Made by a program: the position numbers and the translations under genes
In this document: positions 1 to 64,000 of the stretch, piece by piece
How the letters are laid out: each line of letters starts with the position of its first letter
How positions within the stretch are numbered: the first letter of the stretch is position 1
Assembly: GCA_965220605.1 (NCBI GenBank)
Contig: CBDCQM010000005.1
Span: 729,565-793,564, forward strand
Direction: 5' to 3'
Length of the DNA: 64,000 nucleotides
DNA from: Dehalococcoidia bacterium
GTDB taxonomy: Bacteria; Chloroflexota; Dehalococcoidia; Lucifugimonadales; UBA3495
The notes under the pieces: generated by a model
The model's database searches: none
Seen by the model: the letters and a program-made list of their open reading frames with translations, nothing else
What the model was told of the DNA's origin: nothing

Positions 1-255
1 CCCTTCCTTCACAGCGTTCGGATCACCCAGGATCGCGGCGCCCACCAGGTCCGCCTCCAGGTTGAGCGCCAATCCCAGGATGTCGTTCCCGAAATCAAGC
101 AACTCGTTGGAGCGCACTCCCTGCAGGCCCTGAATGCTGGCGATGCCGTCGCCGACCTGGACCACAGTGCCGACGTCCACCAGGGTCAGGTCGCCGCCGA
201 ATTCTTCGATTTGGCGCTTGATCAGCGATACTATGTCCTGTCCCCTGGTTGCCAT
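1..255 (-). CDS. atpA: F-type ATP synthase alpha subunit, first 85 codons (gene runs off the left edge)
   Basis: Own translation of the minus strand from ATG at 255-253 gives MATRGQDIVSLIKRQIEEFGGDLTLVDVGTVVQVGDGIASIQGLQGVRSNELLDF..., a typical AtpA N-terminus. It lies directly downstream of atpH. It is absent from the ORF track because it has no stop inside the window. Confidence 0.85.
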   Translation of the reverse strand, partial: MATRGQDIVSLIKRQIEEFGGDLTLVDVGTVVQVGDGIASIQGLQGVRSNELLDFGNDILGLALNLEADLVGAAILGDPNAVKEG

Positions 256-388
256 TGCGGGTTCTCCTTGCCCGGTGATTTGGTGCTATTAGCAAATTCG
301 GAGACGACCTGTTCCCTCGCCCCCGACTTGTTATCCCTGTTGCCTTCAGTATGCGGACGGAGGTTTTCCCGCCCTTGATTCACGGGCC

Positions 389-940
389 TTAACGGGAACT
401 GATGATCAACTGCTCCCTCAGTCCATTCAGCCTCGACCGTGCGCTACCGTCCAGCAGACGGTCGCCGATCTGGATGATCAGGCCGCCGAGTATGGCGTCG
501 TCCACGCGGGCGGTCACCACCACTTCCCGGCCGATCAGGTCGGCCACGAAAGCGGTTATGCGCTCCAGCTCGGCCTCCTCAAGCGGCACCGCCGTTGTGA
601 CTTCCACCCTCTGACGCCCCTCCTGGCGGTCCAGCAACTCCGAGAACTCGTTGCAGGCTTCTCCCACCGCGTCGACCAGCCCCCTAGCGACCAGGAGGTT
701 GACCATGTTGCGGACCATCGGATTGACGCCGCCGAGCACCGATTCAACCGCGTGCTGCTTGTCTTCAGCGGATACTCCGGCGTGACTGAGAAGCGCGCAG
801 AAGCCGGCATCGTCAAACGCCTCGGCCACCAGGGCCATATCCTGGCCCCACTGGTCGGCCTCGCCCTGTTCCTGGGCGAGTTCAAAGACCGCCTGACCGT
901 ACCGCCTGCCTGACACCCTCTGTGGCATTGATGCCCTCAC
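389..940 (-). CDS. atpH: F-type ATP synthase delta (OSCP) subunit
   Basis: 183-aa ORF between atpF and atpA. OSCP-like sequence (YGQAVFELA..., C-terminal LGGLIIQIGDRLLDGSARSRL). An alternative start at M5 (928) is possible. Confidence 0.85.
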   Translation of the reverse strand: MRASMPQRVSGRRYGQAVFELAQEQGEADQWGQDMALVAEAFDDAGFCALLSHAGVSAEDKQHAVESVLGGVNPMVRNMVNLLVARGLVDAVGEACNEFSELLDRQEGRQRVEVTTAVPLEEAELERITAFVADLIGREVVVTARVDDAILGGLIIQIGDRLLDGSARSRLNGLREQLIISSR

Positions 941-1010
941 CCTAACCCTCTCCCATGAGGAGAGGGAACTATTAGCAACCCTCCCTCATGGGGAGAAGGG
1001 GAACTATGAG
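941..1010. repeat. REP-like double hairpin (family B: CACCCTAACCCTCTCCC-loop-GGAGAGGG) between atpF and atpH
   Basis: caccctaaccctctcccatgaggagagggaac followed by ccctccctcatggggagaagggg. The same motif recurs more than 12 times in the window. Confidence 0.6.
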
Positions 1011-1013
1011 CCG

Positions 1014-1514
1014 CTAACCCCGGCGCAGGGTTTCGCCTTCTTCCAGCACCTGGGCGATCAGGTCCTCGTGGGCCTGCCGGTCGAGGGAGCGGCGCATAAC
1101 CCTTTCGGCTGCTGTCAGCGCGAGGTCGCTGAAGTTGGCCCGGACTTCCTCGATGGCTGCGTCCCGTTCCCGTTGAATGTCGGACTGGGCCCTTGAGACG
1201 AATGTTTCCGCCTCATTCCGGGCCCTCTCCATTTCCTCGGCGCGGAAGCGTTCTGCCGCCTCCCGGGCCAGGTCCATGATGCGCTGGGCCTCCCGGCGAG
1301 CCTCGACCAGCTGTTCCTCTACCGCCGCCTGGGAAGAGGCGGCCTGTTCGCGCGCGCGCTCCGAGGCTTCCAGGCTTTCCCGAATGCGGTCGGCCCGCTG
1401 GTCCATGAGGCGGAGTATGGGTTTGTACGCAAAAGCGAACAGGATCCCCAGGACCAGCAGGAAATTGACGAGGTAGATCAGCAGGCTTGGGAGGTGAACT
1501 CCCAATGTCTCCAT
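1014..1514 (-). CDS. atpF: F-type ATP synthase subunit b
   Basis: 166 aa with an N-terminal TM helix (LLIYLVNFLLVLGILFAFAY) and a long charged coiled coil. Operon position fits. Confidence 0.85.
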   Translation of the reverse strand: METLGVHLPSLLIYLVNFLLVLGILFAFAYKPILRLMDQRADRIRESLEASERAREQAASSQAAVEEQLVEARREAQRIMDLAREAAERFRAEEMERARNEAETFVSRAQSDIQRERDAAIEEVRANFSDLALTAAERVMRRSLDRQAHEDLIAQVLEEGETLRRG

Positions 1515-1532
1515 AATTCGCTCTCAGCCGTG

Positions 1533-1826
<294 letters not shown>

Positions 1827-1851
1827 TCAAGTATAAGTGTTGCGGAACGAA

Positions 1852-1950
1852 TTAGTCCTGTCGTGAGGCGTAGATAGCGAAAATCCCGCCCAGTGCCGCA
1901 GCGGCAATTCCCAGCGTGCCGATTACCATTCCCAGTACTATGACTTCCAT
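1852..1950 (-). CDS. Candidate 32-aa hydrophobic micro-protein between atpB and atpE
   Basis: Own translation gives MEVIVLGMVIGTLGIAAAALGGIFAIYASRQD*. GAGAGGG lies 7 nt upstream of the ATG. A single predicted TM helix. Below the ORF-track length cut-off. Confidence 0.35.
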   Translation of the reverse strand: MEVIVLGMVIGTLGIAAAALGGIFAIYASRQD

Positions 1951-1990
1951 ACGTTTGCCCTCTCAGAAAATCCCCTCTCTTCCCATTGTT

Positions 1991-2027
1991 CCCTCCCCCT
2001 CAGGGGGAGGGCTAGGGTGGGGGTGAA
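1991..2027. repeat. REP-like hairpin family B (inverted orientation) between atpB and the micro-ORF
   Basis: ccctccccctcagggggagggctagggtgggggtgaa is the reverse complement of the family B consensus. Confidence 0.6.
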
Positions 2028-2045
2028 TTCCGTGATTGAATCTGC

Positions 2046-3119
2046 CTAGTGGTGTTCCTCGTGTCCCTCGTGTTCGTGAGCTGTCATTGCGATGGCCGCG
2101 AACACCAGGGTCAGACCGGCGAAGATCAGTCCCTGGATGAGGCCGACCAGCAACTCCAAGCCATAGACACCCACCGTTGCCACGAATGGGACCAGGAAGG
2201 CCGACATCAGCACCAGGATCTCTCCCGCCGTCATGTTGCCGAACAGGCGGAAGGTGAAGCTGATCAGGCGGACGAATTCGCTGAAAGCCTCCAGCGGCCC
2301 CACGAAGAAGAAGTCCAGCAGGCCCTGAAAGGCATCGAGCATCCTGAACTGGAAGAGAGCGCCCATGCCCGCCGCCAGGCTCCGTACCCGGATGAACTTC
2401 CCGAAGTAGCCGATGCCCAGCATTTTGATGCCCAGGAACTCGACGAAGACAAACGAGATGATCGCCAGCGCCAGCGGCATGTTGATGTCGGTGCCCGCCG
2501 GGCGCAGCAGGTGAATCTCGACCTTCCCATCGGTCATGAACCCAAGCGCGGGATAGAAGGGAAGCAGCCCGATCCAGGCGTTGATGACAACGAAAAGGAA
2601 GATGCTGGCAATCACCGGAAGCAGCATCCGCGAGCGGGCAGGGCCCACGGTACCTTCGACGAAGCGCAGCAGGCCCTCGATGACGATTTCGCAGAAGTTC
2701 TGGAAGCGGCCTGGCACCATGCTGGCGCGACGCGCGCCGAGGACGAAAATCAGCACCAGGATGACGCTGGCAATCCAGCACGAAAGCAGGGTGTTGGTGA
2801 TGATGAAGTTGGTGCCCAGGAAGGGGCCTTCCTCGTACACCTCTTTCTCGTGCTCGTCCAGTCCCTCCTCGCCGTACTTGTGCTTTGTGTGCTCAGCGTG
2901 GAGGAAATCGAGATAGTGGTCGCGGGAGCCACCGGGAGCGACCACCTGTGGAGGAAGGTGTACTGCGGGCTTGCTGACGAAAGGACCTTCGGCGGTCTCT
3001 CCGGCTGCTTTGGCCGCCGGGTCCTGTACCAAGCCTGCGCCAATGGCTCCGGTGATGAGCCCGGCAATGAACAAAGCGGCGATGACCAGAAGGCCGCCTA
3101 GCAGCAGACCCTTGCTCAC
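2046..3119 (-). CDS. atpB: F-type ATP synthase subunit a with an N-terminal extension of about 110 aa and a His-rich tail
   Basis: 357 aa. The C-terminal two thirds are a typical a-subunit (…RLFGNMTAGEIL…). An extra N-terminal TM helix plus a hydrophilic segment precedes it. Ends in HEHEGHEEHH. GTG start overlaps the atpZ stop (GTGA). Confidence 0.9.
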   Translation of the reverse strand: MSKGLLLGGLLVIAALFIAGLITGAIGAGLVQDPAAKAAGETAEGPFVSKPAVHLPPQVVAPGGSRDHYLDFLHAEHTKHKYGEEGLDEHEKEVYEEGPFLGTNFIITNTLLSCWIASVILVLIFVLGARRASMVPGRFQNFCEIVIEGLLRFVEGTVGPARSRMLLPVIASIFLFVVINAWIGLLPFYPALGFMTDGKVEIHLLRPAGTDINMPLALAIISFVFVEFLGIKMLGIGYFGKFIRVRSLAAGMGALFQFRMLDAFQGLLDFFFVGPLEAFSEFVRLISFTFRLFGNMTAGEILVLMSAFLVPFVATVGVYGLELLVGLIQGLIFAGLTLVFAAIAMTAHEHEGHEEHH

Positions 3120-3376
3120 CGGGAAATATCTCCGTCGGAATCGGATTTTCCGGTTGTGGAACTGTTGTTAAACAGGGGAAGCACCATCTTGTAGAGACCG
3201 TAAAATGCCGCCACCGTACCGATTAGGACTCCCAACAGGGTGAAGAGTGGCGTGAGGCCGGAAAGCCGGTCCAGCCAGATTCCGCCAACTGCGCCGACGA
3301 CGATGCACATGGCCACATACCAGCCCAGCCCCAAGAGTCGCAGCGCGATGAGCCGTCGATCCATACAACCGCTCAA
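3116..3376 (-). CDS. AtpZ/AtpI-family small membrane protein
   Basis: 86 aa with two TM helices (LLGLGWYVAMCIVVGAVGGIWL, LFTLLGVLIGTVAAFYGLY). First gene of the atp operon. Confidence 0.7.
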   Translation of the reverse strand: MSGCMDRRLIALRLLGLGWYVAMCIVVGAVGGIWLDRLSGLTPLFTLLGVLIGTVAAFYGLYKMVLPLFNNSSTTGKSDSDGDISR

Positions 3377-3624
3377 ACGGCTGGGATGGTATCACCAGCC
3401 GTGGGATATGTCAATCCGATTTCCGTAATCGGCGACTCTCCAGTCCAACCCGGACGAGCCGGTCCGGCAACCTGACAATCCTCGACAGTCGCACCGGCCG
3501 GACTTCCGCGCAGCCCCTGCGATTGCAGAAACGCGAGCGGCCCCGGCGGGAAGCGTCGGGGCCGATGGTTCTTCTGATTCACGCTGGCACTGCCGGTTCT
3601 TGGGGTGCCCCGTTCCAGGCTCAA

Positions 3625-4173
3625 CTACCTGTTTCCGAAATCCTCGAGGTCGAGAGAATCAATGAAGTCGGTGAAGGCGGACATGCCCTCCAGTTCCTCC
3701 TCCTTGACCTCACCCCGTGGCTCGGCGGGCGCCGGTTCCACTTCTTCAGCCTGCCCTGCAGGGCGACCTTCCTTGTCCAGCTGAATGCCTGCCTTGTCCA
3801 GCACCGACTCGTTGGCGAATATGGGCACTTTTGCCCGCACCGCCAACGCGACGGCGTCGCTGGGCCGGCAGTCTATGTCCTCGCTTTGTCCGTTTACGTC
3901 AATGGTGATGGTGGCGAAGAAGGTATCGTTCTGCAGGTCATTCACCAGTATGTGGCGGATGGACCCGCCAAGCTTGTCGATGACTTCCCGGAGAAGGTCG
4001 TGGGTCAGAGGGCGGGGAACACTCAGGTCCTGGAGCTTCACCGCGATCGCGTCCGCCTCTGCGGGGCCAATCCAGATGGGAAGGTAGCGGTCGGAGTCAT
4101 TCTCCCTGAGAATGACCACCCTCTGGTAATTCATCGGACTCACGCGGATGCTGTCAACAGTCATCTGTTTCAT
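3625..4173 (-). CDS. Bifunctional nuclease family protein (DUF151/BFN)
   Basis: MKQMTVDSIRV...RVVILRE...YLPIWIGPAEADAIA...PRPLTHDLL is a DUF151 signature. GGAGG lies 9 nt before the ATG at 4173. The track ORF extends to 4245. Confidence 0.75.
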   Translation of the reverse strand: MKQMTVDSIRVSPMNYQRVVILRENDSDRYLPIWIGPAEADAIAVKLQDLSVPRPLTHDLLREVIDKLGGSIRHILVNDLQNDTFFATITIDVNGQSEDIDCRPSDAVALAVRAKVPIFANESVLDKAGIQLDKEGRPAGQAEEVEPAPAEPRGEVKEEELEGMSAFTDFIDSLDLEDFGNR

Positions 4174-4263
4174 TACCGTCGCCTCCGAATAAGTCCAAGT
4201 CCAAGATGGGAGAAAATTGTATTCCGGTGCCAAATTCCATGTCAACCCGAACCGACGCCGCGG

Positions 4264-4426
4264 CAGAGCTATCGCATATGAATTGCAACCCCGTCACTCC
4301 GGCGAAAGCCGGAGTCCAGAATGTGCGGGATGCCGGATTTTTGGATGCTAACTGCCTGGTTCGGCCACTGGATTCCGGCTTTCGCCGGAATGACGGACAT
4401 TACCCCGCTCCTATGCGATTGCCCTG
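4264..4426. mobile_element. MITE, B-ended family (CAGRGCWATCGCAT ends, twin hairpin core)
   Basis: cagagctatcgcatatg...gtcactccggcgaaagccggagtccag...ctggattccggctttcgccggaatgac...tatgcgattgccctg. Flanked by a short direct repeat, (g)ccgcgg. Confidence 0.7.
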
Positions 4427-4624
4427 CCGCGGCGGCAGGGCCGCCGGGGCTGTCCTGAGCCCTCCACCGGGGCAAGGAGGAGGGGCAACAGTGATACCGT
4501 TGCCCCTTGATGGCGTTGGCCTTTGGGTTGTTCCGGCGGATGTGGCGCTGCGGGAACTGCCGGATTTGCCGGCTCTGCGCCAAGGTCCTCCCCTTTTGCA
4601 GAGGGGCACGAGCGTCCCGGCTTC

Positions 4625-5071
4625 CTAGTGCACAGGCTCCGGCTCGCTGAAGTACTGCGAGGTCAGAGTGGCCGTGGCCGGACCTGAAAGCACGTCGATT
4701 CCGCGGCGCACTGCAGCAGTGACGTTGGTGAGTTCCTGCTCCAGAGTCCGCAGGCTGCGGAGCGCATAGGCGTCAGCCTCGGACCGGCTGCTGTTGGCCT
4801 GGTTCTCGGCCTGCTCCACCATTCTCCGGGAGCGGTCTTCGGCGTCGCGAAGGATGTTCATGGCCCGCTGTTCCGCCTGGAGCAGCAAGTCGTGCTTGTC
4901 CAGCCGCTCCCGGTAGTCTTCCTCGGCCTGGGCCTTGGTGCGGCGGGCGTCGGTCTGGGCCAGGCTGATGATGTGGTCCTTCTGCGCCAGCACTTCTTCG
5001 GCCGCCCGTATTTCCTTGGGCACGGACAGTCGAAGCTGGTCGACCAGTTCCATGGCCTTGGTCCGGTCCAC
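4625..5071 (-). CDS. Coiled-coil protein of unknown function; the true start may lie upstream at a non-canonical codon
   Basis: 148-aa charged heptad-rich ORF from GTG at 5071. The frame stays open upstream to 5169 and encodes (I)DIINVIDKLETLIDTSKAARAGGHILV after GGGAGAGGGGG. Confidence 0.5.
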   Translation of the reverse strand: MDRTKAMELVDQLRLSVPKEIRAAEEVLAQKDHIISLAQTDARRTKAQAEEDYRERLDKHDLLLQAEQRAMNILRDAEDRSRRMVEQAENQANSSRSEADAYALRSLRTLEQELTNVTAAVRRGIDVLSGPATATLTSQYFSEPEPVH

Positions 5072-5173
5072 CAGGATGTGGCCGCCCGCGCGGGCTGCCT
5101 TGCTGGTGTCTATCAGGGTCTCCAGCTTGTCGATAACGTTAATGATATCTATGATAACCCCCTCTCCCGGTCA

Positions 5174-5665
5174 CTACCCTTCGACCGGATTTCCAAATTT
5201 CGAATACAGCGCTTCCGCCACATTGGGAGGAACCATCTCCCTGATGTCTCCGCCTAGCCTGGCAACCTCCTTCAAAAGACTGGCGCTCACAAAGACAAAG
5301 TCCTGTGAGGTCATAAAGCAGACCAGGTCCACTTCGGGCTCCAGTTTGCTGTTCATGAAGGCCATCTCGAATTCGTACTCAAAGTCGTAACCGCTGCGCA
5401 GGCCCCGGACGATTACCCCCGCGCCTATCTCTCTCGCGAAGCGGACCGTCAGTCCCGAGTACTTGACCACTCTCACGTTCGACAGATGCGAACTTGCGTC
5501 TTCAAACAGCGCGACCCTCTCATCGGTGTCGAACAGCAGACTCTTCGATGGAGTGTCGTAAACTGCAACGACAACCTCGTCGAACAGCCGCGAAGCTCGC
5601 GCCGCGATGTCCAGGTGCCCCACGGTGACCGGGTCGAAGCTACCCGGGTAGAGTGCAGTCACCAT
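5174..5665 (-). CDS. coaD: Phosphopantetheine adenylyltransferase
   Basis: MVTALYPGSFDPVTVGHLDI... is the canonical CoaD N-terminus (T/HxGH motif). 163 aa. Confidence 0.9.
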   Translation of the reverse strand: MVTALYPGSFDPVTVGHLDIAARASRLFDEVVVAVYDTPSKSLLFDTDERVALFEDASSHLSNVRVVKYSGLTVRFAREIGAGVIVRGLRSGYDFEYEFEMAFMNSKLEPEVDLVCFMTSQDFVFVSASLLKEVARLGGDIREMVPPNVAEALYSKFGNPVEG

Positions 5666-5713
5666 GCCGGTTCAGCCATCCGTCCGTGTTTTTGAGTGTA
5701 TTTCACTGTCTTC

Positions 5714-6277
5714 CTAGTTCCGGTCGTCAGGTTCATTCCGGTAGAAGGACACCGCGTTGTCGCCATACTGGCGGAATACGACCCGCCGCAGGGTTCCGTA
5801 TGCCGCCCTGAGCTCCGTTTGCCTCGAATGCCCCGCGACCACCATTCCGTCGGCGGTCAGCAGGCGCTGCCGGCCGCCGATTGCCTCCATAACCTGGTGG
5901 AAGGCGCCCATGCGATACGGGGGGTCCAGCATGACCAGACCGTAGCCCCCGGGTAGCGCCGGGAGCGCCCTTGCAGCGTCGGCCTGCCGTACCTCGGCAA
6001 TGTCCCCGAAGCCGGTACTTACCAGATTGTCGCGCACTACCCCGGCCTGTCTCCGGTCTTTCTCAACGAAGTCGGCCCAGGCTGCGCCACGGCTCAGAGC
6101 TTCGATTCCGAGGCTGCCGGTCCCCGCGAAGAGGTCCAGCACGCGCCGGTCGAAGTACTGCTCTTCTTCCAGAATGTTAAAGATCGCCGCCCTTACGCGT
6201 TCGGTGGTGGGGCGAACGCCCGCTGTCGCCGCGCCCTTCAGGCGCCTGCCGCGGGCCTCCCCGCCGCCTATCCGCAT
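5714..6277 (-). CDS. rsmD: 16S rRNA (guanine966-N2)-methyltransferase RsmD-like
   Basis: RPTTERVRAAIFNIL, LDLFAGTGSLGIEALSRGA and the DPPY motif are present. The rsmD-coaD gene order is classical. Confidence 0.85.
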   Translation of the reverse strand: MRIGGGEARGRRLKGAATAGVRPTTERVRAAIFNILEEEQYFDRRVLDLFAGTGSLGIEALSRGAAWADFVEKDRRQAGVVRDNLVSTGFGDIAEVRQADAARALPALPGGYGLVMLDPPYRMGAFHQVMEAIGGRQRLLTADGMVVAGHSRQTELRAAYGTLRRVVFRQYGDNAVSFYRNEPDDRN

Positions 6278-6452
6278 TGCTGGGGCACCAGGAAATTATA
6301 CAAGCTGACCTTTCCTCATCATATATAAACAGATACAAATTTTATCAAGTTTAAGAAATTTCCTAGAAGTAGGCGAGAAAATTGCCAGCCAGGCCAGGAG
6401 CGGACGGGCATCAAACGACAACGAAATTGCTCCGTCCTCACGGCGATTCAAG

Positions 6453-6481
6453 TTGACGCTCACAGGGTGCTGTGCTAACAT
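6453..6481 (+). promoter_or_regulatory. Sigma70-like promoter candidate TTGACG-17 nt-TAACAT upstream of ribF
   Basis: ttgacg at 6453-6458 and taacat at 6476-6481, exactly 17 nt apart. It sits at the edge of an AT-rich divergent intergenic region and would give a leader of about 150 nt. Confidence 0.35.
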
Positions 6482-6633
6482 CCGGCGCACGGTGCGGGAC
6501 GATTCCGAGTAAGGCCATGGACGCCCCGGACGTACTCCGGTTCAATGCAACTGCCGCAAATTCCCGGCCTCTGGCGCCGTCTCACCTGTCGGAAGCTGGG
6601 CAAGCCGGGACGATTTGGGGGATCTCAAAATCA

Positions 6634-7557
6634 ATGACCTTACGCCAGAGCTTGGCCGGCTTTGCCCCTGACAGGGACACGGTAATCACCGTGGGCGTTT
6701 TCGACGGTGTGCACCTCGGCCACCGTCATCTGCTTGAATACCTGATAGACTGGGCCGGTTCCAACTGTTCCCCCACCGTCCTCACCTTTTCCAACCGCCC
6801 GGTGACCGTTTTCCGGCCCGGCACCTTCCCCAGCTACCTTACCACACCCGACCATAAGGTTGCCCTCCTCAGGGAAGCCGGAGTCGAGGGTGTCGTTCCC
6901 CTCGAATTTACCCAGGAGCTTTCCCAGGTTTCCGCCCGCGAGTTCGCCGAGTATCTTTCCGGTCCGGTGCGCATGAAGGGCCTGGTTCTGGGGCCGGACT
7001 CTGCCCTCGGCAAGGGGCGGGAAGGGGACCTGGACTACATGAAGCAGGAAGGGGAGCGCCTGGGTTTCTGGGTCCGGTCGGTCCCTCCCCTCGAAGTCAA
7101 CGGCCAGCCGGTGAAGAGCCGGGTCATTCGCGAGGCTCTCGTAGCCGGGGACGTTGCCGGCGGCAGTGCGCTGCTGGGCCGCAACCACACCCTGAGCGGC
7201 AAGGTCGTGGTCGGTGACCAGCGCGGTCGCACCCTGGGCTTTCCCACAGCCAATATCGACGTCTACCCCGGCCTCCTCTGGCCGGGAGACGGAATCTACG
7301 CGACCTGGGCCCATTTCGGAGGCGAGCGACACGTCTCGGCTACTTCCATTGGCGTAAGGCCAACCTTCGGTCTCACCCAGAGACTCGTGGAAGTCTACGT
7401 GATGGACTTCAGCGGCGACCTCTACGGCCAGCAACTTACTGTCGAATTCGTCCAGAAAGTGCGCAACCAGGAGACCTTCGCCGACATTGACACCCTGATC
7501 GAGCGGATTGGCCAGGACGTTTCGGAGTCCCGGACGGTGTTGGCCAGGACCGGTTAG
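6634..7557 (+). CDS. ribF: Bifunctional riboflavin kinase / FAD synthetase
   Basis: ITVGVFDGVHLGHRHLL, ...GFPTANI... and PTFG motifs. Start moved to ATG 6634; the track ORF begins at 6472. Confidence 0.9.
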   Translation: MTLRQSLAGFAPDRDTVITVGVFDGVHLGHRHLLEYLIDWAGSNCSPTVLTFSNRPVTVFRPGTFPSYLTTPDHKVALLREAGVEGVVPLEFTQELSQVSAREFAEYLSGPVRMKGLVLGPDSALGKGREGDLDYMKQEGERLGFWVRSVPPLEVNGQPVKSRVIREALVAGDVAGGSALLGRNHTLSGKVVVGDQRGRTLGFPTANIDVYPGLLWPGDGIYATWAHFGGERHVSATSIGVRPTFGLTQRLVEVYVMDFSGDLYGQQLTVEFVQKVRNQETFADIDTLIERIGQDVSESRTVLARTG

Positions 7558-7581
7558 AGCCGACTGGAAAAAGGAGAGGAA

Positions 7582-8883
7582 TTGCTGGACCCCGAAACTC
7601 TGAACACCATCGTGAACCGGGGCGTGAGCGACATCATCTCCCGCGAAGAGTTCACGCGGCTCCTCCAACTGGGCCGCCCTTTGCGCCTCAAGATGGGATT
7701 CGACCCCAGTCGGCCCGATATCCACCTCGGTCACGTAGTCGGCCTCCGCAAACTGCGCCAGTTGCAGGACCTTGGCCACCAGGTGATCCTCATCGTCGGA
7801 GACTGGACTGCCCAGATCGGCGACCCCAGCGGGCAATCGGCCACCCGCCCCATGCTCACCCACGAGCAGGTGATGGAGAACGCCCAGTCTTACCTCAGGC
7901 AGTTCTTCAAGGTGGTGGACGAGGACCGCACCCAGGTGGTCCAGCAAAGCGAATGGTTCGGAAAGTTCACCCTGGCCGACGTCATCGGCCTGACCGGCCG
8001 CTTTACCGTGGCCCAGTTCCTGCAGCGTGCCGACTTCGCCCAGCGCTACGCCGAGCAGAGGCCCATTGCCATCACCGAACTGCTCTACCCGCTGCTCCAG
8101 GCCTACGATTCCGTAGTCATCGAATCGGACGTGGAATTCGGCGGCACGGACCAGATGTTCAACCTGCTCGTCGGGCGCGAGCTACAGGGAATGATGGGCC
8201 AGACTCCGCAGCAGTGCTTCATGATGCCCATTCTCGTCGGCACCGACGGTGTCCAGAAGATGAGCAAGAGCTTGGACAACTATGTCGCCGTGGACGAGCC
8301 TCCCGAGGACATGTATGGCAAGATAATGTCCATCGACGACACCCAGATTGCCCGGTACTTCGAGCTGCTGACCGACCTGCCGTCGGCTGCACTCTCAGAC
8401 CTGGAGCGCGACCTGGAACAGGACTCGGTCAACCCAATGGATCACAAGAAGCGGCTGGCGTGGGACATCACTCGCCAGTTCCACGACTCGGCTGCGGCTG
8501 ACGCTGCCCAGGCCCGCTTCGAGCGCGTGGTGCAGGGACGCAGCCTGCCTGACGAGATGCCGGAGATTTCGATAAAGCAGTTGAAGGAACGGCTACCTCA
8601 GCCTGATGATAATGCTGGTGTGAGCAGCAACCTCACCTTAATGGCGACTAGAGACGGAGGCAGTGTAGATACTTTTGGCGCCCGGTGTGACCTACTGCTA
8701 GTGGCTACTGGCATGGCTGCTAGCAATGCTGAGGCTAGACGGTTAATTTCTCAGGGTGCGGTCGAGCTAATACGTCAATCTGGGGAGATCGAACGTTGGA
8801 GTGATCCCCGGGCTAATGTAAATGTGAGCATCGGTGATGCGTTACGCGCGGGCCGCCGCCGATTCGTCCGAATTGTCGAGTAG
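7582..8883 (+). CDS. tyrS: Tyrosyl-tRNA synthetase
   Basis: HIGH-type motif (PDIHLGH), KMSKS motif and a C-terminal S4-like domain (EARRLISQGAV). TTG start. Confidence 0.9.
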   Translation: MLDPETLNTIVNRGVSDIISREEFTRLLQLGRPLRLKMGFDPSRPDIHLGHVVGLRKLRQLQDLGHQVILIVGDWTAQIGDPSGQSATRPMLTHEQVMENAQSYLRQFFKVVDEDRTQVVQQSEWFGKFTLADVIGLTGRFTVAQFLQRADFAQRYAEQRPIAITELLYPLLQAYDSVVIESDVEFGGTDQMFNLLVGRELQGMMGQTPQQCFMMPILVGTDGVQKMSKSLDNYVAVDEPPEDMYGKIMSIDDTQIARYFELLTDLPSAALSDLERDLEQDSVNPMDHKKRLAWDITRQFHDSAAADAAQARFERVVQGRSLPDEMPEISIKQLKERLPQPDDNAGVSSNLTLMATRDGGSVDTFGARCDLLLVATGMAASNAEARRLISQGAVELIRQSGEIERWSDPRANVNVSIGDALRAGRRRFVRIVE

Positions 8884-8910
8884 CTGGCGCAATACCAGTC
8901 CTCGCCGTTC

Positions 8911-9285
8911 TCAGGGCGAGGAATCCCCGTTGCCGTTCTGCCGTCGAAGCCTGTCGTTCTCTGCCCTCAGTTCTTCGATGGTCTGCTGGAGGTTTCGTAT
9001 GAGTTCGCTCTGGCCGTTGCCCTGATTTCTGTCATTGCTCAGAACGGCGGCCATCAGGGCCATCAGCTCATGGTGGCGGCGCTCCGCTGCCTCAGCATCC
9101 TGGCGTCGTTCCTCTCGGCGGCGTTCCTCATCTTGACGGCGTTCTTCCTGCTGTCGATTTTCCGCCTGCCGGCGCGCTCTGAGGTCAAAGTAACTGGACA
9201 GCATTTGTGGCACTCCCACGACGGCGAGCATAATTGCGATATATGCTCCCGCCTGCAGGTATTGCAGGGTAGACCATTGTTCCAT
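8911..9285 (-). CDS. Small single-TM coiled-coil protein with an E/R/Q/D repeat tract (copy 1 of a tandem pair)
   Basis: MEQWSTLQYLQAGAYIAIMLAVVGVPQML..., then (EERRQD)n, then ...ELIRNLQQTIEELRAENDRLRRQNGNGD. Near-identical to 9354-9761. Confidence 0.6.
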   Translation of the reverse strand: MEQWSTLQYLQAGAYIAIMLAVVGVPQMLSSYFDLRARRQAENRQQEERRQDEERRREERRQDAEAAERRHHELMALMAAVLSNDRNQGNGQSELIRNLQQTIEELRAENDRLRRQNGNGDSSP

Positions 9286-9292
9286 CGCCCGA

Positions 9293-9298
9293 ATTATA
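9293..9298 (-). promoter_or_regulatory. TATAAT -10 box 7 nt upstream of the ATG (possible leaderless mRNA), copy 1
   Basis: Minus strand reads gggTATAATtcgggcgATGgaacaatgg. No Shine-Dalgarno sequence fits in the 7-nt gap. Confidence 0.35.
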
Positions 9299-9353
9299 CC
9301 CGGCAGGTTGCTGATAGGCCCTTCGGTTCTTGATTTCCCATCCGGGGAAAGGA

Positions 9354-9761
9354 TTAGCAGTCGGAATCCCCGTTGCCGTTCTGCCGTCGAAGCCCGTCGT
9401 TCTCTGCCCTCAGCTCTTCGATGGTCTGCTGGAGATTTCGTATGAGTTCGCTCTGGCCGTTGCCCTGATTTCTGTCGCTGCTCAGGGCGGCGACCATCAG
9501 GGCCATCAGTTCATGGTGGCGGCGCTCCGTTGCCTCAGCATCCTGACGGCGGCGCTCTTCATCCTGTCGGCGTTCCTCACGGCGGCGCTCTTCATCTTGA
9601 CGGCGTTCCTCACGACGACGCTCCTCCTGCCGCTCTTCCGCCTGTCGGCGCGCTCTGAGGTCGAAGTAACCGGACAGCATTTGCGGCACTCCCACGACGG
9701 CGAGCATAATTGCGATATATGCTCCCGCCTGCAGGTATTGCAGGGTAGACCATTCTTCCAT
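9354..9761 (-). CDS. Small single-TM coiled-coil protein (copy 2, longer E/R repeat tract)
   Basis: MEEWSTLQYLQAGAYIAIMLAVVGVPQML... Start chosen by homology to copy 1; the track ORF extends to 9827. Confidence 0.6.
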   Translation of the reverse strand: MEEWSTLQYLQAGAYIAIMLAVVGVPQMLSGYFDLRARRQAEERQEERRREERRQDEERRREERRQDEERRRQDAEATERRHHELMALMVAALSSDRNQGNGQSELIRNLQQTIEELRAENDGLRRQNGNGDSDC

Positions 9762-9768
9762 TGCCGCC

Positions 9769-9774
9769 ATTATA
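9769..9774 (-). promoter_or_regulatory. TATAAT -10 box 7 nt upstream of the ATG (possible leaderless mRNA), copy 2
   Basis: Minus strand reads gggTATAATggcggcaATGgaagaatgg, with the same geometry as copy 1. Confidence 0.35.
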
Positions 9775-9801
9775 CCCGACAGGCTGCTGAAGGACTCCGA
9801 A

Positions 9802-11898
9802 ATGACGACTCCCTCTTCCCAGCGCAAGCCACCCTTGGCACAGCAGAGGCCGCACAGCGCTACTCATCACGGGGTGACGGTTGAGGACCCGTGGCACTGG
9901 CTGCGAGACCCTCAATATCCGAACGTAGCCGACCCCGATATCCTGGCCTACCTCGAGGCCGAGAACGCCTATTTCGAAGCCTTTATGTCGCCTCGTGGCG
10001 AGATGGTGGACGAGATCTTCGAGGAGATCAAGGCGAGGCAGCAGCCGGACCTGTCCAGCGTTCCGTGGAGGCGTGGCGACTGGCACTACCAGTGGAGCTT
10101 CCGGGAGGGGAGCCAGTACCGCGTCTGGCAGCGCTGGCCAGCTGGCGACGAAGGTGGGCGGGAAGGCCCGACAGCCGGAGCAGAGACCATCCTGGACGAG
10201 CCGGCCCTTGCCTCCGATGTCGAATACTTCCGCCTCGGCTCCATGTCGGTCAGCAACAACGGGCGCCTCATGGGTTACAGCACCGACACCGACGGTTCCG
10301 AGCGGTTCAGGATGCAGATCAAGGACCTGGAAACCGGCGACCTGATGGATGAGGTCATCGAGAACACAACGGGAAGCCTGGTCTGGTCGACTGATGACTC
10401 TTCTTTCCTGTATACCGTTGTCGATGAGAACTGGCGCCCCTGGCAGATACGCCGTCATGTGTTAGGGCAACCCGTTGACGATGACCCGGTCATATACGAG
10501 GAGGCCGATCCCGGCTTTTTCGTGGGAATGATTCCCTCCACTTCCCGGGAGTACATCATCATCGGCACCGGCGACCACATCACGTCCGAGGTGCGGCTGC
10601 TACCTGCGTCCGCTCCCACCTCCACCCCGGTCCTGGTCTCGCCCCGCCGCACCGGCCACGAGTATTCGGTGGACCACCAGGGCGATCGCTTCGTGATCCG
10701 CACCAACGACACCCACAAGAACACTCGGCTGGCGACGGCGCCTGCCCACGACCCTTCCGAAGATTCATGGGAACCCTTGGTGGACCCATCCGACGAATAC
10801 TACATCAGGAACTTCAAAGCGTTTGAAGACTTCATCGCTGTGGAGGAGCGCGTGGGTGGCCTTGACCAGGTGCGGCTGATCGACCGCTCCGGCAACTCCC
10901 GCTACATTTCCTTCCCGGAGTCCGCCTACACTGTTGGCCTTGAGACCAACCCGGAGTTCCGTACCGGTACCCTGCGCCTCGAATACTCGTCGATGGTTAC
11001 GCCGACAACCGTGTTCGACTATCACGTAGACGCCGAAGAGCTCGAGGTCCGCAAGGTGCAGCAAATCCCAAGCGGCTACGACCCCTCCGCCTACACCACG
11101 GAACGGGTGGTCGCCACCGCCCGCGATGGCGCCCAGGTGCCCGTGTCTGTCGTGCGCCGGAGGGACACCCCCGTGGACGGCAGCGCGCCGATATACCTCT
11201 ATGGGTACGGCGCCTACGGCTTCGCTTTTCCGCCGTCATTTTCCACTACCAGGCTCTCGCTGTTGGACCGCGGGTTCATGGTCGCTATCGCTCATATACG
11301 GGGCGGCGACGACCTGGGCTATCATTGGTATGAAGCAGGCAAACTGGACCGGCGCACCAACACCTTCAACGACTTCGTCGATGCGGCCCGAGGGCTGATC
11401 GACCGCGGATACGGAGCGCAGGGCCGCATCGCCATAGCCGGGGGCAGCGCAGGCGGGCAGCTGATGGGCGCTGTGGTGAACCAGGCGCCTGAACTCTGGG
11501 GCGCCGTGGCAGCCCATGTCCCCTTCGTGGACGCGCTGAACACGATGCTGGACGACACCCTGCCCCTTACTCCCATCGAGTGGCCGGAGTGGGGTAACCC
11601 GATCGAAGACAAGACGTCTTTCGAATACATAAGGTCATATTCCCCCTATGACCAGCTCGAAGCGAGGGACTATCCGCCCATGCTGGTAACCGCAGGACTG
11701 AACGATCCCAGGGTGACCTACTGGGAGCCGGCGAAGTATGTGGCGAAGATGCGGGCCATCAAGACCGACAGCAACACCCTGCTTCTGAAGACCAACATGG
11801 GGGCCGGACACGGCGGCAGATCGGGAAGGTATGACCGGCTTTACGAAGTGGCCGAGGAGTATGCCTTCATGCTCGTAAGCTTGGGGCTGGCTGACTGA
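9802..11898 (+). CDS. ptrB: S9A prolyl oligopeptidase family, oligopeptidase B-like
   Basis: 698 aa with an N-terminal beta-propeller region and a C-terminal hydrolase domain carrying GGSAGG around the nucleophile Ser. Confidence 0.85.
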   Translation: MTTPSSQRKPPLAQQRPHSATHHGVTVEDPWHWLRDPQYPNVADPDILAYLEAENAYFEAFMSPRGEMVDEIFEEIKARQQPDLSSVPWRRGDWHYQWSFREGSQYRVWQRWPAGDEGGREGPTAGAETILDEPALASDVEYFRLGSMSVSNNGRLMGYSTDTDGSERFRMQIKDLETGDLMDEVIENTTGSLVWSTDDSSFLYTVVDENWRPWQIRRHVLGQPVDDDPVIYEEADPGFFVGMIPSTSREYIIIGTGDHITSEVRLLPASAPTSTPVLVSPRRTGHEYSVDHQGDRFVIRTNDTHKNTRLATAPAHDPSEDSWEPLVDPSDEYYIRNFKAFEDFIAVEERVGGLDQVRLIDRSGNSRYISFPESAYTVGLETNPEFRTGTLRLEYSSMVTPTTVFDYHVDAEELEVRKVQQIPSGYDPSAYTTERVVATARDGAQVPVSVVRRRDTPVDGSAPIYLYGYGAYGFAFPPSFSTTRLSLLDRGFMVAIAHIRGGDDLGYHWYEAGKLDRRTNTFNDFVDAARGLIDRGYGAQGRIAIAGGSAGGQLMGAVVNQAPELWGAVAAHVPFVDALNTMLDDTLPLTPIEWPEWGNPIEDKTSFEYIRSYSPYDQLEARDYPPMLVTAGLNDPRVTYWEPAKYVAKMRAIKTDSNTLLLKTNMGAGHGGRSGRYDRLYEVAEEYAFMLVSLGLAD

Positions 11899-11994
11899 TA
11901 CGCAGCTTCCGTGCCGTGGCTGGGTGTCCATTAGGCTAATGGTCTCGCATGGGCCTAAAATACGTGCTATCGGCCAAAAATCAGGACTTGGAAG

Positions 11995-12096
11995 CTATTT
12001 CAAAAGAACTTTTGGGGCCAATTGGCGGACTTCTTCGCATCAGCCTTTCACCCCCACCCCAACCCTCCCACTGAGGGGAAGAGGGCTTTTGAGATA
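11995..12096. repeat. REP/MITE-like element, family B long form (ends CTATYTCAAAA / TTTTGAGATAG)
   Basis: ctatttcaaaag...ttcacccccaccccaaccctcccactgaggggaagagggcttttgagata. Confidence 0.6.
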
Positions 12097-12129
12097 ACTT
12101 CTTAACCGTCCGGCATTGAGGGGCAGCGG

Positions 12130-13914
12130 ATGAGCCAGCACCATGGGACCAGCGCCATTCCATGGCGGGAGTGGAACGAAGAAGCTTTTGCCGCGGCCAG
12201 GACGGAGGGCAAGCCGGTCCTGCTCACCTTGGGCGCCACCTGGTGCCACTGGTGCCATGTGATGGACGAGCAGGCTTATTCCGACCAGAGGGTCATCGAC
12301 CTGGTCATCGACCAGTTCATCCCGGTGCGCGTCGATGTGGACCAGCGCCCCGACATATCCCTGCGCTACAACCAGGGGACTTACCCGTCGGTGGTCGTCC
12401 TCACGGGCTACGGTGAGTTCCTCACCGGCAGGCCCTACACGCCTGCCGACGAAATGGCCGAACTTCTGCGCCAAGTATCCTCCGGTGAGTTCGTCCCCGA
12501 ACAGGACGCCCAGCGCGCTTCCACTCGCCAACCAGCTTCCGAGGCCACCGTCGATGCGGTAATGGGACGGCTCCAGGACCTCTACGACGGACAGTTCGGC
12601 GGATTCGGGATAGAGCCGAAACAGCCGCCTTGGGAGGCCCTGCGCTTTCTCTCAGCCCGTTACGGCCATACCGGCGACCGCTCGGTTCTGAGAATGGTAA
12701 ATACAACGATGGAAGGGATGTGGAACGGAATCTACGACCACAGGGACCAGGGGTTCTTTCGCTACGCCGTAAGCCGGGACTGGAAGGTGCCGCACTACGA
12801 GAAGATGCTGGTTACCAACGCCAGCCTGGCCATGGCCTTCCTGGAGGGTTACCAGATCACCGCAAGGCGGGGCTTCAGGACGGCGGTTGAGGGAATACTC
12901 CGGTACATGCTCAGCACCCTGTACAGTCGCGGAGACGGTCTGTTCTTCGCCAGCCAGGATGCCGACGAGCCTTTCTACCAGAAGTCCTGGAAGGACCGCG
13001 CCGTCGCCGAGCCGCCTCCCATCGACCGCACCTTCTATGCCGGGTGGAACGCCCTGGCCTGCCAGGCCCTGATCCAGGCGAGTGATGTGCTGGGCAACGG
13101 CTCATATCGGCAGTTCGGCATCGACGCCCTCGACCGGCTGTGGAACAGCAGTTGGACCCAGGAGGGAGGACTGTGCCGCCGCGCGGGCATTCCTGGCGAC
13201 GCTTCTCCGGTCCTGACCGACCAGGTCGAGTTCCTGCGCGCCTGGCTGGCCCTGTACCAGTCCACGGGAGACCCCGACAAGCTGGAACGGGCCGTTGCGG
13301 TAGCCGCGACTACCCGGCGACTCTTCGGCGCAGCCGGTGGCGGGTGCTATGACACCACTCCGCCCCACTCATTCGAGGCGAGGCTGCTCCCTCAGGAGCA
13401 GCCGGTGAGGGATAACGCCGTATGGGCCGAGGCGCTTCAGACCCTGGCATACCTGACCGGCGATACCGCGTACGCCGCTCAGGCTTTCGCTGCCCTCGAT
13501 GCTTTCGAGTCCGTGGTGCCGGGCAGGAGCTACCTGGGCAGCCATGACTCCCGGCGCATGGAGGAGGACGAGGAAATCCTGTTCCTGCCGGCCGGGTCGG
13601 CCTGGGGTCGTGCCCGGGATATGCAGACCAACGGGCCGGTCAGCTTGGTCATAGTCGGCGACTCTTCAGATCCGGCCTGGTCTCGTCTGCACCGCGCCGC
13701 ACTCCGGGTCTACGCTCCGCATCGGATAGTCGAGCCGCTCGACACAGTCCGCGACTCCGCCAAGATCAGTCAGCGAGGATTCCCTATCGATCGCGCTCCG
13801 GCATTGTACGCGTGCATGGGAGAACGCTGCCTCGCCCCCATCACCACGCCCCAGGCTGTGCGGGAAATGGCGCGCTCCCGTACCTGGGCCACGGGTCAGT
13901 TCCAGAACGCGTAA
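12130..13914 (+). CDS. Thioredoxin-domain protein, DUF255/YyaL-like
   Basis: KPVLLTLGATWCHWCHVMD (a CxxC-type motif in a thioredoxin fold), followed by a long alpha/alpha-toroid-like region. 594 aa. Confidence 0.85.
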   Translation: MSQHHGTSAIPWREWNEEAFAAARTEGKPVLLTLGATWCHWCHVMDEQAYSDQRVIDLVIDQFIPVRVDVDQRPDISLRYNQGTYPSVVVLTGYGEFLTGRPYTPADEMAELLRQVSSGEFVPEQDAQRASTRQPASEATVDAVMGRLQDLYDGQFGGFGIEPKQPPWEALRFLSARYGHTGDRSVLRMVNTTMEGMWNGIYDHRDQGFFRYAVSRDWKVPHYEKMLVTNASLAMAFLEGYQITARRGFRTAVEGILRYMLSTLYSRGDGLFFASQDADEPFYQKSWKDRAVAEPPPIDRTFYAGWNALACQALIQASDVLGNGSYRQFGIDALDRLWNSSWTQEGGLCRRAGIPGDASPVLTDQVEFLRAWLALYQSTGDPDKLERAVAVAATTRRLFGAAGGGCYDTTPPHSFEARLLPQEQPVRDNAVWAEALQTLAYLTGDTAYAAQAFAALDAFESVVPGRSYLGSHDSRRMEEDEEILFLPAGSAWGRARDMQTNGPVSLVIVGDSSDPAWSRLHRAALRVYAPHRIVEPLDTVRDSAKISQRGFPIDRAPALYACMGERCLAPITTPQAVREMARSRTWATGQFQNA

Positions 13915-13949
13915 TCGGGGCTGAACCGGACCCCGATTCCACTAAGAAA

Positions 13950-14049
13950 CTATCTCAAAACAGGTGAGTTGCTTTCTCGGCGTTTTCTCTGCACTAGCTT
14001 TTCACCCCCACCCTAGCCCTCCCCCTCAAGGGGGAGGGGACTTTTGAGA
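13950..14049. repeat. REP/MITE-like element family B long form, its right end interrupted by the IS
   Basis: ctatctcaaaacagg...ttcacccccaccctagccctccccctcaagggggaggggacttttgaga, then the IS. The remainder gatag follows the IS at 14911-14915. Confidence 0.6.
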
Positions 14050-14909
14050 GCCTGTTGACGATCTTTGGAATATGTTAGGTTGAGGCATTACCAAGGCAGA
14101 GCGATCATGTCTCATTCCTATCCCAGCGACATCAGCCGGGAGCAATTTGCCCGGATTCTTCCCTTTTTGGAATCGGCCCGCCGTCGGACCAAGCCCCGCA
14201 CCGTGGATCTGTACGACGTTTTCTGCGGGGTGCTCTACCTTCTGAAGAGCGGGTGTCAGTGGCGGATGCTCCCTGCGGACTTTCCCGACTGGCGTACCTG
14301 CTACAAGTATTTCCGCCAATGGAGTGAGCGTCCCGGCCCGGAGAAAGAGTCAATTCTGGAGCAGGTCTTAAAAAAAATTGGTTGGCGCGGCCCGACAAAA
14401 CAATGGTCGGACAGAGCAGACCAGCTTCTGCATCGTGGACACCCAGAGCGTAAGGAACACCGACAGTGCCGGGAGCAAGGGCTATGACCCGGGCAAGAAG
14501 GTGTCCGGGGTCAAGCGCCATATCGCTGTGGACACGCAAGGATTGCCCCATGCGATTGATGTGACCACCGCCGATGTTACCGACCGGGCTGGGGCATTAG
14601 CGATGTTTTCCCGGAGCCGGGCCACGCTGAACCAGGTGCAGAAGGTGTTGGTCGACGGGGGTTACAGCGGAGAGCCTTTTGCTGCGGCGGTGCAGAACCT
14701 GTTGGGAGCTTCGGTGGAGGTAGTGAAACGCAAGGAACTGCATACCTTCGTGGTGCTGCCGAAACGATGGGTGGTGGAACGGTCTTTCGGTTGGCTGGAT
14801 AAGTGCCGCCGCCTCTGGAAGAACTGCGAGAGAGAGCTCAATACCAGTCTGCAAATGGTGGTTCTAGCCTTCGCGGTGCTAATCCTGAAGAGATCGTCAA
14901 CAGGCTCTC
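14046..14909 (+). mobile_element. IS5-family insertion sequence (IS427/IS1031-like size, about 0.86 kb)
   Basis: Perfect 19-20 bp terminal inverted repeats: gagagcctgttgacgatct (14046-14064) and agatcgtcaacaggctctc (14891-14909). Two-frame transposase. The exact ends are ambiguous by 1-4 nt because of gaga repeats at the junctions. Confidence 0.85.
14107..14487 (+). CDS. IS5-family transposase, upstream frame (orfA)
   Basis: MSHSYPSDISREQFARILPFLE...YLLKSGCQWRMLP is the N-terminal domain of IS5/IS4-type transposases. The A8 run at 14370-14377 is the probable recoding site. Confidence 0.8.
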   Translation: MSHSYPSDISREQFARILPFLESARRRTKPRTVDLYDVFCGVLYLLKSGCQWRMLPADFPDWRTCYKYFRQWSERPGPEKESILEQVLKKIGWRGPTKQWSDRADQLLHRGHPERKEHRQCREQGL

Positions 14910-15223
14910 AGATAGTCGCTCATACCTGTTACTCCCAAACCCGGGCGGCCAGGGAGATCGCCCCCAGGGCTGCGGGAAAGCCCGCGTACCCTCCCGTCTG
15001 CATCAGCACTTCCACCATCTCCTCCTTGGAGAATCCCACGCGAGGGCCGGCTTGCAGGAAGTTGCGGAGTTGGGACTCAGCCCTGAGGGCTGTCAGCGCG
15101 GCGGTAGAGCAGACCACCCGCGACTTCAGATCGAGACCTGGCCGGAAGAAGATTTCTCCGAATGCAAACTGGAAGGTCAGAAGCCGCATATCCGGCGCCA
15201 GATCATCGACGCCGCCGATATAG
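14372..15223 (+). CDS. IS5-family transposase, downstream frame (orfB, DDE domain); the frame has no stop inside the IS
   Basis: ...CIVDTQSVRNTDSAGSKGYDPGKKVSGVKRHIAVDTQGLP...VLVDGGYSG...RWVVERSFGWL. The frame is +1 relative to orfA. Only the part up to about 14905 is IS-encoded; the rest reads through into flanking DNA. Confidence 0.75.
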   Translation, partial: KKLVGAARQNNGRTEQTSFCIVDTQSVRNTDSAGSKGYDPGKKVSGVKRHIAVDTQGLPHAIDVTTADVTDRAGALAMFSRSRATLNQVQKVLVDGGYSGEPFAAAVQNLLGASVEVVKRKELHTFVVLPKRWVVERSFGWLDKCRRLWKNCERELNTSLQMVVLAFAVLILKRSSTGSQIVAHTCYSQTRAAREIAPRAAGKPAYPPVCISTSTISSLENPTRGPACRKLRSWDSALRAVSAAVEQTTRDFRSRPGRKKISPNANWKVRSRISGARSSTPPI

Positions 15224-15705
15224 CCGCCCCGGTCCTCGGTGCCCATCAGCTTTTCCCGCAGTTCCCGGCCACGGGCCTCCATTTCCTCCAGGCTGAGTTC
15301 CGGCACCTCGGTCTGCGGCACCTCAATCCCACGCTCGCGGAACGCCTCGTGGGCCATCTCAAGGGAGTTGACCGCCGAGGGAAACCCGGCGTAGATGGAG
15401 CAATGCACCGGCACCTCCTGTATCTCCTCGGCGCTCATCCCCATGTTCAGCGCGCTATGGACGTAGGTCTGGAACTGGGACAGACGCTGAAGGGAGGTCA
15501 GTACGGACAGCGTGGCCAGCATCCGATAGCGGATGTCCAGCCCAGGACGGGACCACACCGCTCCGAATATCGACTCGCCGGTATAGTTCCTGAGACCGGG
15601 TATGTTGGCCACTGCCCTCGGACGCTCCCGCGCCGGGTAGGTGCCGTGCTGAAGCTTTTCCCGGATCTCGTTGCCCTTCCGCCTCAGTTCCTCTCGGCTG
15701 CTCAT
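14929..15705 (-). CDS. Carboxymuconolactone decarboxylase (AhpD-like) family protein, tandem domains
   Basis: 258 aa with two CMD-like halves (…IYAGFPSAVNSL…, …GGYAGFPAALGAI…). Confidence 0.8.
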   Translation of the reverse strand: MSSREELRRKGNEIREKLQHGTYPARERPRAVANIPGLRNYTGESIFGAVWSRPGLDIRYRMLATLSVLTSLQRLSQFQTYVHSALNMGMSAEEIQEVPVHCSIYAGFPSAVNSLEMAHEAFRERGIEVPQTEVPELSLEEMEARGRELREKLMGTEDRGGYIGGVDDLAPDMRLLTFQFAFGEIFFRPGLDLKSRVVCSTAALTALRAESQLRNFLQAGPRVGFSKEEMVEVLMQTGGYAGFPAALGAISLAARVWE

Positions 15706-15841
15706 CTCGTTCCTCCAATACCGGAATGCGCAAATTGCGGCCCAGTATACCCCATGACGGTCGCAGCGAAGCGCCCGGTCATGGGACAGAACGCAACGGT
15801 GTTAGAATACTCCGCAGCGACAACTGTTGGAGTGGCTGAAT

Positions 15842-17476
15842 ATGAACGTTAACGATGCAGTGGCCCGTATCCTGAAGACAGAGGGAGTGGAATGGGTTTC
15901 CTGCTTTCCTTCCAACAACCTGATCGAATCCGTGGCGGCAGAGGGGATCCGGACCGTTCTGTTCCGGCAGGAACGCGGCGCCCTGATGGCCGCCGACGGC
16001 TACAGCAGGATGAACGACCGCCGCAAGTTCGGCGTGGCTATCACCCAGGGCGGCCCCGGTTCGGAGAACTCTCACGGCGGCATCGCCCAGGCCTTCTCCG
16101 ACAACATCCCGATCCTGTACCTGGCGGGCGGGCCAGCGTTGGGCCAGTACGCCGTGCGGCCCAACTTCTCGCCGGTGCGGTCCTACCAGTCGGTGTCGAA
16201 GCACGCCGAGGTGATCACAGCGCCGGGGCAGGTGGCGGCGACAATGCGGCGCGCCTTCCACCACCTGCGCAACGGCCGGCCCGGGCCGGTGATCGTGGAG
16301 ATTCCCGCCGACGTGGGCGGGCAGGAAGTGCCGGACGCGGCTCTGAATTACCAGCCGCCCAAGCGTCTGCCCCAGTCGCCATCGCGTGGCGACGTGGCGG
16401 AAGCGGCGCGGCTGTTGCTGAACGCCCGCAAGCCGGTAATCTGGTCGGGGATGGGCGTACTCTTTTCCCAGGCCACCGGGGAACTGCGGGAACTGGCCGA
16501 ACTCACCCAGATTCCCGTCTATACCACCATGCCCGGCAAGTCGTCCTTCGATGAACGGCACCCGCTGTCGCTGGGCGCGGGCAGCGGCGCGACCTCCCTG
16601 CCGGCCCGCAGGTGGATCCAGGAGTCGGACGTGCTCTTGGCAGTGGGTTCCAGCATGACCCGTACCAGCTACGGGCAGCCAATACCCGACGGCAAGGTCA
16701 TCATCCACAACGTCGAGAGCATCGAGGACATCAACAAGGACTTCTACGCGGATGTCGGACTTCCCGGCGACGCCAGGCTCACCATGCAGGCCCTGATAGA
16801 CGAGGTGAAAGGTCAGGTCGGAGAGGCGGGCCGGCCCGCCAACGGAGTCGCCGAGGAGATCGCTGAAATCCGCAAGGGCTGGCTGGCCGAATGGACTCCG
16901 CTTCTAGAGACCGACGAAGTCCCAATCGGCACGTACCGCGTAATCAACGAGCTGGAAAAGAACCTGGACCGGGAGAACAGCGTGGTGACCCACGATGCCG
17001 GTGCTCCCCGGGACTCCATCATCCCCTTCTACACTGCCACCACGCCCCACAGCTACATCGGCTGGGGCAAGTCCACGCACCTGGGCTACGGCATTCCGCT
17101 GATGATCGGGGCCAAGATGGCCGACCCCAACCGTTTCTGCCTGAACTTCATGGGAGACGGCGCCTTCGGCATGTCGGGCCTGGACATCGAGACCTCGGTG
17201 CGGGCGGGCGCGCCCATCACCACCATCGTGCTGAACAACGGCGGCATGGCGACCTACCCGGGCGGCTATCCCGTGGCCAACGAGCTTTTCGGACTGACCC
17301 GCATGGGCGGCGATTACGCCAAGATCGCCGAGGGCATGGGCGCTGTGGGGATCACCGTCACCCAGCCGTCGGAAGTCGGCCCGGCGCTGGTGCGAGCCCA
17401 GCAACTCAACCGCGACGGCCGCACCGTGCTGCTGGACATTCACACCAACCTGGAGGGCCGCAAGTCCACATACTAA
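15842..17476 (+). CDS. Thiamine-diphosphate-dependent enzyme (acetolactate synthase / oxalyl-CoA decarboxylase-like fold)
   Basis: An N-terminal Pyr domain (…FRQERGALMAADGYSR…) and a C-terminal PP domain with GDGAFGMSG…NNGG. 544 aa from ATG 15842. Confidence 0.8.
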   Translation: MNVNDAVARILKTEGVEWVSCFPSNNLIESVAAEGIRTVLFRQERGALMAADGYSRMNDRRKFGVAITQGGPGSENSHGGIAQAFSDNIPILYLAGGPALGQYAVRPNFSPVRSYQSVSKHAEVITAPGQVAATMRRAFHHLRNGRPGPVIVEIPADVGGQEVPDAALNYQPPKRLPQSPSRGDVAEAARLLLNARKPVIWSGMGVLFSQATGELRELAELTQIPVYTTMPGKSSFDERHPLSLGAGSGATSLPARRWIQESDVLLAVGSSMTRTSYGQPIPDGKVIIHNVESIEDINKDFYADVGLPGDARLTMQALIDEVKGQVGEAGRPANGVAEEIAEIRKGWLAEWTPLLETDEVPIGTYRVINELEKNLDRENSVVTHDAGAPRDSIIPFYTATTPHSYIGWGKSTHLGYGIPLMIGAKMADPNRFCLNFMGDGAFGMSGLDIETSVRAGAPITTIVLNNGGMATYPGGYPVANELFGLTRMGGDYAKIAEGMGAVGITVTQPSEVGPALVRAQQLNRDGRTVLLDIHTNLEGRKSTY

Positions 17477-17482
17477 ATTTCA

Positions 17483-17554
17483 CATGGATGCACAGGATAA
17501 ACAGGATTGGGCCTTAATCCAATCGGAATATCCTGTGTATCCTGTCCATCCATG
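17483..17554. repeat. Long imperfect hairpin (26-nt arms) between the ThDP enzyme gene and mce
   Basis: catggatgcacaggataaacaggatt ... atatcctgtgtatcctgtccatccatg, with 2-3 mismatches. An internal ACAGGAT heptad is repeated. Confidence 0.5.
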
Positions 17555-17575
17555 TTTAATGAATTGGGAGGGAGT

Positions 17576-18007
17576 ATGACACTCTCCGCTAACCCGCCGG
17601 TTGCCACCGACCTGGTACACCACATCGGCATTGCCGTATCCAGCCTGGATGAGAGCATCGAGTTCTACCGCGGCCTGTTCGGATTCAAGCCCGGCCAGAT
17701 CATCGTCCGCGAGGACATCGGAGTGCGCGGCTGCTTTGTGCCCGTGGGGGAGACCAATCTCGAGTTGCTGGAAGGGACTAGCCCCGACAGCCTGATCTCC
17801 ACGCACATCGCAAACCGGGGGGAGGGACTCCACCACGTCTGCTTCGAGGTTGAGGGGATAGCCGACAAGCTGAAGACGCTGGACGAGCTTGGCGTTCGCC
17901 TGATAGACAAGGTGCCGCGCACCGGTCTCATGGGCGGCGACATCGGCTTCATGCACCCGTCGGCGGCGCGCGGGGTGCTGATCGAGCTGGCCCAGCACGG
18001 CCACTAA
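17576..18007 (+). CDS. mce: Methylmalonyl-CoA epimerase (VOC superfamily)
   Basis: VHHIGIAVSSLDESIEFY...GEGLHHVCFEV...GFMHP...GVLIEL. GGGAGGGAG lies upstream of the ATG at 17576. Confidence 0.85.
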   Translation: MTLSANPPVATDLVHHIGIAVSSLDESIEFYRGLFGFKPGQIIVREDIGVRGCFVPVGETNLELLEGTSPDSLISTHIANRGEGLHHVCFEVEGIADKLKTLDELGVRLIDKVPRTGLMGGDIGFMHPSAARGVLIELAQHGH

Positions 18008-18187
18008 GGCCGCGTCGTCAAATTGAGTTGCCGGACACGCGACGGTCCTTTTCCCGTCATTCCGGCGAAAGCCGGAATCCAGACGCGCTCTATACCGCAG
18101 AATGATTTGCCTGCGGAAAACCCTGGATTCCTCCTGAGCTCGCCGATGGGTTTCGCCGGAATGACGGGTTAATTTGACGATACACAC
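18007..18187. mobile_element. MITE, A-ended family (degenerate copy), abutting the mce stop codon
   Basis: gtcgtcaaattgag...gtcattccggcgaaagccggaatccag...(damaged second hairpin)...gaatgacgggttaatttgacgat. TA is present at both flanks (18005-06 and 18188-89). Confidence 0.7.
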
Positions 18188-18271
18188 TAGGTCGCGAAAG
18201 CGGGAATCAGGATAAGAGTCAGGCAGTTACCGATTTCACCCTCACTCTTGAAGGGGGAGGAAATTCTGAAA

Positions 18272-18308
18272 GCGGTCAAACAAAACGGGCGACGATTCTT
18301 CGTCGCCC
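18272..18308 (-). terminator. Rho-independent terminator of ssrA
   Basis: Minus strand reads GGGCGACG-aagaat-CGTCGCCC followed by GTTTTGTTTG. Confidence 0.6.
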
Positions 18309-18325
18309 CTGTTGCATTTGAAGAT

Positions 18326-18679
18326 TGGTGGAGACGGGGGAGAGTCGAACTCCCCGTCCAGAAGAACCTATAAGCCGGATGTGCTACAAGCTTGTCCGCC
18401 GGTTTGATCTTGGACTCTTCAGGCACCGCCGACGCAACCTGGAGAGACCCAGCCGGTGAATCTTTGGCCGCCCTTACCGGCGTCGGATTGGCCGCATCCC
18501 GGACTTATGGCGCCTGACTCCCCTCCTCCGGGAATAGCTGGGAGCAGACGTAGCCGCGTTTAGGCGGCTAGAGCGAATTCACGTTCGCCAGTTACTTTGC
18601 GCCACCTGTTTAACGAGGTTTGATGGCACCTCGGCTTGCAATCCGTTACAGAACGCCCCTGTCGAACCCGCGCGTCCCC
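18326..18679 (-). ncRNA. ssrA: tmRNA (SsrA), predicted tag GEREFALAA
   Basis: 5' end GGGGACGCGCGGGTTCGACAGGGG. 3' tRNA-like end GGACGGGGAGTTCGACTCTCCCCCGTCTCCACCA. Internal reading frame GGC GAA CGT GAA TTC GCT CTA GCC GCC TAA at 18589-18560. Confidence 0.9.
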
Positions 18680-18743
18680 ATGTCTACAATGGCCCTGTCG
18701 CCACTCCCGGCCATCGCGTGAACGACGGCAGACCTTTGTGGAA

Positions 18744-18819
18744 TGGCGACCCGGATGGGATTCGAACCCACGATCTCTGGCGTGACAGGCCAGTATGTTA
18801 ACCGCTACACCACCGGGCC
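18744..18819 (-). tRNA. tRNA-Asp (GTC), CCA encoded
   Basis: GGCCCGGTGGTGTAGCGGTTAACATACTGGCCTGTCACGCCAGAGATCGTGGGTTCGAATCCCATCCGGGTCGCCA. A 7-bp acceptor stem, anticodon loop CTGTCAC and a T-loop GGTTCGAATCC. Confidence 0.9.
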
Positions 18820-18949
18820 ATAAGCAACTGCGCCACACCCGGCCCAGCTATTTGAGTGTATGACGTGCGGATTTCGTTGTCAATACGGGGATGCCGGGCG
18901 GCAGCGTTCCGAATTAGGTGGTTTCCTTTAACGGACTGATTTCAACGGA

Positions 18950-18978
18950 GCGTAGGGGCGGGTTTGAAACCCGCCCCT
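18950..18978. terminator. GC-rich hairpin downstream of the CDF transporter gene (terminator candidate)
   Basis: gtaggggcgggttt-g-aaacccgcccctac. No clear U-tract. Confidence 0.4.
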
Positions 18979-19042
18979 ACAGGATACGCACCGCCTAAAT
19001 TGAAACCCCATCTGCCGGGCGGCCAGGGCGTTTTGGCAGGAA

Positions 19043-20002
19043 TCAGCCGCCCCAGCGGGACCTGGCTTCCAGGTGGCCCAGGTGGTGGTCTTCAAGGCAG
19101 TCCGTGGCGGACTCCTCGAACTGAAGGGTCAGGTGGCTGACTCCATGCTTCTTGTAAACCAGCTCGCGCATTTGAACCAGAAGCCGGTCGGTATGCACTG
19201 CATAGCCCGGCTCAATTACGATGTGAGCGGTCAGCGCATGATAGCCTTCCGAGATGGTCCATGCGTGAACATCGTGAATCAAAGTCACGCCAGGAACATC
19301 TTCGATGTCGGAGCAAAGCCGGTAGAGGTCCAGATGCTCCGGCGTCCCTTCCATCAAGGCGTAGAAAACCTTGAGGATGAGCCGCCACGAACTCGCGGCA
19401 ATCAGGGCGGCGATCCCTATGGAAACGATGGGGTCGGCGATCGTCCAGCCGTTGAACATGACCAGCACCGCGGCAACAACCACGCCCACCGACGCCATGA
19501 AGTCGGAAATAAGGTGGCGGAAAGCGTCATCCGCCCTCTGGTTGCGTTGGGCGCCGAGCCGGAGTATGACGGCGGAAACAATGTTGACCACCAGACCGAT
19601 GATGCCGATGACAAGCATCACGCCGCCCTCGATCTCCAGTTCCGACCGGTCGCGCAGACGGTTGATTCCTTCAAACAGCACCCAGGCGGCGACCAGCCAG
19701 AGAGCCAGGGCGCTGAGCATCGCCCCGGCGACCTCGGCCCGGTGGTAGCCGAAGGTGCGCTCGATGGAGGCCGGCCGGCCCTCGGCCCACGCAGTGAACA
19801 GGGCTATCGAGATGGCAGCGGCCGACGCCAGCATGTGCCCTGCGTCGGCCAGAAGGGCGAGGCTGCCGGCCAGGGCGCCGGCGATGATCTCGGCAACAAG
19901 AAGTCCAAGAACCAGCGCCAGCGCAATGACGAGGCTGGTCCTGCCCGCTCGAGAGGCCCGCTGTTCAGTTTCCTCTTCCTGCCGCTGAAGGCCTGTCGCC
20001 AT
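19043..20002 (-). CDS. Cation diffusion facilitator family transporter (CzcD/ZitB-like)
   Basis: Six TM helices, HxxxD-type motifs (LLADAGHML; FRHLISDF) and a C-terminal cytoplasmic domain. ATG at 20002 is preceded by AAGGA. Confidence 0.85.
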   Translation of the reverse strand: MATGLQRQEEETEQRASRAGRTSLVIALALVLGLLVAEIIAGALAGSLALLADAGHMLASAAAISIALFTAWAEGRPASIERTFGYHRAEVAGAMLSALALWLVAAWVLFEGINRLRDRSELEIEGGVMLVIGIIGLVVNIVSAVILRLGAQRNQRADDAFRHLISDFMASVGVVVAAVLVMFNGWTIADPIVSIGIAALIAASSWRLILKVFYALMEGTPEHLDLYRLCSDIEDVPGVTLIHDVHAWTISEGYHALTAHIVIEPGYAVHTDRLLVQMRELVYKKHGVSHLTLQFEESATDCLEDHHLGHLEARSRWGG

Positions 20003-20057
20003 TCCTTCTCTTCTCCAGGAGCGTCGCAATAGCGCCTAGCATTCTCCCTGTACTACC

Positions 20058-20160
20058 TTTTCACCCCCACCCTAACCCTCCCCTTCAAGGGGGAGGGGAT
20101 ATGCAATACTGCCAGAGCGAGGACGGAAATCCAGAGACCTCTCCCTTCAAGAGGGAGGGA
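20058..20160. repeat. Two consecutive family B REP-like hairpins
   Basis: ttcacccccaccctaaccctccccttcaagggggaggggatatgcaatac ... ctctcccttcaagagggagggaatatgccacac. Confidence 0.6.
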
Positions 20161-20174
20161 ATATGCCACACTCC

Positions 20175-20831
20175 CTAAAGCTGGAAGGTCTTCTTCCAAA
20201 TGCCCGGGGAACCGGCGGCATGGGTCATGACGTCTCGCATCCGCTGGTTGTCGGGGTGGGCTTCCCTCTGACGCAGCCACTCCTCGGTCTGCGACACATT
20301 CTCGTCCTCGAACTCGTAAACGGTGGCGTATGACGGCGCCCCGCGAACGGCCTTCCACCTGCGTCCCCGGATACATCCGGGAACCTTCTCGTAGTTCGGC
20401 ACATAAACGCCGGAGTACCAGTCATTCCACTCGGCGTCGTTGGCGGCTGGGACATCCATGCGGCCGATCTGCAAAGCAGCAGCCATATCGCTGTTGGCGA
20501 TGTCGTCCGTCAATGCTCCCGGATGGATCATTTCGTAGACGTTGTTCATGAAGTTGGTGCCGATGATGCTGGGGCTGACCCTCTGGCCCCATTCCGTTCT
20601 CGGGCGGTTCTTGAACGCATCCGTCTCGATGACGGCCGGGCTCTCGAGTTCGTACACGGCCATGTGTTTCGGGCCGCTGCTGGTAGCCTCGTACCGTGCG
20701 GCGTTCAGCACCCCGGGGACCGACAGCAACTCCGCCAGGTGCTCCTCGTTGTACCAGCGATTGAAGTCATCTTCCATTTCGGCCGGGATGTCGGCCCAAA
20801 CAATCATGAGTCCGGTGCCTTTCTTGACCAT
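20175..20831 (-). CDS. Two-domain protein of unknown function; resembles EthD/DUF4286-type dimeric alpha/beta-barrel proteins
   Basis: Internal duplication: IVWADIPAEMEDDFNRWYNEEHLAELLSVPGVLNAARY versus MDVPAANDAEWNDWYSGVYVPNYEKVPGCIRGRRW. The family call is from memory only. Confidence 0.4.
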   Translation of the reverse strand: MVKKGTGLMIVWADIPAEMEDDFNRWYNEEHLAELLSVPGVLNAARYEATSSGPKHMAVYELESPAVIETDAFKNRPRTEWGQRVSPSIIGTNFMNNVYEMIHPGALTDDIANSDMAAALQIGRMDVPAANDAEWNDWYSGVYVPNYEKVPGCIRGRRWKAVRGAPSYATVYEFEDENVSQTEEWLRQREAHPDNQRMRDVMTHAAGSPGIWKKTFQL

Positions 20832-20941
20832 AACTACCTCCGGCGGCTATTACAGATCGATTCTTTGCGGATTTTCACTCGGCAATTTTGTTGCGGCAAT
20901 AATAACCGCGACGCCGCCATTTTGCATCATTGGGCTTGGCA

Positions 20942-22171
20942 TCACCAGATGATTCCAGCTTCTTCCAGATCGTGCACCTCTTCCGGCGCAAGACCCAGGA
21001 TCCCGGAAAACACGTCGACGTTGTGCTGCCCGAGTTCAGGGGTCCAGCTGTCGATGCGGGCCGGAGTTTCGGAGAATCGCCACGGCGGCGCCACCGCTCG
21101 CTGCTGTTCCCCCGTGTCTGTGTTGCGCACCAACGGGAAAGCCCCACGCTCCTGCAGGTGAGGGTCCCTCATCAGGGCGTCGGGTGAAAGGGATGGATGA
21201 GCCGGGACGCCGTGGCGCTGGAGCTTTGTCGCGGCGTCGGCAGCGGTGTGAAGAACAGTCCATGCTTCTACAAGGGCGTCCAACTCGTCGTGCTTACGCC
21301 AGCGACGGAAAGCGTCGCCAAACTCATCGCCCGTAGCCCACGGCGGGCTGTCGATTGCAGCGACAAAGCCCGCCCACTCCACTTCCGACGCAACGGAGAT
21401 ACTGATCCATTCGTCCTCGCCCTTGCAGCGGTACACCCCCTGGGGCGCGGCTGACCGGTCCCGGTTTCCCTGGCGGAGCGACTCACGATAGTTCATCGCC
21501 ACGTCAAGCAGTTCGGGCCCAATGAACGAGGTGGCCAGGTCCCGCACCGACACGTCGACGTGCTGGCCGAGACCGGTGCGCTGCCGGGCCGACAGGGCGG
21601 CAACGGCAGCGAAGGCCGCCAGCATTCCGCCCGTGTGGTCCATGGCGTGGCGTAGCTCTACGGGAGGCCCGTCGGCGTATCCGGTCAGGTGTCCCAGCCC
21701 GCCCAGCGCGGCGAACATCGGGGCATACCCGGCGTAGCTGCTTTCCGGGCCGGTCTGCCCATTGGAGGACAGAGAAACAAGGATGATGTCGGGGCGGACT
21801 TCCTTCATGGCTTCGTAACTGAGTCCCAAGCGTTGCATCACGCCCGGCCGGAAGTTCTCCAGGGCCAGTTCCGCAACGGCAACCAGTTCCAGGGCCAGCT
21901 CGACCGCCCGGGGCTCCTTTAGGTTAAGGCACACCGACATCTTGTTGGCGTTGATCTGCTCGAAGCTGGACGGCGGCTTGCCGTACATGGCGTGTGGGCG
22001 GCGGGTGATGTCCAGCCGCGCTGAGCTTTCGATCTTGATCACCTGCGCGCCCAGTTCGGCCAGCATCAGGCCGGCGAAGGGGCCGGCGGCGTGCACCGAA
22101 AAGTCGGCAACACGCACGCCAGCGAGGGGGCCAGCCGGTTTTGCCGTTGCGGATGATTCATTGGAGGTCAT
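20942..22171 (-). CDS. CaiB/BaiF family III CoA-transferase (paralog 1)
   Basis: LAGVRVADFSVHAAGPFAGLMLAELGAQVIKIE..., GYAPMFAALGG, TGLGQHVDVS. 409 aa. Confidence 0.85.
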   Translation of the reverse strand: MTSNESSATAKPAGPLAGVRVADFSVHAAGPFAGLMLAELGAQVIKIESSARLDITRRPHAMYGKPPSSFEQINANKMSVCLNLKEPRAVELALELVAVAELALENFRPGVMQRLGLSYEAMKEVRPDIILVSLSSNGQTGPESSYAGYAPMFAALGGLGHLTGYADGPPVELRHAMDHTGGMLAAFAAVAALSARQRTGLGQHVDVSVRDLATSFIGPELLDVAMNYRESLRQGNRDRSAAPQGVYRCKGEDEWISISVASEVEWAGFVAAIDSPPWATGDEFGDAFRRWRKHDELDALVEAWTVLHTAADAATKLQRHGVPAHPSLSPDALMRDPHLQERGAFPLVRNTDTGEQQRAVAPPWRFSETPARIDSWTPELGQHNVDVFSGILGLAPEEVHDLEEAGIIW

Positions 22172-22216
22172 TACAGCACCTCAATATTGCCGAGTGGTGA
22201 ACTCGAAGAAACCGCC

Positions 22217-22314
22217 CCTAAAATCAGTAGCAGCTTTCTTTTCTGTTTTCCCGTGCATCAGATTCACCCCCACCCCAACCCTCCCCCTCAAGGGGGAGGG
22301 AGCTTTTGAGATAG
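22217..22314. repeat. REP/MITE-like element family B long form
   Basis: cctaaaatcagtagcagctttc...ttcacccccaccccaaccctccccctcaagggggagggagcttttgagatag. Confidence 0.6.
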
Positions 22315-22320
22315 TTACTA

Positions 22321-22484
22321 GGGGGTGTCGTCAAATTAACTCGTCATTCCGGCGAAAGCCGGAATCCAGGGGTTTCCGCAGGCAAATCATTTTGCGGCGT
22401 AGAGCGAGCCTGGATTCCGGCTTTCGCCGGAATGACGGGAAAAGGACCGTCGCGTGTCCGGTAACCCAATTTGACGACACTCCC
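22321..22484. mobile_element. MITE, A-ended family, intact 164-bp copy flanked by TA
   Basis: TA|gggggtgtcgtcaaatta...gtcattccggcgaaagccggaatccag...ctggattccggctttcgccggaatgac...aatttgacgacactccc|TA. Confidence 0.8.
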
Positions 22485-22536
22485 TAAGGGGACTATACCC
22501 TCCACCTCAAGGGAGAGGGGACTAAGGGGACTGTTT

Positions 22537-23112
22537 CTATGCCATCCTGCTCGCGCCACTCCGCTGTGAGGGACTCGGCTCGTTGGGAATCGCCACCGCG
22601 GCGACAAACCCTGCTCCAAGCCCGCACAGGTGCCCCTCCCAGGATACCTGAACATCGGTAGGCAGCAGACCCGAAAGTATTATCGTTCCGAACACAGCGG
22701 CTACGACCAGAGCCACCAGGACCGACAGGATGCTCCGGTCCAGGATTCCCTTGAGAAGAAGGTATCCGAACAGTCCGAAGACCAGCCCGCTTGCCCCAAC
22801 GTGGATTGCCGGCCTTCCCACGACCCAGAGGGCAACACCCGATACAAGGACGATGGCAAGGCAGACCCAGGGGAACCTGCTGCCGCTCCGCATCACCGCC
22901 AGGGTTCCCAGCGCCAACAGACCCACTGAGTTCGACTGGACATGCGCGAAACTTCCATGAAGAAAGGGACCCAACGGGATACCGGCAAGACCCTGGACTG
23001 TCCTGGGCGCCAGCCCGTAGGCGTTGAAAGCGTGATCGAAGAAGTTGTTCGCCATTTCGATCAGCATTATCAGTCCGATGAAACCGATGAGGAAGTACAA
23101 ACTGGAATTCAC
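22537..23112 (-). CDS. Rhomboid family intramembrane serine protease
   Basis: FLHGSFAHVQSNS (H..xN) and the GASGLVFGLFG (GxSG) motif. Six TM helices. 191 aa. Confidence 0.8.
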   Translation of the reverse strand: MNSSLYFLIGFIGLIMLIEMANNFFDHAFNAYGLAPRTVQGLAGIPLGPFLHGSFAHVQSNSVGLLALGTLAVMRSGSRFPWVCLAIVLVSGVALWVVGRPAIHVGASGLVFGLFGYLLLKGILDRSILSVLVALVVAAVFGTIILSGLLPTDVQVSWEGHLCGLGAGFVAAVAIPNEPSPSQRSGASRMA

Positions 23113-23137
23113 CCACAGCCCTCGCCCGTCGCCTGCG

Positions 23138-24358
23138 CTAGATCACTTCGGCCCGCGCCAGTACGGTCAACTCCTCGGCGGAGTATCCGAGCGCATGAAA
23201 TACCTCCGCATTATGCTCCCCCAGCAACGGCGCCCGGCGAATTTTCGGAGGGGTCTCGCTCATTCGCAACGGCACATCCGCGTAGTCGAAGTCTCCGGCC
23301 TCCGGGTGACTCACCGGCACGAAGAAGTCTCGTTCCCGTTGCTGCGGGCTGTCAAAGACCTCCCGTGGAGTCAGGTAGGGTGCGATGGGTACTCCATGTG
23401 CCTGCCCTTCACGGTAGAGCCACTCGCGAGTGTGCTTTGCCATCCATTCCCGCAGTTTTTCGTTGACCTCCGGTCCGTGGGTGGCCGGATCGCGAAACTT
23501 TTCCGGCGTGGCCCACTCCGGTTCACCGAGAAACCGGACCAGATTCTCCCACTGCCGAGCCTCAAGCGTCAGCAGCTCGACAAAACCGTCCGCAGCAGGC
23601 ATCACGCCGCCCATCCGGAAGAACCTGGAGAAACGGGTTTCCGTGAACCCTTCCGCTTCAAGACGCTGTACCGGCAGATAGCCGATGGCCATCTGCGCCT
23701 CCTGCATCGAAGAGTCGACGGACTGCCCGATGCCACTTTCCCATTGGGCGACTACCGCTCCGAGGATGCCAACGGCGGCGGTCAACCCTCCCTGATAGGA
23801 GGCCATCATGCCACCGGCGGTTATGGGCGCCCGGTCGGGAAAAGTGTCGAGAGCCAGCCCGTTGGGAAGGAGGTTGCCTTCGCCCCCGGCGTGGAACACG
23901 TTGATGTCGTGGGCAGCGTATCCCGCGTTAGGTCCGCCGGACCCGAATGGCGTGACGGCGGCGACGATAAGCGCCGGATTGATTCCGGCAAGGGACTCAC
24001 GAGTGAGACCCCTGGCCGCTGCGTCATCAGGCTGGGAATCGTGAATGAGAACGTGCGCCTCCCCGGCCAGGCGCGCCAGGATCTCGCGACCCTCGGGATC
24101 GTCAACGTCCAGCGTCACGCCTCGCTTGCCGGTGTTGAGGTAGAGAAAGCTCCCGCTGCGTTCGGGATGAGGGGCGTCACCTGGAAAGGGCCCGCGTCGT
24201 CGGGACGTGTCGCCTACCTTCGGCGGCTCCACCTTCATCACGTCCGCGCCCAGGGCCGCAAGCAGCTTGCCACAGTAAGGAGCGGCCACCATCGTTCCCA
24301 ACTCGAGGACGCGGAGGCCGTCAAGCGCTCTAGACGGATTTTCGACGATCAAGGTCAT
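23138..24358 (-). CDS. CaiB/BaiF family III CoA-transferase (paralog 2)
   Basis: LDGLRVLELGTMVAAPYCGKLLAALGADVMKVE... 406 aa. The ATG overlaps the stop of the upstream protease gene (ATGA). Confidence 0.85.
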   Translation of the reverse strand: MTLIVENPSRALDGLRVLELGTMVAAPYCGKLLAALGADVMKVEPPKVGDTSRRRGPFPGDAPHPERSGSFLYLNTGKRGVTLDVDDPEGREILARLAGEAHVLIHDSQPDDAAARGLTRESLAGINPALIVAAVTPFGSGGPNAGYAAHDINVFHAGGEGNLLPNGLALDTFPDRAPITAGGMMASYQGGLTAAVGILGAVVAQWESGIGQSVDSSMQEAQMAIGYLPVQRLEAEGFTETRFSRFFRMGGVMPAADGFVELLTLEARQWENLVRFLGEPEWATPEKFRDPATHGPEVNEKLREWMAKHTREWLYREGQAHGVPIAPYLTPREVFDSPQQRERDFFVPVSHPEAGDFDYADVPLRMSETPPKIRRAPLLGEHNAEVFHALGYSAEELTVLARAEVI

Positions 24359-24774
24359 AGAAAATATGGCGGGTGATTTACTTCTTCGTCCGGCACGTCT
24401 TCCACTTGCTCGGTCACCGAGTTCACCCGCAGCCTCATATTTTGCAGACGCTCGTAACCAATCAAGGGTATCGGTGCCGGGGCAACCATAGCGGTGAAAC
24501 CATTTCCTCGGGGCCGGTCAACAATTACCCTGCCGGTTATGGAGTAGGTATCCAGTTCAACGACCCCAGTCGCAGTCAGGAATCTGGTTTGTCCATCAGG
24601 CACCACGTGCAGACCCAGGGCTTCGATTTCCTCCATCGGCAAGCCCATCAGGGCCGCGCCAGTGTCCACCAGAAAAGAGTATCTCCTGGTATCGGACGGG
24701 CCAAAAATGACAGCTTCCACGAAAGTTCTTCCCATGGGCTTCAATCCTATGCCGGTACTTTTGGGTAAATTCAT
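24355..24774 (-). CDS. Retropepsin-like (clan AA) aspartic protease domain protein
   Basis: 139 aa with FLVDTGAALMGLP (D-T-G-A active-site signature) and a later ...PLIGYERLQNMRL flap/dimer-like segment. Confidence 0.65.
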   Translation of the reverse strand: MNLPKSTGIGLKPMGRTFVEAVIFGPSDTRRYSFLVDTGAALMGLPMEEIEALGLHVVPDGQTRFLTATGVVELDTYSITGRVIVDRPRGNGFTAMVAPAPIPLIGYERLQNMRLRVNSVTEQVEDVPDEEVNHPPYFL

Positions 24775-24780
24775 GTACGA

Positions 24781-24857
24781 GTTACGCAGCTGGAGATTTT
24801 CGCCTTCACCCTAACCCTCTCCCTCAAGAGTGGGGATAACTGAACTGCGTAAGTCCT
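24781..24857. repeat. Family B hairpin with alternative ends (TTACGCAG / CTGCGTAAGTCCT)
   Basis: gttacgcagctgg...cttcaccctaaccctctccctcaagagtgggg...gaactgcgtaagtcct. Same architecture as 33558-33632. Confidence 0.55.
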
Positions 24858-24874
24858 ATCGTGTTATGGGACAC

Positions 24875-26110
24875 CTACTCCGGCAGTATCGGCGGCATGG
24901 GCTCGCTGCGCGGCGCTTCGCGCAGGCTCAGGGCGTGTCCATCGGTGAACCAGGGCACGCGAGGGTCGCGGGAAGGGAGCATCACGGTTGCCTGGCCCGG
25001 GGCGGTAACCTCGCCTCGCTGGTTTTCCGCCCAGATCTCAAGGTCCACCAGCGGGGCGCCGTCGTAGATGCGCTTGCCGATCACGCGGCCCCTGCACCAC
25101 TGGGTATCTCCGTAAACATTGAAGCGACGACATTCCACCCGGAGGCGCTTCAGGAACGCGTCGTCGCCCATCCAGTTGGTGACCAGCGTCCCCATCCACG
25201 ACACGCGCTGCGGGCCGTAATCGTAAGCGCCGGGTACGCCCACGGCCTCCGCTACCGAGTCGCGGAGGTGGCCGATCCCGGTGTACTCAAGCCCGCCTCC
25301 TGCCTCGGGATTACGGAAGAAGTGGTCCGGGTGCCGCAGCGCCTCCCGCAGCAGCACGCCGTGGGCGCTTGACCGTCCGGTGCCCACGAGAAAAGCCGAA
25401 ACATCCTGCAACGAAAGCGGCCCCCGGACCACCGGCTCCAGCTCGTCGCCGATGTTGGTGTCCTCGTAGTACCGGGGCAGGCTGCCCCTGGCCTTCTCCG
25501 CCAGCACCTGCTGGTCGATGGCCTCCAGCTCCTCGGGAGTGTACTCGTGGCGGCGGGGAACGCTGGAGTACTTGCCCCGCTCCCGGGAGGCGCGGCGCTG
25601 GTGGCGGGTACACCAACCAACAACCCGCGCGACCAGTTCGTCCCGCTGGTTGGTGTAGATGGTCTCCACAAACTGGATGACAAGCGTTTCCGAGTACCGG
25701 CTCTGGCGCTCCTGGACATCCAGCACCCTCTCAATGCAGTTGACCGCGTCGCCGGGGCGGATGTTGCGGAAGTTCTCCCAGTCGTTGCCCGCGAAGAATC
25801 CGTGGACGCCGGGCAACCCCCAGCGGGTGCGGCCCGACCAGTGGCGCATGTAGGGCGCGCACGGGTGCCCGATGACGGAGCCGTACTTGGAGTAAGCGGC
25901 ATATTCCTGGTCGCGGAATATGGGGTTGCTGTCGCCGATGCCGTTGACGAAGTTGAGCAGCGCCCCCAGGGAGGCGTCTCGAACGAAGTTCTCGGTACGC
26001 ATCCTCGTACCGATCATTGCCTTGGCGCGGGCGATGGCCTCGGGCGTTATACCGCCCTCCACCTCCGGCAGGGTCTCGACTACGCGCTCGCGCTCGTTCT
26101 GGCTGGTCAT
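24875..26110 (-). CDS. Double hot-dog MaoC-like (R)-specific enoyl-CoA hydratase/dehydratase
   Basis: 411 aa. The N-terminal half resembles the MaoC_dehydrat_N/FAS1-DH region and the C-terminal half resembles MaoC dehydratase (…YDYGPQRVSWMGTLVTNWMG…). Confidence 0.75.
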   Translation of the reverse strand: MTSQNERERVVETLPEVEGGITPEAIARAKAMIGTRMRTENFVRDASLGALLNFVNGIGDSNPIFRDQEYAAYSKYGSVIGHPCAPYMRHWSGRTRWGLPGVHGFFAGNDWENFRNIRPGDAVNCIERVLDVQERQSRYSETLVIQFVETIYTNQRDELVARVVGWCTRHQRRASRERGKYSSVPRRHEYTPEELEAIDQQVLAEKARGSLPRYYEDTNIGDELEPVVRGPLSLQDVSAFLVGTGRSSAHGVLLREALRHPDHFFRNPEAGGGLEYTGIGHLRDSVAEAVGVPGAYDYGPQRVSWMGTLVTNWMGDDAFLKRLRVECRRFNVYGDTQWCRGRVIGKRIYDGAPLVDLEIWAENQRGEVTAPGQATVMLPSRDPRVPWFTDGHALSLREAPRSEPMPPILPE

Positions 26111-26154
26111 TTGTTGATCTCCACCGTCGGGTTGCGCCTTCTCACGGGGACGCC

Positions 26155-26186
26155 CTCACCCTAACCCTCTCCCAGAGGGAGAGGGG
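26155..26186. repeat. Family B REP-like hairpin
   Basis: ctcaccctaaccctctcccagagggagagggg. Confidence 0.6.
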
Positions 26187-26190
26187 ATTG

Positions 26191-27441
26191 TTACCAGATT
26201 ACCTGCTCTTCTTCCAGGCGGGACACTTCTGATTCTTCCAGGCCCAGCAGGCCGCAGAAGACTTCCCGGTTGTGTTCGCCGAGAAGCGGCGCGTGTCGCT
26301 GGATGCGGGGTGGCGTGCGACTGAGTTGCCACATCAGGTTGAATATCGGTTCGATGCCCAGCGCGGGATGTTCGATATCCGAATACAGTCCTCGCTCCTG
26401 AAAGTGAGGATTGAACAATCTGCCCTCAGCACCGAGTACCGGGAATGCCGCGACTCCGTGAGACTGTAGCAGCTCAGTCGTCTCCCAGGGAGTTCGCTCC
26501 CTGGTCCATGTTGAAACGTGCTCGTCCAACTGGCTCCTGTTGCCGAGGCGGCCATATCGGCTGGCAAACTCTGGATTCTGCGCCCACTCAGGATGCCCCA
26601 TGGCGTCTACGAGCCCCCGCCACTCCTCCTCGGTGCGGACGGCGATGGACACCCACTCGTCCTCGCCGCCGCAGGGGTAGTTGCCGTAGGGAGCCATCAC
26701 CGGGTCGTAGTTTCCTCGAGGCCGCGGCGCCCTTCCGGTGAGTTCGTACTCCATGAGACCGGCCCCCATGGTGGCCACGGTGGCGCGGAGCATCGAAAGA
26801 TCAATGTACCGGCCACGCCCCGTGCGGCGGCGCTGGTACAGGGCGGACGTGATGGCGAAGACTGCGTGCAGGGCGCCGCAGAGGTCGGCATAGGCGTGCT
26901 TGAGACCCAGCGGACGGCCGCCGCTCCGACCGTCTTCACTCTCATAGCCCATAGTGCTGTCCAGGCCGGACAGCGCGCCAATGGACGGAGCGTAGGCGCG
27001 CAGGTCCCGCAGGGGGCCGGTCTGGCCATTGGAGGTGATGGAGGCCATCACCAGCCCGGGGTTATTGCGGCTCAGGGTGTCGTAGTCAAGTCCCAGACGC
27101 TGCATCACGCCGGGCGAGAAGTTCTCGATGACCACATCGCACCGGGACGCCAGCCGTCGTGCCAGTTCCACGGCTTCGGGCTTCGTGGTATTGAGGGTGA
27201 TGCTGCGCTTGCCCCGGTTCACGTTATGGAACATCGGGTTCTGTTCCGGGTCGGGCTCGTCGCCGACGATGGGGCGGCCAAGACGCATGTAGTCCATGCG
27301 CTGGCGGGTCTCCACCTTGATGACCTCGGCGCCCATGTCCGACAGGATCATGCCGGGAACCGCCCCGGCCAGCACCCAGCCGAAGTCCAGAACGCGATAC
27401 CCATCGAGGGGTCCGGGCGGGATTCTGGCGTGTTGCGTCAT
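26191..27441 (-). CDS. CaiB/BaiF family III CoA-transferase (paralog 3)
   Basis: LDGYRVLDFGWVLAGAVPGMILSDMGAEVIKVE... 416 aa. Confidence 0.85.
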   Translation of the reverse strand: MTQHARIPPGPLDGYRVLDFGWVLAGAVPGMILSDMGAEVIKVETRQRMDYMRLGRPIVGDEPDPEQNPMFHNVNRGKRSITLNTTKPEAVELARRLASRCDVVIENFSPGVMQRLGLDYDTLSRNNPGLVMASITSNGQTGPLRDLRAYAPSIGALSGLDSTMGYESEDGRSGGRPLGLKHAYADLCGALHAVFAITSALYQRRRTGRGRYIDLSMLRATVATMGAGLMEYELTGRAPRPRGNYDPVMAPYGNYPCGGEDEWVSIAVRTEEEWRGLVDAMGHPEWAQNPEFASRYGRLGNRSQLDEHVSTWTRERTPWETTELLQSHGVAAFPVLGAEGRLFNPHFQERGLYSDIEHPALGIEPIFNLMWQLSRTPPRIQRHAPLLGEHNREVFCGLLGLEESEVSRLEEEQVIW

Positions 27442-27455
27442 TCAGGGACCGCCAC

Positions 27456-28040
27456 CTAATCGAAGCTGAAAGGCGGGTATTCGTCTACAAGCAGAGCGCC
27501 GTATGCGCTGACGCGGTACTGCCATAGATTCAACCGCATGATTATGTCGTACAGCGATTCGGAATAACGGCCTGTAATCAGCACCAGCAGCAGGGCCACC
27601 AGCACCAGCAGGCCGGTGATCATGCCCAGGAAATATACGATTATCCAGTGCGGGATAATGAGCAGCCAGCGAAACAGGGTGGTCAACCGCGAAGACCTTT
27701 CCGGGTATTCAATCAGCAGGTCCGCCGGATAGTCGTCCCGCGAACCGAAGGAGAAGGGTGGGTATCTGTCGGTGTTGCCAACACCGTACGAGTAATAGTT
27801 GACACGCCAGCTCCACCTGAGCAGGCCGGCGTGGTATCCCCACAGAAACTCAGGATTGCGGCCGATGACAAGAATGATGAGCCACGAGAGCGGGACAGTG
27901 AAAATCGTTGGGAACTGAAGAAGGCTCAGCAATACGATATGCGGAATCAGCAGCAGCCATTTAATGAGCCACAAGACGCGGTTGACCCGCTCTTCGTACT
28001 CCCCAACCAGTTGCACAGGGTAGGAGCCGTATCCAGCCAT
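27456..28040 (-). CDS. DUF4389 family membrane protein (tandem repeat)
   Basis: YPVQLVGEYEERVNRVLWLIKWLLLIPHIVLL and a second ADLLIEYPERSSRLTTLFRWLLIIPHWIIV repeat. Both end in YPPFSF. Alternative start at 28073. Confidence 0.7.
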   Translation of the reverse strand: MAGYGSYPVQLVGEYEERVNRVLWLIKWLLLIPHIVLLSLLQFPTIFTVPLSWLIILVIGRNPEFLWGYHAGLLRWSWRVNYYSYGVGNTDRYPPFSFGSRDDYPADLLIEYPERSSRLTTLFRWLLIIPHWIIVYFLGMITGLLVLVALLLVLITGRYSESLYDIIMRLNLWQYRVSAYGALLVDEYPPFSFD

Positions 28041-28150
28041 TAGGGGAACATCCTGCCACGAAGATTGCCACAATAATGGGAGCTTCCCGCAAGAATTTCG
28101 GGCTGGGTTTCAGTATACCTTACCGGCTTTCCTGCTATCCCGTCAGATGA

Positions 28151-28357
28151 CAGGGCAATCGCGTTATAACCGAATCGCCGCCTACTTGGCGCCAGAAATC
28201 TCTCCGGCACGCCGGAAGAGACCGTCATTCCGGCGAAAGCCGGAATCCAGAGCGTCCCGGAGCAGGCCAACTTTCCGGTAATCAAGGGTTATGGATTCCG
28301 GCTTTCGCCGGAATGACATTTGATGGGCAGGCAAAAGCTATAACGCAATCGTCCTAG
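28151..28357. mobile_element. MITE, B-ended family (longer variant) flanked by a 9-bp direct repeat gtcagatga
   Basis: cagggcaatcgcgttataacc...gtcattccggcgaaagccggaatccag...tggattccggctttcgccggaatgac...tataacgcaatcgtcctag. Direct repeats at 28142-28150 and 28357-28365. The right-hand copy contains the stop codon of the CoA-transferase gene. Confidence 0.7.
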
Positions 28358-29707
28358 TCAGATGATGCCCAGCCGGTAGAGTTGGACCACCTCTTCGGGG
28401 GTGTAGCCCAGCTCTCCGGCGTAGATCTCGCTGTTGTGCTGGCCCATCGTCGGCGCGGGACGGGGATGCGATCCTTCGACAGGCTCAGGATGAGCGGCAG
28501 GAGCAAGCTCAGGGTTAGCGGCAAGAGCGGGATCGGGATTGGCGGCAGGGGCCGACAGCGCATAGGGTGGGCCGGGAAGGGCGACCGGGCCAGTATCGGG
28601 CCGCTCGACCTCCACGAACAGGGACGCCAGGCTGGGGTCGTGGCGCACCTCGTCGAAACCCCTCACCGGAGCCAGGGGAATACGGTGCTCCAGCGCCATC
28701 CCCAGCAGTTCCGCTTTGGTGTGCTGTAGCAGCCACTCCTCGACGTACCCGTCCACCTCGTCGGCGTACTCGTTGTTCATCACGGTGCGGTTGCGAAAGC
28801 GCGGCTCCTGGGACCACCCGGGCGTGCCCATCAGTTCCAGCAGTCTGCGCCACTGGCGGCCTTCCGGGGAGCCAACAAAGATGTATCCATCCTTGCAACG
28901 CAGTATGCAGTTGGGGTAGGGAAAGTCCAGCGCATGGTGCCCGGTGCGGCGCGTCACTCGCCACTGGTAGACCGCCATCAGGGCCTCGGGGCCGTTGTAC
29001 AGCCCAGCCATGGACTCGATCTCGGCGATGTCGATGTGCTGACCGGGGCTGGCAGCGGAGATTTCTCCCTCATTCCAACTCTCTCCCGCCGGGAGAGAGG
29101 GCGGATTGTCGCGGGCCAGCAGGGCCATAACGATGGCCGACGCGGCGGCGGCTCCGGCGAAGTAGCCAGCTTCGGGCGTGCCGAAGGTCAGCGGCTCGCG
29201 GTCGGGGCTGCCGAGGCCCTCGCAGATTCCCCCGCCTGCCGCCAGGTTGATGTCGTAGGCTTTCCAATCGCGGTATGGGCCGGTCAGGCCGAACGGCGTG
29301 ATTGAGGCCATCACGAGACCGTTGTTGTGTTCTCGCAGAGAATCGTACTCGAGCCCGACCCGGTCCATCTCGGTTGGGTGCAGGTTATGCACCAGCACGT
29401 CGGCGCGGGAGACCATGCCTGCCAGTATCTCGCGCCCGGTGGGCGTATCGAGGTTGAGGGTGACGCCCCTCTTGTCGGCGTTCAGGTACAGGAACAGGCC
29501 GCCCCGCTCCCGGTGATGCGACCGTTCATGGTGAGCCTGTCGAACCACCGGCCAGGGGCCGTAGTCCCGGGCCCAGTCGCCAACCCCGGAACGCTCGATC
29601 TTCACCACATCGGCGCCCATGTCGGCCAGGAGCTTGCCACAGTAGGGGGCGGAGATGAACTCCCCGAACTCAAGGACTCGCAGGCCGTTAAGAAGGCCGT
29701 AGGTCAT
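28358..29707 (-). CDS. CaiB/BaiF family III CoA-transferase (paralog 4) with in-frame low-complexity insertions
   Basis: MTYGLLNGLRVLEFGEFISAPYCGKLLADMGADVVKIE... from ATG 29707. The track ORF extends to 29983 but that part is non-homologous and Arg/His-rich. Confidence 0.8.
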   Translation of the reverse strand: MTYGLLNGLRVLEFGEFISAPYCGKLLADMGADVVKIERSGVGDWARDYGPWPVVRQAHHERSHHRERGGLFLYLNADKRGVTLNLDTPTGREILAGMVSRADVLVHNLHPTEMDRVGLEYDSLREHNNGLVMASITPFGLTGPYRDWKAYDINLAAGGGICEGLGSPDREPLTFGTPEAGYFAGAAAASAIVMALLARDNPPSLPAGESWNEGEISAASPGQHIDIAEIESMAGLYNGPEALMAVYQWRVTRRTGHHALDFPYPNCILRCKDGYIFVGSPEGRQWRRLLELMGTPGWSQEPRFRNRTVMNNEYADEVDGYVEEWLLQHTKAELLGMALEHRIPLAPVRGFDEVRHDPSLASLFVEVERPDTGPVALPGPPYALSAPAANPDPALAANPELAPAAHPEPVEGSHPRPAPTMGQHNSEIYAGELGYTPEEVVQLYRLGII

Positions 29708-29712
29708 GCCGT

Positions 29713-30459
29713 TCAGCCCGCGGCCGCGTATCGGGCCAGGGCGTGCAGGTGGCCGGCCAGTTCCTCCGGCGCGGAGAGGAAGGGTGAATGGCCGGTCGGC
29801 ATGGTGATGACCTCGGCGCAGGGCATGGCGGTGTACATATCGCGCGCGAACTCCGGCGACACCGCGTTGTCCTGTAAGCACTCGACAAAGATACGAGGCA
29901 CACGTCCGAAATTTGCGTCGGTGATCCGCATGGGCGAGACCAACGGGCCCACGGGCTGAGGAACAACCATCGACTGCGCCCACGCCACGTCTTCGGACGA
30001 ACAGTCGTTGTAGAAGCGGTGCTGCGTCTGCTCCATCTTGTAGAGCACATGGGTGCCGTCTGCGGCCAGATCCCAGCTGGGGCGTTCCTCCAGGGCTCGT
30101 TGCAGGTCCGACTCCTCTGAGACCGTCCCCATGAATGTCGCACCGTCCGGCAGGAGGACCGCCGTGAGGTACACCAGCACAGCCACCTTGTCGGGACGCA
30201 ACTCCGCGGCCCGGCTGATGGATATGCCGCCCAGGCTGTGCCCCACCAGCACTACAGGACCTTCCAGCGAGTCCAGGACGCCACAGACGTGCTCGGCGTA
30301 GGTCTCCAACGTGACGTCGGCCAAGGGGGTGCCGTCATGGCCGTTGCCGGGGAGGTCGACGGCAATCACCCTGTGGCCATGCTGCTCCAGCAGAGGGGTC
30401 ACGCGCTCCCAGCACCAGGAGCCGTGGGCCGAGCCGTGAACGAGGACGTAGTTGGCCAT
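29713..30459 (-). CDS. Alpha/beta hydrolase (esterase-like)
   Basis: MANYVLVHGSAHGSWCW... and the nucleophile elbow GHSLGG. 248 aa. Confidence 0.8.
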   Translation of the reverse strand: MANYVLVHGSAHGSWCWERVTPLLEQHGHRVIAVDLPGNGHDGTPLADVTLETYAEHVCGVLDSLEGPVVLVGHSLGGISISRAAELRPDKVAVLVYLTAVLLPDGATFMGTVSEESDLQRALEERPSWDLAADGTHVLYKMEQTQHRFYNDCSSEDVAWAQSMVVPQPVGPLVSPMRITDANFGRVPRIFVECLQDNAVSPEFARDMYTAMPCAEVITMPTGHSPFLSAPEELAGHLHALARYAAAG

Positions 30460-30538
30460 ATCGGCGCTCCTTCTCCCTCTGGGGAGCATCTTAATAAAGT
30501 TCCATCTCCCAGAGGGAGCGGGTTAGGGTGTCATCCAC

Positions 30539-31285
30539 CTACTCCAACAAGCCATTCCGCAGCCGCTCCAACGTATCACCGCTGACCCCGTGCCGCCGCA
30601 AATATGACTCTGCACCTTCGTATTCCCGTTGCAGCGTGTCATGAAACCTGCGGAAGGCCAGTGGCTGTGGCGCCAGGGTCTGTGCAGTCGGGTTCGGGTT
30701 ATGCTCCATCGCCTTGATGCGGCGCACGATCCCTTCGACCACTTCTCCGGTCAGCATGTAGTCGGCTTCGATGGTCTCAGCGTCCACTCCCAGGACATCG
30801 AGGATCAGGGCGGCAAGAAGCCCGGTGCGGTCCTTGCCGGCGCTACAGTGGAAGACCGCCCCCCTTCCACTGCCCAGCGAATCCGATATGGCGCCGACGG
30901 CTGCGCCAATGCCTTCCCCGGAGTTCTCCAGCATCCAGAGATATGTGGCGGCAAGCCGCTCGGCTATATCTCCGCCGGTGAAGGGAGGAATTTCACCCCT
31001 GGCATCAAGAAACGGAAAGTGCCGGTAATCCGTTCCTAGTTCCGGCAACGGTCCCAGGCCATCCCGGTTGGCTTCGTTGGAGTTGCGAAGATCCACCACC
31101 AGTCCGATGTTCAAATCTTCCGCAGCCAGCTTGGAATCTGCGACGGTCATTTCCTGCAGAGCGTCGCTACGGAAGAGCCGACGCCAGCGGATGGTCCCTC
31201 CCTGGTCATTCCGGTAACCGCCGAGATCACGGAAATTGACGCAGCCCTGCATGGGCAGCCACCGCGGGTTGCTTTCGGCGCTCAT
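30539..31285 (-). CDS. Tyrosine/serine phosphatase-like protein (Y_phosphatase3-like, CX5R)
   Basis: VFHCSAGKDRTG is the CX5R P-loop. 248 aa. The ATG overlaps the stop of the CitE-like gene (ATGA). Confidence 0.75.
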   Translation of the reverse strand: MSAESNPRWLPMQGCVNFRDLGGYRNDQGGTIRWRRLFRSDALQEMTVADSKLAAEDLNIGLVVDLRNSNEANRDGLGPLPELGTDYRHFPFLDARGEIPPFTGGDIAERLAATYLWMLENSGEGIGAAVGAISDSLGSGRGAVFHCSAGKDRTGLLAALILDVLGVDAETIEADYMLTGEVVEGIVRRIKAMEHNPNPTAQTLAPQPLAFRRFHDTLQREYEGAESYLRRHGVSGDTLERLRNGLLE

Positions 31286-32184
31286 GCTCCCGGCACTCCC
31301 ATCTCACGGGCGATTTCCAGCATGGCGCGCGCCGTTTCCTCGTGAGCGATGTCCACCATGTCGCCGCCGAAGGTGACCGCCGCGCCTCCCTGGGCGCGCG
31401 TCGCTTCCATCGCCTGGATCAGCCCCTTGTAGTGGGCGACCTCTTCTTCCGACGGCGTGAAGACTTCATTGACCACCGGCACATGGGAGGGATGGATGAG
31501 GTGCATACCCGTGTAGCCCAGTTGCTTGGCCTGCTGGGCCGACCTTCGCAGGCCGTCCAAGTCGTGAATGTCCATCCAGCCGCCGCTCATGGGGTAAGGG
31601 ATGCCCGCGGCGCGTACGTCCACCAGCACCTTGGAGCGCAGGAACAGCGTTTCCATGCCCTCCGGCGTCCACTGGAAGCCGATGGAACGGGCGGTGTCGC
31701 CACCCTTGCCTCCACTGGCTCCCATGTGAGCCACGCGAGGCGAGGAGATGGCAATCTCCCACGACTGGCGTATGCCCGAAGCCGTCTCCAGGGCAGGATC
31801 GATGAAGATCCTGCCTATCTCCAGACCTTTCTCGCGCTCGAAGTGCCGGAGCAGGTTGTCGACTTCGACGACATCGGCAGGCCCTTCGACCTTGGGCAGA
31901 AGGACACAGTAGAGGTGGGGGCCTACAATCGCCTCCAAGTCGCCCCCGGTTAACCCCGTTTCCAGCCGGTTCACCCGGACTACGATCGTCTGCCCGGCCT
32001 CGCCCAGCTCCTGCACCATGGCGGCGACCGACTCGCGGGCCGCGGGCTTCTCGTCGGGCGGAACCGAGTCCTCCAGGTCCAGGATATAAGCGTCGGCGTT
32101 GAAGCGCGGCGCCCGGCGCATCCAGTCTTCCTTGTTGCCCGGAACGAAGAGCTCGGTCCGGATTGGCCTGGCCTTGAATCTCAC
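31282..32184 (-). CDS. HpcH/HpaI aldolase / citrate lyase beta (CitE)-like acyl-CoA lyase
   Basis: RTELFVPGNKEDWMRRA...ADAYILDLEDSV... is the CitE/malyl-CoA-lyase-type N-terminus. 300 aa. Confidence 0.8.
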   Translation of the reverse strand: MRFKARPIRTELFVPGNKEDWMRRAPRFNADAYILDLEDSVPPDEKPAARESVAAMVQELGEAGQTIVVRVNRLETGLTGGDLEAIVGPHLYCVLLPKVEGPADVVEVDNLLRHFEREKGLEIGRIFIDPALETASGIRQSWEIAISSPRVAHMGASGGKGGDTARSIGFQWTPEGMETLFLRSKVLVDVRAAGIPYPMSGGWMDIHDLDGLRRSAQQAKQLGYTGMHLIHPSHVPVVNEVFTPSEEEVAHYKGLIQAMEATRAQGGAAVTFGGDMVDIAHEETARAMLEIAREMGVPGA

Positions 32185-32310
32185 CCGCTTTCCTCCATTG
32201 GGGTTTCATCGCAAAGGACGCAGAGGCCACGCAGAGAGCACAGAGAGATCAAATAAATCCTCTGTGTCCCCCGCAGAATCTCGGCGTCCTCTAGCGTTTA
32301 ATCGTCCAGC

Positions 32311-33540
32311 CTACACCACGCCCTGGGACCTGAGCTCGGCGACCTGCTCGTCGGTAAGCCCCAGGATCGTCCTGAATACCTCGTCGTTGTGCATTCCCAG
32401 GGTAGGGGCGCCGGGCAGGGAGGGCAGTTCTCCGCCGGAGAAGCGCACCGGGAAACCTGCGGCCACCGCGCCCGCCACCGGCTCGTTCATGGCTCCGTGG
32501 TTCATCGGCGCGAGGATGCCCCGCTCCCAGAAGTGCCTGTCGTTCATCACCTGCTCGGCGGTGCGTACGGGGGCGCATGGAACATCGTGTTTCTCAAGGC
32601 ACTCGATGGCGGCATCCAGGGTCATCTTGCCGATGCGCTCCTGTATTTCCCGGCGGGCTTCTTCCACGTTGTCGGTACGCTTCACGTAGGTGTCGAAGCG
32701 CGGGTCTTCAAGCAACTCCGGGGTTTGCAGGGCGTCGCACATCCTGCGCCACTGGTCGTCGCTGGTAACGGTGATGGAGATGTCGCCTCCCACAGCGCTG
32801 TACAGCCCGGTGGGACCGCTGCGGCTGATGTTCCCGGTGCGCAGCGGCAGACCGAGTTCGATGCTTTCCTCCAGGTTCTCCATGAACATGAGGGAAACCA
32901 GCGTGTCCATCATGGAAACGTCGAGATACTGACCCTCGCCGGTGCGGTCCTTTTCGCGCAGGGCTGCCAGGATCGAATAGCAGGCAAACATCGGGGTTAC
33001 CAGGTCGCCTATGTAGAAGCCTACCTTTACAGGCGGGCGGCCCTCCTCGCCGTTAATGTCCATCAGGCCGCTCATTCCCTGGATCTGGGGGTCGTGGGCC
33101 GGCTTGTCTTTGTATGCGCCGGTCTGCCCGTAGCCCGAAATGGAGGCGTAGACGATGCCGGGGTTTACGGCCGCAACTTCCTCGTAGCCGAGTCCGGCGC
33201 GGCGCAGGGAGCCCGGGGCCAGGTTCTCCAAGACTACATCGCTCTCCTTGGCCAGCTCAAGGAACAGTTCCTTGCCCCTAGCGGTCTTGAGGTCGAGGGT
33301 TATGCTCTTCACGCCCTGGGTGCGCTTGAGGAAGCGGGTGGAGATGTCCTCATCGGAGTTGCGGCTGGCGTGGGTGCCCTCGGGCCCGGCGAAAGGGCCG
33401 TTGCCTCTTACCGGGTCGCCGCGGCCCGGAATTTCCACCTTGATGACCTCGGCGCCCAACCGGGCCAGGCTCATGGATGCGAACGGCCCCGCCAGGTACA
33501 CGGTCACGGCCAGGACGCGGATGCCGGCCAATGGCTGCAT
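32311..33540 (-). CDS. CaiB/BaiF family III CoA-transferase (paralog 5)
   Basis: LAGIRVLAVTVYLAGPFASMSLARLGAEVIKVE..., TGEGQYLDVSM. 409 aa. Confidence 0.85.
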   Translation of the reverse strand: MQPLAGIRVLAVTVYLAGPFASMSLARLGAEVIKVEIPGRGDPVRGNGPFAGPEGTHASRNSDEDISTRFLKRTQGVKSITLDLKTARGKELFLELAKESDVVLENLAPGSLRRAGLGYEEVAAVNPGIVYASISGYGQTGAYKDKPAHDPQIQGMSGLMDINGEEGRPPVKVGFYIGDLVTPMFACYSILAALREKDRTGEGQYLDVSMMDTLVSLMFMENLEESIELGLPLRTGNISRSGPTGLYSAVGGDISITVTSDDQWRRMCDALQTPELLEDPRFDTYVKRTDNVEEARREIQERIGKMTLDAAIECLEKHDVPCAPVRTAEQVMNDRHFWERGILAPMNHGAMNEPVAGAVAAGFPVRFSGGELPSLPGAPTLGMHNDEVFRTILGLTDEQVAELRSQGVV

Positions 33541-33557
33541 GGTCTTCTCCCCAATTT

Positions 33558-33632
33558 AGGATTTACGCAGTTGGCGATTTCACTCTCACCCCACCCTCAA
33601 GGGAGAGGGAATGGTTGAAGTGCGTAAGTCCT
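33558..33632. repeat. Family B hairpin with alternative ends (AGGATTTACGCAG / GTGCGTAAGTCCT)
   Basis: aggatttacgcagttgg...ctctcaccccaccctcaagggagaggg...gaagtgcgtaagtcct. Confidence 0.55.
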
Positions 33633-33636
33633 GTCC

Positions 33637-34578
33637 CTACTCGAACTCTACAGGTTCAAATTCCGGCTCTTCGTCCACCGCGCCTGAGGAGTATCGCTCG
33701 ATCACGCGCCGGAACTCACCGAGCTTGTCATGCAGCCAGTCGATCATGTCGGGCCAGTTGTCCCGGTCGTTGGTGTCAATCCTCAGGGACTCGGCGGAAG
33801 TGCCGAGGTTCAGTTGCAGGCCCTCGCGGTATATGGAAACCAGCTTCCTGGCCTCGTTATCGTATCTGCGGCTCTGCTCGACCAGGAAAATGCCGACCCG
33901 GCCCTGTGCGAGGTACTGGGAAACCAGCACGCCGCCGACTTCGTGATAGACGTTGCTGTGGATATGGTCCTGGTTGATCCGCAGATCGCCGGGGTGTTGG
34001 TCTGAATAGGAGTGCCAGAAGTCGTTGCGTATGCGGCGGAGGCGGTTCAGCCGGTTGTTGCGCGCGCCCTGCCCCGGGGCCGTACGATTGAGCACCTGGA
34101 TCCGGCGGTCCCAATCGTGAGGCTTCTCCAACACCTCGAACACGGGGGCTATCGGGGCAGGAAATTCGCCTATGCGGACCGCGCGGACTCGAACGGCGAA
34201 GAATGAGAAATCCTCCGGGGTGTTCATGTTCAGCCAGCGCAGCGCGGCCAGGTGGTCCGGGTGAAACTCCCTGGCCACCCAAATGGCGGACTGGGCCTCG
34301 AACCGGGCCAGGTGGCTCATGATCTGGCCCAGGTGATTCTGGTCGGTGTTGTCCAACTGGTTTTCAATTACGACGCGGCTTCCGTTGGCCGGGAAATTGG
34401 CCAGGATGTCGGCACTGAAACCGTCAACCGCCACTTCAAATTCGTCGGGTTCAATCGCGACGCCCAGCACCCTGGAGAGTCGTTGCAGGTTGTCAGAAAG
34501 CCAGGGGGTGAAGTCTTCGTTTTCGCTCTCCCATGCTTCTCTGATATCAATGTCTCTTAGTTCACTGAAATCCATCAT
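33637..34578 (-). CDS. Putative PD-(D/E)XK-like nuclease domain protein with a DUF4268-like C-terminal region
   Basis: 313 aa. WESENEDFTPWL...FSADILAN...VVIENQLDNTDQNHLGQIMSHLA resembles the N-terminal module of DUF4268-type proteins. The family call is from memory. Confidence 0.5.
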   Translation of the reverse strand: MMDFSELRDIDIREAWESENEDFTPWLSDNLQRLSRVLGVAIEPDEFEVAVDGFSADILANFPANGSRVVIENQLDNTDQNHLGQIMSHLARFEAQSAIWVAREFHPDHLAALRWLNMNTPEDFSFFAVRVRAVRIGEFPAPIAPVFEVLEKPHDWDRRIQVLNRTAPGQGARNNRLNRLRRIRNDFWHSYSDQHPGDLRINQDHIHSNVYHEVGGVLVSQYLAQGRVGIFLVEQSRRYDNEARKLVSIYREGLQLNLGTSAESLRIDTNDRDNWPDMIDWLHDKLGEFRRVIERYSSGAVDEEPEFEPVEFE

Positions 34579-34637
34579 CTCTTCCCCTCCACCAGGAAAA
34601 CATGTGGCGATATTCTAACACCCTTCCGAAAGGCTTG

Positions 34638-34646
34638 TGGTACAAT
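34638..34646 (+). promoter_or_regulatory. Extended -10 promoter candidate TGgTACAAT upstream of the CoxL-like gene
   Basis: tgtggTACAAT lies 84 nt upstream of the ATG at 34730. No good -35 element. Confidence 0.3.
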
Positions 34647-34729
34647 CCGGTTGGCTTGCCGGGCACCCGGCTATCCGCTGATTCAGAGTTTATTCCCGGG
34701 TTTCCAAACTCCGCGCGAGGTGGATTCTA

Positions 34730-36991
34730 ATGGCATCCAACATCGTACTGTCCAATACCGACTATAAGGTTGTCGGAACCCGGCCGGTACGGCACGACGG
34801 CACCGACAAGGTGACCGGACGCGCCAAGTACGGAGCCGACTTTGAGGCTGCCGGCGTTCTATACGCGAAAGTGCTGCGCAGCCCCCATGCCCACGCCCGC
34901 ATCAAGTCCATCGACACCAGCAAGGCCGAGGCCGCAGCGGGAGTCCGCGCCGTGATTACCGGCCGGGACATCCCCACCGATAACGCCGCCGCACGGAAGG
35001 TGATGGCGAAGGACAAGGCGCTTTACAAAGGCCACCCCGTGGCAGCCGTTGCGGCTACCAGCGCCCACGACGCGGAGCAGGCCCTGGCGCTGGTCGAGGT
35101 GGAGTACGAAGTGCTGAAGGCGGCCACCGAAGTCCGAAAGGCCATGGCCGACGACGCCGAGCTGCTGCACGAAGACCAGACCACCACCGAGATGGGCGAG
35201 GATACCGACAAGCACAGCAACATCGCCACTCACTTCCGCTACGAGCAGGGAGACCTGGACCAAGGTTTCGCCGCTGCCGACATCATCGTCGAGAAGGAAT
35301 ACTCCACTGCGACGGTGCACCAGGGCTACATCGAGCCTCAGAACGGCGCCGCATTCTGGAACGCCAACGGCGAACTGACCATCTGGGTCAGCACGCAGGG
35401 CGCGTTCACCACCCGAGACGCGCTGGCAGGCGTGCTGGACCTGCCCGTCTCCAAGGTCAAGGTGGTGCCAATGGAGATCGGCGGCGGGTTCGGGGGGAAG
35501 ATTCCCATATACCTGGAGCCTCTGACCGCGCTGCTGTCCAAGAAAGCCGGCGCGCCGGTCAAGTCGGCCATGAGCCGCGCCGAGGTCTTCGAGGCCACCG
35601 GGCCCACCTCCGGCTCCTACATGCACATCAAGATGGGCGCCACCAACGACGGAAAGATAGTCGTCGCCGAGGCCATGCTGGCCTTTGACGCCGGCGCATT
35701 CCCCGGCTCTCCGGTGACCGCAGGCGCACAGTGCATGTTCGCCTGCTACGACATCGAGAACTGCCGAGTGGACGGCTACGACGTGGTGGCCAACAAGCCT
35801 CCGGTAGCCGCATATCGCGCCCCCGGCGCTCCCATCGCCGCCTTCGCCTGCGAGACCGTGGTGGACGAGCTCGCGGAAAAGCTGGGTATGGACCCCATCG
35901 AGTTCCGCCTGCGGAACGCCTCCAAGGAGGGCACCCGGCGCGTGGACGGACCGGTCTTCCCGGTGGTCGGCAACGTGGAGCAGTTGGAGGCCGCCCGCGA
36001 GTCCGAGCAGTACCAGCGATCGCTGGAAGGCCCCAATCGCGGCCGAGGCGTAGCCTCCGGGTTCTGGTTCAACATCGGATTGCAGTCCAGCGCCGCCATC
36101 AGCGTCCAGGCCGACGGCACCATCTCCCTGGTGGAGGGCTCCACCGACATTGGAGGCACCCGCGCTTCCATCGCCATGCAGGCCGCCGAGGTGCTGGGCA
36201 TCCCCGCCGAGGACGTAGACCCCAGCGTGGGAGACACCGACTCCGTGGGATACACCTTCCTGACGGGGGGCAGCCGCACCACCTTCGCCACCGGCTGGGC
36301 AGCCTACGAGTGCGCCCAGGAAATCAAGCAGAAGATGATCGAGCGAGCCGCCGGCATCTGGGACGTGGACGTAGCGGATGTTGACCTGGTGGACGGTGTC
36401 TTCCAGCACACCTCCGACCAGGAGCTCAAGTTGAGCTTCAAGGAGCTTGCCGGACAGCTGAACCGCACCGGCGGGCCGATCTCCGCCCAGGTCAGCGTAG
36501 ACCCCCGCGGCGCCGGCGGAGCCTTCGCCACTCACATCGTGGACGTGGAAGTGGACCCCGACACCGGAAAGGTCACCATCCTCGACTACACCGCAGTCCA
36601 GGATGTGGGCAAGGCCATCCACCCCAGCTACGTAGAGGGCCAGATCCAGGGCGGCGTGGTACAGGGAATCGGCTGGGCGCTGAACGAAGAGTACCGCTTC
36701 AACGCCGATGGCCGGATGGAGAACTCCTCCTTCCTCGACTACCGGATGCCCACCAGCCTCGACCTGCCGATGATCGGCACGGTGATCGTCGAGGTAGCCA
36801 ACCCCGGACACCCCTACGGCGTCCGTGGGGTGGGTGAGGTGCCTATAGTGCCCCCCATGGCCGCCATCGCCAATGCCATCTACAACGCCGTCGGCGTGCG
36901 AATGAACCAGCTTCCCATGTCCCCCGACGCCATCCTTGAGAGCCTCTGGGCCAGGGACGGCGAGCCGGCGGGACTGGCTGCCGACGACTAG
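34730..36991 (+). CDS. Xanthine dehydrogenase/aldehyde oxidase family molybdopterin-binding large subunit (CoxL-like)
   Basis: 753 aa. VGTRPVRHDGTDKVTGRAKYGAD..., ...GGGFGGK..., and C-terminal ...PYGVRGVGE.... Confidence 0.85.
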   Translation: MASNIVLSNTDYKVVGTRPVRHDGTDKVTGRAKYGADFEAAGVLYAKVLRSPHAHARIKSIDTSKAEAAAGVRAVITGRDIPTDNAAARKVMAKDKALYKGHPVAAVAATSAHDAEQALALVEVEYEVLKAATEVRKAMADDAELLHEDQTTTEMGEDTDKHSNIATHFRYEQGDLDQGFAAADIIVEKEYSTATVHQGYIEPQNGAAFWNANGELTIWVSTQGAFTTRDALAGVLDLPVSKVKVVPMEIGGGFGGKIPIYLEPLTALLSKKAGAPVKSAMSRAEVFEATGPTSGSYMHIKMGATNDGKIVVAEAMLAFDAGAFPGSPVTAGAQCMFACYDIENCRVDGYDVVANKPPVAAYRAPGAPIAAFACETVVDELAEKLGMDPIEFRLRNASKEGTRRVDGPVFPVVGNVEQLEAARESEQYQRSLEGPNRGRGVASGFWFNIGLQSSAAISVQADGTISLVEGSTDIGGTRASIAMQAAEVLGIPAEDVDPSVGDTDSVGYTFLTGGSRTTFATGWAAYECAQEIKQKMIERAAGIWDVDVADVDLVDGVFQHTSDQELKLSFKELAGQLNRTGGPISAQVSVDPRGAGGAFATHIVDVEVDPDTGKVTILDYTAVQDVGKAIHPSYVEGQIQGGVVQGIGWALNEEYRFNADGRMENSSFLDYRMPTSLDLPMIGTVIVEVANPGHPYGVRGVGEVPIVPPMAAIANAIYNAVGVRMNQLPMSPDAILESLWARDGEPAGLAADD

Positions 36992-37018
36992 ACCCTAAGC
37001 GAATCCTGGCAACCGGAC

Positions 37019-37044
37019 TAGGGGCGCACAGCTGTGCGCCCCTA
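37019..37044. terminator. Perfect 26-nt GC-rich palindrome after the CoxL-like gene (terminator candidate)
   Basis: taggggcgcacag|ctgtgcgccccta. Confidence 0.5.
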
Positions 37045-37113
37045 CGATATTATTCAGAGGACGCCCCAACCTTCTCCGTGGAGGGAGAGGGAATTTTACG
37101 AAGGAGAACAGCG

Positions 37114-37662
37114 ATGACCAGAGTACCATTTGCCGCGCGTGAAGCCATGGATGCAGCCGGGCAGGCGATCTGGGACGAAATAGAGACCTCCCGAGGAGGG
37201 GTAGCGCGAAATTACGCTGCTCTGCTGAACAACCCGCAGGCCGCTGGGGCGCTGGCGGGCCTGGGCGGTTATGCCCGCTACGAGACGCCGCTCCCGCAGC
37301 GCATCAAGGCCCTGGCCATCCTGACCGCCGCCAGGGAAGCCTGCGGCAATTACGTCTGGACGGTCAACCAGCGTCCCGCAAGAGAGGCCGGGATATCCGA
37401 CGACATCATCGCCGCCATCCTCGAGTACCGGGCTCCCGCCGGGTTCGAAGCCGATGACGCCACGGTTGTGCAGTTCGTGCTGGAACTTCTGAGGCAACAC
37501 CGGATCTCCGACACGACTTTCGAAGCCATGCGCGCCCTGGTCGGCAACGCCGGCGTAGTGGACGTCCTGGTGGTCAGCGGCTACTACCATACGCTGGCCC
37601 ACTGCCTTCAGGCCCTCGACGTGGAGCTGCCCGAAGGAACCACCACCGCGCTGACCTACTAG
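37114..37662 (+). CDS. Carboxymuconolactone decarboxylase (AhpD-like) family protein
   Basis: 182 aa from ATG 37114 (AAGGAGA upstream). CMD-like helices (…LAILTAAREACGNYVW…). Confidence 0.7.
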   Translation: MTRVPFAAREAMDAAGQAIWDEIETSRGGVARNYAALLNNPQAAGALAGLGGYARYETPLPQRIKALAILTAAREACGNYVWTVNQRPAREAGISDDIIAAILEYRAPAGFEADDATVVQFVLELLRQHRISDTTFEAMRALVGNAGVVDVLVVSGYYHTLAHCLQALDVELPEGTTTALTY

Positions 37663-37710
37663 CTGCCCGTATTCGACGCGAGAAAAAGGAAATAACGACA
37701 GCGAGGGGGC

Positions 37711-37875
37711 CAGGGCTATCGCATATGGACAGTTTAGTCGCTGTCATTCCGGCAGAAGCCGGAATCCAGTGTCCTTAATCGTCAGTATCGTTGCGGAGAT
37801 CAAATGCCTTGCAATTACTGGACTCCGGCTTCCGCCGGAGTGACGGGGTTGCAGTTTTATATGCGATAGCCCCTG
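37711..37875. mobile_element. MITE, B-ended family, flanked by a perfect 10-bp direct repeat gcgagggggc
   Basis: gcgagggggc|cagggctatcgcatatgg...gtcattccggcagaagccggaatccag...ctggactccggcttccgccggagtgac...atatgcgatagcccctg|gcgagggggc. Confidence 0.8.
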
Positions 37876-37900
37876 GCGAGGGGGCGTTTACCTGTGGTGG

Positions 37901-40063
37901 ATGGAGAATAAGATGTCAACCTGTCGCAGAGCGGCTTTTATCGTTGTCGCCGGCATATTGCCTTTGCTGCTTTCCTGCTGGGCAGGCAACCCGGAGGAAC
38001 TGACCAGGCTGGATTCTCTCCGGCAGGACGTGGTGCGACTGCACACCGACTTGTCGGAATTGTCCAAGTCCAGCTTGGGCGAGGACGAAAGCCGTTTCAC
38101 CTTGCAACTGCTCCACGCCGCCGATATGGACGGAGCCGCCGGCGCGTTGCAGAACGTGGAGAACTTTTCGGCCATTCTGTCCGGCCTGCGCCAACAGTAT
38201 CCCCAAAACACCCTTGTCTTGAGTTCGGGCGACAACTTCGTTCCGGGCCCGAGATACTACGCAGCGGGCGATCCCTCGATGGACGCTATCCTGGGGGTTG
38301 CCGGATACGGACGGGCGGACGTTGCTCTGCTCAATGCAATGGGCTTCCAGGTTTCGGCGTTGGGAAACCACGAACTGGACCGGGGCACCTGGGAGTTCGC
38401 TTCCATCGTCAAGGCAGAGGTTGGAGACGGCGCAACATATCCCGGTTCCGGGTTCCCTTACCTGTCCAGCAATCTGGATTTCACCACCGACGAAAACCTG
38501 GCCGAACTGGTGGTTCCCGACGGGCAGGACGCCATCCTGGTAGGCGGCAGCCTGGCCCGCAGCGCCGTGGTCACCGTCGGCGGCCAGCGCATCGGGATAG
38601 TTGGCGCAACCACCCCGTCCCTGCCCTCCATCACCGGCATCGGCGGCATCACCGTCGCGCCTGCGGACTACGACCTCGAGGCTCTCGCCGCCATTATCCA
38701 GGAATCGGTGGACGCCTTGACCGCGCAGGGCCTGAACAAGATTATCCTGCTGGGCCATATGCAGCGCATAGAAATTGAGCAGTCATTGGCGGAGAAACTT
38801 CGAGACGTGGACATCATCGTCGCCGGGGGGTCCAATACGCTGCTGGCCGACGACACCGACCGGCTTCGCCCCGGCGACGTGGCCGCAGGAACCTACCCGC
38901 TGAGCCACCAATCCGCGGACGGGGAGCCGGTGTTGCTGGTGAACACCGATGCCGACTACCGCTATCTGGGCCGCTTGGTGGTGGATTTCGACGAAGAGGG
39001 GCGAGTCATCCCCGACTCCGTAAACCCCTATGTCAGCGGGGCCTACGCCACCGACTTGCAGGGCGGCCAGCTCTTCGCCGGGCAGCCCATCCAGGAGGTA
39101 AGCCGCATCACAGAATCTCTGCGTCCGGTGTTGCAGGAACGGGACGGCGACATCGCGGGCCGCACCGCCGTCTATCTGGCCGGACGGAGGGTTGACGTGC
39201 GAACCCAGGAAACCAACCTGGGCAACCTGATTGCCGACGCCTTTCTGTGGACGGCCCGTCAGCTCGACCCGGAAACGCAGGTGTCCCTGAAGAACAGCGG
39301 GGGCATCCGCGACAGCATCGGGCTGGTGGCGCAGCCACCGGGAACCATATCCCTGGATGATGTGCGGTTTCTGCCCCCGCAGGCCAATCCCGTTGTCGGC
39401 AAGCGCGAGGGAGACGTGTCCCGGCTGGACATCGAAGGCGCCCTTCGCTTCAACAACGGCATGTCCATAATCCCACTGACTGCGACGGAACTGGTCGGCA
39501 TTATTGAGCACACCGTCAGCGCCGAAGGGGTAGGAGAAGTTCCCTCCGGCCTCTTTCCCCAGGTGGGCGGAATGAGACTCAGCTTTGATCCAAGCGCCTC
39601 TTCAGGCCAGCGCATTCGCTCTCTCGCCATAGTGGACGATGAGGGGCAAGTGCTTGACCGGGTGGTGGTGAACGGGAGGCTGTCCGGCGACCCGGAGCGT
39701 CAAATCAAAATGGCTACGATGAATTTCCTGGCTAACGGGGGCTCCGGGTATCCGTTCCCGTTCCCTCACTCCGAGCGGGTTGACCTCTCCGGCGAGGCCG
39801 TGCAGCCCAACCCTCCCAACCCGGACTTCCCGGACTCCAACGGCAACGGAAGGATAGACGACCCCCAGGCGGTTGACCCCGGCCTTTCGGACTTCGCCGC
39901 CTCCGGCACGGAGCAGGACGCACTGGCCGAGTACCTGGCCCACTTCTACGCCGACGAGCCGTTCAACAAACCCGAAACCTCTCCCCTGAGCGACAGACGC
40001 ATCCAGAACCTGGGCCTGCCTGGAATGACGGATACCGTGTTCCGTGGGGAAACCGAAAAATAG
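37901..40063 (+). CDS. Lipoprotein bifunctional metallophosphatase / 5'-nucleotidase (UshA-like)
   Basis: Signal peptide with the lipobox LLLSC. Metallophosphatase motifs (LLHAADMDG, GDNFVPG, GNHELD) and a C-terminal 5'-nucleotidase domain. 720 aa. Confidence 0.8.
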   Translation: MENKMSTCRRAAFIVVAGILPLLLSCWAGNPEELTRLDSLRQDVVRLHTDLSELSKSSLGEDESRFTLQLLHAADMDGAAGALQNVENFSAILSGLRQQYPQNTLVLSSGDNFVPGPRYYAAGDPSMDAILGVAGYGRADVALLNAMGFQVSALGNHELDRGTWEFASIVKAEVGDGATYPGSGFPYLSSNLDFTTDENLAELVVPDGQDAILVGGSLARSAVVTVGGQRIGIVGATTPSLPSITGIGGITVAPADYDLEALAAIIQESVDALTAQGLNKIILLGHMQRIEIEQSLAEKLRDVDIIVAGGSNTLLADDTDRLRPGDVAAGTYPLSHQSADGEPVLLVNTDADYRYLGRLVVDFDEEGRVIPDSVNPYVSGAYATDLQGGQLFAGQPIQEVSRITESLRPVLQERDGDIAGRTAVYLAGRRVDVRTQETNLGNLIADAFLWTARQLDPETQVSLKNSGGIRDSIGLVAQPPGTISLDDVRFLPPQANPVVGKREGDVSRLDIEGALRFNNGMSIIPLTATELVGIIEHTVSAEGVGEVPSGLFPQVGGMRLSFDPSASSGQRIRSLAIVDDEGQVLDRVVVNGRLSGDPERQIKMATMNFLANGGSGYPFPFPHSERVDLSGEAVQPNPPNPDFPDSNGNGRIDDPQAVDPGLSDFAASGTEQDALAEYLAHFYADEPFNKPETSPLSDRRIQNLGLPGMTDTVFRGETEK

Positions 40064-40096
40064 GGCGTGTCGGCATCCTGCGATGCGGACACGCCC
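40063..40096. terminator. Hairpin between convergent genes (bidirectional terminator candidate)
   Basis: gggcgtgtc-ggcatcctgcgatgcg-gacacgccc. Confidence 0.5.
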
Positions 40097-40123
40097 TTGC
40101 CTCGGCGGCGCCGGAATGCCTGG

Positions 40124-40435
40124 CTAGGCAGTCGCGGGAACCTTCATCACCGAGGTCATGGCCTGAACTTCGAGGCGGGCGATGTGGCTCCGGGCATGGT
40201 CCATCACGCCCTGCCACTCCGTGGAGGAGTAGAAAGCCTCTTCCCTCGAGGCCACCTCATCCGCGCTGGGGAAGGAGCGGATCCAGATGAACTGATTGTT
40301 GTCTGCGTTGACCCACATTCCCTCTACGGTGATTCCGTACTTTGCCTGTATTCCCACCAACTGGTCATTGAACAGTTCAACCCAGGCGTCCATCATTCCG
40401 CGATTGATGGTATAGGTGCGCAGTTGGTAAAGCAT
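40124..40435 (-). CDS. NIPSNAP family protein
   Basis: MLYQLRTYTINRGMMDAWVELFN...WIRSF. 103 aa. Confidence 0.75.
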   Translation of the reverse strand: MLYQLRTYTINRGMMDAWVELFNDQLVGIQAKYGITVEGMWVNADNNQFIWIRSFPSADEVASREEAFYSSTEWQGVMDHARSHIARLEVQAMTSVMKVPATA

Positions 40436-40501
40436 GGCGTTCTCCTTTCTGTTGGTTTCCCTCTCACTTCGGGAGAGGGTTATGGTGAGGGCGTTCCTGC
40501 C

Positions 40502-40732
40502 CTAGGTGGCTACGCAGGTAATGGTGCGCTCGATCCCGCTGATGCTCTGAACCTGGGCCGTTACCAAGTCCACCAATGCCACCATGTCCTGTGCTTCCGC
40601 GAGGACGATGAGGTCGTAGGCGCCGGTGATTATGTCGGCCTCAGTAACGTTCTCCATATTCCTGAGGGCCACAAGCACGTCTCTGGCCGCCCCAACGCTG
40701 GTCTCTATCAGAATATACGCTCTTGCTGCCAT
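40502..40732 (-). CDS. Stand-alone Lrp/AsnC ligand-binding (RAM) domain protein
   Basis: 76 aa. AYILIETSVGAARDVLVALRNMENVTEADIITGAYDLIV. Confidence 0.7.
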   Translation of the reverse strand: MAARAYILIETSVGAARDVLVALRNMENVTEADIITGAYDLIVLAEAQDMVALVDLVTAQVQSISGIERTITCVAT

Positions 40733-40792
40733 TGGAGCTATCCCTTCCAGCCTGCTTCAATGGGTAATCAGGCCAAACCGGCGAGGGCGAGG

Positions 40793-41179
40793 CTAGTCGG
40801 GAACGGCGGCCGTGCTGGTTACTTCCACCAGATTGTCGGGCGCGCCGAAGTTGACAATGACCGTTGTGCGCGCCGGACGATCAGCCGGAAAGAACTCGGC
40901 GTAGACCTCGTTGAATCCCGGCAGGTCCTCCCTGTTTGTAACATAGCAGGTGTTGGTCAGAACCTGGTCCATCGAGGAACCGGAAGCCTCCAGGATGATC
41001 GAAATGCGCTCGAGTGCATAGCGGGTCTGTTCCTTGATGTCCTTCCCCACGGTGTTGTCGGTGGGGTGGCGGCCGGTGCAACCCTGCACGAAGACGAGAT
41101 TCCCGTGCCTCACTGCCTGGGAGAGCGGCGCATTGCCCGCCGTGATCCTGTCGGTTGAGATGATTTCCTTTCTGGGCAT
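40793..41179 (-). CDS. ridA: RidA/YjgF/Endoribonuclease L-PSP family protein
   Basis: PLSQAVRHGNLVFVQGCTG...TRYALERISIILEASG...ARTTV... 128 aa from ATG 41179. Confidence 0.85.
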   Translation of the reverse strand: MPRKEIISTDRITAGNAPLSQAVRHGNLVFVQGCTGRHPTDNTVGKDIKEQTRYALERISIILEASGSSMDQVLTNTCYVTNREDLPGFNEVYAEFFPADRPARTTVIVNFGAPDNLVEVTSTAAVPD

Positions 41180-41284
41180 AAGAAACGGCCTCCGCGGGGG
41201 TTGATTCAATCCGCATCCGGTCTTTCGCCGGATACAATACGCCGGACCGGTCCATCCGCCCTGAGCCTGTCGAAGGCCGGTCGG

Positions 41285-41524
41285 CTAGTCATCATCGCCG
41301 GAGTCCGGCGCAGTTCCGCGCAACTCAAACAGGCGGTCTATGCGCGAGACGATATGGGCAGTATCGGCGCGGCGAGCTTCCGATTCCGCCCGCTGGGATT
41401 CCGCCAGAGCGTCAAGCCCGCCTTCCAATCGGCCCATCCTGTACCACAAGCCGCCCGCCATTCCCATCAGGGCCAGCAGGATCGCGCCCACGGCAACTAT
41501 CAGCCTCACATCGTCGGGAGACAC
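41285..41524 (-). CDS. Small single-TM protein with a charged helical tail (copy 1 of a tandem pair)
   Basis: MSPDDVRLIVAVGAILLALMGMAGGLWYRMGRLEG...AESQRAESEARRADTAHIVSRIDRLFELRGTAPDSGDDD. GTG start. Confidence 0.55.
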   Translation of the reverse strand: MSPDDVRLIVAVGAILLALMGMAGGLWYRMGRLEGGLDALAESQRAESEARRADTAHIVSRIDRLFELRGTAPDSGDDD

Positions 41525-41557
41525 GGCATCAAACTCCGACCTGAGCTTGTCGGATTG

Positions 41558-41818
41558 CTAGTCATCATCGCCGGAGTCCGGCGCAGTTCCGCGCAACTCA
41601 AACAGGCGGTCTATGCGCGAGACGATATGGGCAGTATCGGCGCGGCGAGCTTCCGACTCCGCACGGCGAGCTTCCGATTCCGCCCGCTGGGATTCCGCCA
41701 GAGCGTCAAGCCGGCCTTCCAATCGGCCCATCCTGTACCACAAGCCGCCCGCCATTCCCATCAGGGCCAGCAGGATCGCGCCCACGGCAGCTATCAGCCT
41801 CACATCGTCGGGAGACAC
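41558..41818 (-). CDS. Small single-TM protein (copy 2, one extra AESEARR heptad)
   Basis: Nearly identical at DNA level to 41285-41524, with a 21-nt insertion duplicating AESEARR. Confidence 0.55.
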   Translation of the reverse strand: MSPDDVRLIAAVGAILLALMGMAGGLWYRMGRLEGRLDALAESQRAESEARRAESEARRADTAHIVSRIDRLFELRGTAPDSGDDD

Positions 41819-41896
41819 GGCATCAAACTCCGACCTGAGCTTGTCGGATTGCTAGTCGAATCATTATATCCGGGGCCTTACCCCTGTCAATTGAGG

Positions 41897-43042
41897 CTAG
41901 TCGGGTACTTGGGCGAAATCCGCTCCCAACCCTTCTATGAACTCCGGAAACAGTTCAGTTCCGTTCCAGCGCACCGTTCCGCCAAACTCTCCCACTCCAG
42001 GGCCTGCATCCATGGACACGTCGCCGGTTTCGACGAGCAGTTCCACGTGGCTGATTACTTCGGTCAGGGCAAGGAAGAAATTGTTGTCGTCCAGTTCGCG
42101 GTGTGAGAAATGGTCCCGGGTCAGCGAGGCCAGGTCCCTGGGACCGCCTTTCAGGATGTCGACGAGGTCATGGCAGCGAGCGGCGTGATGTTCGACGATC
42201 TCCGTTGCGCGCTCCAGGCCGACGAGGTTGAACTGGCCGCGATGGTAGGCGCGATGGGCAGGCAGGACGTCGATTCCGTCCGTGCGCATTTCTCCGATGG
42301 CCGCAACCCGCAGCAGGGACCGCAGCAGAGCCTTCAGGCCATAGATCTGGTTATCGGCCCGGTAGGTCTCCGGGAGAACGGAGCGGTAACTGGAGTGGCT
42401 CCGGCTGACGGACGGATGGGGAGTGATCTGGGGCAGGACGTGATCGCCCGTGAACATGATCCTGTCGAAGAGGATGCATAGCTCATCGGGCGAGTGGCCG
42501 GGCGTGTACAGGTAGGTCAAGCTATCGGAGCGCAAGCCGTCCGTTACCGCGCAGTCGACGTTCAGCTCGAGGGCGCGGCGGTGGTGCCTCTTCACCCGTT
42601 CGACAGTGTCCGAGTTTTCGAAGGCCTGGAAGCTGGTTACCTCCCGGCGCCAGCTCATCTCCCTTTCCCAACGGTCTTCGAGCAGCAGGCTGCCGTAGAT
42701 TTCGTGGGCCCATAGCTCGGCTCCGCTTTCCCGCACCACGCTCAGGCAACCCCCGTCGTGGTCCATGTGACCGTGGGTCACAACGATGCGTTGCACCGCG
42801 GCCATCGAGTGTCCCAGGTAGTCCAGGCCCTCGGCCAGAAGGTGTTCGGAGCCGTGGCAGCCGGGGTCGATGACCGTCAGGTAATCCCCTTCGACCACGT
42901 AGCACCAGGTCGGCCCCAGGGGCGTCTCCCAGGCTTGAGGAATACCGAGGGCCGACACCCTCGTCCCGGATGGCGCAGAGTACCTGACCACCATCCTGTT
43001 TCCTGATTCGTCGCCCTTCTTCAATATCTCGGGTTCCAGCAT
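41897..43042 (-). CDS. MBL-fold metallo-hydrolase
   Basis: VVTHGHMDHDGG (HxHxDH motif). 381 aa. Confidence 0.8.
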   Translation of the reverse strand: MLEPEILKKGDESGNRMVVRYSAPSGTRVSALGIPQAWETPLGPTWCYVVEGDYLTVIDPGCHGSEHLLAEGLDYLGHSMAAVQRIVVTHGHMDHDGGCLSVVRESGAELWAHEIYGSLLLEDRWEREMSWRREVTSFQAFENSDTVERVKRHHRRALELNVDCAVTDGLRSDSLTYLYTPGHSPDELCILFDRIMFTGDHVLPQITPHPSVSRSHSSYRSVLPETYRADNQIYGLKALLRSLLRVAAIGEMRTDGIDVLPAHRAYHRGQFNLVGLERATEIVEHHAARCHDLVDILKGGPRDLASLTRDHFSHRELDDNNFFLALTEVISHVELLVETGDVSMDAGPGVGEFGGTVRWNGTELFPEFIEGLGADFAQVPD

Positions 43043-43171
43043 TTACACCGCCGATGCGAGTTTGGGGAATTTGAACGAGGCACGCCGTTTACCTTTCAGC
43101 AAATTGCGCACTGACGTTGAAGATTCTACATTATTGGCGCTCCGGCGCTACCGCGCCTATCCGCTAGTTGC

Positions 43172-46100
43172 CTACTGGAGTTTGATCAACGCCGCAAACA
43201 ACACTCCATCCCTGACTATTCCCTGGACGATTATAGTGTTACCCGCCGCCACCTCGTCCTGGAAAATGGTCAGAGGGACTATGGTGATCTGGTTCCCGGC
43301 CAGAAGGATCGACTCGACCCGGCCCTCGTCATCATGCCGTATCTCCTCGACAGCACCTCTGAGGATGAATCGGTGCACTCTCTCCTCGGCCGCTGTTTCC
43401 AGTGAACGAACGCTCTCGATCCTCCTGGCGATGAAGACGCCGCCGGATATCGCGCCGCTGACCTTCACCACGGTCCCGCCGGATATCGCACCCACTATTT
43501 CGGTGTCTCGGGAGACCCGCACGGTAATGCCGTTGACCACAATATCGACGGGGAACGGCGAAGGCGCTGCGAAAGGCAGGGCGACGGTCCCCTGCATCTG
43601 TACGGTGGGAAGAACTCCCACGCCGCCGGCGGGCAGCTGCTCTACGGTAACCGCCAGTATATCTCCGTTCACAACCACAGCCTGCACCACTACCGCCACG
43701 CCGGGGACCAACTCCATCTCCACCCTGGTCAACGCGTCGACAGCCACCGAAACGCCGTGAACTACAAAGCCCGCAACCGTTCCGTCGGCACGGGTTTCGA
43801 CGTTCTCCACCACCCCCGATACGCTGGCTTCTGTGCCTCCTGTGATACTTGGTCCATATCCCACGATTTCCCGCGCCAGCACGGAGCCGTCCCTTTGCAG
43901 GATACCGCGAACCTGTACCGGAGACCCCACTTGCAGGGAGGCATCGATTGAGGTAAGAGCAGTGGTGGATACGGGAATTCCGTTGACCACCAGGGTACCG
44001 TCGGCCTCGACCAGCTCAATGCGTCCCTCGATGTCAACAGGGTTCGCCTGAGTTTCGCGGGTCTCGTCGTATGCCGCCGAAAGGGCCACCTCCCGGGCCA
44101 GCAGGTCCCCGTTGCCCTGCAGTTCCGCCCTGACGCGCACGGTCGACCCGACCGACACTTCCCCTACAATTTTGGTCAGGTCGCTCAGAAGCACGGGCGC
44201 GCCATCCACCACCATCCACTGACCCTCGAGCCACCGGTCCAGCGTACCCCGGATGCTGACGGCCCGTACCAACCGCTCCTGCTCGGTAGCTATAGCCGAA
44301 ACCTCGGTTGCCAGCAGGTCTCCCCTTCCGCCGGTGGCAGTTACGGCAACACGCCGGCCCACCGACGGGCGGCCCGAAAGAACCGTGCTGGCGTCGACCC
44401 TGATGGACACTCCGCCCACGTTCCACTCGCCCTGGGAGGATATTTCTCTGAAAATGCCCTCTATGAAAACGGTATGCGCCGTGCCTGGCGTCGCGGATTC
44501 CCGTAGGTTTTCGATTTCGCGGGCGTAGAGCGATCCGTCGTCCCGGACGATTGCGGAAACCTTGACCGGCTGACCGGTGTTAGGAAGGCCGTCCGTGTAA
44601 GTGTGCCGGTCCACCACCAATTGCGTTGAGCTGACCGTCCAAAGCCCGGTTTCCGCATCGCGGCCCTGGAAGATACCGTGCATGATGGTGCGAAAGGCAA
44701 CCTGTCCCATACCTTGGTCATGCTCGATCTTTCGAGCCAGGAGGGACCCGTCGGGCAGCAACTCGGCTTCCACCAGTACGGCATCGCCCACGGACATTCC
44801 AGCGGTCATCTTGGTGTTGGCGTCCAGACCGACCTCGGTCGAGGACAGTATTATGTTGGCGTTTTCGGGATTGATTCCCTGGAAGATTCCGCGGACCAGG
44901 GCCACATTGGCCGGGTCGGCTACAGGGTCGGTGATCGACTCCGGCTCAGGGCCTGCAATCACGTTGATTTCCGTGAGTGAAGGGCCCCTCCGCTCGTCAG
45001 TCAAGACGTAAGATGCAACCACGAAGTCGCCGACGCCCAGTTCCACGCCGCCCTCGTGAAACTTTATCCCGACTGATTCGGACAGGCCAAAGGAGACCGT
45101 TGCGCTGTTCCCATCCAGGGGCTGGATTTCGATGCCGTTTGCGGTGAGTCCGCTGATCGTTCCCACAAAATGGCGGTTGCGGGTGCTGGCCGGCACCAGG
45201 TATACCTGTCTCGCTACCGTGCCGCCGATATTTTCCTTTAACGAAACGGCAACGTGGTCACCGACCGCAAGGTCTCGAAGGCCGTAGGCGGCCCGGCCAG
45301 GAACGCTGATCTCGGTACCGGAAACCACTGCCATGTCCACCAGCCCGCGGGCCGTCATCACGCCCAGCGTTCCCTCATCGATGAAATTGCGCCGAATCTT
45401 GAGCACCGCGCCGAAGAAGTCAAGCTGGGCAGGAGCAATGTTCGACCAGTCGGACTCGTTGCCGGACAGGTCTATGGCAGTGACGGAATACGAGAAAATA
45501 CCTTCGGGAGGCAGGGTCAGGTCTTTGAATCCGGTGCCGGACAACAGGGCGGTTACGGGGGTCCGGGGGCCGTCTCCGTCCTGCCGGTAAACGCGGTAAC
45601 CGCTCAGGTCCGCGTCCGGGCTTGCGGTCCACTCAAGCTGAGCAGTCCCGGCAGCGCGGTCCGAGTCGATCAGCATCACTCCCGTCGGGGGAGCGGGAGG
45701 CGTGAAGTCGGTCGTGCCGACCCTGACCACGCTGGACTTGGGGGATTCAAGACCCCAGGAATTTATCGCCGCCACCGCGTAGTAGTAACTGGCCCCGTCG
45801 GTGGTCCCCGGGTCGGCGTAGCTGGAGTCGGAAAGCAGCCATGCACGCCGAACAAAGGGGCCTGTCCTGGCGCGACTCAAGTAGACGGAATAGCCAAAGA
45901 TGTCCGGCTCGGGATTGTCCGCCCATTCCAGGGTCACCGAACCCGGCCGGGTGTCGGAAGCGTCGCCGCTCAGGCCAAGTGGCGCCCGCGGACCCTCCGG
46001 CAACTGTCGGCTGCCGGCCTCACAGGGAGAGTCCGAGACTATCTTCAGGTTGGCTCTCAGACCATCCAGATCGTACTGATAGCCTTCGCCATCGATCTCA

Positions 46101-47665
46101 ATGGCATTGCCCTCGCCACTTTCGACTAGAGAGTCGAGGTAGACGAACTCGTAGGAGCCTATCTGGTCCATCGTCAGGCTGGAACCGGCTGCCAGGGCGG
46201 GAGCAGGCTGGGTACATGCGGCCTCGCCGCCTGGCAGGGGGTTGTCCTGGTCGATCAACATGCCGTTGTACCAGAAGCGGAGGGGGTTGCCGAAGAACAC
46301 TGAATCGAAAGCGACCGCCGCAGCCGTGATGTTGATGTTCCCGGTGTTCTCGAGCACCACGGTGGCCCCGGCCTGCGCCGGGGGCCCGGATTCAATCGGC
46401 GCCGCTTTCGCAACCATGATGTCGCGGACGCCGCGGATGTCGCCGGTCCATCCAGCGACAACGAATCCGCCATCCTGGGACTGCACGATCGCCCTGGCCC
46501 CCGCGGAGACCGTACCGGGTCCCGCGGCCCTGGAAGCGCCAGGGTAGGCCCCGCTCCATTGCATCTGGCCGGAGGGGTCAGTCTTGACGACCCAGAACCG
46601 GTCCCCCTGGCTGAAGGACTCGGACCACCCGGCAAGGGCAAATCCCCCGTCCCCCGTCCGCACCAGCGAGTGGGCCGCATCCCTGGGTACCCCGCCGTAG
46701 GAGCGCTGCCACTGAAGCTCCCCTTGACTGTCGGTCTTCAGCAACCAGAAATCCGACAGCCCTGCGCCGCGGGACCAGGTGAAGCCACCCAGGGCGAAGC
46801 CGCCATCGTCAGTGGCGGCCAGTGAGCGGGCCTCATCGTTGTAGCTGCCGCCGTAGGTACGGCTCCAGATGGTGTTTCCGCCTGAGTCCAGCCTTATCAG
46901 CAGGGCATCGCTGCCTGTTTCGTCGGTGGACGAATTCCCCGCAATGACAAGGTTCCCGGAGGAAGTCTCAGTGACGTCGTAGGCCACTCCTCCGGATGAA
47001 TCCGACAGGTCGCGGTCCCATTGAACGGCGCCGGCAGAATCGGTCTTGAGGACCCGGATGGAGCTGCCTGTAACGGCTGTGGACCTGCCGACGAGGACAT
47101 ACCCCCCGTCGCTGGTCTGGCGCACCGCCCTCGCGGAGCCGGTCGTTGGTCCGGGCGCAGCAGGCGCGCCCTGGGAGTCTCCGTAGTTGCGCTGCCACTC
47201 CTCGAACCCCTCGGAATCGACCTTGATCAGCCAGAAGTTGCTGTCCGGGGAAGCGGCTCCACCGGGAGAGCCGGTCTCGCCGGCCAGCACGAACCCTCCG
47301 TCGGTCGTCCCGTGAACGTCGAAAAAGATGTCGTTGTTTGCTCCGCCGTAGGTGTGGGACCATAACTCGTTCCCTTGCGCATCCAGCTTGACGAGCCACC
47401 CGTCTTTCGCTCCCGCGCCGAATGTGCGTGTCTCTCCCGCGACCACGTATCCGCCGTCCGCGGCAAGGGCGACGGCGTGGGCAAAGTCGTCCCCCTCTCC
47501 TCCAAGGGTTACCCTCCATTCCGGGTCGGCCTGGGCCGAGGCCGTGCCCCCGCCAAGAACGGCGAAAACAACAGCCAGCGTCGCAGCCGCCAAGCCGGCC
47601 AGTCTGCGGACGCGACCATAATTGGGGACCCTCAACCCTGTACACACATTCAAGAAATTGCTCAA
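43172..47665 (-). CDS. 1497-aa secreted protein: 7 beta-propeller-like repeats, 2 FN3-like domains, about 8 DUF5666-like repeats
   Basis: Signal/anchor LAGLAAATLAVVFAVLGGGTASAQA. Seven repeats of ..DGG(Y/F)V(L/V)AG..D.WL(V/I/L)K.D..G...W. FN3-like segments (VTLEWADNP...GYSVY; AQLEWTASP...GYRVY). Recurrent G..V.V.A...DGSLLAR.IE units. Confidence 0.8.
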   Translation of the reverse strand: MSNFLNVCTGLRVPNYGRVRRLAGLAAATLAVVFAVLGGGTASAQADPEWRVTLGGEGDDFAHAVALAADGGYVVAGETRTFGAGAKDGWLVKLDAQGNELWSHTYGGANNDIFFDVHGTTDGGFVLAGETGSPGGAASPDSNFWLIKVDSEGFEEWQRNYGDSQGAPAAPGPTTGSARAVRQTSDGGYVLVGRSTAVTGSSIRVLKTDSAGAVQWDRDLSDSSGGVAYDVTETSSGNLVIAGNSSTDETGSDALLIRLDSGGNTIWSRTYGGSYNDEARSLAATDDGGFALGGFTWSRGAGLSDFWLLKTDSQGELQWQRSYGGVPRDAAHSLVRTGDGGFALAGWSESFSQGDRFWVVKTDPSGQMQWSGAYPGASRAAGPGTVSAGARAIVQSQDGGFVVAGWTGDIRGVRDIMVAKAAPIESGPPAQAGATVVLENTGNINITAAAVAFDSVFFGNPLRFWYNGMLIDQDNPLPGGEAACTQPAPALAAGSSLTMDQIGSYEFVYLDSLVESGEGNAIEIDGEGYQYDLDGLRANLKIVSDSPCEAGSRQLPEGPRAPLGLSGDASDTRPGSVTLEWADNPEPDIFGYSVYLSRARTGPFVRRAWLLSDSSYADPGTTDGASYYYAVAAINSWGLESPKSSVVRVGTTDFTPPAPPTGVMLIDSDRAAGTAQLEWTASPDADLSGYRVYRQDGDGPRTPVTALLSGTGFKDLTLPPEGIFSYSVTAIDLSGNESDWSNIAPAQLDFFGAVLKIRRNFIDEGTLGVMTARGLVDMAVVSGTEISVPGRAAYGLRDLAVGDHVAVSLKENIGGTVARQVYLVPASTRNRHFVGTISGLTANGIEIQPLDGNSATVSFGLSESVGIKFHEGGVELGVGDFVVASYVLTDERRGPSLTEINVIAGPEPESITDPVADPANVALVRGIFQGINPENANIILSSTEVGLDANTKMTAGMSVGDAVLVEAELLPDGSLLARKIEHDQGMGQVAFRTIMHGIFQGRDAETGLWTVSSTQLVVDRHTYTDGLPNTGQPVKVSAIVRDDGSLYAREIENLRESATPGTAHTVFIEGIFREISSQGEWNVGGVSIRVDASTVLSGRPSVGRRVAVTATGGRGDLLATEVSAIATEQERLVRAVSIRGTLDRWLEGQWMVVDGAPVLLSDLTKIVGEVSVGSTVRVRAELQGNGDLLAREVALSAAYDETRETQANPVDIEGRIELVEADGTLVVNGIPVSTTALTSIDASLQVGSPVQVRGILQRDGSVLAREIVGYGPSITGGTEASVSGVVENVETRADGTVAGFVVHGVSVAVDALTRVEMELVPGVAVVVQAVVVNGDILAVTVEQLPAGGVGVLPTVQMQGTVALPFAAPSPFPVDIVVNGITVRVSRDTEIVGAISGGTVVKVSGAISGGVFIARRIESVRSLETAAEERVHRFILRGAVEEIRHDDEGRVESILLAGNQITIVPLTIFQDEVAAGNTIIVQGIVRDGVLFAALIKLQ

Positions 47666-47755
47666 AATCGACTGGGGACGGTGCGTTCCCCAAATACACC
47701 TAATCCTTCTGCGGGTTACCGTTGTGTTACATCTCCCTGCGCCCCGGGTCGCACC

Positions 47756-48610
47756 CTAACCACCTGGGGGCCGATAAATCACAGCAATAACCGTGCTCAA
47801 GGTCTGACCGTCGTCGTTGGTGGCCACCACGTCTATCAAGTTCGGACCCTCATCCAGAAACAGGGTCGATGAGAAGTAGCCAAACCGGTTGACCGGGACG
47901 GACCGGCCGTTGATGCTGACGATGGCATTGGGTCCGGTGCGCCCGGCAAGGGGCAGAGCGGGACTCGATACCACGCTTTCATTCTCCGGCTCAGTGATCA
48001 GGAGAAGGAAGGGCAAAGCAAGGGAAATCACCTGGCGGGAAACTCTTACTGTAGCTCCTTCACCATTGGCCGCCACCACGGAAATCGTGTTCTCACCCGG
48101 GTCCAGCGGCACCTGGGATCTGAACCCGCCCTGCCGGTCCACCTCGGTTTCGACGCCGGAAACCTCAACGCTGCTCCCCGGGTCCGTCTGGCCATACACG
48201 GCCACGGTGTTTCCGGGCACGGTGGCCCCTTCTTCCGGGGCGAATACCTGCAGAAACGGCCTGTCCGAAGGGCCTGCCGCCGGTCGGGTTGGGGCGGGAG
48301 GCGTTCCGGTGGCGGAAGATTCCAGGGTCGGAGTGGGCTCCACAGTGGATGTTGCCTGTCTTGTAGCAGTAGGCTCAGGCGTAGGCGTTGCAGCAGGGGA
48401 CGGCTCCTCCGTAGGAGCGGCAAGCGTGGGAACTTCCGCAACGGGAGTCGGGCTGGGGGAAGTATCCGGGCGCGGAAGCGGAGTAACGCAACCCAACTGG
48501 CCCACCGCCAGGATGGCGGCCGCCAACAGGGGCACCACGAGGAGCATCAATGGGCGGGACCGGCGGGATGGTGTCAGCGGAGGCCCCTCGTTCGTTATTT
48601 CCCTGTTCAC
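47756..48610 (-). CDS. Exported protein with a Pro/Thr/Glu-rich linker and two Ig-like beta-sandwich repeats
   Basis: TM/signal LMLLVVPLLAAAILAV. A P/T/E-rich tract, then two related units (VFAPEEGATVPGNTVAVYGQTDPGSSVEV...; ITEPENESVVSSPALPLAGRTGPNAIVSI...). GTG start overlaps the HK stop (GTGA). Confidence 0.6.
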   Translation of the reverse strand: MNREITNEGPPLTPSRRSRPLMLLVVPLLAAAILAVGQLGCVTPLPRPDTSPSPTPVAEVPTLAAPTEEPSPAATPTPEPTATRQATSTVEPTPTLESSATGTPPAPTRPAAGPSDRPFLQVFAPEEGATVPGNTVAVYGQTDPGSSVEVSGVETEVDRQGGFRSQVPLDPGENTISVVAANGEGATVRVSRQVISLALPFLLLITEPENESVVSSPALPLAGRTGPNAIVSINGRSVPVNRFGYFSSTLFLDEGPNLIDVVATNDDGQTLSTVIAVIYRPPGG

Positions 48611-49620
48611 CGGCCAGTCAGGGGCAGGGACAACAGGAAAGAAGTGTGGTGCCCATCCTGTGGTTCCGGCGCCGACTCAACCGTAACGTCCCCGCCGCAA
48701 CGGCGGGCCAGGGTTCGGGCTATGAATAGTCCAAGACCTGAGCTGGTCTTTTCCTCCCTCTGTCCCACTTCGGGGGTCCAACCCCGGTCGAAGACGTACT
48801 CAAGGTATTGCGCCGCGATGCCCGGCCCGTCATCCCACACTCCTATGTGGAACCTGGCGTCGTCGCGGGTGAGAGTGACGTCGACGCGGGATTCGGCATG
48901 AGCCACCGCGTTGTCGACGAGGTTGGTGACGATGTGCTCAATGGCATGGGGGTCGGAGGAAGCCATCCCGAACTCGGCCGGTTCCGCCCACCAGGTAATT
49001 TCCTTGTTCAGTTCAGCAGCCACCGGGGTGTACCGGTCGGCAATACGCCGCACGATCTGGGAGGGTTCCACGGGAGAGGACGAGGGAGGGTCTCCCGGAG
49101 CCTCCAACTGGACCAGCACTTCGATGTTGGAGAGCATGAGCCGGAAGTTGGGCGTCTGGCGGGCGATCTCGTCCATCAACTCCTGGACGGTTGGGTTGAA
49201 CTGCTCACCCGCAGCCTCCAGGGCCGCCTGCACCTCTCGCTGCTTTCCTGCGATACGGCGGAGTGGCCGGCCCAGATCGTGGTCGAAGAGCCTGAAAAAC
49301 TGTTCAGTGGTCTCTCTCCAGTGGTTGTTCTGCTCTTCCCGCGTCCATTCACCCTCGTCCGGGGCGTTGCCGTTCAGCACGGCCGCGCCCATGCCGAGTC
49401 CGGTTGCCCCCAAACCCGTCATGAGCAACAGGGCCCCGATGTAGGTCAAAGGCTCCACGCCCCAGAGGTTGTCGAAAATCTCCGGGCTGGCAAAGGGGGC
49501 CACAATGATGCAAACGAGCCCCGCAAACGCCACGGTCAAGCTGGCGGCGCAGAGCGCAAGGAGAAGGCGCGAATGCTTCCACAGGGGCGATGCCGGGCGC
49601 TTCACGATCCCCAACGCCAT
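48607..49620 (-). CDS. Sensor histidine kinase
   Basis: Two N-terminal TM helices, an H-box (FDHDLGRPL), an N-box (IVTNLVDNAVAHA) and G-boxes (DDGPGI; GLGLFIA). Confidence 0.8.
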   Translation of the reverse strand: MALGIVKRPASPLWKHSRLLLALCAASLTVAFAGLVCIIVAPFASPEIFDNLWGVEPLTYIGALLLMTGLGATGLGMGAAVLNGNAPDEGEWTREEQNNHWRETTEQFFRLFDHDLGRPLRRIAGKQREVQAALEAAGEQFNPTVQELMDEIARQTPNFRLMLSNIEVLVQLEAPGDPPSSSPVEPSQIVRRIADRYTPVAAELNKEITWWAEPAEFGMASSDPHAIEHIVTNLVDNAVAHAESRVDVTLTRDDARFHIGVWDDGPGIAAQYLEYVFDRGWTPEVGQREEKTSSGLGLFIARTLARRCGGDVTVESAPEPQDGHHTSFLLSLPLTGR

Positions 49621-49644
49621 GCCAGTTCCCTCTCGTTGCCGGCC

Positions 49645-50436
49645 TCAGCCCCTGGGCGGAGACAAGCGGTAACCCCGGTCACGCACATTGAGGATCAATT
49701 CGTCCGGACCGAATCGCGTCCCAAGCGCCCGTCCCAGTGAGTCCTTTATCTCCCGTATTCTAACTCTTAGGGAAGCCCTTGGGTCTTCACCCTCGGAATA
49801 CCGCTCGAGGCGTGAGAAAGGCACCAATTCGCCGGGGCTGCGGTACCAGGCGGTGGCCAACTCTCTGAAAATCTCGAACTTCATGCCCTGGATGTCGTTA
49901 ACAGGCCGACTGCCGACATCTTCCGCTACCAGGACCAGTTCGGAAACGGTGTCCAGGACTATTCCGCCGCCCACCGTAATCCGGTCCGGGGAAACCCCCA
50001 TGAGTCGGCGCAATCGAAGAACAACCTCATCCGTACCGGCCAGCTTGTCAATGAAGTCGACCGGTGCGTCCCACTTCAGAGCGTTGCGGGCTGCGAGTTC
50101 ACGTTCCGGCCCCTGGGTGTACTGGGTAAACATGAGGACCGGGAGACGAGGCCATCGGTTCACGATCTGCACCAGGATGTCCAGGCCCTTGAATCGGTCG
50201 TCGGCATGGTCTCCGAACCTGACGTCCAGAAGTACCGCATCGGGGCCGAGTTCCTCGATGTCCCACAAGGCGGTCGCCTCGAACTCGTCGCTCAGGGAGC
50301 CGCCGCCGAGATCGGGCTGCACCACCATGGTACGCCAGCCCTCCTCCTCCATGCGCTGGCGAATGACGCGCATGATGGACGATTCGGCTTCGTCGTCCAC
50401 GATCAGTATTTTGTGAGCAGGCCGTCTCGCTGCCAT
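49645..50436 (-). CDS. Response regulator with a C-terminal winged-helix (OmpR/PhoB-type) DNA-binding domain
   Basis: KILIVDDE..., ...VLLDVRF... (receiver Asp) and C-terminal ...LRVRIREIKDSL...ILNVRDRGYRL. The receiver domain has atypical insertions. Confidence 0.75.
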   Translation of the reverse strand: MAARRPAHKILIVDDEAESSIMRVIRQRMEEEGWRTMVVQPDLGGGSLSDEFEATALWDIEELGPDAVLLDVRFGDHADDRFKGLDILVQIVNRWPRLPVLMFTQYTQGPERELAARNALKWDAPVDFIDKLAGTDEVVLRLRRLMGVSPDRITVGGGIVLDTVSELVLVAEDVGSRPVNDIQGMKFEIFRELATAWYRSPGELVPFSRLERYSEGEDPRASLRVRIREIKDSLGRALGTRFGPDELILNVRDRGYRLSPPRG

Positions 50437-50646
50437 ATTCCCCGTCCGGGTTGACCACTCCAAGTGTTTGCATTTTATCAAAGTCAGCCCGCCGCAAGCT
50501 CCATGAGAGGGTGACGTGTTTATGGCAGGTTGACAAGGGACTCTTCACCTATACAATTGGCCCCGCAGCCTCACACTCCCTGGGGTGTATTGTGCCTTGT
50601 CGGGCAATTGGGCACGATTTCCAGACCGTTCAGATGGAGGTAGGAC

Positions 50647-51819
50647 ATGATAACCAAATTCGGAAGCTTGTTCGCGGGCCATGTTGATCTGGAGAACATC
50701 GGCCTGGACGGAACCCCCGTCAATGAGCGATGGCTGCCCGATCAGGAGCTGGCGGGTGTCTTCGACAAGACTGAAGCGATCGTGCTGAAGATGGAGGAGA
50801 TGGGCTATGACACATTCTGGACGGCCGAGCACCATTTCCAGCGGGAAGGATACGAATGCCTCCCCAACCTGCTCCTCCTTTATGTCCACTTGGCGCACAT
50901 GACCAAGAACCTCAAGTTCGGCTGCGGGTTCAATATCAACCCAATGTGGCACCCTCTCCGACTGGCCGAGGACTATGCCATGGCCGACATCCTCACCGGA
51001 GGCCGGGTGATTTTCGGTGTTGGCCGAGGCTACCACTCCAGGGAGGTAGACACCTTCGGAGTGCCCAGCACCCTGAGCGACAACGAAGCCAACCGCGAGA
51101 TGTTCGAGGAACAGGTCGAAGTCATAATGAAGGCCTTCCACGAAGAGTCTTTCTCGCACCAGGGCAAGTACTTCCAGATCCCGCCTGAGGTCCCATATCG
51201 AGGCTACACCCTCAAGGAGCTCACCTTGGTGCCCCGGCCGGTCAACCTTCCCGTCGAGACGTGGCAGCCGGTGGTCAGCGCAAGCCAGCGGGCCTTTGAT
51301 TTTATGGCCAAGTACAACATGAAGGGCATCATGGGCGGTGGAGCCGCAGCGGGCGGCGCCGCCGAGGGCGTGATGCGACAGTGGCGGGATACCCTCCGGG
51401 CCCGCGGTCGTGATGCCCAACTGGGCGAGGACCTCGCCGTCGGCTATACCATTCACATCGCCGAGACCGAGGAAAAGGCGATCAAAGAGGCCCGTGTCTT
51501 CTTTGAGGAGAACATGAAAATGTTCGCTCCGCTGGGCTTTGTCCGTGGCCTGTCCGAAGATCAGATACGCGCGATCGAGGATCCCCGGCGGGCACGCGGG
51601 GCCGGATTGCCCACCTTGGAGGACGGCATCAAGGCAGGATCGTGGCTGTGCGGCCCGCCGGAACTGCTGGTAGAAAAGCTGGAGGCCGTGCAGGATGCCT
51701 ACCCGGGCCTCAACCAGATAAACGTCGGCTCGGTCATCGGTACGCCGCAGAACGTCATAGTCGAGCAGTTGGAGGCCTTCGGCAGGGACGTGATGCCCAA
51801 ATTCAAGGCGCGGGCTTAG
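50647..51819 (+). CDS. LLM-class (luciferase-like) flavin-dependent oxidoreductase
   Basis: GYDTFWTAEHHF...GRVIFGVGRGYH... 390 aa. Confidence 0.85.
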   Translation: MITKFGSLFAGHVDLENIGLDGTPVNERWLPDQELAGVFDKTEAIVLKMEEMGYDTFWTAEHHFQREGYECLPNLLLLYVHLAHMTKNLKFGCGFNINPMWHPLRLAEDYAMADILTGGRVIFGVGRGYHSREVDTFGVPSTLSDNEANREMFEEQVEVIMKAFHEESFSHQGKYFQIPPEVPYRGYTLKELTLVPRPVNLPVETWQPVVSASQRAFDFMAKYNMKGIMGGGAAAGGAAEGVMRQWRDTLRARGRDAQLGEDLAVGYTIHIAETEEKAIKEARVFFEENMKMFAPLGFVRGLSEDQIRAIEDPRRARGAGLPTLEDGIKAGSWLCGPPELLVEKLEAVQDAYPGLNQINVGSVIGTPQNVIVEQLEAFGRDVMPKFKARA

Positions 51820-51822
51820 TCT

Positions 51823-51924
51823 GAACCGTGATTCGTCTGATTCCATGATGGATATGACAGGCCAGCTAAAAATCATGTCCACTAAAAATCATGTCCATCA
51901 GATAAATCACAAAAATCACAGTTC
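51823..51924. repeat. Palindromic element family C (GAACYGTGATTCGYCTGATT ends) with an internal 17-nt direct repeat
   Basis: gaaccgtgattcgtctgatt...ctaaaaatcatgtccactaaaaatcatgtcca...aatcacaaaaatcacagttc. A related left arm occurs at 54403-54422. Confidence 0.45.
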
Positions 51925-51940
51925 AGACAAAGGAGGAACG

Positions 51941-53242
51941 ATGACTCAACAACTGTCCGAAGCCGAGTTGCTGGATCTGGCCCGGAAGTTCAGCTTTCGC
52001 AGCCGCATCGACAAGAACGTAGTCACCGGCCCCATCATGGTGTGGGGCCGAGGCTCGGTGGTGAGGGACGTCAATGGCAAGGAGTATCTGGACTTCAACT
52101 CCGGCCAGATGTGCGCCGCATTGGGCCATAACCATCCTCGCATAGTGCAGGCCCTGCACGAGAGCGGAGAAACCCTGATCCACAGCCACATGAGCATGTT
52201 CAACGACCGGGAAATCATCCTTGCCGCCCGGCTGGCGGAGATTTCTCCCCAAGGAATGAACCGCTCGATGTTCCTGACCTCCGGCAGCGACTCCAACGAG
52301 GCGGCGATGGCCATCGCCAAGCGCTACACCGGCGGGTACGAAATAGCCAGCCCCGCGGTCAGCTTCCATGGAATGAACGACAGCACCCGCGCTGTCACCT
52401 TCTCCGGCTGGCACGAAGGCTATGGCCCCTATGCCCCCGGTCATTACCCGATCATCGCCCCGTACCGCTACCGCTGCCGGTTCTGCAAAGACCGGGCCGC
52501 GTGCGACTACTCGTGCCTCGACACCAGTTTTGAGTTGCTGGACGCCCAGGCCGACGGGCCGCTGGCGGCAGTGATCACGGAACCTCTGTTCAGCGCTGGG
52601 GGCGTCATCGACCTCCCGGAGGGCTGGCTGGGGGAACTGAAACGCCGTTGCGAGGCCCGGGGCGCCCTGCTGATAGTGGACGAGGCCCAGACAGGACTGG
52701 CGAAGCTGGGAACCATGTGGGCATTTGAGCAGGAGGGCGTCGTTCCCGACATCTTCACGATCTCCAAGCACTTTGGTGGCGGAGTAGCCATCAGTGCGGC
52801 GATCACGACGGATGAGATCGAAGAAAAGGCGTCAGAATCGGGACTGGTGGTGGGGCACTCCCACTCCAACGATCCAATGCCCTGCCACGCCGCCATCGCA
52901 AGCATCGACATCATCCTGGAGGAGATGCTGACGGACGTAGCCCAGCGCATCGGCGACTACTGGCGGGAACACCTCGAACGGCTGGCGTCGCGCCACGAGA
53001 TCATCGGCGACATCAGGGGACGTGGGCTGCTGCAAGGCATAGAACTGGTCACCGATCGGGAGACCCGCGAGCCGGCCTACGCACAGGGCCGGGAGATAGG
53101 TCGCCGCTGCCTGGAAAACGGCCTGATAATGAGTGTTCGGCGCGCCGGGTCCGTGTTCCGCTTCGTTCCACCCTTCACCACCACCGAGGCGCAGATGGAC
53201 GAGGCCGCCGAGATTCTGGATGGGGCTATGGCTTCGATATGA
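51941..53242 (+). CDS. Class III (omega) aminotransferase
   Basis: 433 aa from ATG 51941 (AGGAGG upstream). ...LIVDEAQTGLAKLG...FTISKHFGGG... (PLP lysine context). Confidence 0.85.
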   Translation: MTQQLSEAELLDLARKFSFRSRIDKNVVTGPIMVWGRGSVVRDVNGKEYLDFNSGQMCAALGHNHPRIVQALHESGETLIHSHMSMFNDREIILAARLAEISPQGMNRSMFLTSGSDSNEAAMAIAKRYTGGYEIASPAVSFHGMNDSTRAVTFSGWHEGYGPYAPGHYPIIAPYRYRCRFCKDRAACDYSCLDTSFELLDAQADGPLAAVITEPLFSAGGVIDLPEGWLGELKRRCEARGALLIVDEAQTGLAKLGTMWAFEQEGVVPDIFTISKHFGGGVAISAAITTDEIEEKASESGLVVGHSHSNDPMPCHAAIASIDIILEEMLTDVAQRIGDYWREHLERLASRHEIIGDIRGRGLLQGIELVTDRETREPAYAQGREIGRRCLENGLIMSVRRAGSVFRFVPPFTTTEAQMDEAAEILDGAMASI

Positions 53243-53420
53243 TTGCCCTGACCATTGGAACCAGTTCTTTGGGGACGACCATTACGGTCTCGTCGTAGGT
53301 AATGAACGCCGTCTCGTCCTCTTCAGCGGCGGCGTCATCCGACTGATTCTCGTAGTGTTCCAAAACTTCCTTGACCCTGTGTGCATCCCATCCGGAAGGG
53401 TATTCGTTGGGATCTCTCAT
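53226..53420 (-). CDS. Small acidic antitoxin-like protein
   Basis: 64 aa. MRDPNEYPSGWDAHRVKEVLEHYENQSDDAAAEEDETAF... The ATG overlaps the stop of the upstream toxin-like frame (ATGA). The 3' end overlaps the convergent aminotransferase gene by 17 nt. Confidence 0.5.
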   Translation of the reverse strand: MRDPNEYPSGWDAHRVKEVLEHYENQSDDAAAEEDETAFITYDETVMVVPKELVPMVRAIISKP

Positions 53421-53873
53421 CGTCCTCGTCGTCTCCTCAATCGCCGACGGAAAGCTGCAAGAGCCGTACCGCTCAAGTCGTAAGCCGTTATGACGAATGC
53501 GTCGCCTGTTCCCGGGCCTGGCACGTAGATAACCCGAAGATACCTGTCGGCAGCGGTTTGTCCTATGACTATTCGTGAGTCATTTCGTCCGGGTCTATCT
53601 TCGGCAGCTTCTTCTAGGGAGTGTCGTCAAATTGAGCAACCAGACACACCACAGCCTTATTTCCGTCATTCCGACGAAAGCCGGAATCCAGAAAATCCGG
53701 CTGCCGCATGACGGTTTGGCTACGGAAACCTCTGGATTCCGGCTTTCGCCGGAATGACGGGTTAATTTGACGACACCCCCTAAGGCTTCAATCGCTTCTG
53801 ATTCTTCGACCCCGTGACGGAAAATATGCGGCAGTCCCGTCTCGGGGTCGATGTAAAAGCGTATACCCGACAT
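53417..53873 (-). pseudogene. Toxin-like gene (BrnT/DUF497- or DUF4258-like) split by a MITE
   Basis: The 5' part 53873-53781 encodes MSGIRFYIDPETGLPHIFRHGVEESEAIEAL. The 3' part 53614-53417 encodes EEAAEDRPGRNDSRIVIGQTAADRYLRVIYVPGPGTGDAFVITAYDLSGTALAAFRRRLRRRRGR*. Deleting 53617-53780 plus one TA joins them in frame (96 aa). Confidence 0.6.
53617..53780. mobile_element. MITE, A-ended family, intact 164-bp copy flanked by TA, inside the toxin-like gene
   Basis: TA|gggagtgtcgtcaaattgag...gtcattccgacgaaagccggaatccag...ctggattccggctttcgccggaatgac...aatttgacgacaccccc|TA. Confidence 0.85.
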
Positions 53874-53891
53874 TCACGAATGAGAGACGGA

Positions 53892-54380
53892 TTACCGAAC
53901 CCTGGTCGGCTCCTCGTCCCATGGCCCGGGCAGGCGGCCCTTGGCCGTTGCGCCGATCATGTACCGGCCGTCTTCGTGGCCCCACTCATCAGCCGGCATC
54001 TCGTAGGAGACCTCGATGCCGTTTCCATCCGGGTCCCGGATGTAGATGCCCACGGCGTGGCCGTGGTCGGAGACCGACTCGATGGCGATGTCCCTTTCCT
54101 TGATGCGGTAGTAGAGTTCCTTGAGGTCGTCGAGGCTTTCCATGTACCAGGCCATGTGATTGAGGCCCACCTGCCCCTTCTGGGGGCCGGGAGCATCTTC
54201 GCCCACCTCGACGAGGGCGATTTCGTGGGAATTGCCCATATCGGCGGTCATGAAGGCAGCCCGGCCCGGCCTCACTCCGTAGGTATGAAGTCCCAGCAGG
54301 TCTTCATACCACTGGCGGGAACGCTCCGCGTTCCGGACGTAGATATTGATATGCCCCAGCTGTCTCGGCTTATAGCCCAT
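53892..54380 (-). CDS. VOC/glyoxalase-dioxygenase family protein
   Basis: LGHINIYVRNAERSRQWY...HEIALVE...LNHMAW...HAVGIYIRDPDGNGIEV. 162 aa from ATG 54380. Confidence 0.8.
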   Translation of the reverse strand: MGYKPRQLGHINIYVRNAERSRQWYEDLLGLHTYGVRPGRAAFMTADMGNSHEIALVEVGEDAPGPQKGQVGLNHMAWYMESLDDLKELYYRIKERDIAIESVSDHGHAVGIYIRDPDGNGIEVSYEMPADEWGHEDGRYMIGATAKGRLPGPWDEEPTRVR

Positions 54381-54570
54381 AGCTCCCTCCTCATCCGGGA
54401 ATGAACTGTGATTCGCCTGATTGCAATGATGACCGTGATGGGGCCGCCCCGTCAATCATTCAATCACAAGAATCGCCCCCGCCGGTCATGCTGAGCTTGT
54501 CCAAGCATCAGACAAGGGGTTGAAAGACTGATATTATTGTCCCAGACGCGCCATCGAAAGGAGGCCCGGC

Positions 54571-55362
54571 ATGGTCAGGTTAGGCGGCACGGCAACAATC
54601 GCCCACCTCGAGGTGTTCCAGGGTCTGGAGAAGCTGTTCCGTCGGCGTGGCATCGAAATGGACTGGGTGCTGTACTCCGACTACGACGTCATGGTGGACG
54701 CATTCGTCGCGGGCGACATCGACCTGGCCTGGAACGGACCTCTGGGCTACGTCAAGATCAAGCGGCTCCTCGATGAGCCGTGCCAGGTCATCGCCATGCG
54801 CGACGTGGACATCGGTTTCACCACCCATTTCATAGCCCGGACCGGCTCCGGGATTGAAACGGTGGAGGACCTGAAGGGACGCCGGTTCGCCTTCGGCCGG
54901 CGAGCGTCGGAACAGGCGGGGCTGGTCCCTTACTACCTGTTGAAGCAGGTCGGCATCAACCCAGGCAGCGATCTCGCCGTAGCCAGCTTTTTCGAGCAGC
55001 GGCAGTCGGCGACCCGTTCGGACGAGCGCGACGTGGTCGAACGCGTGGCCTCCGGCGAGTTTGATGCCGGGTCGGTCAGCCAGCGGACAATGGAAACGAT
55101 GGCCGAAGACGGCAGCCTGCCGCGGGACAACGTGCGCATTTTCTATTCCAGTCCCCCGTACAGCCACTGCTGTTTCACGGCGCAGCGAAACCTGGAGCCG
55201 TCCCTCGCCCGTGAAATCGAAGAGGCTTTCCTCTCGGTGACCGGCAACGACGAAGTTGAGGAGGCGGTGCTGAAGGGCGAGGCCTGCAGCAGCTTCGTGC
55301 CGGGCATAGACACAGGGTGGGAACTGATCGAAGCTGCGGCAGTGAGCGAGGGGCTGGTCTAG
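54571..55362 (+). CDS. PhnD/SsuA-like type 2 periplasmic-binding-fold protein without a recognisable signal peptide
   Basis: ...DIDLAWNGPLGYV..., ...VEDLKGRRFAFG...SEQAGLVPYYLL... resemble phosphonate-binding PhnD. No hydrophobic N-terminus and no adjacent ABC genes. Confidence 0.6.
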   Translation: MVRLGGTATIAHLEVFQGLEKLFRRRGIEMDWVLYSDYDVMVDAFVAGDIDLAWNGPLGYVKIKRLLDEPCQVIAMRDVDIGFTTHFIARTGSGIETVEDLKGRRFAFGRRASEQAGLVPYYLLKQVGINPGSDLAVASFFEQRQSATRSDERDVVERVASGEFDAGSVSQRTMETMAEDGSLPRDNVRIFYSSPPYSHCCFTAQRNLEPSLAREIEEAFLSVTGNDEVEEAVLKGEACSSFVPGIDTGWELIEAAAVSEGLV

Positions 55363-56309
55363 GTCTCGCTGTCGCCGCTGGAGGCATTGCGCAGGATGTC
55401 TTCCAGCATGTTGTCCAGCGCGGGGTCGAGTTCCACGGCCGGTTCGAAAGGCGTGTAGTTGAAATCGGTGCGCGCGCGGTCGATCAGTTCCTTCGCCGTC
55501 GGGTTGGTGCTGCCGATCTTCTCCAACGTGTCCCGCAATTCCTGGGATTCGGCTTCGCCCAGCGACCGAAGTTCCGACAAGTCGAAGTCCAGGCTGAAGA
55601 TCGAATTGATTCGCCGCATGATGTCGTAGAACGAGCGGTGATCCCGGCTAATGCCCACGGGATCATTGTTGGAGGTCAGGAACGGATACATAGGCGCCAT
55701 GGCCCCAAGGCGGAACATCTCCACTTCCGGGTGCTGGAAGTGCGCGACGGTGATGAGGGCCATGCCTATCGTCGGCCCATTCCTGCTATTGGAACCGTAG
55801 TTTGAAAACCGCACGCCCAGCTTGTCCATCTCGGGCTTCATGCTGGCCTGGCTGTAGATGCAGCTGACGCTCCGCTCCATATCGGGCGGCGCGGCCCCGT
55901 TGTAGCCTTCGACGGCAACGGTCTGGGAGACTCCCAGCTGCTTGACAGCCTGGAAGAACGCGTCGGCGTACACATCCAGCCGGAACCACGGCTCCTCGCC
56001 GAGAAAGATGACCAGACCGTTTCCGGCGTCGAAGAAATTGTTTTCGCGCCGCATGTTGGTGTCGGGCAGCCCTTCCCGGTAGGCCACCCGCGGCCGGTAG
56101 GTATCATGGGTGCCCGGGACCTGGAACGGATAACAGAGTTTGGCGATTTCGGGCCCCATTGATCCAATACGACGGGCCTGGAGCTTCTCGATCAGGTAAC
56201 GAGGCAGGCCGCTGGAGATCTCGCCTCCGTCGGACCACTGGCGACGCCAGCCGGCAATCAGATAACGGGCGTCGGGGATGGACTGCAAGTCCAGCAGTTC
56301 GTCAGCCAT
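55359..56309 (-). CDS. PAC2 (proteasome assembly chaperone 2-like) family protein
   Basis: 316 aa from ATG 56309 (AAGGAG upstream). MADELLDLQSIPDARYLIAGWRRQWSDGGEISSG... The family call is from memory. The track ORF extends into the MITE. Confidence 0.6.
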   Translation of the reverse strand: MADELLDLQSIPDARYLIAGWRRQWSDGGEISSGLPRYLIEKLQARRIGSMGPEIAKLCYPFQVPGTHDTYRPRVAYREGLPDTNMRRENNFFDAGNGLVIFLGEEPWFRLDVYADAFFQAVKQLGVSQTVAVEGYNGAAPPDMERSVSCIYSQASMKPEMDKLGVRFSNYGSNSRNGPTIGMALITVAHFQHPEVEMFRLGAMAPMYPFLTSNNDPVGISRDHRSFYDIMRRINSIFSLDFDLSELRSLGEAESQELRDTLEKIGSTNPTAKELIDRARTDFNYTPFEPAVELDPALDNMLEDILRNASSGDSET

Positions 56310-56407
56310 CTGCCAACACTCCTTTAGCCAAACGGGCATCACCTGGAAAGAATCAGTAACTGTAATTCTGCCAGACGACCCGCTACAGCGCAAATCCGGT
56401 GAGAGCG

Positions 56408-56987
56408 CAGGGCTATCGTATATGGCCCATTTAAGCGCCGTCATTCCGGCGAAAGCCGGAATCCAGAAAACGCTAGGGAGTGTCGTCAAACTTGCACGTC
56501 ATTCCGGCAAAAGCCGGAATCCAGAAAACGCTAGGGAGTGTCGTCAAACTTGCACGTCATTCCGGCGAAAGCCGGAATCCAGAAAACGCTAGGGAGTGTC
56601 GTCAAACTTGCACGTCATTCCGGCGAAAGCCGGAATCCAGAAAACGCTAGGGAGTGTCGTCAAACTTGCACGTCATTCCGGCGAAAGCCGGAATCCAGAA
56701 AACGCTAGGGAGTGTCGTCAAACTTACACGTCATTCCGGCGAAAGCCGGAATCCAGAAAACGCTAGGGAGTGTCGTCAAACTTACACGTCATTCCGGCAA
56801 AAGCCGGAATCCAGAAAACGCTAGGGAGTGTCGTCAAACTTGCACGTCATTCCGGCGAAAGCCGGAATCCAGGGATTTCCGTAGCCAAACCGTCATGCGG
56901 CAGCCGGATTTTCTGGATTCCGGCTTTCGCCGGAATGACGGAAATAAGGCTGTGGCGCGTCTGGTTACTCAATTTGACGACACTCCC
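56408..56987. repeat. Composite MITE: B-type left end, 8 tandem 58-bp hairpin units, A-type right end
   Basis: Hairpin starts at 56440, 56498, 56556, 56614, 56672, 56730, 56788 and 56846 (period exactly 58 bp). The unit is gtcattccggcgaaagccggaatccagaaaacgctagggagtgtcgtcaaacttgcac, with only 2 variable positions. Ends with ...aatttgacgacactccc|TA. Confidence 0.85.
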
Positions 56988-57021
56988 TAGGCACAGAGAA
57001 CGCAGCCGGAGGGCAACATCT

Positions 57022-57048
57022 CTGGATTCCGGCTTTCGCCGGAATGAC
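57022..57048. repeat. Solo copy of the hairpin core
   Basis: ctggattccggctttcgccggaatgac. Confidence 0.6.
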
Positions 57049-57111
57049 CATATTGTTAACCAATCAATTCGCCTATCAGTAAAAGACCCTGTCCCTCAGC
57101 CCGGCATAATT

Positions 57112-57146
57112 CCCCAAATTAAAGGGGCGCCCGTTTGGGCGCCCCT
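57112..57146 (-). terminator. Rho-independent terminator of the collagen-like gene
   Basis: Minus strand reads AGGGGCGCCC-aaac-GGGCGCCCCT followed by TTTAATTT. Confidence 0.6.
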
Positions 57147-57171
57147 ATGGGTGTGCCAAGGGTGCGTGGGG

Positions 57172-57993
57172 TTAGCTGGACTGGCGGCCTGCTATGAATG
57201 CGCCGCCTGCGGCTACCACGCCGACGATGGCGATGATCAGGGCCACGATGGCGAGGGCTCCGCCCCCACCGTCCGCGCCCGCAGCGCCGGCGGGACCGGC
57301 AGGACCGGTAGCGCCGTCAGCGCCAGCGGGACCGGCAGGACCAGCGGGGCCGGCAGGACCGGCTGCGCCGTCGGAACCATCGGAGCCGTCGGAACCGTCA
57401 GCGCCAGCGGGACCGGCAGGACCGCGAGCGCCGTCAGCGCCGGGTGCGCCGTCATGACCGTCGTGGCCATCCTCGCCAGCGGGGCCGGCAGGACCGGGCT
57501 CGCCCTGAGGACCGGGCTCTCCCTGAAGTCCGCGGGGACCGCGCATGGCCTGCTGGTCCTGCTGCGGCGTCCGGGTCGGCGGCACCATGCCCGTGGAAGC
57601 GTCCAGGTTGACCATGGCGTCCATGCCGCCAACGGTCATGACTTCGGCGGGGTCGGACATGGCGTCGTACTTCATGGTCTCGCCGTCCATCATCATGGAC
57701 AGCGCGAAGGTGACCATCTTTTCGCCGGAGTCGGGGACGATGAGGGTGAAGGAGCCGTCGGCCATGACGTCGGCCATGCCGATCTCCATCATCATCATCT
57801 CGCCCTCTTCACCCTCCTCTTCGACCATGGCCACGACCATGGTGCCGTCGGGCGGGGTCTCGCCATCCAGCATGGCCATGCCTTGGATCAGGCTGGGGAT
57901 GCCTGGTGGCTGCTGCGCGAGGGCCACCGACAGCGGCAGGGCCGCGAGCAGGGCGATCACGCTGAGCAGGGCCAGGACTCTGGTTTTGGTCAT
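57172..57993 (-). CDS. Met-rich, collagen-like (G-X-Y)n protein with a signal peptide and a C-terminal TM anchor
   Basis: Signal [26 protein letters not shown]. Head domain with about 21 Met in about 120 aa ([22 protein letters not shown]). About 30 uninterrupted G-X-Y triplets ([25 protein letters not shown]...). Tail [28 protein letters not shown]. Confidence 0.8.
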
Positions 57994-58114
57994 TCCGTCC
58001 TCCTCATTTCATTCGCATTGGCGGGCGGAGAGTCCGCCCGCCCGGTCGGGATGGGGAAGCCGTCCCGGTTTGCGCCGGGGCGGCTTCCCGCCAGTTTCCA
58101 GGATTGTCCAGGCC

Positions 58115-60580
58115 CTACTGGACGGTGATCAGGCTCCAGCCTGCCAGGAGGTTCTGGCCTTGTACCTCGGCAGCTCCCTTCAGCTGGATCCAGATGATGT
58201 TTCCGCTCTCCAACGCCTCCAGGCTGTTGGCGGCCTCGAATCCGGGATCCGGATCGTAGAGGTACCACGACTGGTCGGTGTTGTCATAGAGGAAGATGCG
58301 GTCGAGCATATCAGCCTCGATCAGACCCGCGAACAGGTCCGCCGGGGCGCGGCTCACCGTCGCCGTAGCGATCTCCAGGAAGGTGGTGATGGTGGTCTGG
58401 CTCACCCGGACCGTAACGGTCTGGTTGCCGAGCTCGAGCTGGGGAACCAGGACGCTGGACGTAAAGTCGCCGTCTATCGAGGACGCGGGAGCCGGTACGG
58501 GCCGGACATCCACGCCGCCGATTTCCATCACTGCCACGGTGGCGAAGGCCGGGAAGTTCATGCCGCTGATGGTGATCATCTCACCGGACGACACGCTGTC
58601 CGTGCTCAGGCTCACCATGGCGCCCGGAGTCTCGTGGGTATCCTTGGCGGTTACGCTCGCGTAGACCCCAACCGAGGTGGCCTCTACATCGTGCGTTGAG
58701 CCGATCCTTGCGTAGCTGGGGACGACGAAGTCAATGCTGACCGCGCCGGAGGCGTCCGCGGAGCCGGCAGCAACGGTTACGAAGTTGTTGCCGTCTTCGT
58801 ACTTCACCTGCACCAGGTCGCCGGACGGGAAGCCGCTCCCGCTCACGTTAACGGTGGTGCCGCGGCGGCTGGTCTCCGGATCGACCGTGATGGTGGCCTT
58901 GGGGATCTCAATCGACCCTTCCGCCACGCGGCCGGACCCGGTAGCTGTGACCGAGATCGTCTTCTTGCCGGAGCCGATGCCGTCATCCTCATCGCTGGGA
59001 ACGTTAACGGCGATCACGACGTCGCCGGCGGAGTTGGCCGTGGCATTGACGTTTGCAGTCTGGTTTCCGATCTTGACGCTGCTGATGTTGTCGCCGGCAA
59101 CGAAGCCGCTGCCTTCGATGGTGATCTGCTGGCCGGGCACGACCATCGCCGGCTGGATGGTCAGCGAAAGAACGCCGACTGTCAGCGAGGCGGTGGCCGA
59201 CGGAGCGCTCATGTCGCCATCGCCGTCGGGGTCGGTGCCGGTTACCTTGACGGTCTGAGTCCCGCGGTTGGCGTCGGAGGGAATCATGACCTTGAACTCG
59301 GCAGCGCCGTCAGCGTTGGTGGAGACGGCTCCCGCGCTGGAGGTCACATCACTGGCCCCGACCGTAACCTTGGTGACCGAGTTGGATGCGGGCCAGTCGG
59401 AAAGGTTGATGGTCACTTCCTTGGACACGGGGGACTCTTCGGGAGACACCGTTGCCTTCGGGCTGACGGTGAACGACCCGGAGACGTCCTGGTCGTTGCC
59501 CGCTGCGTCCTGGGCAGTGATGGTGTTCGCCTGGTTGGCCTTGAAGGCCGACGAAGTGGTGTCGATCTCAAGGGTCCCGGTGTTGTCGGCGATTGTTACC
59601 TCGCCGTGCTTGGCGTCGTTCAGGTTGACCGTCGCCGATCCGTTGGCGAAGCCCTTGAAGGTGGCGGTGATCATCGTGCCGCGGGTGCCGCTGGTCTCGC
59701 TGAGGCTGATCACCCGATCGATGCTGGTATTCGCTTCCTTCTCGTCGCCGTCCGGGAAGTTCTCCTGCCATTCGACGGTCTTGGTGCCGCCGGAGGCCGC
59801 GTTCGTGACCCCGGCCGCCTGCTTGATCCTGATGGTGTAGGCGCCACTAACCGGGTTATTCTGCGGGTCTCCGTTAGCCCTTACATTCGGCACGGTCATG
59901 GTGACGTTGCTGCCGCTCACCACGACGTTGCTGGGGTTGCCTTTGTAGCTGCCGCTGGTAATGTCGATAGCGGAATCAGCGATGGTATCCGGCACACCGA
60001 AGGCCGACAGGTCCACCCTGATGTCCTCGTTGGGTTCGATGGCCGTTGCCGCGTTGGAGCTAATGGTTATCTGCACCGCAGCCCCGGGGGTCTGCGAGCT
60101 GAGCGCGATGGTCCCATCAACTCCGCCATTGCCGCCGGTGCTGGTCTCAGACACGGTTACCGTGTCGTCGCCCTCGATGGGTTGGGCGTCGCCCCCGGAC
60201 GCGAATGTGCCGCTGAAGGCTTCGGACTCGCCCGGTGTCATGGGAGCCGTAAGCGTGTAGCTAACGCTCGCCGACTGTCCAGCTGCAAGAATGAGGTATG
60301 ACACCCCGGTATTCCCCCGTTCCGTGAAATCCCCGGCAGAGGCCAAGGTGTAGCCCGAGGGATAGGTATCCTCAACTACCCCGCCTGCCGCGAAATTGGC
60401 CAGTTCGATGGTGACCGTTATTTCGCCCCCGGGCGCCACCGGGTTCGGGGTAATGCTCCTCATGGCGCTGTGATCATCCGCTTGTGCCACGGTGTAGACA
60501 CCCATCGCAAAGAGGGTGGCCAGCAACGTGGCTAGCAAGGCCAGGGCTATGCCTGTTTGCTTGCCGAGCTGTGCTTTCAT
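58115..60580 (-). CDS. 821-aa secreted surface protein with repeated Ig-like/IPT-TIG-like modules
   Basis: Signal/anchor IALALLATLLATLFAMGVYTVAQA. Recurrent units such as ITIEGSGFVAGDNISSVKIGNQTANV, VNVSGSGFPSGDLVQVKY and ITISGMNFPAFATVAVMEIGGVDV. ATG 60580 follows AAGGAGA. Confidence 0.7.
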   Translation of the reverse strand: MKAQLGKQTGIALALLATLLATLFAMGVYTVAQADDHSAMRSITPNPVAPGGEITVTIELANFAAGGVVEDTYPSGYTLASAGDFTERGNTGVSYLILAAGQSASVSYTLTAPMTPGESEAFSGTFASGGDAQPIEGDDTVTVSETSTGGNGGVDGTIALSSQTPGAAVQITISSNAATAIEPNEDIRVDLSAFGVPDTIADSAIDITSGSYKGNPSNVVVSGSNVTMTVPNVRANGDPQNNPVSGAYTIRIKQAAGVTNAASGGTKTVEWQENFPDGDEKEANTSIDRVISLSETSGTRGTMITATFKGFANGSATVNLNDAKHGEVTIADNTGTLEIDTTSSAFKANQANTITAQDAAGNDQDVSGSFTVSPKATVSPEESPVSKEVTINLSDWPASNSVTKVTVGASDVTSSAGAVSTNADGAAEFKVMIPSDANRGTQTVKVTGTDPDGDGDMSAPSATASLTVGVLSLTIQPAMVVPGQQITIEGSGFVAGDNISSVKIGNQTANVNATANSAGDVVIAVNVPSDEDDGIGSGKKTISVTATGSGRVAEGSIEIPKATITVDPETSRRGTTVNVSGSGFPSGDLVQVKYEDGNNFVTVAAGSADASGAVSIDFVVPSYARIGSTHDVEATSVGVYASVTAKDTHETPGAMVSLSTDSVSSGEMITISGMNFPAFATVAVMEIGGVDVRPVPAPASSIDGDFTSSVLVPQLELGNQTVTVRVSQTTITTFLEIATATVSRAPADLFAGLIEADMLDRIFLYDNTDQSWYLYDPDPGFEAANSLEALESGNIIWIQLKGAAEVQGQNLLAGWSLITVQ

Positions 60581-60729
60581 ATTCGTTAATTCTCCTTGAT
60601 GAACCTCGTTGAGGGTGCTGGACATTGAACTCTTCGCCCTTCGGCGGAAAACTCATTCACATAAGCCTCGTCCTCTTTCTGTCCCGATGGGATGAAGCCA
60701 TAAGGCAAATCACAACTCTCGTTTGCTGT

Positions 60730-60757
60730 GGGGCGCCGGAAAAGGTCCCGGCGCCCC
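60730..60757. terminator. GC-rich hairpin after the FN3 giant gene (terminator candidate)
   Basis: ggggcgccgg-aaaaggtc-ccggcgcccc. No clear U-tract. Confidence 0.4.
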
Positions 60758-60770
60758 GCGTTGGGCTGTG

Positions 60771-63700
60771 TTATCCGTTGATGTAAGCAGCAATGACTTC
60801 GCTCAACTCAACCGAGCCGAGGTCGCCATTGATATAGTGGCTGATGGCGATGGACAACTCGGTTCCGCTGATCTGCCCGTCATCGTCCTCGTCGTACCTG
60901 CTCACTGCGCCTTCGTCCACGTCGGTGACGCTGATGGTCACGTCGATGGATGCGCTGCTGTTGGGTGCGCCGGAGCCGTCATTGACGGTTACCGTCACCA
61001 TGTAGGACATCGTGGTCTCGTAGTCCAGCATGGTGCCTTCGCCTACCATTATCTGGCCCGTGCTGGTGTCGATGGTGAAGTACATGGCGTCGTCGCCGCC
61101 CAGGGAGTAGGTCAGCGTGTCGTCGGCGTCGGCGTCGGTGGCCATCACTGGGGCACCGACATTCATACCGGCAGCCGTGTTCTCCGCCACTTCCCTGGCG
61201 CCCATGCCGTCCGCGAACGTCGGCTGGTTATTGGCGGCCACCATGCTGGTGGTTGGGTCGCTGGTGGCTTCCCTGGCGGGACGGTGCTCGTCGTTGTAGG
61301 TCACCATGGCCCGCAGGTAGTAGCCCACATCCGCCGTCTCCGGGGTGTACATGTCGGTCGCGGCGCCCATTCCTGCGGCGTCCATCCAATCGGTCATGTC
61401 CATGGACTTCTGCCACTTCCAGACTTCGCTGGAGGTCATGCCGTCAGGGTCCTCCAAGGTGGCGGTTACCGCGGCGCCAACCAAAGGAGTCTGCGTTGAC
61501 AGGGTCACTGTCCCCATCTGGTCTGCTGGACCACCCAGCCTGACGACATCAGAATACGGGCCGGTGCCGTCACCATTAGTGGCTGCAACCCGATAGTACC
61601 GCGTAGTCCCCGCAGTAACAGCATCAGATGCTGTTGTGGCGGCGGCCACGGCCGGGGTACTAACAACAGTCCAAGGATGCTCGCCGTCTGCTGACCATTG
61701 AGCAACGTAGCCAGTGATAGCGCTCCCGCCCTGCGACGGAGCGTCCCAAAAGAGAACAACGCTCGTGAAGTTTTGCGGCACAATCGTCAGTCCCGTCGGC
61801 GCATCCGGCTGCGTACCAGCCTTCGGAAGGGCCTCGTCTCCTGCTGTTTGAATGAGGTAGGGCCCCATACCAACGCTGTTGATAGCCGCCACCCGGTAGC
61901 GCACTGACTTGCCTGCCAGAGAACTGTGGGTGTCGGAATAATACGCTTTCTTGTTCCCTGTGTTGTCGCTCGCAACTACCCACGTCGCGCCGGCGTCGGT
62001 CGAGCGATCAATCTTGTAGCCCAGAATCGTGCCGGCTGGCGCCACCCAGAAGAATTCAACCGTCTGCGTTCCCACAGCCACAACTGCCGACCCATCCGAA
62101 AATGCCGTCGTCCCATCATCCGTCGGTACGGCAGGCACCCCTACCGGTCGAGCGGTCACGCTGACGACAGCAGAGTACGGGCCGTTGCCTTGAGTATTAG
62201 TGGCCGCAACCCGATAGTACCGCGTAGCCCCCGCAGGAATAGTTGCTGTTGCTGTTGTGCTGTTACCAGGAGTTCCCAGAGTGATGTCGCTAGTAGCCCA
62301 AGGGTGCTCGCCGTCTGCTGACCATTGAACAATGTAGGCAGAGATCAAGCTCTGACCCTGCGACGGAGCGCTCCAAGAGAGATTGACATCGGTATTTGTC
62401 GGCGTGGTGGTATTCGGTGCCGGCGACACGGTCACCGTCAGTCCCGTCGGCGCGCCCGGTTCCGTACCAGCCTTCGGAAGGGCCACGTCTGTTGCTGTTT
62501 GAACGAGGTAGGGACCCACACCAATGCTGTTGATAGCCGCCACCCGGTAGCGCACTGACTTACCGGCCAGGGAACTGTGGGTGTCGGAGTAATACACGTT
62601 CTTGTTCCCGGTGTTGGCGTTCGCAACTACCCACGTCGTGCCGGCGTCGGTCGAGCGATCAATCTTGTAGCCCACAATCGTGCCGGCTGGCGCCATCCAA
62701 TTGAGTTCGACCGTCTGCGTTCCCACCGCTACAACAGCCCCATCCGTCAATCCAGTCGGCGCTTCAGGCACCCCTGCCGTCACACCGCGACTAACTGCAG
62801 AATACGGGCCGGTGCCGTCAGCATTAGTGGCTGCGACCCGGTAGTACCGCGTAGCCCCCGCAGGAATGTCATCTGTTACTGTAGTGCCCGAAACCGTACC
62901 AGAAACAGCAGCCCAAGGATGCTCGCCGTCTGCTGACCATTGAGCAACGTAGCCAGTCGCGCTCGCGCCCCCAGACGGAGCGTTCCAAGAGAGTGTAACG
63001 GTCCCGGCATTTGTCCCTGTCACCGTCAGTCCCGTCGGCGCACCCGGCTGTGTACCAGCCTTCGGAAGGGCCACGTCTGCCAATATTTGAACGAGGTAGG
63101 GACCCATACCAACGCTGTTGATAGCCGCCACCCGGTAGCGCACTGACTTACCGGCCAGGGAACTGTGGGTGTCGGAGTAGTATGCGTTATCGTTCCCGGT
63201 GTCGGCGTTCGCAACTACCCACGTCGCGCCGGCGTCGGTCGAGCGATCAATCTTGTAGCCCAGAATCGTGCCGGCTGGCGCCGTCCAATTTAGTTCAACC
63301 GTCTGCGTTCCCACCGCCACAACACCCGTCGCATCCGTCAATCCCGTCGGCTTTTCAGGCACCCCTACCGGTCGAGCGGTCGCGCTGACGCTAGCAGAAT
63401 ACGGGCCGTCGCCTTGAGTATTAGTGGCCGCAACCCGATAGTACCGCGTAGTTCCCGCAGAAACTCCAGTATCTGTTACTGTGGTACCGGTACCCGAGGT
63501 AGTAATAACCGCCCAAGGATGCTCCCCGTCTGCTGACCATTGAGCAATGTAGGCAGTGATAGCGCTCTCACCCTGCGACAACGGAGCGTCCCAAGAGAGA
63601 ACAACGGACCCAACAGTTGTCGGCGACACGGCCGCTTTGAGCGCCCTCGGCACACCCGGTTCCCTACTAACCTTCGGAAGGGTCTCGTCTCCTGATGTTT

Positions 63701-64000
63701 GAACGAGGTAGGGACCCATACCAGCACTGTTGATAGCCGCCACCCGGTAGCGCACTGACTTACCGGCCAGGGAACTGTGGGTGTCGGAGTAGTATGCGTT
63801 ATCGTTCCTGGTGTTGGCGTTCGCAACTACCCACGTCGTGCCGGTGTCGGTCGAGCGATCGATCTTATAGCCCAGAATCGTGCCGGCTGGCGCCGTCCAA
63901 TTTAGTTCAACCGTCTGCGTTCCCACGGCCACAACATCCGTCCCATCCACAAATGTCGCGGACGTCGGTGCGAGAGGAGGGGTGAGTTGCGCCCCGACGG
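60771..64000 (-). CDS. Giant surface protein, C-terminal part of more than 1070 aa: at least 8 FN3 domains (alternating A/B types), Met-rich module, cadherin-like domain, dockerin/EF-hand-like tail; 5' end outside the window
   Basis: The frame is open to the window edge (…PTSATFVDGTDVVAVG…). Repeats LAGKSVRYRVAAINS.G.GPYL and WSADGEHPW...TRYYRVAATN..G.GPYS occur 4 times each. Cadherin-like ATDADADDTLTYSLGGDDAMYFTIDTSTGQI...VTVTVNDG...VTISVTDVDE. Tail YDEDDDGQISGTELSIAISHYING. Confidence 0.8.
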   Translation of the reverse strand, partial: VGAQLTPPLAPTSATFVDGTDVVAVGTQTVELNWTAPAGTILGYKIDRSTDTGTTWVVANANTRNDNAYYSDTHSSLAGKSVRYRVAAINSAGMGPYLVQTSGDETLPKVSREPGVPRALKAAVSPTTVGSVVLSWDAPLSQGESAITAYIAQWSADGEHPWAVITTSGTGTTVTDTGVSAGTTRYYRVAATNTQGDGPYSASVSATARPVGVPEKPTGLTDATGVVAVGTQTVELNWTAPAGTILGYKIDRSTDAGATWVVANADTGNDNAYYSDTHSSLAGKSVRYRVAAINSVGMGPYLVQILADVALPKAGTQPGAPTGLTVTGTNAGTVTLSWNAPSGGASATGYVAQWSADGEHPWAAVSGTVSGTTVTDDIPAGATRYYRVAATNADGTGPYSAVSRGVTAGVPEAPTGLTDGAVVAVGTQTVELNWMAPAGTIVGYKIDRSTDAGTTWVVANANTGNKNVYYSDTHSSLAGKSVRYRVAAINSIGVGPYLVQTATDVALPKAGTEPGAPTGLTVTVSPAPNTTTPTNTDVNLSWSAPSQGQSLISAYIVQWSADGEHPWATSDITLGTPGNSTTATATIPAGATRYYRVAATNTQGNGPYSAVVSVTARPVGVPAVPTDDGTTAFSDGSAVVAVGTQTVEFFWVAPAGTILGYKIDRSTDAGATWVVASDNTGNKKAYYSDTHSSLAGKSVRYRVAAINSVGMGPYLIQTAGDEALPKAGTQPDAPTGLTIVPQNFTSVVLFWDAPSQGGSAITGYVAQWSADGEHPWTVVSTPAVAAATTASDAVTAGTTRYYRVAATNGDGTGPYSDVVRLGGPADQMGTVTLSTQTPLVGAAVTATLEDPDGMTSSEVWKWQKSMDMTDWMDAAGMGAATDMYTPETADVGYYLRAMVTYNDEHRPAREATSDPTTSMVAANNQPTFADGMGAREVAENTAAGMNVGAPVMATDADADDTLTYSLGGDDAMYFTIDTSTGQIMVGEGTMLDYETTMSYMVTVTVNDGSGAPNSSASIDVTISVTDVDEGAVSRYDEDDDGQISGTELSIAISHYINGDLGSVELSEVIAAYING

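Follow-up and report, generated by a model that had tools for sequence, protein, structure and literature searches.

Insertion sequences of the ISAs1 family carry inverted repeats of 14-22 bp that begin CAGGG and are accompanied by a 10-bp direct repeat (PMC11946415), and ISArsp11 has CAGGGCTGATGCAAAGTCG ends with a 10-bp repeat (PMC6305408). A second described system that bears on the DNA analyzed here is the Neisseria Transformation Sequence (NTS), CGTCATTCCCGCGMAVGCGGGAATCYRG, which is bound by SsnA, a 94-aa GIY-YIG protein that acts on ssDNA only and cuts just upstream of its site; binding by Ssn needs the stem and the C that follows it, and cleavage needs the three preceding bases (PMC11893778). 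SRM hairpins flank ssn genes in various phyla (PMC11893778, Nat Commun 2025), and the NTS-ssnA-NTS arrangement has been likened to a mobile element, with the REPIN analogy likewise drawn (PMC11893778). We examined a 64-kb stretch of Dehalococcoidia DNA (the window, 64,000 nucleotides in all) that brings the two systems together. Our overall reading, to which we assign a probability of roughly 0.82, is that short elements in the window are ISAs1 MITEs moved by a transposase through the ordinary mechanism, with interior hairpins of the SRM class.

Like the ISAs1-family ISs (ISAs1, ISArsp11 and Frankia Francci3_2330/2941), these elements, which we call type 2, have CAGGG(C) TIRs within the 14-22 bp range and a 10-bp (8-10) duplication; unlike them, the copies measure 163-206 bp, lack a transposase gene and have an interior that is unrelated beyond ~17-19 bp. 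None of the four copies in the window (C1-C4) codes for any protein. We are highly confident that C1-C3, together with the left half of C4, represent non-autonomous ISAs1-family MITEs; no description of MITEs derived from ISAs1 appeared in the literature that we searched. A first-pass annotation of the window had placed three copies at 37711-37875, 28151-28357 and 4264-4426, and all of them were found there, with the start of C2 unchanged and its end corrected to 28356. In the lists below, features given without a strand have none assigned.

37711-37875: C1, type-2 (ISAs1-type) MITE, 165 bp, TIRs at ~37711-37729 and ~37857-37875
37701-37710: C1 target duplication, left copy, gcgagggggc, 10 bp, perfect
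37876-37885: C1 target duplication, right copy, gcgagggggc, 10 bp, perfect
37743-37769, plus strand: C1 left hairpin, GTCATTCCGGCAGAAGCCGGAATCCAG, probable SRM/NTS type, DNA hairpin -10.4 kcal/mol, z = -5.8
37819-37845, minus strand: C1 right hairpin, GTCACTCCGGCGGAAGCCGGAGTCCAG (minus-strand reading)
28151-28356: C2, type-2 MITE, 206 bp
28142-28150: C2 target duplication, left copy, gtcagatga, 9 bp
28357-28365: C2 target duplication, right copy, gtcagatga, 9 bp
28224-28250, plus strand: C2 left hairpin, probable SRM type
28292-28318, minus strand: C2 right hairpin, probable SRM type
4264-4426: C3, type-2 MITE, 163 bp, hairpins at 4293-4319 (plus strand) and 4369-4395 (minus strand)

The end sequence common to the inverted repeats of C1, C2 and C3 is CAGGGCWATCGCRT (short form CAGGGCWATCGC), and its ~17-bp TIR form, CAGGGCWATCGCRTWTG, bounds C1 and C3 on both sides and C2 and C4 on the left. 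C1 begins CAGGGCTATCGCATATGG with a perfect left end (CAGGGCTATCGCAT) and finishes ...ATATGCGATAGCCCCTG with one additional C in its right end (ATGCGATAGCCCCTG). It lies between a CMD-like gene (37078-37662, plus strand) and a 5'-nucleotidase-like gene (37901-40063, plus strand) and is a member of a 163-166-bp subfamily found at many Dehalococcoidia loci. The ssDNA foldback of C1 reaches -42.1 kcal/mol (z = -8.0), and its right hairpin carries a stem variant, a compensated T-A to C-G change. The 10-bp perfect flank repeat reported for this copy is present on both sides, with a probability by chance of ~1e-6 in a fixed register, and so is the 9-bp repeat reported for C2. The left inverted repeat of C2 is perfect and begins CAGGGCAATCGCGTTATAAC, its right one is degenerate (AACGCAATCGTCCTA) with an eroded finish, ...TATAACGCAATCGTCCTA, and an additional small hairpin lies at ~28189-28212. 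C3, located between a weakly assigned gene (4625-5071, minus strand) and a BFN-domain gene (3625-4245, minus strand), has the ends CAGAGCTATCGCAT and ATGCGATTGCCCTG, with CAGAGC at the left and a perfect right end. The (g)ccgcgg repeat reported for C3 exists, but only ccgcgg(+g) is repeated, and a duplication is not established because the repeat is short (6-7 bp) and the flank CCG/CGG-rich.

To place these copies in a family, we scanned a species-representative genome collection with a pattern made of the left end and a hairpin, which returned at least 111 loci. Among the matches listed, the loci are mostly in Dehalococcoidia/Chloroflexota MAGs, with a few in Azospirillum, a Methylococcaceae MAG and Candidatus Magnetominusculus. 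Pairing of left and right ends gave 110 complete elements of 124-446 bp among these listed matches, and their perfect flank repeats have a sharp mode at 10 bp (29 of the 110, vs. 2 at 8 bp and 2 at 9 bp). When up to two mismatches are allowed, 59 of the 110 listed copies have matching 10-bp flanks; moving the right flank by 25 bp as a control left 0 such 10-bp matches, and the peak is absent from the 8-, 9-, 11- and 12-bp registers. The census is unbiased for the duplication because the search pattern left the flanks unconstrained. Hairpin frequencies are biased because the pattern demanded a hairpin adjoining an end, and within that limit 15 of the 110 listed copies lack a hairpin; the hairpin is therefore not needed for membership in the type-2 family. 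An alignment of 60 type-2 half-elements shows conservation at the ends (TIR columns 1-15) and in the hairpin, with linkers between them that vary. The 10-bp mode among the 110 listed copies thus establishes the second MITE family as real, with ends and a duplication length that set it apart, and 59 of 110 against 0 in the shifted control speaks against flank repeats that are coincidental and without a consistent length. The proposed duplications of 9-10 bp hold for C1 (10), C2 (9) and the family mode (10), and fail for C3 and C4.

A search for ISs with matching inverted repeats identified a 1252-bp ISAs1 element at L108 (5966-7217), which belongs to a related Dehalococcoidia genome and not to the source genome. 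Its ends, CAGGGCAAACGCATTC (short form CAGGGCAAACGCATT), are near-identical to those of the type-2 MITEs: the first 15 bases depart from the MITE consensus CAGGGCAATCGCATT at a single position. Its flanks (ggcatctcac/gggatctcac) constitute a 10-bp duplication. The 379-aa product matches NF033564, "ISAs1 family transposase," at 433.1 bits (cutoff 70), as well as PF13808 and PF01609. A further ISAs1-like IS, 39% identical and with CAGGGTCTTTTAATTGT ends, is located at L007 (916-2137). For the type-1 MITEs of the window, whose ends can also be given as GGGRGTGTCGTCAAA, the match is an 868-bp IS5-family element at L041 (1945-2812) with GGGGGTGTCGTCAAAAG ends (type-1 form GGGGGTGTCGTCAAA), a TA duplication and two overlapping ORFs assigned to NF033580, "IS5 family transposase." The 64-kb window codes for neither an ISAs1 nor an IS5 transposase. 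The first-pass proposal that two different transposases mobilize the two end types is supported by these partners, L108 for ISAs1 and L041 for IS5, in related genomes.

Because the ends and the duplication length are shared with the ISAs1 IS, we infer that the type-2 elements would depend for their mobilization on an ISAs1 transposase supplied in trans by the source genome. The enzyme, a DDE transposase with its gene at another place in the genome, would recognize the ~17-bp TIRs (CAGGGCWATCGCRTWTG), mobilize the element by excision or copying and integrate it at a staggered cut, usually of 10 bp and sometimes of 9, and repair of that cut would produce the flanking duplication.

Direct evidence of insertion comes from C2, which has a DUF4389 gene (27456-28073, minus strand) on one side and the stop codon of a CoA-transferase gene on the other.

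28358-29707, minus strand: family III CoA-transferase gene, 449-aa product P0001 (PF02515, 270.9 bits), longest ORF to 29983

A homology search returned the exact CoA-transferase product (P0001, 449 aa, on a 1.13-Mb contig) together with orthologs at 86-89% identity. The syntenic metagenome contig L114/L117 has the same gene order as the window (CoA-transferase, DUF4389, CoA-transferase) and runs uninterrupted through the C2 site as ...GGCATCATCTGACGGGATAGCAGG... (in a longer stretch, ...CTACCGGCTGGGCATCATCTGACGGGATAGCAGGAAAGCC...), where the window has C2 plus TCATCTGAC. After ...CATCATCTGAC the window adds TAGGACGATTGCG...CGCGATTGCCCTG+TCATCTGAC and is otherwise the same, i.e., it equals the L114/L117 ortholog plus 206 bp and a 9-bp duplication. 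This empty site therefore identifies C2 as a 206-bp insertion with a 9-bp duplication, and a second CoA-transferase ortholog, on the Dehalococcoidia chromosome L112, is likewise without C2. It also bears out the suggestion that C2 inserted exactly at the 3' end of the CoA-transferase gene, and we confirmed that the right-hand duplicate (28357-28365) contains both the functional stop codon (28358-28360) and the final two Ile codons. An insertion at a stop codon whose duplication keeps the end of the reading frame shows how such insertions can be tolerated. For C1, L117 offers no empty site, as the orthologous intergenic region there carries a different hairpin-bearing element, and the exact 24-mer of the reconstructed empty site had no match in the metagenome collection. 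At the L117 counterpart of the type-1 site at 22.3 kb, a further repeat, CCCTCCCCCTTGAGGGGGAGGG, confounds the comparison. L117 also contains another hairpin-bearing element, with the inverted repeat TGTCTGAATCAGGATT..., whose site is empty in the window.

The type-1 family is represented by several copies in the window, one of them nested in the fourth type-2 locus, C4.

22321-22484: type-1 MITE, 164 bp, GGGRGTGTCGTCAAATT ends, TA duplication, same two hairpins
53617-53780: type-1 MITE, 164 bp, TA duplication
18008-18187: type-1 MITE, degenerate copy, adjoins the tmRNA gene
56408-57091: C4, chimeric host element, 684 bp
56476-56987: type-1 (IS5-type) MITE nested in C4 at TA, left part amplified
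56439-56872, plus strand: tandem array, 58-bp unit, 7.5 copies, 98% matches, score 840

C4 was absent from the earlier annotation and was detected by a pattern search for the end motif. Its left end is of type 2 and begins CAGGGCTATCGTAT, and its right end, CAGGGTCTTTTACTGATAGG (minus strand from 57091), is of the kind found in the second ISAs1 subgroup; C4 lacks a target duplication (ggtgagagcg vs. tccctcagcc). The nested type-1 element sits in the center of C4. The 58-bp unit consists of the hairpin, AAAACGC, TA and the type-1 left end, and the array is an amplification of the junction with the nested element. The chimeric structure of C4 indicates that recombination between elements occurs at or near the common hairpins. 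With both end types inside one 684-bp stretch, C4 is also the place where the two could be taken for parts of a single longer composite. We give this explanation, together with that of coincidental flank repeats, next to no credence: in this stretch a host element encloses a type-1 copy that has a TA duplication of its own, each end type occurs alone elsewhere, and each type has separate inverted repeats, a separate duplication and a separate autonomous partner. Moreover, the C2 empty site removes exactly one type-2 element, and the shifted control argues against coincidence with 0 10-bp matches. A single longer element is accordingly excluded, and we return to two families that would be mobilized separately and have one nested copy.

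The type-2 elements resemble the IS5-family (IS427-like) MITEs in the order of their parts (ends, linker, hairpin, center, hairpin, linker, ends), and the 27-nt hairpins are identical; the latter differ in having GGGRGTGTCGTCAAATT ends, a TA duplication and the IS5 partner L041. When the hairpins are masked, zero similarity was found between the centers and linkers of type 1 and type 2, and all that the two have in common is the 27-nt hairpins and the layout, in which each end has a hairpin nearby whose GTC side points outward. The "same twin hairpin core" of the first-pass annotation therefore stands for the two 27-nt hairpins and their outward orientation and falls for the centers and linkers, which are unrelated. 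Similarly, its suggestion of module shuffling between MITEs is retained insofar as the chimera C4 exists; exchange of a whole core module was dropped for lack of homology between type-1 and type-2 centers. A foldback origin, in which one half of an element was copied from the other, was also rejected, since linkers and hairpin variants differ consistently between left and right within subfamilies.

The interior of each of C1-C4 contains two inverted 27-nt hairpins, CGTCAYTCCSGC-GAAA-GCSGGARTCCAG (also written CGTCATTCCGGCGAAAGCCGGAATCCAG), with a GAAA tetraloop and a stability of -9 to -10.4 kcal/mol. The pattern CATTCCGGC-N4-GCCGGAAT has 43 matches in the window, with each hairpin counted per strand, vs. 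0.52 expected, and all real matches lie within elements that end in inverted repeats. The stem is 94.3% paired, and in three of its eight pairs both partners change (U-A/C-G; G-C/C-G/U-A; U-A/A-U) over 43 cells, a covariation that 0 of 500 shuffles reached and that is low in slid controls; the counts are inflated and the cells are not independent, because the copies share ancestry. Templated intrastrand repair in a DNA palindrome could restore complementarity without selection. The two hairpins of one element often differ (e.g., left ACTCCGGC, right ATTCCCGC) and each is self-complementary, an indication that constraint acts on the individual hairpins and not on the long foldback, stable though the latter is. 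The unpaired flanks CGTCA and TCCAG are near-invariant, with CGTCA and TCC conserved at 90% or more.

The published SRM pattern has 17 matches in the window vs. 0.8 in shuffles, and 37 exact matches to the Neisseria NTS consensus occur in the related loci L001-L111; the hairpin variant of the window differs from the NTS by one compensated pair (ATTCCGGC/GCCGGAAT). The combination of near-invariant flanks and a covarying stem fits the published recognition rules of Ssn, and judged from the sequence, the hairpin probably belongs to the SRM class, a match that the first-pass annotation had not made. The resemblance to the NTS/SRM and Ssn system (PMC11893778) thus extends to the SRM pattern, many exact NTS copies, conserved flanks and the covarying stem, while the hairpins differ here in forming inverted pairs inside transposase-mobilized MITEs, in several families and in Chloroflexota. 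Neither MITEs nor Chloroflexi are mentioned in the main text of that paper (PMC11893778), and the link between MITEs and SRM hairpins is apparently undescribed. A search of full-text literature for the hairpin sequence returned only a Neisseria paper, in which it is not explained.

The same hairpin data could be read at the RNA level, with the hairpins as REP-like stabilizers or insulators that are unrelated to Ssn and make insertion harmless between genes of the same direction; the elements would still be ISAs1 MITEs. This reading draws on the location of C1, C2 and C3, each between same-strand genes, on the stable GAAA-tetraloop stem, on the opposite hairpin orientations, which would give a GAAA-loop hairpin in either direction of transcription, and on the covarying stems. 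However, conservation of the CGTCA/TCCAG flanks to the same degree as the stem is predicted by the Ssn rules and not by pure stability, many copies exactly match the Neisseria NTS, and a T-run for termination is absent. A scan of the window against Rfam at gathering thresholds identified tmRNA and tRNA only and left the hairpins unmatched. We therefore consider the RNA-level explanation unlikely and keep the assignment of the hairpins to the SRM class.

Other intergenic repeat systems share individual features with these elements. The Neisseria dRS3/NIME and Correia repeats are likewise small intergenic repeats with inverted symmetry, and the 20-bp core of dRS3, ATTCCC-N8-GGGAAT, has the palindrome seen here; Correia elements differ in their ends and have a TA duplication. 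In NIMEs, RS units are arrayed with dRS3 at their boundaries, and neither transposase-type ends nor target duplications are known from them. REP/BIME/REPIN sequences with their RAYT (Y1) enzymes also consist of inverted pairs of hairpin-forming repeats in intergenic DNA; REPINs, however, are without DDE-type TIRs or a target duplication, whereas the type-2 elements have TIRs and 9-10-bp duplications and for that reason fall outside the REPIN/RAYT class.

The hairpins are not restricted to the ISAs1 and IS5 types. In the related loci, further end types, GTAACTGTTCAGAC..., TTACTGATGCGT... and GGTGTGTTGACAAATACC..., lie beside hairpins that are not of type 2, and the hairpins occur in at least four MITE end-type families: ISAs1-type, IS5-type and at least two others. 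It follows that the hairpin unit is conserved or acquired independently of the transposase of its carrier. The carriers proposed are two ISAs1 subgroups, IS5 and others, in Chloroflexota, Alpha- and Gammaproteobacteria and Nitrospirota. Furthermore, a 26-bp SRM-like mini-hairpin occupies exactly the same loop position in hairpins with five different stems.

These distributions raise the alternative that what moves is the inverted pair of hairpins, a REPIN-like unit that is served by a RAYT- or Ssn-type enzyme, colonizes any pre-existing MITE and uses the transposase ends as a mere vehicle. The same outward-facing hairpins in at least four end-type families with unrelated centers and linkers would be expected of such a unit, the mini-hairpin at one loop position in five stems looks like a site-specific insertion, and the NTS-ssnA-NTS arrangement offers a resemblance to a mobile element (PMC11893778). 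On the other hand, hairpins in the window are never found outside elements ended by inverted repeats, each MITE subfamily passes on its left and right hairpin variants along with the element, the DDE ends fully account for the duplications, and neither the window nor ~0.9 Mb of related loci yielded an Ssn gene. An autonomous hairpin pair is thus distinctly improbable, and transposition of whole ISAs1 MITEs by their transposase remains our preferred reading.

Ssn genes are of the cd10448 GIY-YIG type and usually have the motif on their flanks. The search for such a gene among small GIY-YIG proteins, by regular expression and tblastn, was negative in the 64-kb window and in ~0.9 Mb of related loci, which represent a small fraction of 4-Mb genomes. 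An approximate Ssn-like probe matched a real family at up to 90% identity; this other Ssn subfamily occurs at 80 metagenome loci with 41 SRM matches, almost all within 370 bp of the Ssn-like gene. The top matches of the probe and these 80 loci are alphaproteobacteria-like and have the stem GCCCGGG, not ATTCCSGC, and we rejected the family as the cognate enzyme on these grounds. An Ssn-type protein may act on the hairpins in this organism; that a working Ssn partnership exists in this genome is conceivable, although we lean somewhat against it.

Our finding adds to the ISAs1 family a well-documented MITE lineage, with an empty site, 110 listed copies and a named IS, in the poorly studied Dehalococcoidia. 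As mobile elements the type-2 copies are routine, and the ISAs1 assignment is the new detail. The inverted hairpin pairs in several MITE families suggest a concrete and testable route by which such repeats spread. More tentatively, and with odds that we place well short of even, SRM/NTS hairpins may multiply mainly inside several unrelated MITE families and may actively colonize them, an active role that is suggested by the 26-bp mini-hairpin at a fixed loop position in five stems. If true, this would answer how Ssn repeats accumulate, which the Ssn paper left open (PMC11893778), and would describe a layered relation in which a host or selfish nuclease motif is carried by DDE-transposon vehicles. 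The inverted pairs in MITEs also suggest that insertions of these elements may seed ssDNA-nuclease sites beside genes; in Neisseria, such sites modulate the recombination of incoming DNA.

The ISAs1-type MITEs (type-2 elements, with CAGGG ends and 9-10-bp target duplications) vary in the spacing of their SRM/NTS-type hairpins and in the half-hairpins that accompany them. Across loci L001-L111, recovered by a genome scan for a type-2 end together with a hairpin, the distance from terminus to hairpin clusters at 21-22, 30-32, 40-41, 51-53, and 62 nt, and in many copies the complete hairpin has one to three truncated half-hairpins (CCGTCATTCCSGC plus ~8 nt) upstream of it, arranged in tandem. Examples of type-2 elements illustrating the spacing and half-hairpins:
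L077:2235
L025:5253
L001:337

Some hairpin loops contain inserts. A mini-hairpin of ~26 bp, AACGTCACCCCGTACTTGATACGGGG, which has an SRM-like build of its own and is tandem in some cases, occupies a constant position in the loop, after GCGAAAG, across hairpins with five stem variants; it looks like the product of site-specific insertion into hairpin loops. A second insert, TCGCAGATGCGCCTTTGGCGTG, lies at the identical loop position and forms tandem repeats of up to four (L018:127-214).
Sites of the AACGTCACCCCGTACTTGATACGGGG mini-hairpin:
L029:370-559
L030:~368
L045:4654 and 7806
L076:984-1135
L077:2343 and 5619
L089:411
L092:3176-3325
L009:6013
L018:3777
Sites of the TCGCAGATGCGCCTTTGGCGTG insert:
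L018:79-329 and 1318-1543
L025:5253-5477
L040:5192-5398
L069:1141-1370
L106:2338-2544

Within C4, a chimeric host element (window 56408-57091) that holds a type-1 MITE (IS5-type, TA duplication) nested at a TA, a 58-bp unit is repeated 7.5 times in tandem at 98% identity (window 56439-56872). In every unit, one SRM hairpin is joined to the sequence AAAACGC-TA at the junction and to the nested MITE's left end. Unequal exchange between the host hairpin and that of the nested element probably produced the array.

Other repeats and genes were also recorded in the window; among these, the collagen-like ORF overlaps GC-rich short-period tandem repeats at 57268-57526, and a degenerate type-1 MITE (18008-18187) adjoins the tmRNA and tRNA genes:
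57172-57993, minus strand, collagen-like ORF whose triple-helix repeats match PF01391 at 53 bits
18326-18679 and 18747-18819, minus strand, tmRNA gene (140.8 bits) and tRNA gene

Comparison of L117:1522-1950 and L117:2512-2734, on a metagenome contig syntenic with the window, with window 37663-37900 and 37054-37101 revealed that L117 carries other hairpin-bearing MITEs than the window at these sites. One shares the intergenic region of C1, the type-2 copy at 37711-37875, without CAGGG ends; for another, with the inverted repeat TGTCTGAATCAGGATT, the corresponding window site is empty. Different MITE families strike identical intergenic gaps repeatedly.

The type-1 copy at 22.3 kb is bordered left and right (window 22281-22300 and 22500-22520) by a further palindromic repeat that is rich in GC, CCCTC(T/C)CCCTTGAGGGGGAGGG. 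L117 has a single occurrence of this repeat at the orthologous position (L117:17046-17072), and window 944-1011 holds a tandem repeat of 33 bp that is related to it.

In L108:5956-7403, L007:701-2147, and L075:4690-4800, neighboring ISAs1-type ends lie only 10-11 bp apart, and one 10-bp target sequence is therefore found in three copies, in the pattern IS, duplication, MITE, duplication. In L108 the IS comes first, and in L007 the MITE does. The arrangement suggests that ISAs1-type elements favor insertion directly beside an end already present.

Type-2-ended elements of Magnetominusculus and relatives carry a shorter, different hairpin stem, GTCATTCCGGCTTGTCCGGAATC:
L011:7060-7264
L087:909-1112
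L088:818-1042
An Azospirillum element (L053:1178-1350) combines the same type-2 ends with exact NTS (Neisseria-form) hairpins and perfect 10-bp duplications. With members in Magnetominusculus and relatives and in Azospirillum, this family of MITEs extends across several phyla.

Follow-up and report, generated by a model that had tools for sequence, protein, structure and literature searches.

A MITE insertion divides the putative toxin gene of a toxin-antitoxin-like module in a Dehalococcoidia bacterium

Introduction

A 164-bp MITE has very probably knocked out a putative RNase toxin of BrnT/RelE fold, the first gene in a putative toxin-antitoxin module of a Dehalococcoidia bacterium. The locus lies in a 64,000-nucleotide stretch of DNA, here called the window, and all positions are counted from its first letter. 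The non-autonomous MITE inserted at a dinucleotide TA in codon 31 and duplicated that TA; we propose that it was mobilised in trans, probably by a transposase of the IS630/Tc1-mariner type. The product of the interrupted gene is predicted to be a small BrnT/RelE-fold protein with putative RNase toxicity, and the second gene would encode an acidic, helical protein of about 65 residues, a putative antitoxin expected to neutralise it. The insertion truncates the toxin after 31 of its 96 residues and shifts the reading frame, and a truncated and frameshifted gene could make no functional toxin. The partner ORF is untouched, with its translational coupling to the toxin ORF presumably lost.

Results

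The two halves of the split gene

The coordinates of the locus are given in Table 1. The gene, read on the minus strand, begins with an ATG at 53873 and continues for 31 codons, the last of which (TTA, 53783-53781) abuts GGGGGTGTCGTCAAATT. A preliminary description of this DNA had one minus-strand frame running from 53873 into the MITE at 53780 and a second frame ending at 53417 with an ATGA overlap, and both were recovered at these positions. The overlap is formed by the toxin TGA (53419-53417) and the ATG (53420-53418) of a 64-aa ORF. The same description proposed that removal of 53617-53780 and one TA yields a 96-codon frame. We excised the element in silico with four different cuts (0, 1, 2 and 3 extra bases), and an open frame resulted only when 164+2 nt were removed; it comprises 96 codons and a TGA on the minus strand. 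The target of the MITE is the TA inside codon 31 (TTA, Leu) of this gene. A TA stands at either end of the element, at 53781-53782 and 53615-53616, and the first copy (53781-53782) supplies the final two bases of the toxin 5' fragment. Taking out the element and one TA restores both the frame and the Leu31 codon, and most copies of the MITE family have TA on both sides, in agreement with the earlier claim that the insertion duplicated its target.

Table 1. Features of the locus and copies of the MITE in the window
Feature	Position	Strand	Remarks
Toxin gene, 5' fragment	53781..53873	minus	codons 1-31 (MSGIRFYIDPETGLPHIFRHGVEESEAIEAL); aligned to homologues
Toxin gene, 3' fragment	53417..53614	minus	codons 32-96 and TGA (EEAAEDRPGR...RRRLRRRRGR*); no frameshift or internal stop
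MITE, 164 bp	53617..53780	minus	excision test, repeat finder, family copies
TA target-site duplication, second copy	53615..53616	.	164+2 nt excision; 166-column gap against empty sites
64-aa acidic partner, putative antitoxin, intact	53226..53420	minus	ATG overlaps toxin TGA (ATGA)
ORF present today, 92-aa hybrid	53595..53873	minus	31 native residues and 61 residues from MITE and out-of-frame sequence
Glyoxalase-family gene, upstream	53895..54380	minus	synteny anchor with empty-site loci; ends 18 nt before toxin ATG
MITE copy, same termini	22321-22484		164 bp
MITE copy, same termini, diverged	18008-18187		
MITE copy, same termini	56824-56987		opposite orientation, 3 kb from the inserted copy

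The two fragments are one gene, divided by transposition. A search with the rebuilt 96-aa protein gave 4,037 homologues at E<=1e-3, the best 120 of which are 92-119 aa long (nearly all 92-99), with 60-78% identity over 79-99% of the query. Alignments of 19 and of 122 sequences are gapless around the L31|E32 junction, with Leu31 conserved at 96% and E36, D37 and R38, just downstream, at 99-100%. The preliminary description had treated the frames as halves of a single gene and had named a lack of homologues across the junction as the result that would speak against this. All 4,037 homologues argue the other way, being gapless there, and syntenic orthologues are uninterrupted, with a gap of exactly 166 nt.

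The history of the gene can be read in its substitutions. The toxin and partner genes, the split copy included, have dN/dS values of 0.1-0.2; for the rebuilt toxin gene compared with two of its closer relatives (L006 and L040, see below) the value is 0.13-0.16, similar to that of intact orthologues among themselves. No stop or frameshift interrupts either half, which, together with the low dN/dS, implies that most of the divergence accrued in a functional gene. The window copy carries G54D at a glycine conserved at 97%, and the toxin may for this reason have been weakened already before the MITE arrived. A 15-nt inverted repeat in the toxin 5' coding region (53806-53820 / 53837-53851) was considered as a conserved RNA or operator element and rejected; averaged over 65 family members, 8.2 of the 15 are paired, and changes at third codon positions are not compensated.

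Empty sites and independent assemblies

Uninterrupted alleles are present in related DNA. Contig L001 (ERZ25069412) has the gene order of the window, with genes for a PAC2 protein, a phosphonate-binding protein and a glyoxalase followed by the 96-aa and 64-aa genes; the gene context of the window was verified by Pfam. The same toxin/partner pair occurs in L002-L004, two TARA contigs among them. When L001-L004 were aligned with the window as DNA, the sole large gap measured 166 columns, exactly the element and one TA. L006 and L040/L041 are closer relatives that also share the convergent aminotransferase gene and the luciferase-like gene downstream, and their partner proteins are 87% (L006) and 76% (L040/L041) identical to that of the window. 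In both relatives the 96-codon ORF is unbroken and retains the ATGA overlap, though it was unlisted by gene callers. The sequence of L006 at this point is GCC GTA GAG, and its TA stands exactly where the MITE inserted in the window. The ATGA overlap of toxin and partner is found in L001-L004, L006 and L040 alike. An uninterrupted allele in relatives, which the preliminary description had suggested seeking, is thus present in the syntenic loci L001, L006 and L040/41. L040 and L005 come from a common sample, and L041 is a contig of 4.37 Mb.

The filled site was found in two further assemblies. L005 (ERZ23495066, SAMN17524316) is an independent assembly that contains the whole element with both junctions and differs by 1 nt. 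L123, a Logan assembly (SRR22586459), begins inside the MITE and runs across the same junction into the toxin gene, with 5 SNPs over 470 nt. The insertion is therefore no artefact, and the SNP density in L123 means that it is common to strains about 1% diverged. An exact look-up of the intact 96-aa allele in a protein collection found no entry, and the intact L006 and L040 toxins are likewise absent from it. Since these two were never called as genes, the absence of the intact allele is uninformative. In the sister lineage represented by L006, the toxin carries H20R and L57P at near-invariant positions, and the antitoxin is intact and under purifying selection.

Anatomy and family of the inserted MITE

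Terminal inverted repeats, small size, lack of coding capacity and many copies, the criteria by which a MITE is recognised, are all found in the inserted element. The repeat finder places 17-nt inverted repeats at its termini (53764-53780 and 53617-53633; GGGNGTGTCGTCAAATT) that are identical at 16 of 17 positions. If the flanking TA is included, the inverted repeat extends to 19 nt (53615-53633 / 53764-53782; 95%), and its arms as listed by the program are TAGGGAGTGTCGTCAAATT / AATTTGACGACACCCCCTA. An inner 30-nt inverted repeat (53663-53692 / 53731-53760) has a complementarity of 97%. When folded as RNA, the MITE forms one long hairpin (-105.6 kcal/mol, z = -12.2), and such a predicted structure could impede transcription or attract processing. 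An Rfam scan of 53200-54000 returned only miRNA-hairpin matches below threshold for the MITE stem, and a known RNA family was ruled out on this basis. The scan of 53100-54600 for promoters and terminators found neither a sigma-70-like site nor an intrinsic terminator in the MITE, and so gives no support to the idea that it drives or terminates transcription of the antitoxin gene. A literature search with the MITE sequence and its peptide motifs found nothing relevant. One motif of the MITE-encoded peptides reads ...IPAFxGMT....

The element belongs to an abundant family. In the window we counted 14 occurrences of its terminal repeat where 0.16 were expected, and 21 of its inner arm where 0 were expected. 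Three further copies have the same termini (Table 1), and the one in opposite orientation at 56824-56987 is the nearest relative of the inserted MITE. The inner hairpin module recurs in at least two further families of repeats in the window, whose termini are different. A strict 44-nt pattern had no match when run against genome contigs; a relaxed pattern succeeded, and located 28 stretches in GTDB representative genomes, all of them Dehalococcoidia, SAR202 or Chloroflexota MAGs; this distribution points to an organism of that kind as the most likely source of the window. TA flanks both sides of 20 of the 31 terminal-repeat pairs in the family, and it does so almost always where independent copies measure about 164 bp.

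Elements of the IS630/Tc1-mariner superfamily are marked by a TA duplication of 2 bp. By itself, the TA duplication suggests that the inserted MITE belongs to this superfamily, an assignment that is provisional because the available DNA yielded no autonomous partner. We looked for an autonomous element with matching terminal repeats in the window and in 28 fetched loci (at most 8 kb each), and no pair of repeats 0.6-3 kb apart encloses a transposase; the long-range pairs in this DNA enclose ordinary genes only.

Family and predicted fold of the toxin

The preliminary description had advised an HMM search against Pfam and had likened the rebuilt protein to small toxins of BrnT/DUF497 or DUF4258 type. 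Both likenesses hold, the former by structure and the latter by sequence. DUF4258 (PF14076) is the single Pfam match, at 21.0 bits (E = 4e-4) and so below the 25-bit gathering cut-off, and the 64-aa partner has no match. The DUF4258 match covers residues 20-77 and hence crosses the junction, and takes in profile positions 12-71 of 71. Of 19 close homologues, 18 match the family at E<=0.01, the strongest of them at 2e-8, and many database homologues carry a precomputed PF14076 tag, in some cases marked weak or faint. By these scores the rebuilt protein is DUF4258-like; we place it at the edge of the family because its own score is sub-threshold although close homologues match. The DUF497 profile (PF04365) did not match it at E<=10, and a profile of the toxin family run against PDB sequences hit no BrnT chain at E<=1 and nothing meaningful. 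Neither toxin nor partner has a match in NCBIfam or PADLOC, and no relatives of the toxin were found on viral contigs.

An AlphaFold2 model of the toxin, built with 118 sequences, has a pLDDT of 93.8 and a pTM of 0.84. It comprises a short strand, helices at residues 16-20 and 24-32, strands at 34-39, 45-50, 56-63 and 70-77, and a C-terminal helix at 80-94. In a Foldseek search of the PDB with this model, the RNase toxin BrnT of Brucella (3u97) ranked first, with a probability of 1.00, a TM-score of 0.70 and 22% identity, and superposed with an rmsd of 3.1 A over 83 columns. It was followed by 7vd7_A, from a Salmonella toxin-antitoxin complex, and by HigB2, RelE and YoeB. A literature search on the PDB code 7VD7 found nothing.

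DUF4258 has been described as a toxin family of BECR fold with unknown activity (PMC11980606; bioRxiv 10.64898/2026.08.28.747851). Gerdes 2025 gives no reference for its activity (PMC11980606), and a 2026 preprint notes that its boundaries overlap Ntox49 and places it in a colicin-like BECR branch (bioRxiv 10.64898/2026.08.28.747851). Our literature search found no experimental report on any member of the toxin or partner family. Toxicity requires a Lys-His pair in BrnT (K16/H17) and in M. tuberculosis RelS (K9/H10) (PMC13284704). The toxin described here has an R19-H20-G-V motif, with H20 conserved at 99%, that looks equivalent to the K16-H17 catalytic pair of BrnT, a correspondence drawn by analogy and without an alignment.

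The partner gene and the two-gene module

The 3' end of the partner gene overlaps the convergent aminotransferase gene. Neither the partner nor any of 111 relatives matches Pfam or NCBIfam, and no helix-turn-helix, ribbon-helix-helix or AbrB domain was detected in this set. The partner is modelled as three helices with moderate confidence (pLDDT 78, pTM 0.40), and a fold search with the model found no match in the PDB. Lacking a recognisable DNA-binding domain and any Pfam or fold match, it does not resemble a classical autoregulating type II antitoxin. There is also no obvious room for an operator, as the toxin ATG stands only 18 nt past the glyoxalase gene.

The partner is widespread and tightly linked to the toxin. 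A profile search returned at least 7,975 matches, all labelled 'hypothetical', in Nitrospirota, Acidobacteriota and other phyla, and an exhaustive phmmer search gave 863 clusters at 50% identity. We fetched 80 metagenome loci with the toxin profile, three of which are contigs that end too early. A partner homologue lies directly downstream on the same strand in 76 of the 77 testable loci, one locus being without it, and 65 of these 76 pairs have the partner in the 4-nt-overlap position. The pair is also kept at four distant loci (among L035-L039) whose flanking genes are unrelated: type I restriction-modification; DnaJ/Wzy; IMPDH/ParA; and HIT/acyl-CoA dehydrogenase. Coupled, co-oriented small genes that are conserved across unrelated neighbourhoods, as found here, are what the generic criteria for type II toxin-antitoxin systems call for. 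From its distribution, we conclude that the pair behaves as a mobile, two-gene, toxin-antitoxin-like module with the toxin first. Toxin-first order is known from BrnTA, HigBA, MqsRA and RelSI (PMC13284704).

Consequences of the insertion

The ORF present today encodes the 92-aa hybrid in Table 1, in which nothing remains of the four core beta-strands or of the C-terminal helix seen in the model; an exact look-up of this sequence in the protein collection found no entry. Toxin function would be lost, with as much certainty as sequence analysis allows. The preliminary description had surmised that the toxin was inactivated and the antitoxin-like gene left intact. Truncation after residue 31 of 96, at the cost of the core strands and the C-terminal helix, bears out the former, and the latter holds at the level of the ORF, which is uninterrupted over its 64 codons. 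Ribosomes that start at 53873 would stop at 53595, 175 nt before the partner ATG, so that coupling by termination and reinitiation would be lost. A GAGGA encoded by the Arg-rich tail of the toxin is kept just upstream of the partner ATG, which makes independent initiation plausible.

Discussion

The loss of the toxin gene by transposition leaves room for other views of what the pair is and of whether the loss is permanent. The pair might be an orphan toxin-immunity cassette of polymorphic-toxin type, with an Ntox49-like nuclease and its immunity protein, or else a defence pair that acts by abortive infection; in either case the nuclease would have been lost to the MITE. The overlap of DUF4258 with Ntox49 and its place in the colicin-like BECR branch (bioRxiv 10.64898/2026.08.28.747851) point this way, as does a partner that resembles immunity proteins in having no DNA-binding domain, and one distant copy lies within a type I restriction-modification locus. 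These toxins, however, stand alone as proteins of 92-98 aa, each with a start codon of its own and none with a delivery domain, and their best fold matches are type II toxin-antitoxin toxins. The toxin-first order and the ATGA overlap are as in BrnTA, HigBA and RelSI, there is no PADLOC match, and relatives are absent from viral contigs. We regard such a cassette or defence pair as improbable and prefer a putative toxin-antitoxin module.

That the insertion is a reversible switch, with precise excision restoring the toxin and making the locus phase-variable, appears less probable still, and we would be surprised to see it borne out. The near-perfect terminal repeats of the MITE would suit it, as would halves that are free of stops and frameshifts and that join in a perfect frame once the element and one TA are removed. 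Yet all three assemblies of the lineage carry the insertion, including a strain about 1% diverged, and neither the homologue search nor the look-up in the protein collection turned up an empty-site allele of the same lineage. Excision would have to take out exactly 166 nt, and neither the window nor the loci that were fetched showed a cognate transposase. A last view, which takes the split for an artefact of assembly or chimerism or assigns the halves to different genes, is already refuted. Repeat elements often cause misassemblies, and the short-read contig L123 does break inside the MITE; but the independent assembly L005 has the full insertion with both junctions, L123 shows the same junction in a third dataset, thousands of homologues span the junction, and the gene is uninterrupted in syntenic loci. 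Division of the toxin gene by insertion of the MITE is the reading that we retain.

Inactivation of toxins from toxin-antitoxin systems by mobile elements is common and well known, so the event itself is ordinary. What the locus offers is one filled and several empty sites, and with them base-pair-exact proof of the transposition of this Chloroflexota MITE family, from the TA that was targeted and its 2-bp duplication to the boundaries of the element. It also draws attention to an abundant, unnamed module, a DUF4258-like toxin of BrnT fold and an unannotated acidic partner, that is a good candidate for characterisation as a toxin-antitoxin system. The family is found in Chloroflexota, Nitrospirota, Acidobacteriota and others; clustered at 90% identity, its toxins fall into more than 4,000 groups and its partners into about 8,000. 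With a partner fold that has no solved relative and no DNA-binding domain, its neutralisation and regulation could differ from those of classical type II systems. The toxin is lost to the MITE here and substituted in L006, with the antitoxin intact in both, a hint that orphan antitoxins may be kept. It is possible, if rather doubtful, that we are looking at a very large, uncharacterised, toxin-first toxin-antitoxin family whose orphan antitoxins are retained for some role in their own right, such as anti-addiction towards incoming copies. For annotation, we propose a disrupted toxin pseudogene and a putative orphan antitoxin; the 92-aa hybrid ORF and the MITE-encoded peptides should not be called proteins.

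Bacterial MITEs that duplicate TA are derivatives of the IS630/Tc1-mariner superfamily, the cyanobacterial 'Nezha' elements being an example. The inserted element resembles them: it is short, non-coding and multi-copy, has inverted repeats at its termini and folds into a strong hairpin. It differs in that its inner hairpin module is common to at least two other families in the window and in that a matching autonomous IS was not found.

On the side of the toxin, the DUF4258 modules described by Gerdes are antitoxin-first with MqsA-type fusions (PMC11980606), whereas the module described here is toxin-first with an unrelated acidic partner. Similar in layout is BrnT/BrnA of Brucella abortus (3u97; DUF497/PF04365), in which a small toxin gene likewise comes first and the antitoxin gene directly downstream. 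The toxin model shares the RelE/BECR-like alpha/beta fold of BrnT, with 3u97 as its top match; unlike BrnT, the toxin has no DUF497 sequence match and ends in a long, Arg-rich C-terminal helix (residues 80-94), and unlike BrnA, the partner has no ribbon-helix-helix domain and no Pfam match. A further comparison is with RelS-RelI (Rv2663-Rv2664) of M. tuberculosis. The partner lacks the putative helix-turn-helix of RelI, and the target of RelS, the 3' end of 16S rRNA, is not transferable to the present toxin, with which no sequence relationship is known. RelS-RelI is nevertheless like the module in the window in its overall plan, a BrnT-like toxin encoded ahead of an antitoxin that has no structural homologues (PMC13284704).

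Apparent amplification and exchange of MITE components

The coordinates of the features described here are collected in the table below. The copy of the MITE most closely related to the one that splits the toxin gene is a complete 164-bp element elsewhere in the window, and an array of 58-bp units leads straight into it. Each unit is made up of a single MITE terminal repeat, a single inner-hairpin arm, and AAAACGCTA, and the array looks like a tandem amplification of a MITE end. A regular array on the Dehalococcoidia contig L025 contains copies of the same MITE family and is a tandemly amplified unit that includes the MITE, in a genome other than that of the window.

The window also holds at least two additional repeat families with termini unlike those of the toxin-splitting MITE, for example CCAGGGCTATCGCATATG. 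The inner hairpin module CCGTCATTCCGGCGAAAGCCGGAATCCAG is common to the toxin-splitting MITE and at least two families with other termini. Since the termini differ and the module is the same, the hairpin appears to have been shared or exchanged between MITE families.

Open reading frames that begin in MITE copies, or run into them, gain peptide motifs, among them FWIPAFAGMT and SGESRNPE. One of these, a 376-aa ORF, contains a true gene encoding a 316-aa PAC2 protein, and its N-terminal extension is spurious and derived from the MITE.

Features in the window and in related contigs
Feature	Location	Details
58-bp unit array	window 56439-56872	7.5 repeats, 98% identity
Complete MITE copy	window 56824-56987	164 bp
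MITE array	L025 6475-7520 (CBDBPP010000003.1)	4 copies, spacing ~294 bp, flanks identical
Repeats with different termini and the same inner hairpin module	window 4268-4425, 37712-37870, 56410-56466; also 28222-28319	
ORFs with MITE-encoded motifs	window 55359-56489 (-), 53595-53873 (-); L009 3568-4023	first, 376 aa
PAC2 gene	window 55362-56309	316 aa
Intact toxin ORF	L006 3714-4004 (ERZ25069412 ctg852102)	96 codons
Uma2-family gene	L006 3085-3642; L040/L041 2083-2640	185 aa
Unannotated gene	L001 5519-6076	185 aa

Variation in the toxin and its partner

The closest empty-site orthologue of the split toxin gene lies on the related metagenome contig L006. Its product carries four substitutions, H20R, L31V, L57P, and R87H; the columns concerned show 96-99% conservation among 120 homologues, and H20 is the probable catalytic histidine. 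This toxin may be decaying independently by point mutation in the sister lineage, with its partner still intact. In the window, codon 54 of the rebuilt toxin gene is GAC (about 53548-53546) and encodes aspartate. The position adjoins the invariant R55 and is glycine in 97% of the 120 homologues and in every close orthologue. The G54D change could be either a weakening substitution older than the MITE insertion or drift that followed it.

Public gene calls for L006, L040, and L041 include the overlapping 64-aa partner and omit the intact 96-codon toxin ORF. Because of this omission the three toxins are absent from protein collections, and protein-level searches therefore under-count the clade. 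In some partner-family proteins, such as P0125 (163 aa) and P0128 (90 aa), the antitoxin-like domain is duplicated internally, fully or partially; the two copies in P0125 are separated by approximately 70 residues.

Surroundings of the module

The neighbourhood of the module is rearranged among close relatives. A Uma2-family gene, putatively restriction endonuclease-like, lies between the glyoxalase and toxin genes in L006 and L040/L041, and none occupies this position in the window. In L001, another contig with an uninterrupted toxin gene, an unannotated gene of equal length lies downstream of the toxin/partner pair instead.

Follow-up and report, generated by a model that had tools for sequence, protein, structure and literature searches.

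The 58-bp tandem array described here is a cluster of hairpins from a known family (CGTC-1 REP/NTS-like SRM) that has been amplified locally, varies between strains and occurs in a new host lineage. It probably represents a minisatellite whose unit number varies between strains, derived from a known mobile hairpin module, grown by misalignment and carried along as a by-product without a dedicated function. The array was examined within the window, i.e., the whole 64-kb stretch of DNA that was analysed, and all positions given below without an accession are positions in it.

Organization of the array

When the window was subjected to Tandem Repeats Finder, a repeat was obtained at 56439-56872 with a period of 58 bp, 7.5 copies, 98% matches, 0 indels and a score of 840. 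On the + strand, the 27-mer GTCATTCCGGCRAAAGCCGGAATCCAG starts at 56440, 56498, 56556, 56614, 56672, 56730, 56788, and 56846; these are the same eight positions, at an exact 58-bp period, that had been listed in the preliminary description of this DNA. The 27-mer is present in 21 copies in the whole window, as against 0 in shuffles. The complete hairpin is 28 nt long (CGTCATTCCGGCRAAAGCCGGAATCCAG) and occupies positions 56439+58n to 56466+58n (n = 0 to 7), all eight copies being in the same orientation. The array and the features that surround it are listed below, with the number of units as in the assembly.

56439-56872, + strand: tandem array of seven 58-bp units and an eighth, terminal hairpin (Tandem Repeats Finder; eight exact or near-exact hairpin matches)
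56408-56438, + strand: B-type outer arm of the host hairpin element (CAGGGCTATCGTATATGG...), unique left flank (B-arm alignment)
56822-56989, + strand: full-length A-type element of 168 bp, TA-GGGAGTGTCGTCAAA ... TTTGACGACACTCCC-TA (end-to-end alignment with copies)
56990-57021, + strand: putative remainder of the host element centre, GGCACAGAGAACGCAGCCGGAGGGCAACATCT (sequence unique in the window)
57022-57048, - strand: inverted hairpin with the 5' tag GGTC instead of CGTC (exact 27-mer)
57123-57146, - strand: terminator-like stem-loop 3' of the collagen-like gene (10 pairs, 9 of them G-C, then TTAATTTGGG)
56365-56393, - strand: PAC2 promoter-like motif, TTGCGC-17 nt-CAGAAT, 14 nt from the left arm of the array
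55359-56309, - strand: PAC2-family gene, downstream of the array (Pfam PF09754, E=3e-12)
57172-57993, - strand: collagen-like surface protein gene, 3' end toward the array (Pfam Collagen PF01391, E=2.9e-14)

Each 58-bp unit is made up of the 27-nt hairpin, the 7 nt AAAACGC, the dinucleotide TA and the 22 nt GGGAGTGTCGTCAAACTTGCAC; when written from the 28-nt hairpin, it reads CGTCATTCCGGCRAAAGCCGGAATCCAG + AAAACGC + TA + GGGAGTGTCGTCAAACTTRCA. The units differ from each other at two sites and nowhere else. One is the first base of the loop, where units 2 and 7 have A; the other lies in the spacer (CTTG/CTTA), where A is found in units 5 and 6. Both the make-up of the unit and the two variable positions had been described in this way before, and both match the composition determined here unit by unit. 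The eight GNRA loops claimed earlier were recovered in part: two of the loops are AAAA, and GNRA loops are therefore present in only six of the eight hairpins. On folding as single-stranded DNA, each array hairpin gave an 8-bp stem at -9 kcal/mol. The limits of the array coincide exactly with the 28-nt hairpin: the first CGTC is preceded by unique B-arm sequence, and the last CCAG is followed by that of the A-centre.

Family assignment of the hairpin

The hairpin consists of a CGTC tag, ATTCCGGC, a GAAA loop, GCCGGAAT, and CCAG. REPs of the CGTC-1 family are defined by an unpaired 5' CGTC (or TGTC) tag, an 8-bp stem that opens with two A-T pairs, a loop of 4 nt and a tail of approximately CCA, and the family includes the Neisseria dRS3 (Di Nocera 2013, PMC3733652). 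The hairpin of the array agrees with this definition in its CGTC tag, its 8-bp stem starting A-T/T-A, its 4-nt loop and its CCA tail. The Neisseria Transformation Sequence (NTS), CGTCATTCCCGCGMAVGCGGGAATCYRG, is also 28 nt long (Chenal et al. 2025, PMC11893778). Compared with it, the hairpin has two mismatches, which form one compensatory pair (C-G to G-C). No match to the strict NTS, for which 1 mismatch was tolerated in PMC11893778, was found in the window. When the published degenerate search sequence of the Ssn-related motif (SRM), HGTCWYN(0-2)YYVSBRHN(0-5)WNVSBRGN(0-2)RNCYNB (PMC11893778), was used instead, the window gave 17 matches, namely every one of the 8 hairpins of the array plus 9 further copies; for 100 windows simulated under a Markov-1 model, the mean was 1.0 and the maximum 5. 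Judged by its sequence, the hairpin is a CGTC-1 REP, dRS3/NTS-like, and of the motif type that is recognised by the Ssn GIY-YIG single-stranded DNA nucleases.

SsnA is a single-domain GIY-YIG protein of ~95 aa whose substrate is single-stranded DNA: it binds the hairpin there and cleaves one strand only, a few nucleotides upstream of the hairpin, while being inactive on double-stranded DNA and RNA (PMC11893778). As a rule, an ssnA gene has the motif on either side. Surface genes of Neisseria are flanked by clusters of NTS, and the N. meningitidis system reduces transformation by NTS-flanked DNA (PMC11893778). No ssn homologue (cd10448-type GIY-YIG) was detected in the 64-kb window. The REPIN-RAYT system combines REPs in inverted doublets with a RAYT (Y1 HUH) gene flanked by REPs, and its Neisseria form has been linked to a Group 2 RAYT by Bertels & Rainey. 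Inverted-doublet REPs are present in the window, but a tblastn search with the E. coli RayT yielded nothing convincing in the window and 51 loci. A weak RayT match in one locus (L046) turned out to be a phage portal protein.

Thirteen hairpin copies lie outside the array, mostly as intergenic head-to-head pairs with the tags pointing outward. The pairs located between ORFs are:

4293/4368: head-to-head hairpin pair
22343/22410: head-to-head hairpin pair
28224/28291: head-to-head hairpin pair
37743/37818: head-to-head hairpin pair
53665/53732: head-to-head hairpin pair

For the copy at 18056, the partner is disrupted by an insertion, and two inverted copies (56913 and 57022) fall within the array locus itself. 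The latter, at 57022-57048, is missed by the SRM pattern because G precedes GTC. The centres between the hairpins vary from pair to pair, and the hairpin alone is common to the A-type, B-type and other elements; it is therefore an independent module and not a MITE arm. The term 'MITE hairpin arm', under which the amplified sequence was first described, falls short for the hairpin, a module found across phyla.

Elements and genes flanking the array

To the left, a B-type arm (CAGGGCTATCGTATATG) begins at 56408, where a B-type end had been proposed, and aligns with the B-type arms of the window at 4264, 4426(-), 37711, and 37874(-). No matching B-arm was found to the right of the array locus, the sequence beyond 57048 being not B-type. 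The A-type right side that had been proposed was likewise found, as the last unit runs on into a full 168-bp A-type element (56822-56989). This element contains a head-to-head hairpin pair (56845-56872 on the + strand and 56913-56940 on the - strand), and the array spacer corresponds to its short left arm. Over its full length, the element can be aligned with the copies at 22319-22486, 53615-53782, and 18017-18189, so that the A-type element, with terminal inverted repeats of 17-19 bp, is present in four copies in the window; its TA flanks are either a target duplication or a part of the inverted repeat, the two being indistinguishable. The copy at 53615 is absent from the syntenic loci of relatives and is shared by L056, a contig of a 99.4%-identical strain. 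Taken together, the A-type and B-arm alignments bear out the earlier view of the array as a chimera of two element types in which one interval has been amplified. A search for a cognate transposase of the A-type element identified none. The IS5-family IS at 14045-14910 was considered as its mobiliser, but the ends of that IS are only loosely similar to the A-type ends and no claim is made.

The stretch 56990-57021 may be the rest of the centre of the host element. Joined to AAAACGC+TA it gives a centre of 41 nt, and the centres of the other hairpin dimers measure 40-48 nt. The inverted hairpin at 57022-57048 is presumed to be the original partner of the first array hairpin in the head-to-head dimer of the host element.

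The gap between the start of the PAC2 gene (56309) and the end of the collagen-like gene (57172) is 862 bp, and the terminator-like stem lies at the collagen-like side of it, much as described before. Homologues of the PAC2 protein at 88-92% identity come from SAR202-type Chloroflexota. The motif TTGCGC-17-CAGAAT is a candidate for the PAC2 promoter, and its layout (TTGCGN-17-CAGAAT) is kept upstream of PAC2 in L047-L051, which are relatives without the array. Synteny breaks at the array, and the adjacent genes encode surface proteins (collagen-like, TIG, fn3/cadherin). The organism is placed among the SAR202-type Chloroflexota in view of these PAC2 homologues, of which the named ones are SAR202, and of the tmRNA tag GEREFALAA. 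Two PAC2 homologues longer than 316 aa (P0004 and P0077) were considered as upstream extensions into the repeats and were rejected, being C-terminal frameshift products. Exact-protein look-ups returned records for the aminotransferase and the glyoxalase, and none for the PAC2, collagen-like and phosphonate-binding proteins.

The hairpin in other genomes

One genome per species was scanned for head-to-tail pairs of the exact 27-mer. This gave 23 loci, all of them in MAGs with a G+C of 0.50-0.74, belonging to Chloroflexota/Dehalococcoidia, Ignavibacteria, Omnitrophota, Elusimicrobiota, Planctomycetota, Desulfobacterota, and Alpha- and Gammaproteobacteria. The exact 27-mer was found, base for base, in MAGs of about seven phyla, and single exact copies were found on 23 viral contigs of IMG/VR. 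Among 61 distinct variants, compensatory changes were observed in six of the eight stem pairs, with 33 cells changed on both sides, a result equalled by 0 of 500 shuffles. The base that precedes GTC was C in 106 and T in 16 of 123 exact copies. The exact Neisseria core was present in seven copies in a Dehalococcoidia MAG (OY762063.1).

At seven of the fetched loci outside the window, the 27-mer is repeated head to tail at regular intervals, with a spacer private to each array; the periods are 41-72 bp, the arrays have 3-8 hairpins, and the spacer identity within an array is 0.88-1.0:

L001: period 69 bp, 8 hairpins, spacer identity 0.89
L004: period 67 bp, at least 4 hairpins, spacer identity 1.0
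L005: period 46 bp, 5 hairpins, spacer identity 0.89
L006: period 67 bp, 6 hairpins, spacer identity 0.88
L010: period 53 bp, 6 hairpins, spacer identity 0.96
L053: period 72 bp, 3 hairpins, spacer identity 1.0
L054: period 41-43 bp, 6 hairpins, spacer identity 1.0

The spacers are wholly different between arrays. Irregular clusters of the hairpin were seen in L014, L018, and L055. L004 is a second Dehalococcoidia array, which adjoins distant homologues of the surface-protein genes of the window. It terminates inside a hairpin; in other arrays, the homology extends past the hairpin. The adjacency of the window and L004 arrays to surface genes echoes the NTS clusters of Neisseria, this being an observation on two cases only.

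For CGTC repeats, head-to-tail dimers have been described as negligible and clusters as rare outside Neisseria and Wolbachia (PMC3733652). The Ssn paper makes no mention of tandem arrays, the word 'tandem' being absent from it (PMC11893778). The homogeneous head-to-tail layout is recurrent, yet it is not highlighted in the literature searched.

Clustering of the ORFs of the fetched loci brought up, without prior expectation, three homologous genes for GIY-YIG proteins of ~95 aa, each tightly bracketed by hairpins, in L001 (Ignavibacteria), L021 (Elusimicrobiota), and L055. In these ssn-like proteins, the spacing of Tyr7/Tyr18/Glu65 equals that of the catalytic Y6/Y17/E64 of SsnA. Neither an NCBIfam model nor a solved structure exists for these proteins. 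The remaining ORF clusters of the hairpin loci, compared all against all, contained only response regulators and phage structural genes. Homologues of the three genes led to further contexts. In L069/L071, the ssn-like gene has the exact stem of the window on both sides, 17 nt away from its ATG and 2 nt away from its stop codon, and in L060 reiterated hairpin dimers are found 3' of the gene.

Strain variation and growth of the array

Unit-number polymorphism had been suggested as a test of the array, and it was seen here by comparing assembled contigs. In L058, a Logan contig from a 98.7%-identical strain, the B-arm is followed by one slightly mutated hairpin and then directly by the A-centre GGATTTCCGTAG, with no 58-bp unit. 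As GGATTTCCGTAG follows the last hairpin in the window, L058 is the zero-unit allele that is expected from recombination between the first and the last hairpin; this allele is represented by a single k=31 contig, which ends 12 nt past the hairpin. The comparison indicates that the unit number differs between close strains, zero as against seven. No one-unit ancestral allele was recovered, and the unit junction CCAGAAAACGCTAGGGAGTGTCGTCAAAC gave 0 matches in the metagenome scan. In relatives at 88-92% PAC2 identity, neither hairpins nor an array are present at the locus and the downstream synteny is kept; upstream of PAC2, these relatives carry either a TPP enzyme or a tRNA together with integrase/IS.

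In this SAR202-type genome, the normal state of the hairpins is that of head-to-head pairs inside short palindromic elements. Judging from the layout, the centre of a host hairpin pair (56439...57048) would have received a 168-bp A-type element at a TA, and the insertion would have put two hairpins of the same orientation 58 bp apart. Thereafter, the 28-bp direct repeats could have paired out of register, by slippage during replication or through unequal sister exchange, with hairpin extrusion as a plausible aid, and the interval from hairpin to hairpin could have grown by duplication to as many as seven units. Units can be lost by the same route, down to zero.

Growth of the array might instead have been driven by a nuclease, the array being the footprint of an Ssn-type or another hairpin-specific enzyme. 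Such an enzyme would nick immediately upstream of each same-strand hairpin on the lagging-strand template, leading to template switching or to re-insertion of single strands of unit length, so that growth and shrinkage would occur at enzyme-defined sites and not by passive slippage. This would be in keeping with the cutting of single-stranded DNA by Ssn a few nucleotides upstream, and with NTS-ssnA-NTS as a mobile element, which was raised by the authors of that study (PMC11893778). Head-to-tail clusters abut the ssn-like genes in L021 and L055, the dimers of L060 are reiterated after ssn, and regular private-spacer arrays are found repeatedly, in several phyla. The exact coincidence of the array limits with the 28-nt motif also fits an enzyme, but homology between two inserted copies would be expected to confine the array to the motif just as well. 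Moreover, nuclease activity is the only activity reported for Ssn, with no strand transfer or ligation (PMC11893778), and the 64-kb window has no ssn gene. The end of the L004 array within the hairpin, together with the homology beyond the hairpin in other arrays, speaks for generic misalignment rather than for cleavage at one fixed site. We regard nuclease-driven amplification as rather unlikely, and misalignment is retained as the preferred explanation.

Possible roles of the array

Most likely, the array is a by-product without a dedicated function. Only one property can be predicted for it: in single-stranded form, its + strand would display eight Ssn sites at even spacing, provided that a cognate Ssn is encoded in the genome. 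Two roles had been put forward for it in the preliminary description, namely that of a + strand RNA with eight consecutive GNRA stems and that of an insulator ahead of PAC2. The former is unlikely: the flanking genes are both on the - strand, no promoter-like site or Rfam match supports such a transcript, and two loops have the sequence AAAA. The stretch 55300-58200 contained no sigma-70-like site, and Rfam, at gathering as well as permissive thresholds, returned only tmRNA, tRNA and sub-threshold, hairpin-shaped chance matches. In RNA folds of the whole region, long-range pairing of the inverted copies dominated, which gave nothing specific on function. For the insulator, no evidence was obtained; the promoter-like motif 14 nt away is also kept in the array-less relatives.

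More generally, the array could be a selected cis-acting element, whether as an insulator or upstream element of PAC2, as an RNA scaffold, or as a strand-specific single-stranded DNA 'fence' that limits recombination across the border of the variable surface-protein region. The position of the array, between the terminator-like stem and the conserved PAC2 promoter-like motif and at a synteny break beside the collagen-like, TIG, and fn3/cadherin genes, would suit such an element, as would the distant homologues of these genes next to L004. In Neisseria, NTS clusters that flank surface genes lower transformation (PMC11893778). On the other hand, a close strain has no units and the relatives have no hairpins, and all of them keep the PAC2 promoter-like motif. 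No promoter-like site, Rfam match or + strand gene feeds the array, Ssn is inactive on RNA or double-stranded DNA (PMC11893778), the spacers differ completely between arrays, and the adjacency to surface genes was seen in two cases only. Selection for a cis-acting role is thus quite improbable, and the reading of the array as a by-product is maintained.

Reliability of the assembled array

It was also considered whether the array is an artefact in which one or two hairpin copies were expanded or collapsed by the assembler. Conspecific short-read contigs (98.7-99.4% identity) do break in this region, L057 and L059 at 56400 and L058 at 12 nt past the first hairpin. However, tandem repeats are usually collapsed and not expanded by assemblers, the two variant positions are ordered among the units, and similar arrays are found in complete long-read MAG chromosomes, e.g., OY762444.1 and OZ253548.1. 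An assembly artefact is accordingly highly improbable.

Implications

Arrays of this kind appear as CRISPR false positives in annotation, and they give rise to spurious ORFs (VIPAKAGIQ..., WIPAFAGMT...). Both problems are resolved when the hairpin is recognised as an SRM/CGTC-1 REP. To the Ssn/NTS story, the present results add a SAR202-type Chloroflexota host with a dense, apparently recent expansion of the motif, one 27-mer that is common, base for base, to MAGs of about seven phyla, and a recurrent head-to-tail architecture that is unreported in both papers that describe the family (PMC3733652, PMC11893778).

If the arrays depend on Ssn, they would provide a handle on how the repeats spread and would serve as natural substrates, which Ssn would be expected to cut into unit-length single strands. 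A more far-reaching proposal is that regular head-to-tail arrays with private spacers are a general Ssn-dependent product, in which nicking of the lagging-strand template at same-strand hairpins drives a rapid gain and loss of units, and that they act as strand-specific, multi-cut single-stranded DNA barriers where variable surface-protein regions end. We think this unlikely. Were it true, the Neisseria NTS/transformation story would extend well beyond host-associated Proteobacteria, to free-living Chloroflexota and other phyla, and the multiplication of the repeats would be explained.

Comparison with known systems

The 28-nt, partly palindromic repeat and its regular 30-nt spacing resemble a CRISPR, but the probability of a degenerate or orphan CRISPR array is practically nil, as was already held in the preliminary description: the seven spacers are one sequence (98% identity) derived from the terminal arm of the repeat element, the repeat is also dispersed through the window as inverted pairs, and no Cas family was found among the 46 window ORFs scanned against Pfam.

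The array also resembles the clusters of GTAG REPs in Pseudomonas and those of Enterobacteria, where a REP and its flanking DNA are tandemly reiterated with a strain-variable copy number, the difference being that GTAG REPs belong to another, RAYT-associated REP superfamily. In BIME-2, the REP is tandemly reiterated together with its flank and the orientation of the REP alternates. All eight hairpins of the present array, in contrast, are on the + strand.

With NIME, the array shares a repeat number that is dynamic between strains (Bentley et al. 2007, PMC1797815). In NIME, dRS3 with the consensus ATTCCC-N8-GGGAAT flanks RS elements of many families (PMC1797815), which are thus interleaved, whereas the array in the window reiterates one spacer. 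Its stem (ATTCCG...CGGAAT) also departs from the dRS3 consensus.

The likeness to CGTC-1 REPs extends to the tag, the lengths of stem and loop, the A-T first two pairs and the CCA tail. As in that family, head-to-head dimers predominate elsewhere in the window, some of them within longer palindromes. CGTC repeats had previously not been reported in Chloroflexi (PMC3733652).

From NTS/SRM, the array differs in its two mismatches to the strict NTS consensus, in the absence of an ssn gene from the window, in its SAR202-type Chloroflexota host, which is absent from the main text of the paper, and in its homogeneous, constant-spacer, head-to-tail arrangement, which is not described for NTS/SRM (PMC11893778). 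The likeness to NTS/SRM lies in an oriented 28-nt hairpin that has CGTC as its 5' tag, a stem of 8 bp and C following the palindrome and that matches the SRM pattern, and in a dense, dispersed and intergenic distribution with clusters near surface-protein genes. Finally, like NTS-ssn-NTS, the same hairpin brackets genes for GIY-YIG proteins of ~95 aa in other genomes.

Genomic setting of the array

When the region upstream of the PAC2 gene (window 56310-57171) was compared with the corresponding stretch in the relatives at the PAC2 locus (L047-L051, positions ~3400-5000), a synteny break was observed. In the window, this region holds the array and the surface-protein gene cluster. In the relatives, it is occupied by a TPP enzyme, by a tRNA and, after it, a phage-type integrase and IS21, or by DDE transposases. 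Unlike some of these relatives, the window has no tRNA between 56310 and 57171.

The zero-unit allele (L058, a 98.7%-identical strain; Logan SRR22586459) has just one hairpin, at positions 13-39, which differs by two changes: a CGCC tag replaces CGTC, and the stem has one mismatch. Mutagenesis data for Ssn predict that a hairpin with this altered tag is cut less well.

A hairpin array was also found in the Dehalococcoidia MAG OZ253548.1 (L004; array and neighbours, 3-7333 and 7735-7962), with the same hairpin as in the window but a 67-bp period. Its neighbours encode distant homologues (29% identity) of the TIG-domain surface protein of the window, along with collagen-like repeats. This is the second case, after the window, of a hairpin array adjoining surface-protein genes.

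The repeats create long spurious ORFs, for example VIPAKAGIQKTLGSVVKL... and ...WIPAFAGMT..., at window 56278-58128 (+) and 55359-56489 (-). One such plus-strand ORF runs to 452 aa, and PAC2 gains a spurious 60 aa at its N terminus; both would mislead gene callers.

Other repeats and mobile elements in the window

The features considered here are as follows.

9541-9626, 28483-28549, 41643-41697: short tandem repeats of in-frame length (TRF periods 33, 24, and 21 bp)
14017-14038, 20076-20097, 22279-22300, 22498-22519: copies of the CCCTCCCCCTCAAGGGGGAGGG hairpin
14045-14910: insertion sequence of the IS5 family; its terminal inverted repeats, TGAGAGCCTGTTGACGATCT, are 20 bp long and match perfectly
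18326-18679: tmRNA
18744-18819: tRNA-Asp, next to the tmRNA

The CCCTCCCCCTCAAGGGGGAGGG repeats form a second hairpin family, unrelated to the array hairpin, and no copy was found across the first 59 loci fetched. Copies flank both the insertion sequence at 14045 and the palindromic A-type element at 22319. The insertion sequence appears to have entered a sequence that is found uninterrupted at about 22305. Its N-terminal ORF is a DUF4096 protein, and an A8 run suggests a programmed frameshift. A diverged A-type hairpin element (18017-18189) directly adjoins the tmRNA/tRNA-Asp locus; the tmRNA carries an unusual tag peptide, GEREFALAA.

Hairpin subtypes, possible vehicles, and ssn-like genes

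Seven copies of the exact Neisseria-type core, ATTCCCGCGCAGGCGGGAATC, are present in the Dehalococcoidia MAG OY762063.1 (L003, L019), beside the window-type hairpin. Therefore, two subtypes can coexist in one genome.

An exact copy of the 27-mer hairpin was found in 23 viral contigs (IMG/VR, L024-L046; G+C 0.38-0.64), some of which encode lambda-type portal, gpA terminase, or Mu Gp36 proteins. These contigs are possible vehicles for the spread of the hairpin between phyla. None of the 23 carried an ssn-like gene in the stretch fetched.

Genes of ~95 aa encoding GIY-YIG proteins, with the hairpin on both sides in an NTS-ssn-NTS layout, were found in Ignavibacteria, Elusimicrobiota, and metagenome contigs:

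L001 5179-5574
L021 7623-8000
L055 636-1124
L069 2950-3320, bracketing stem identical to that of the window
L060 2900-3600, hairpin dimers tandemly reiterated just downstream of the gene
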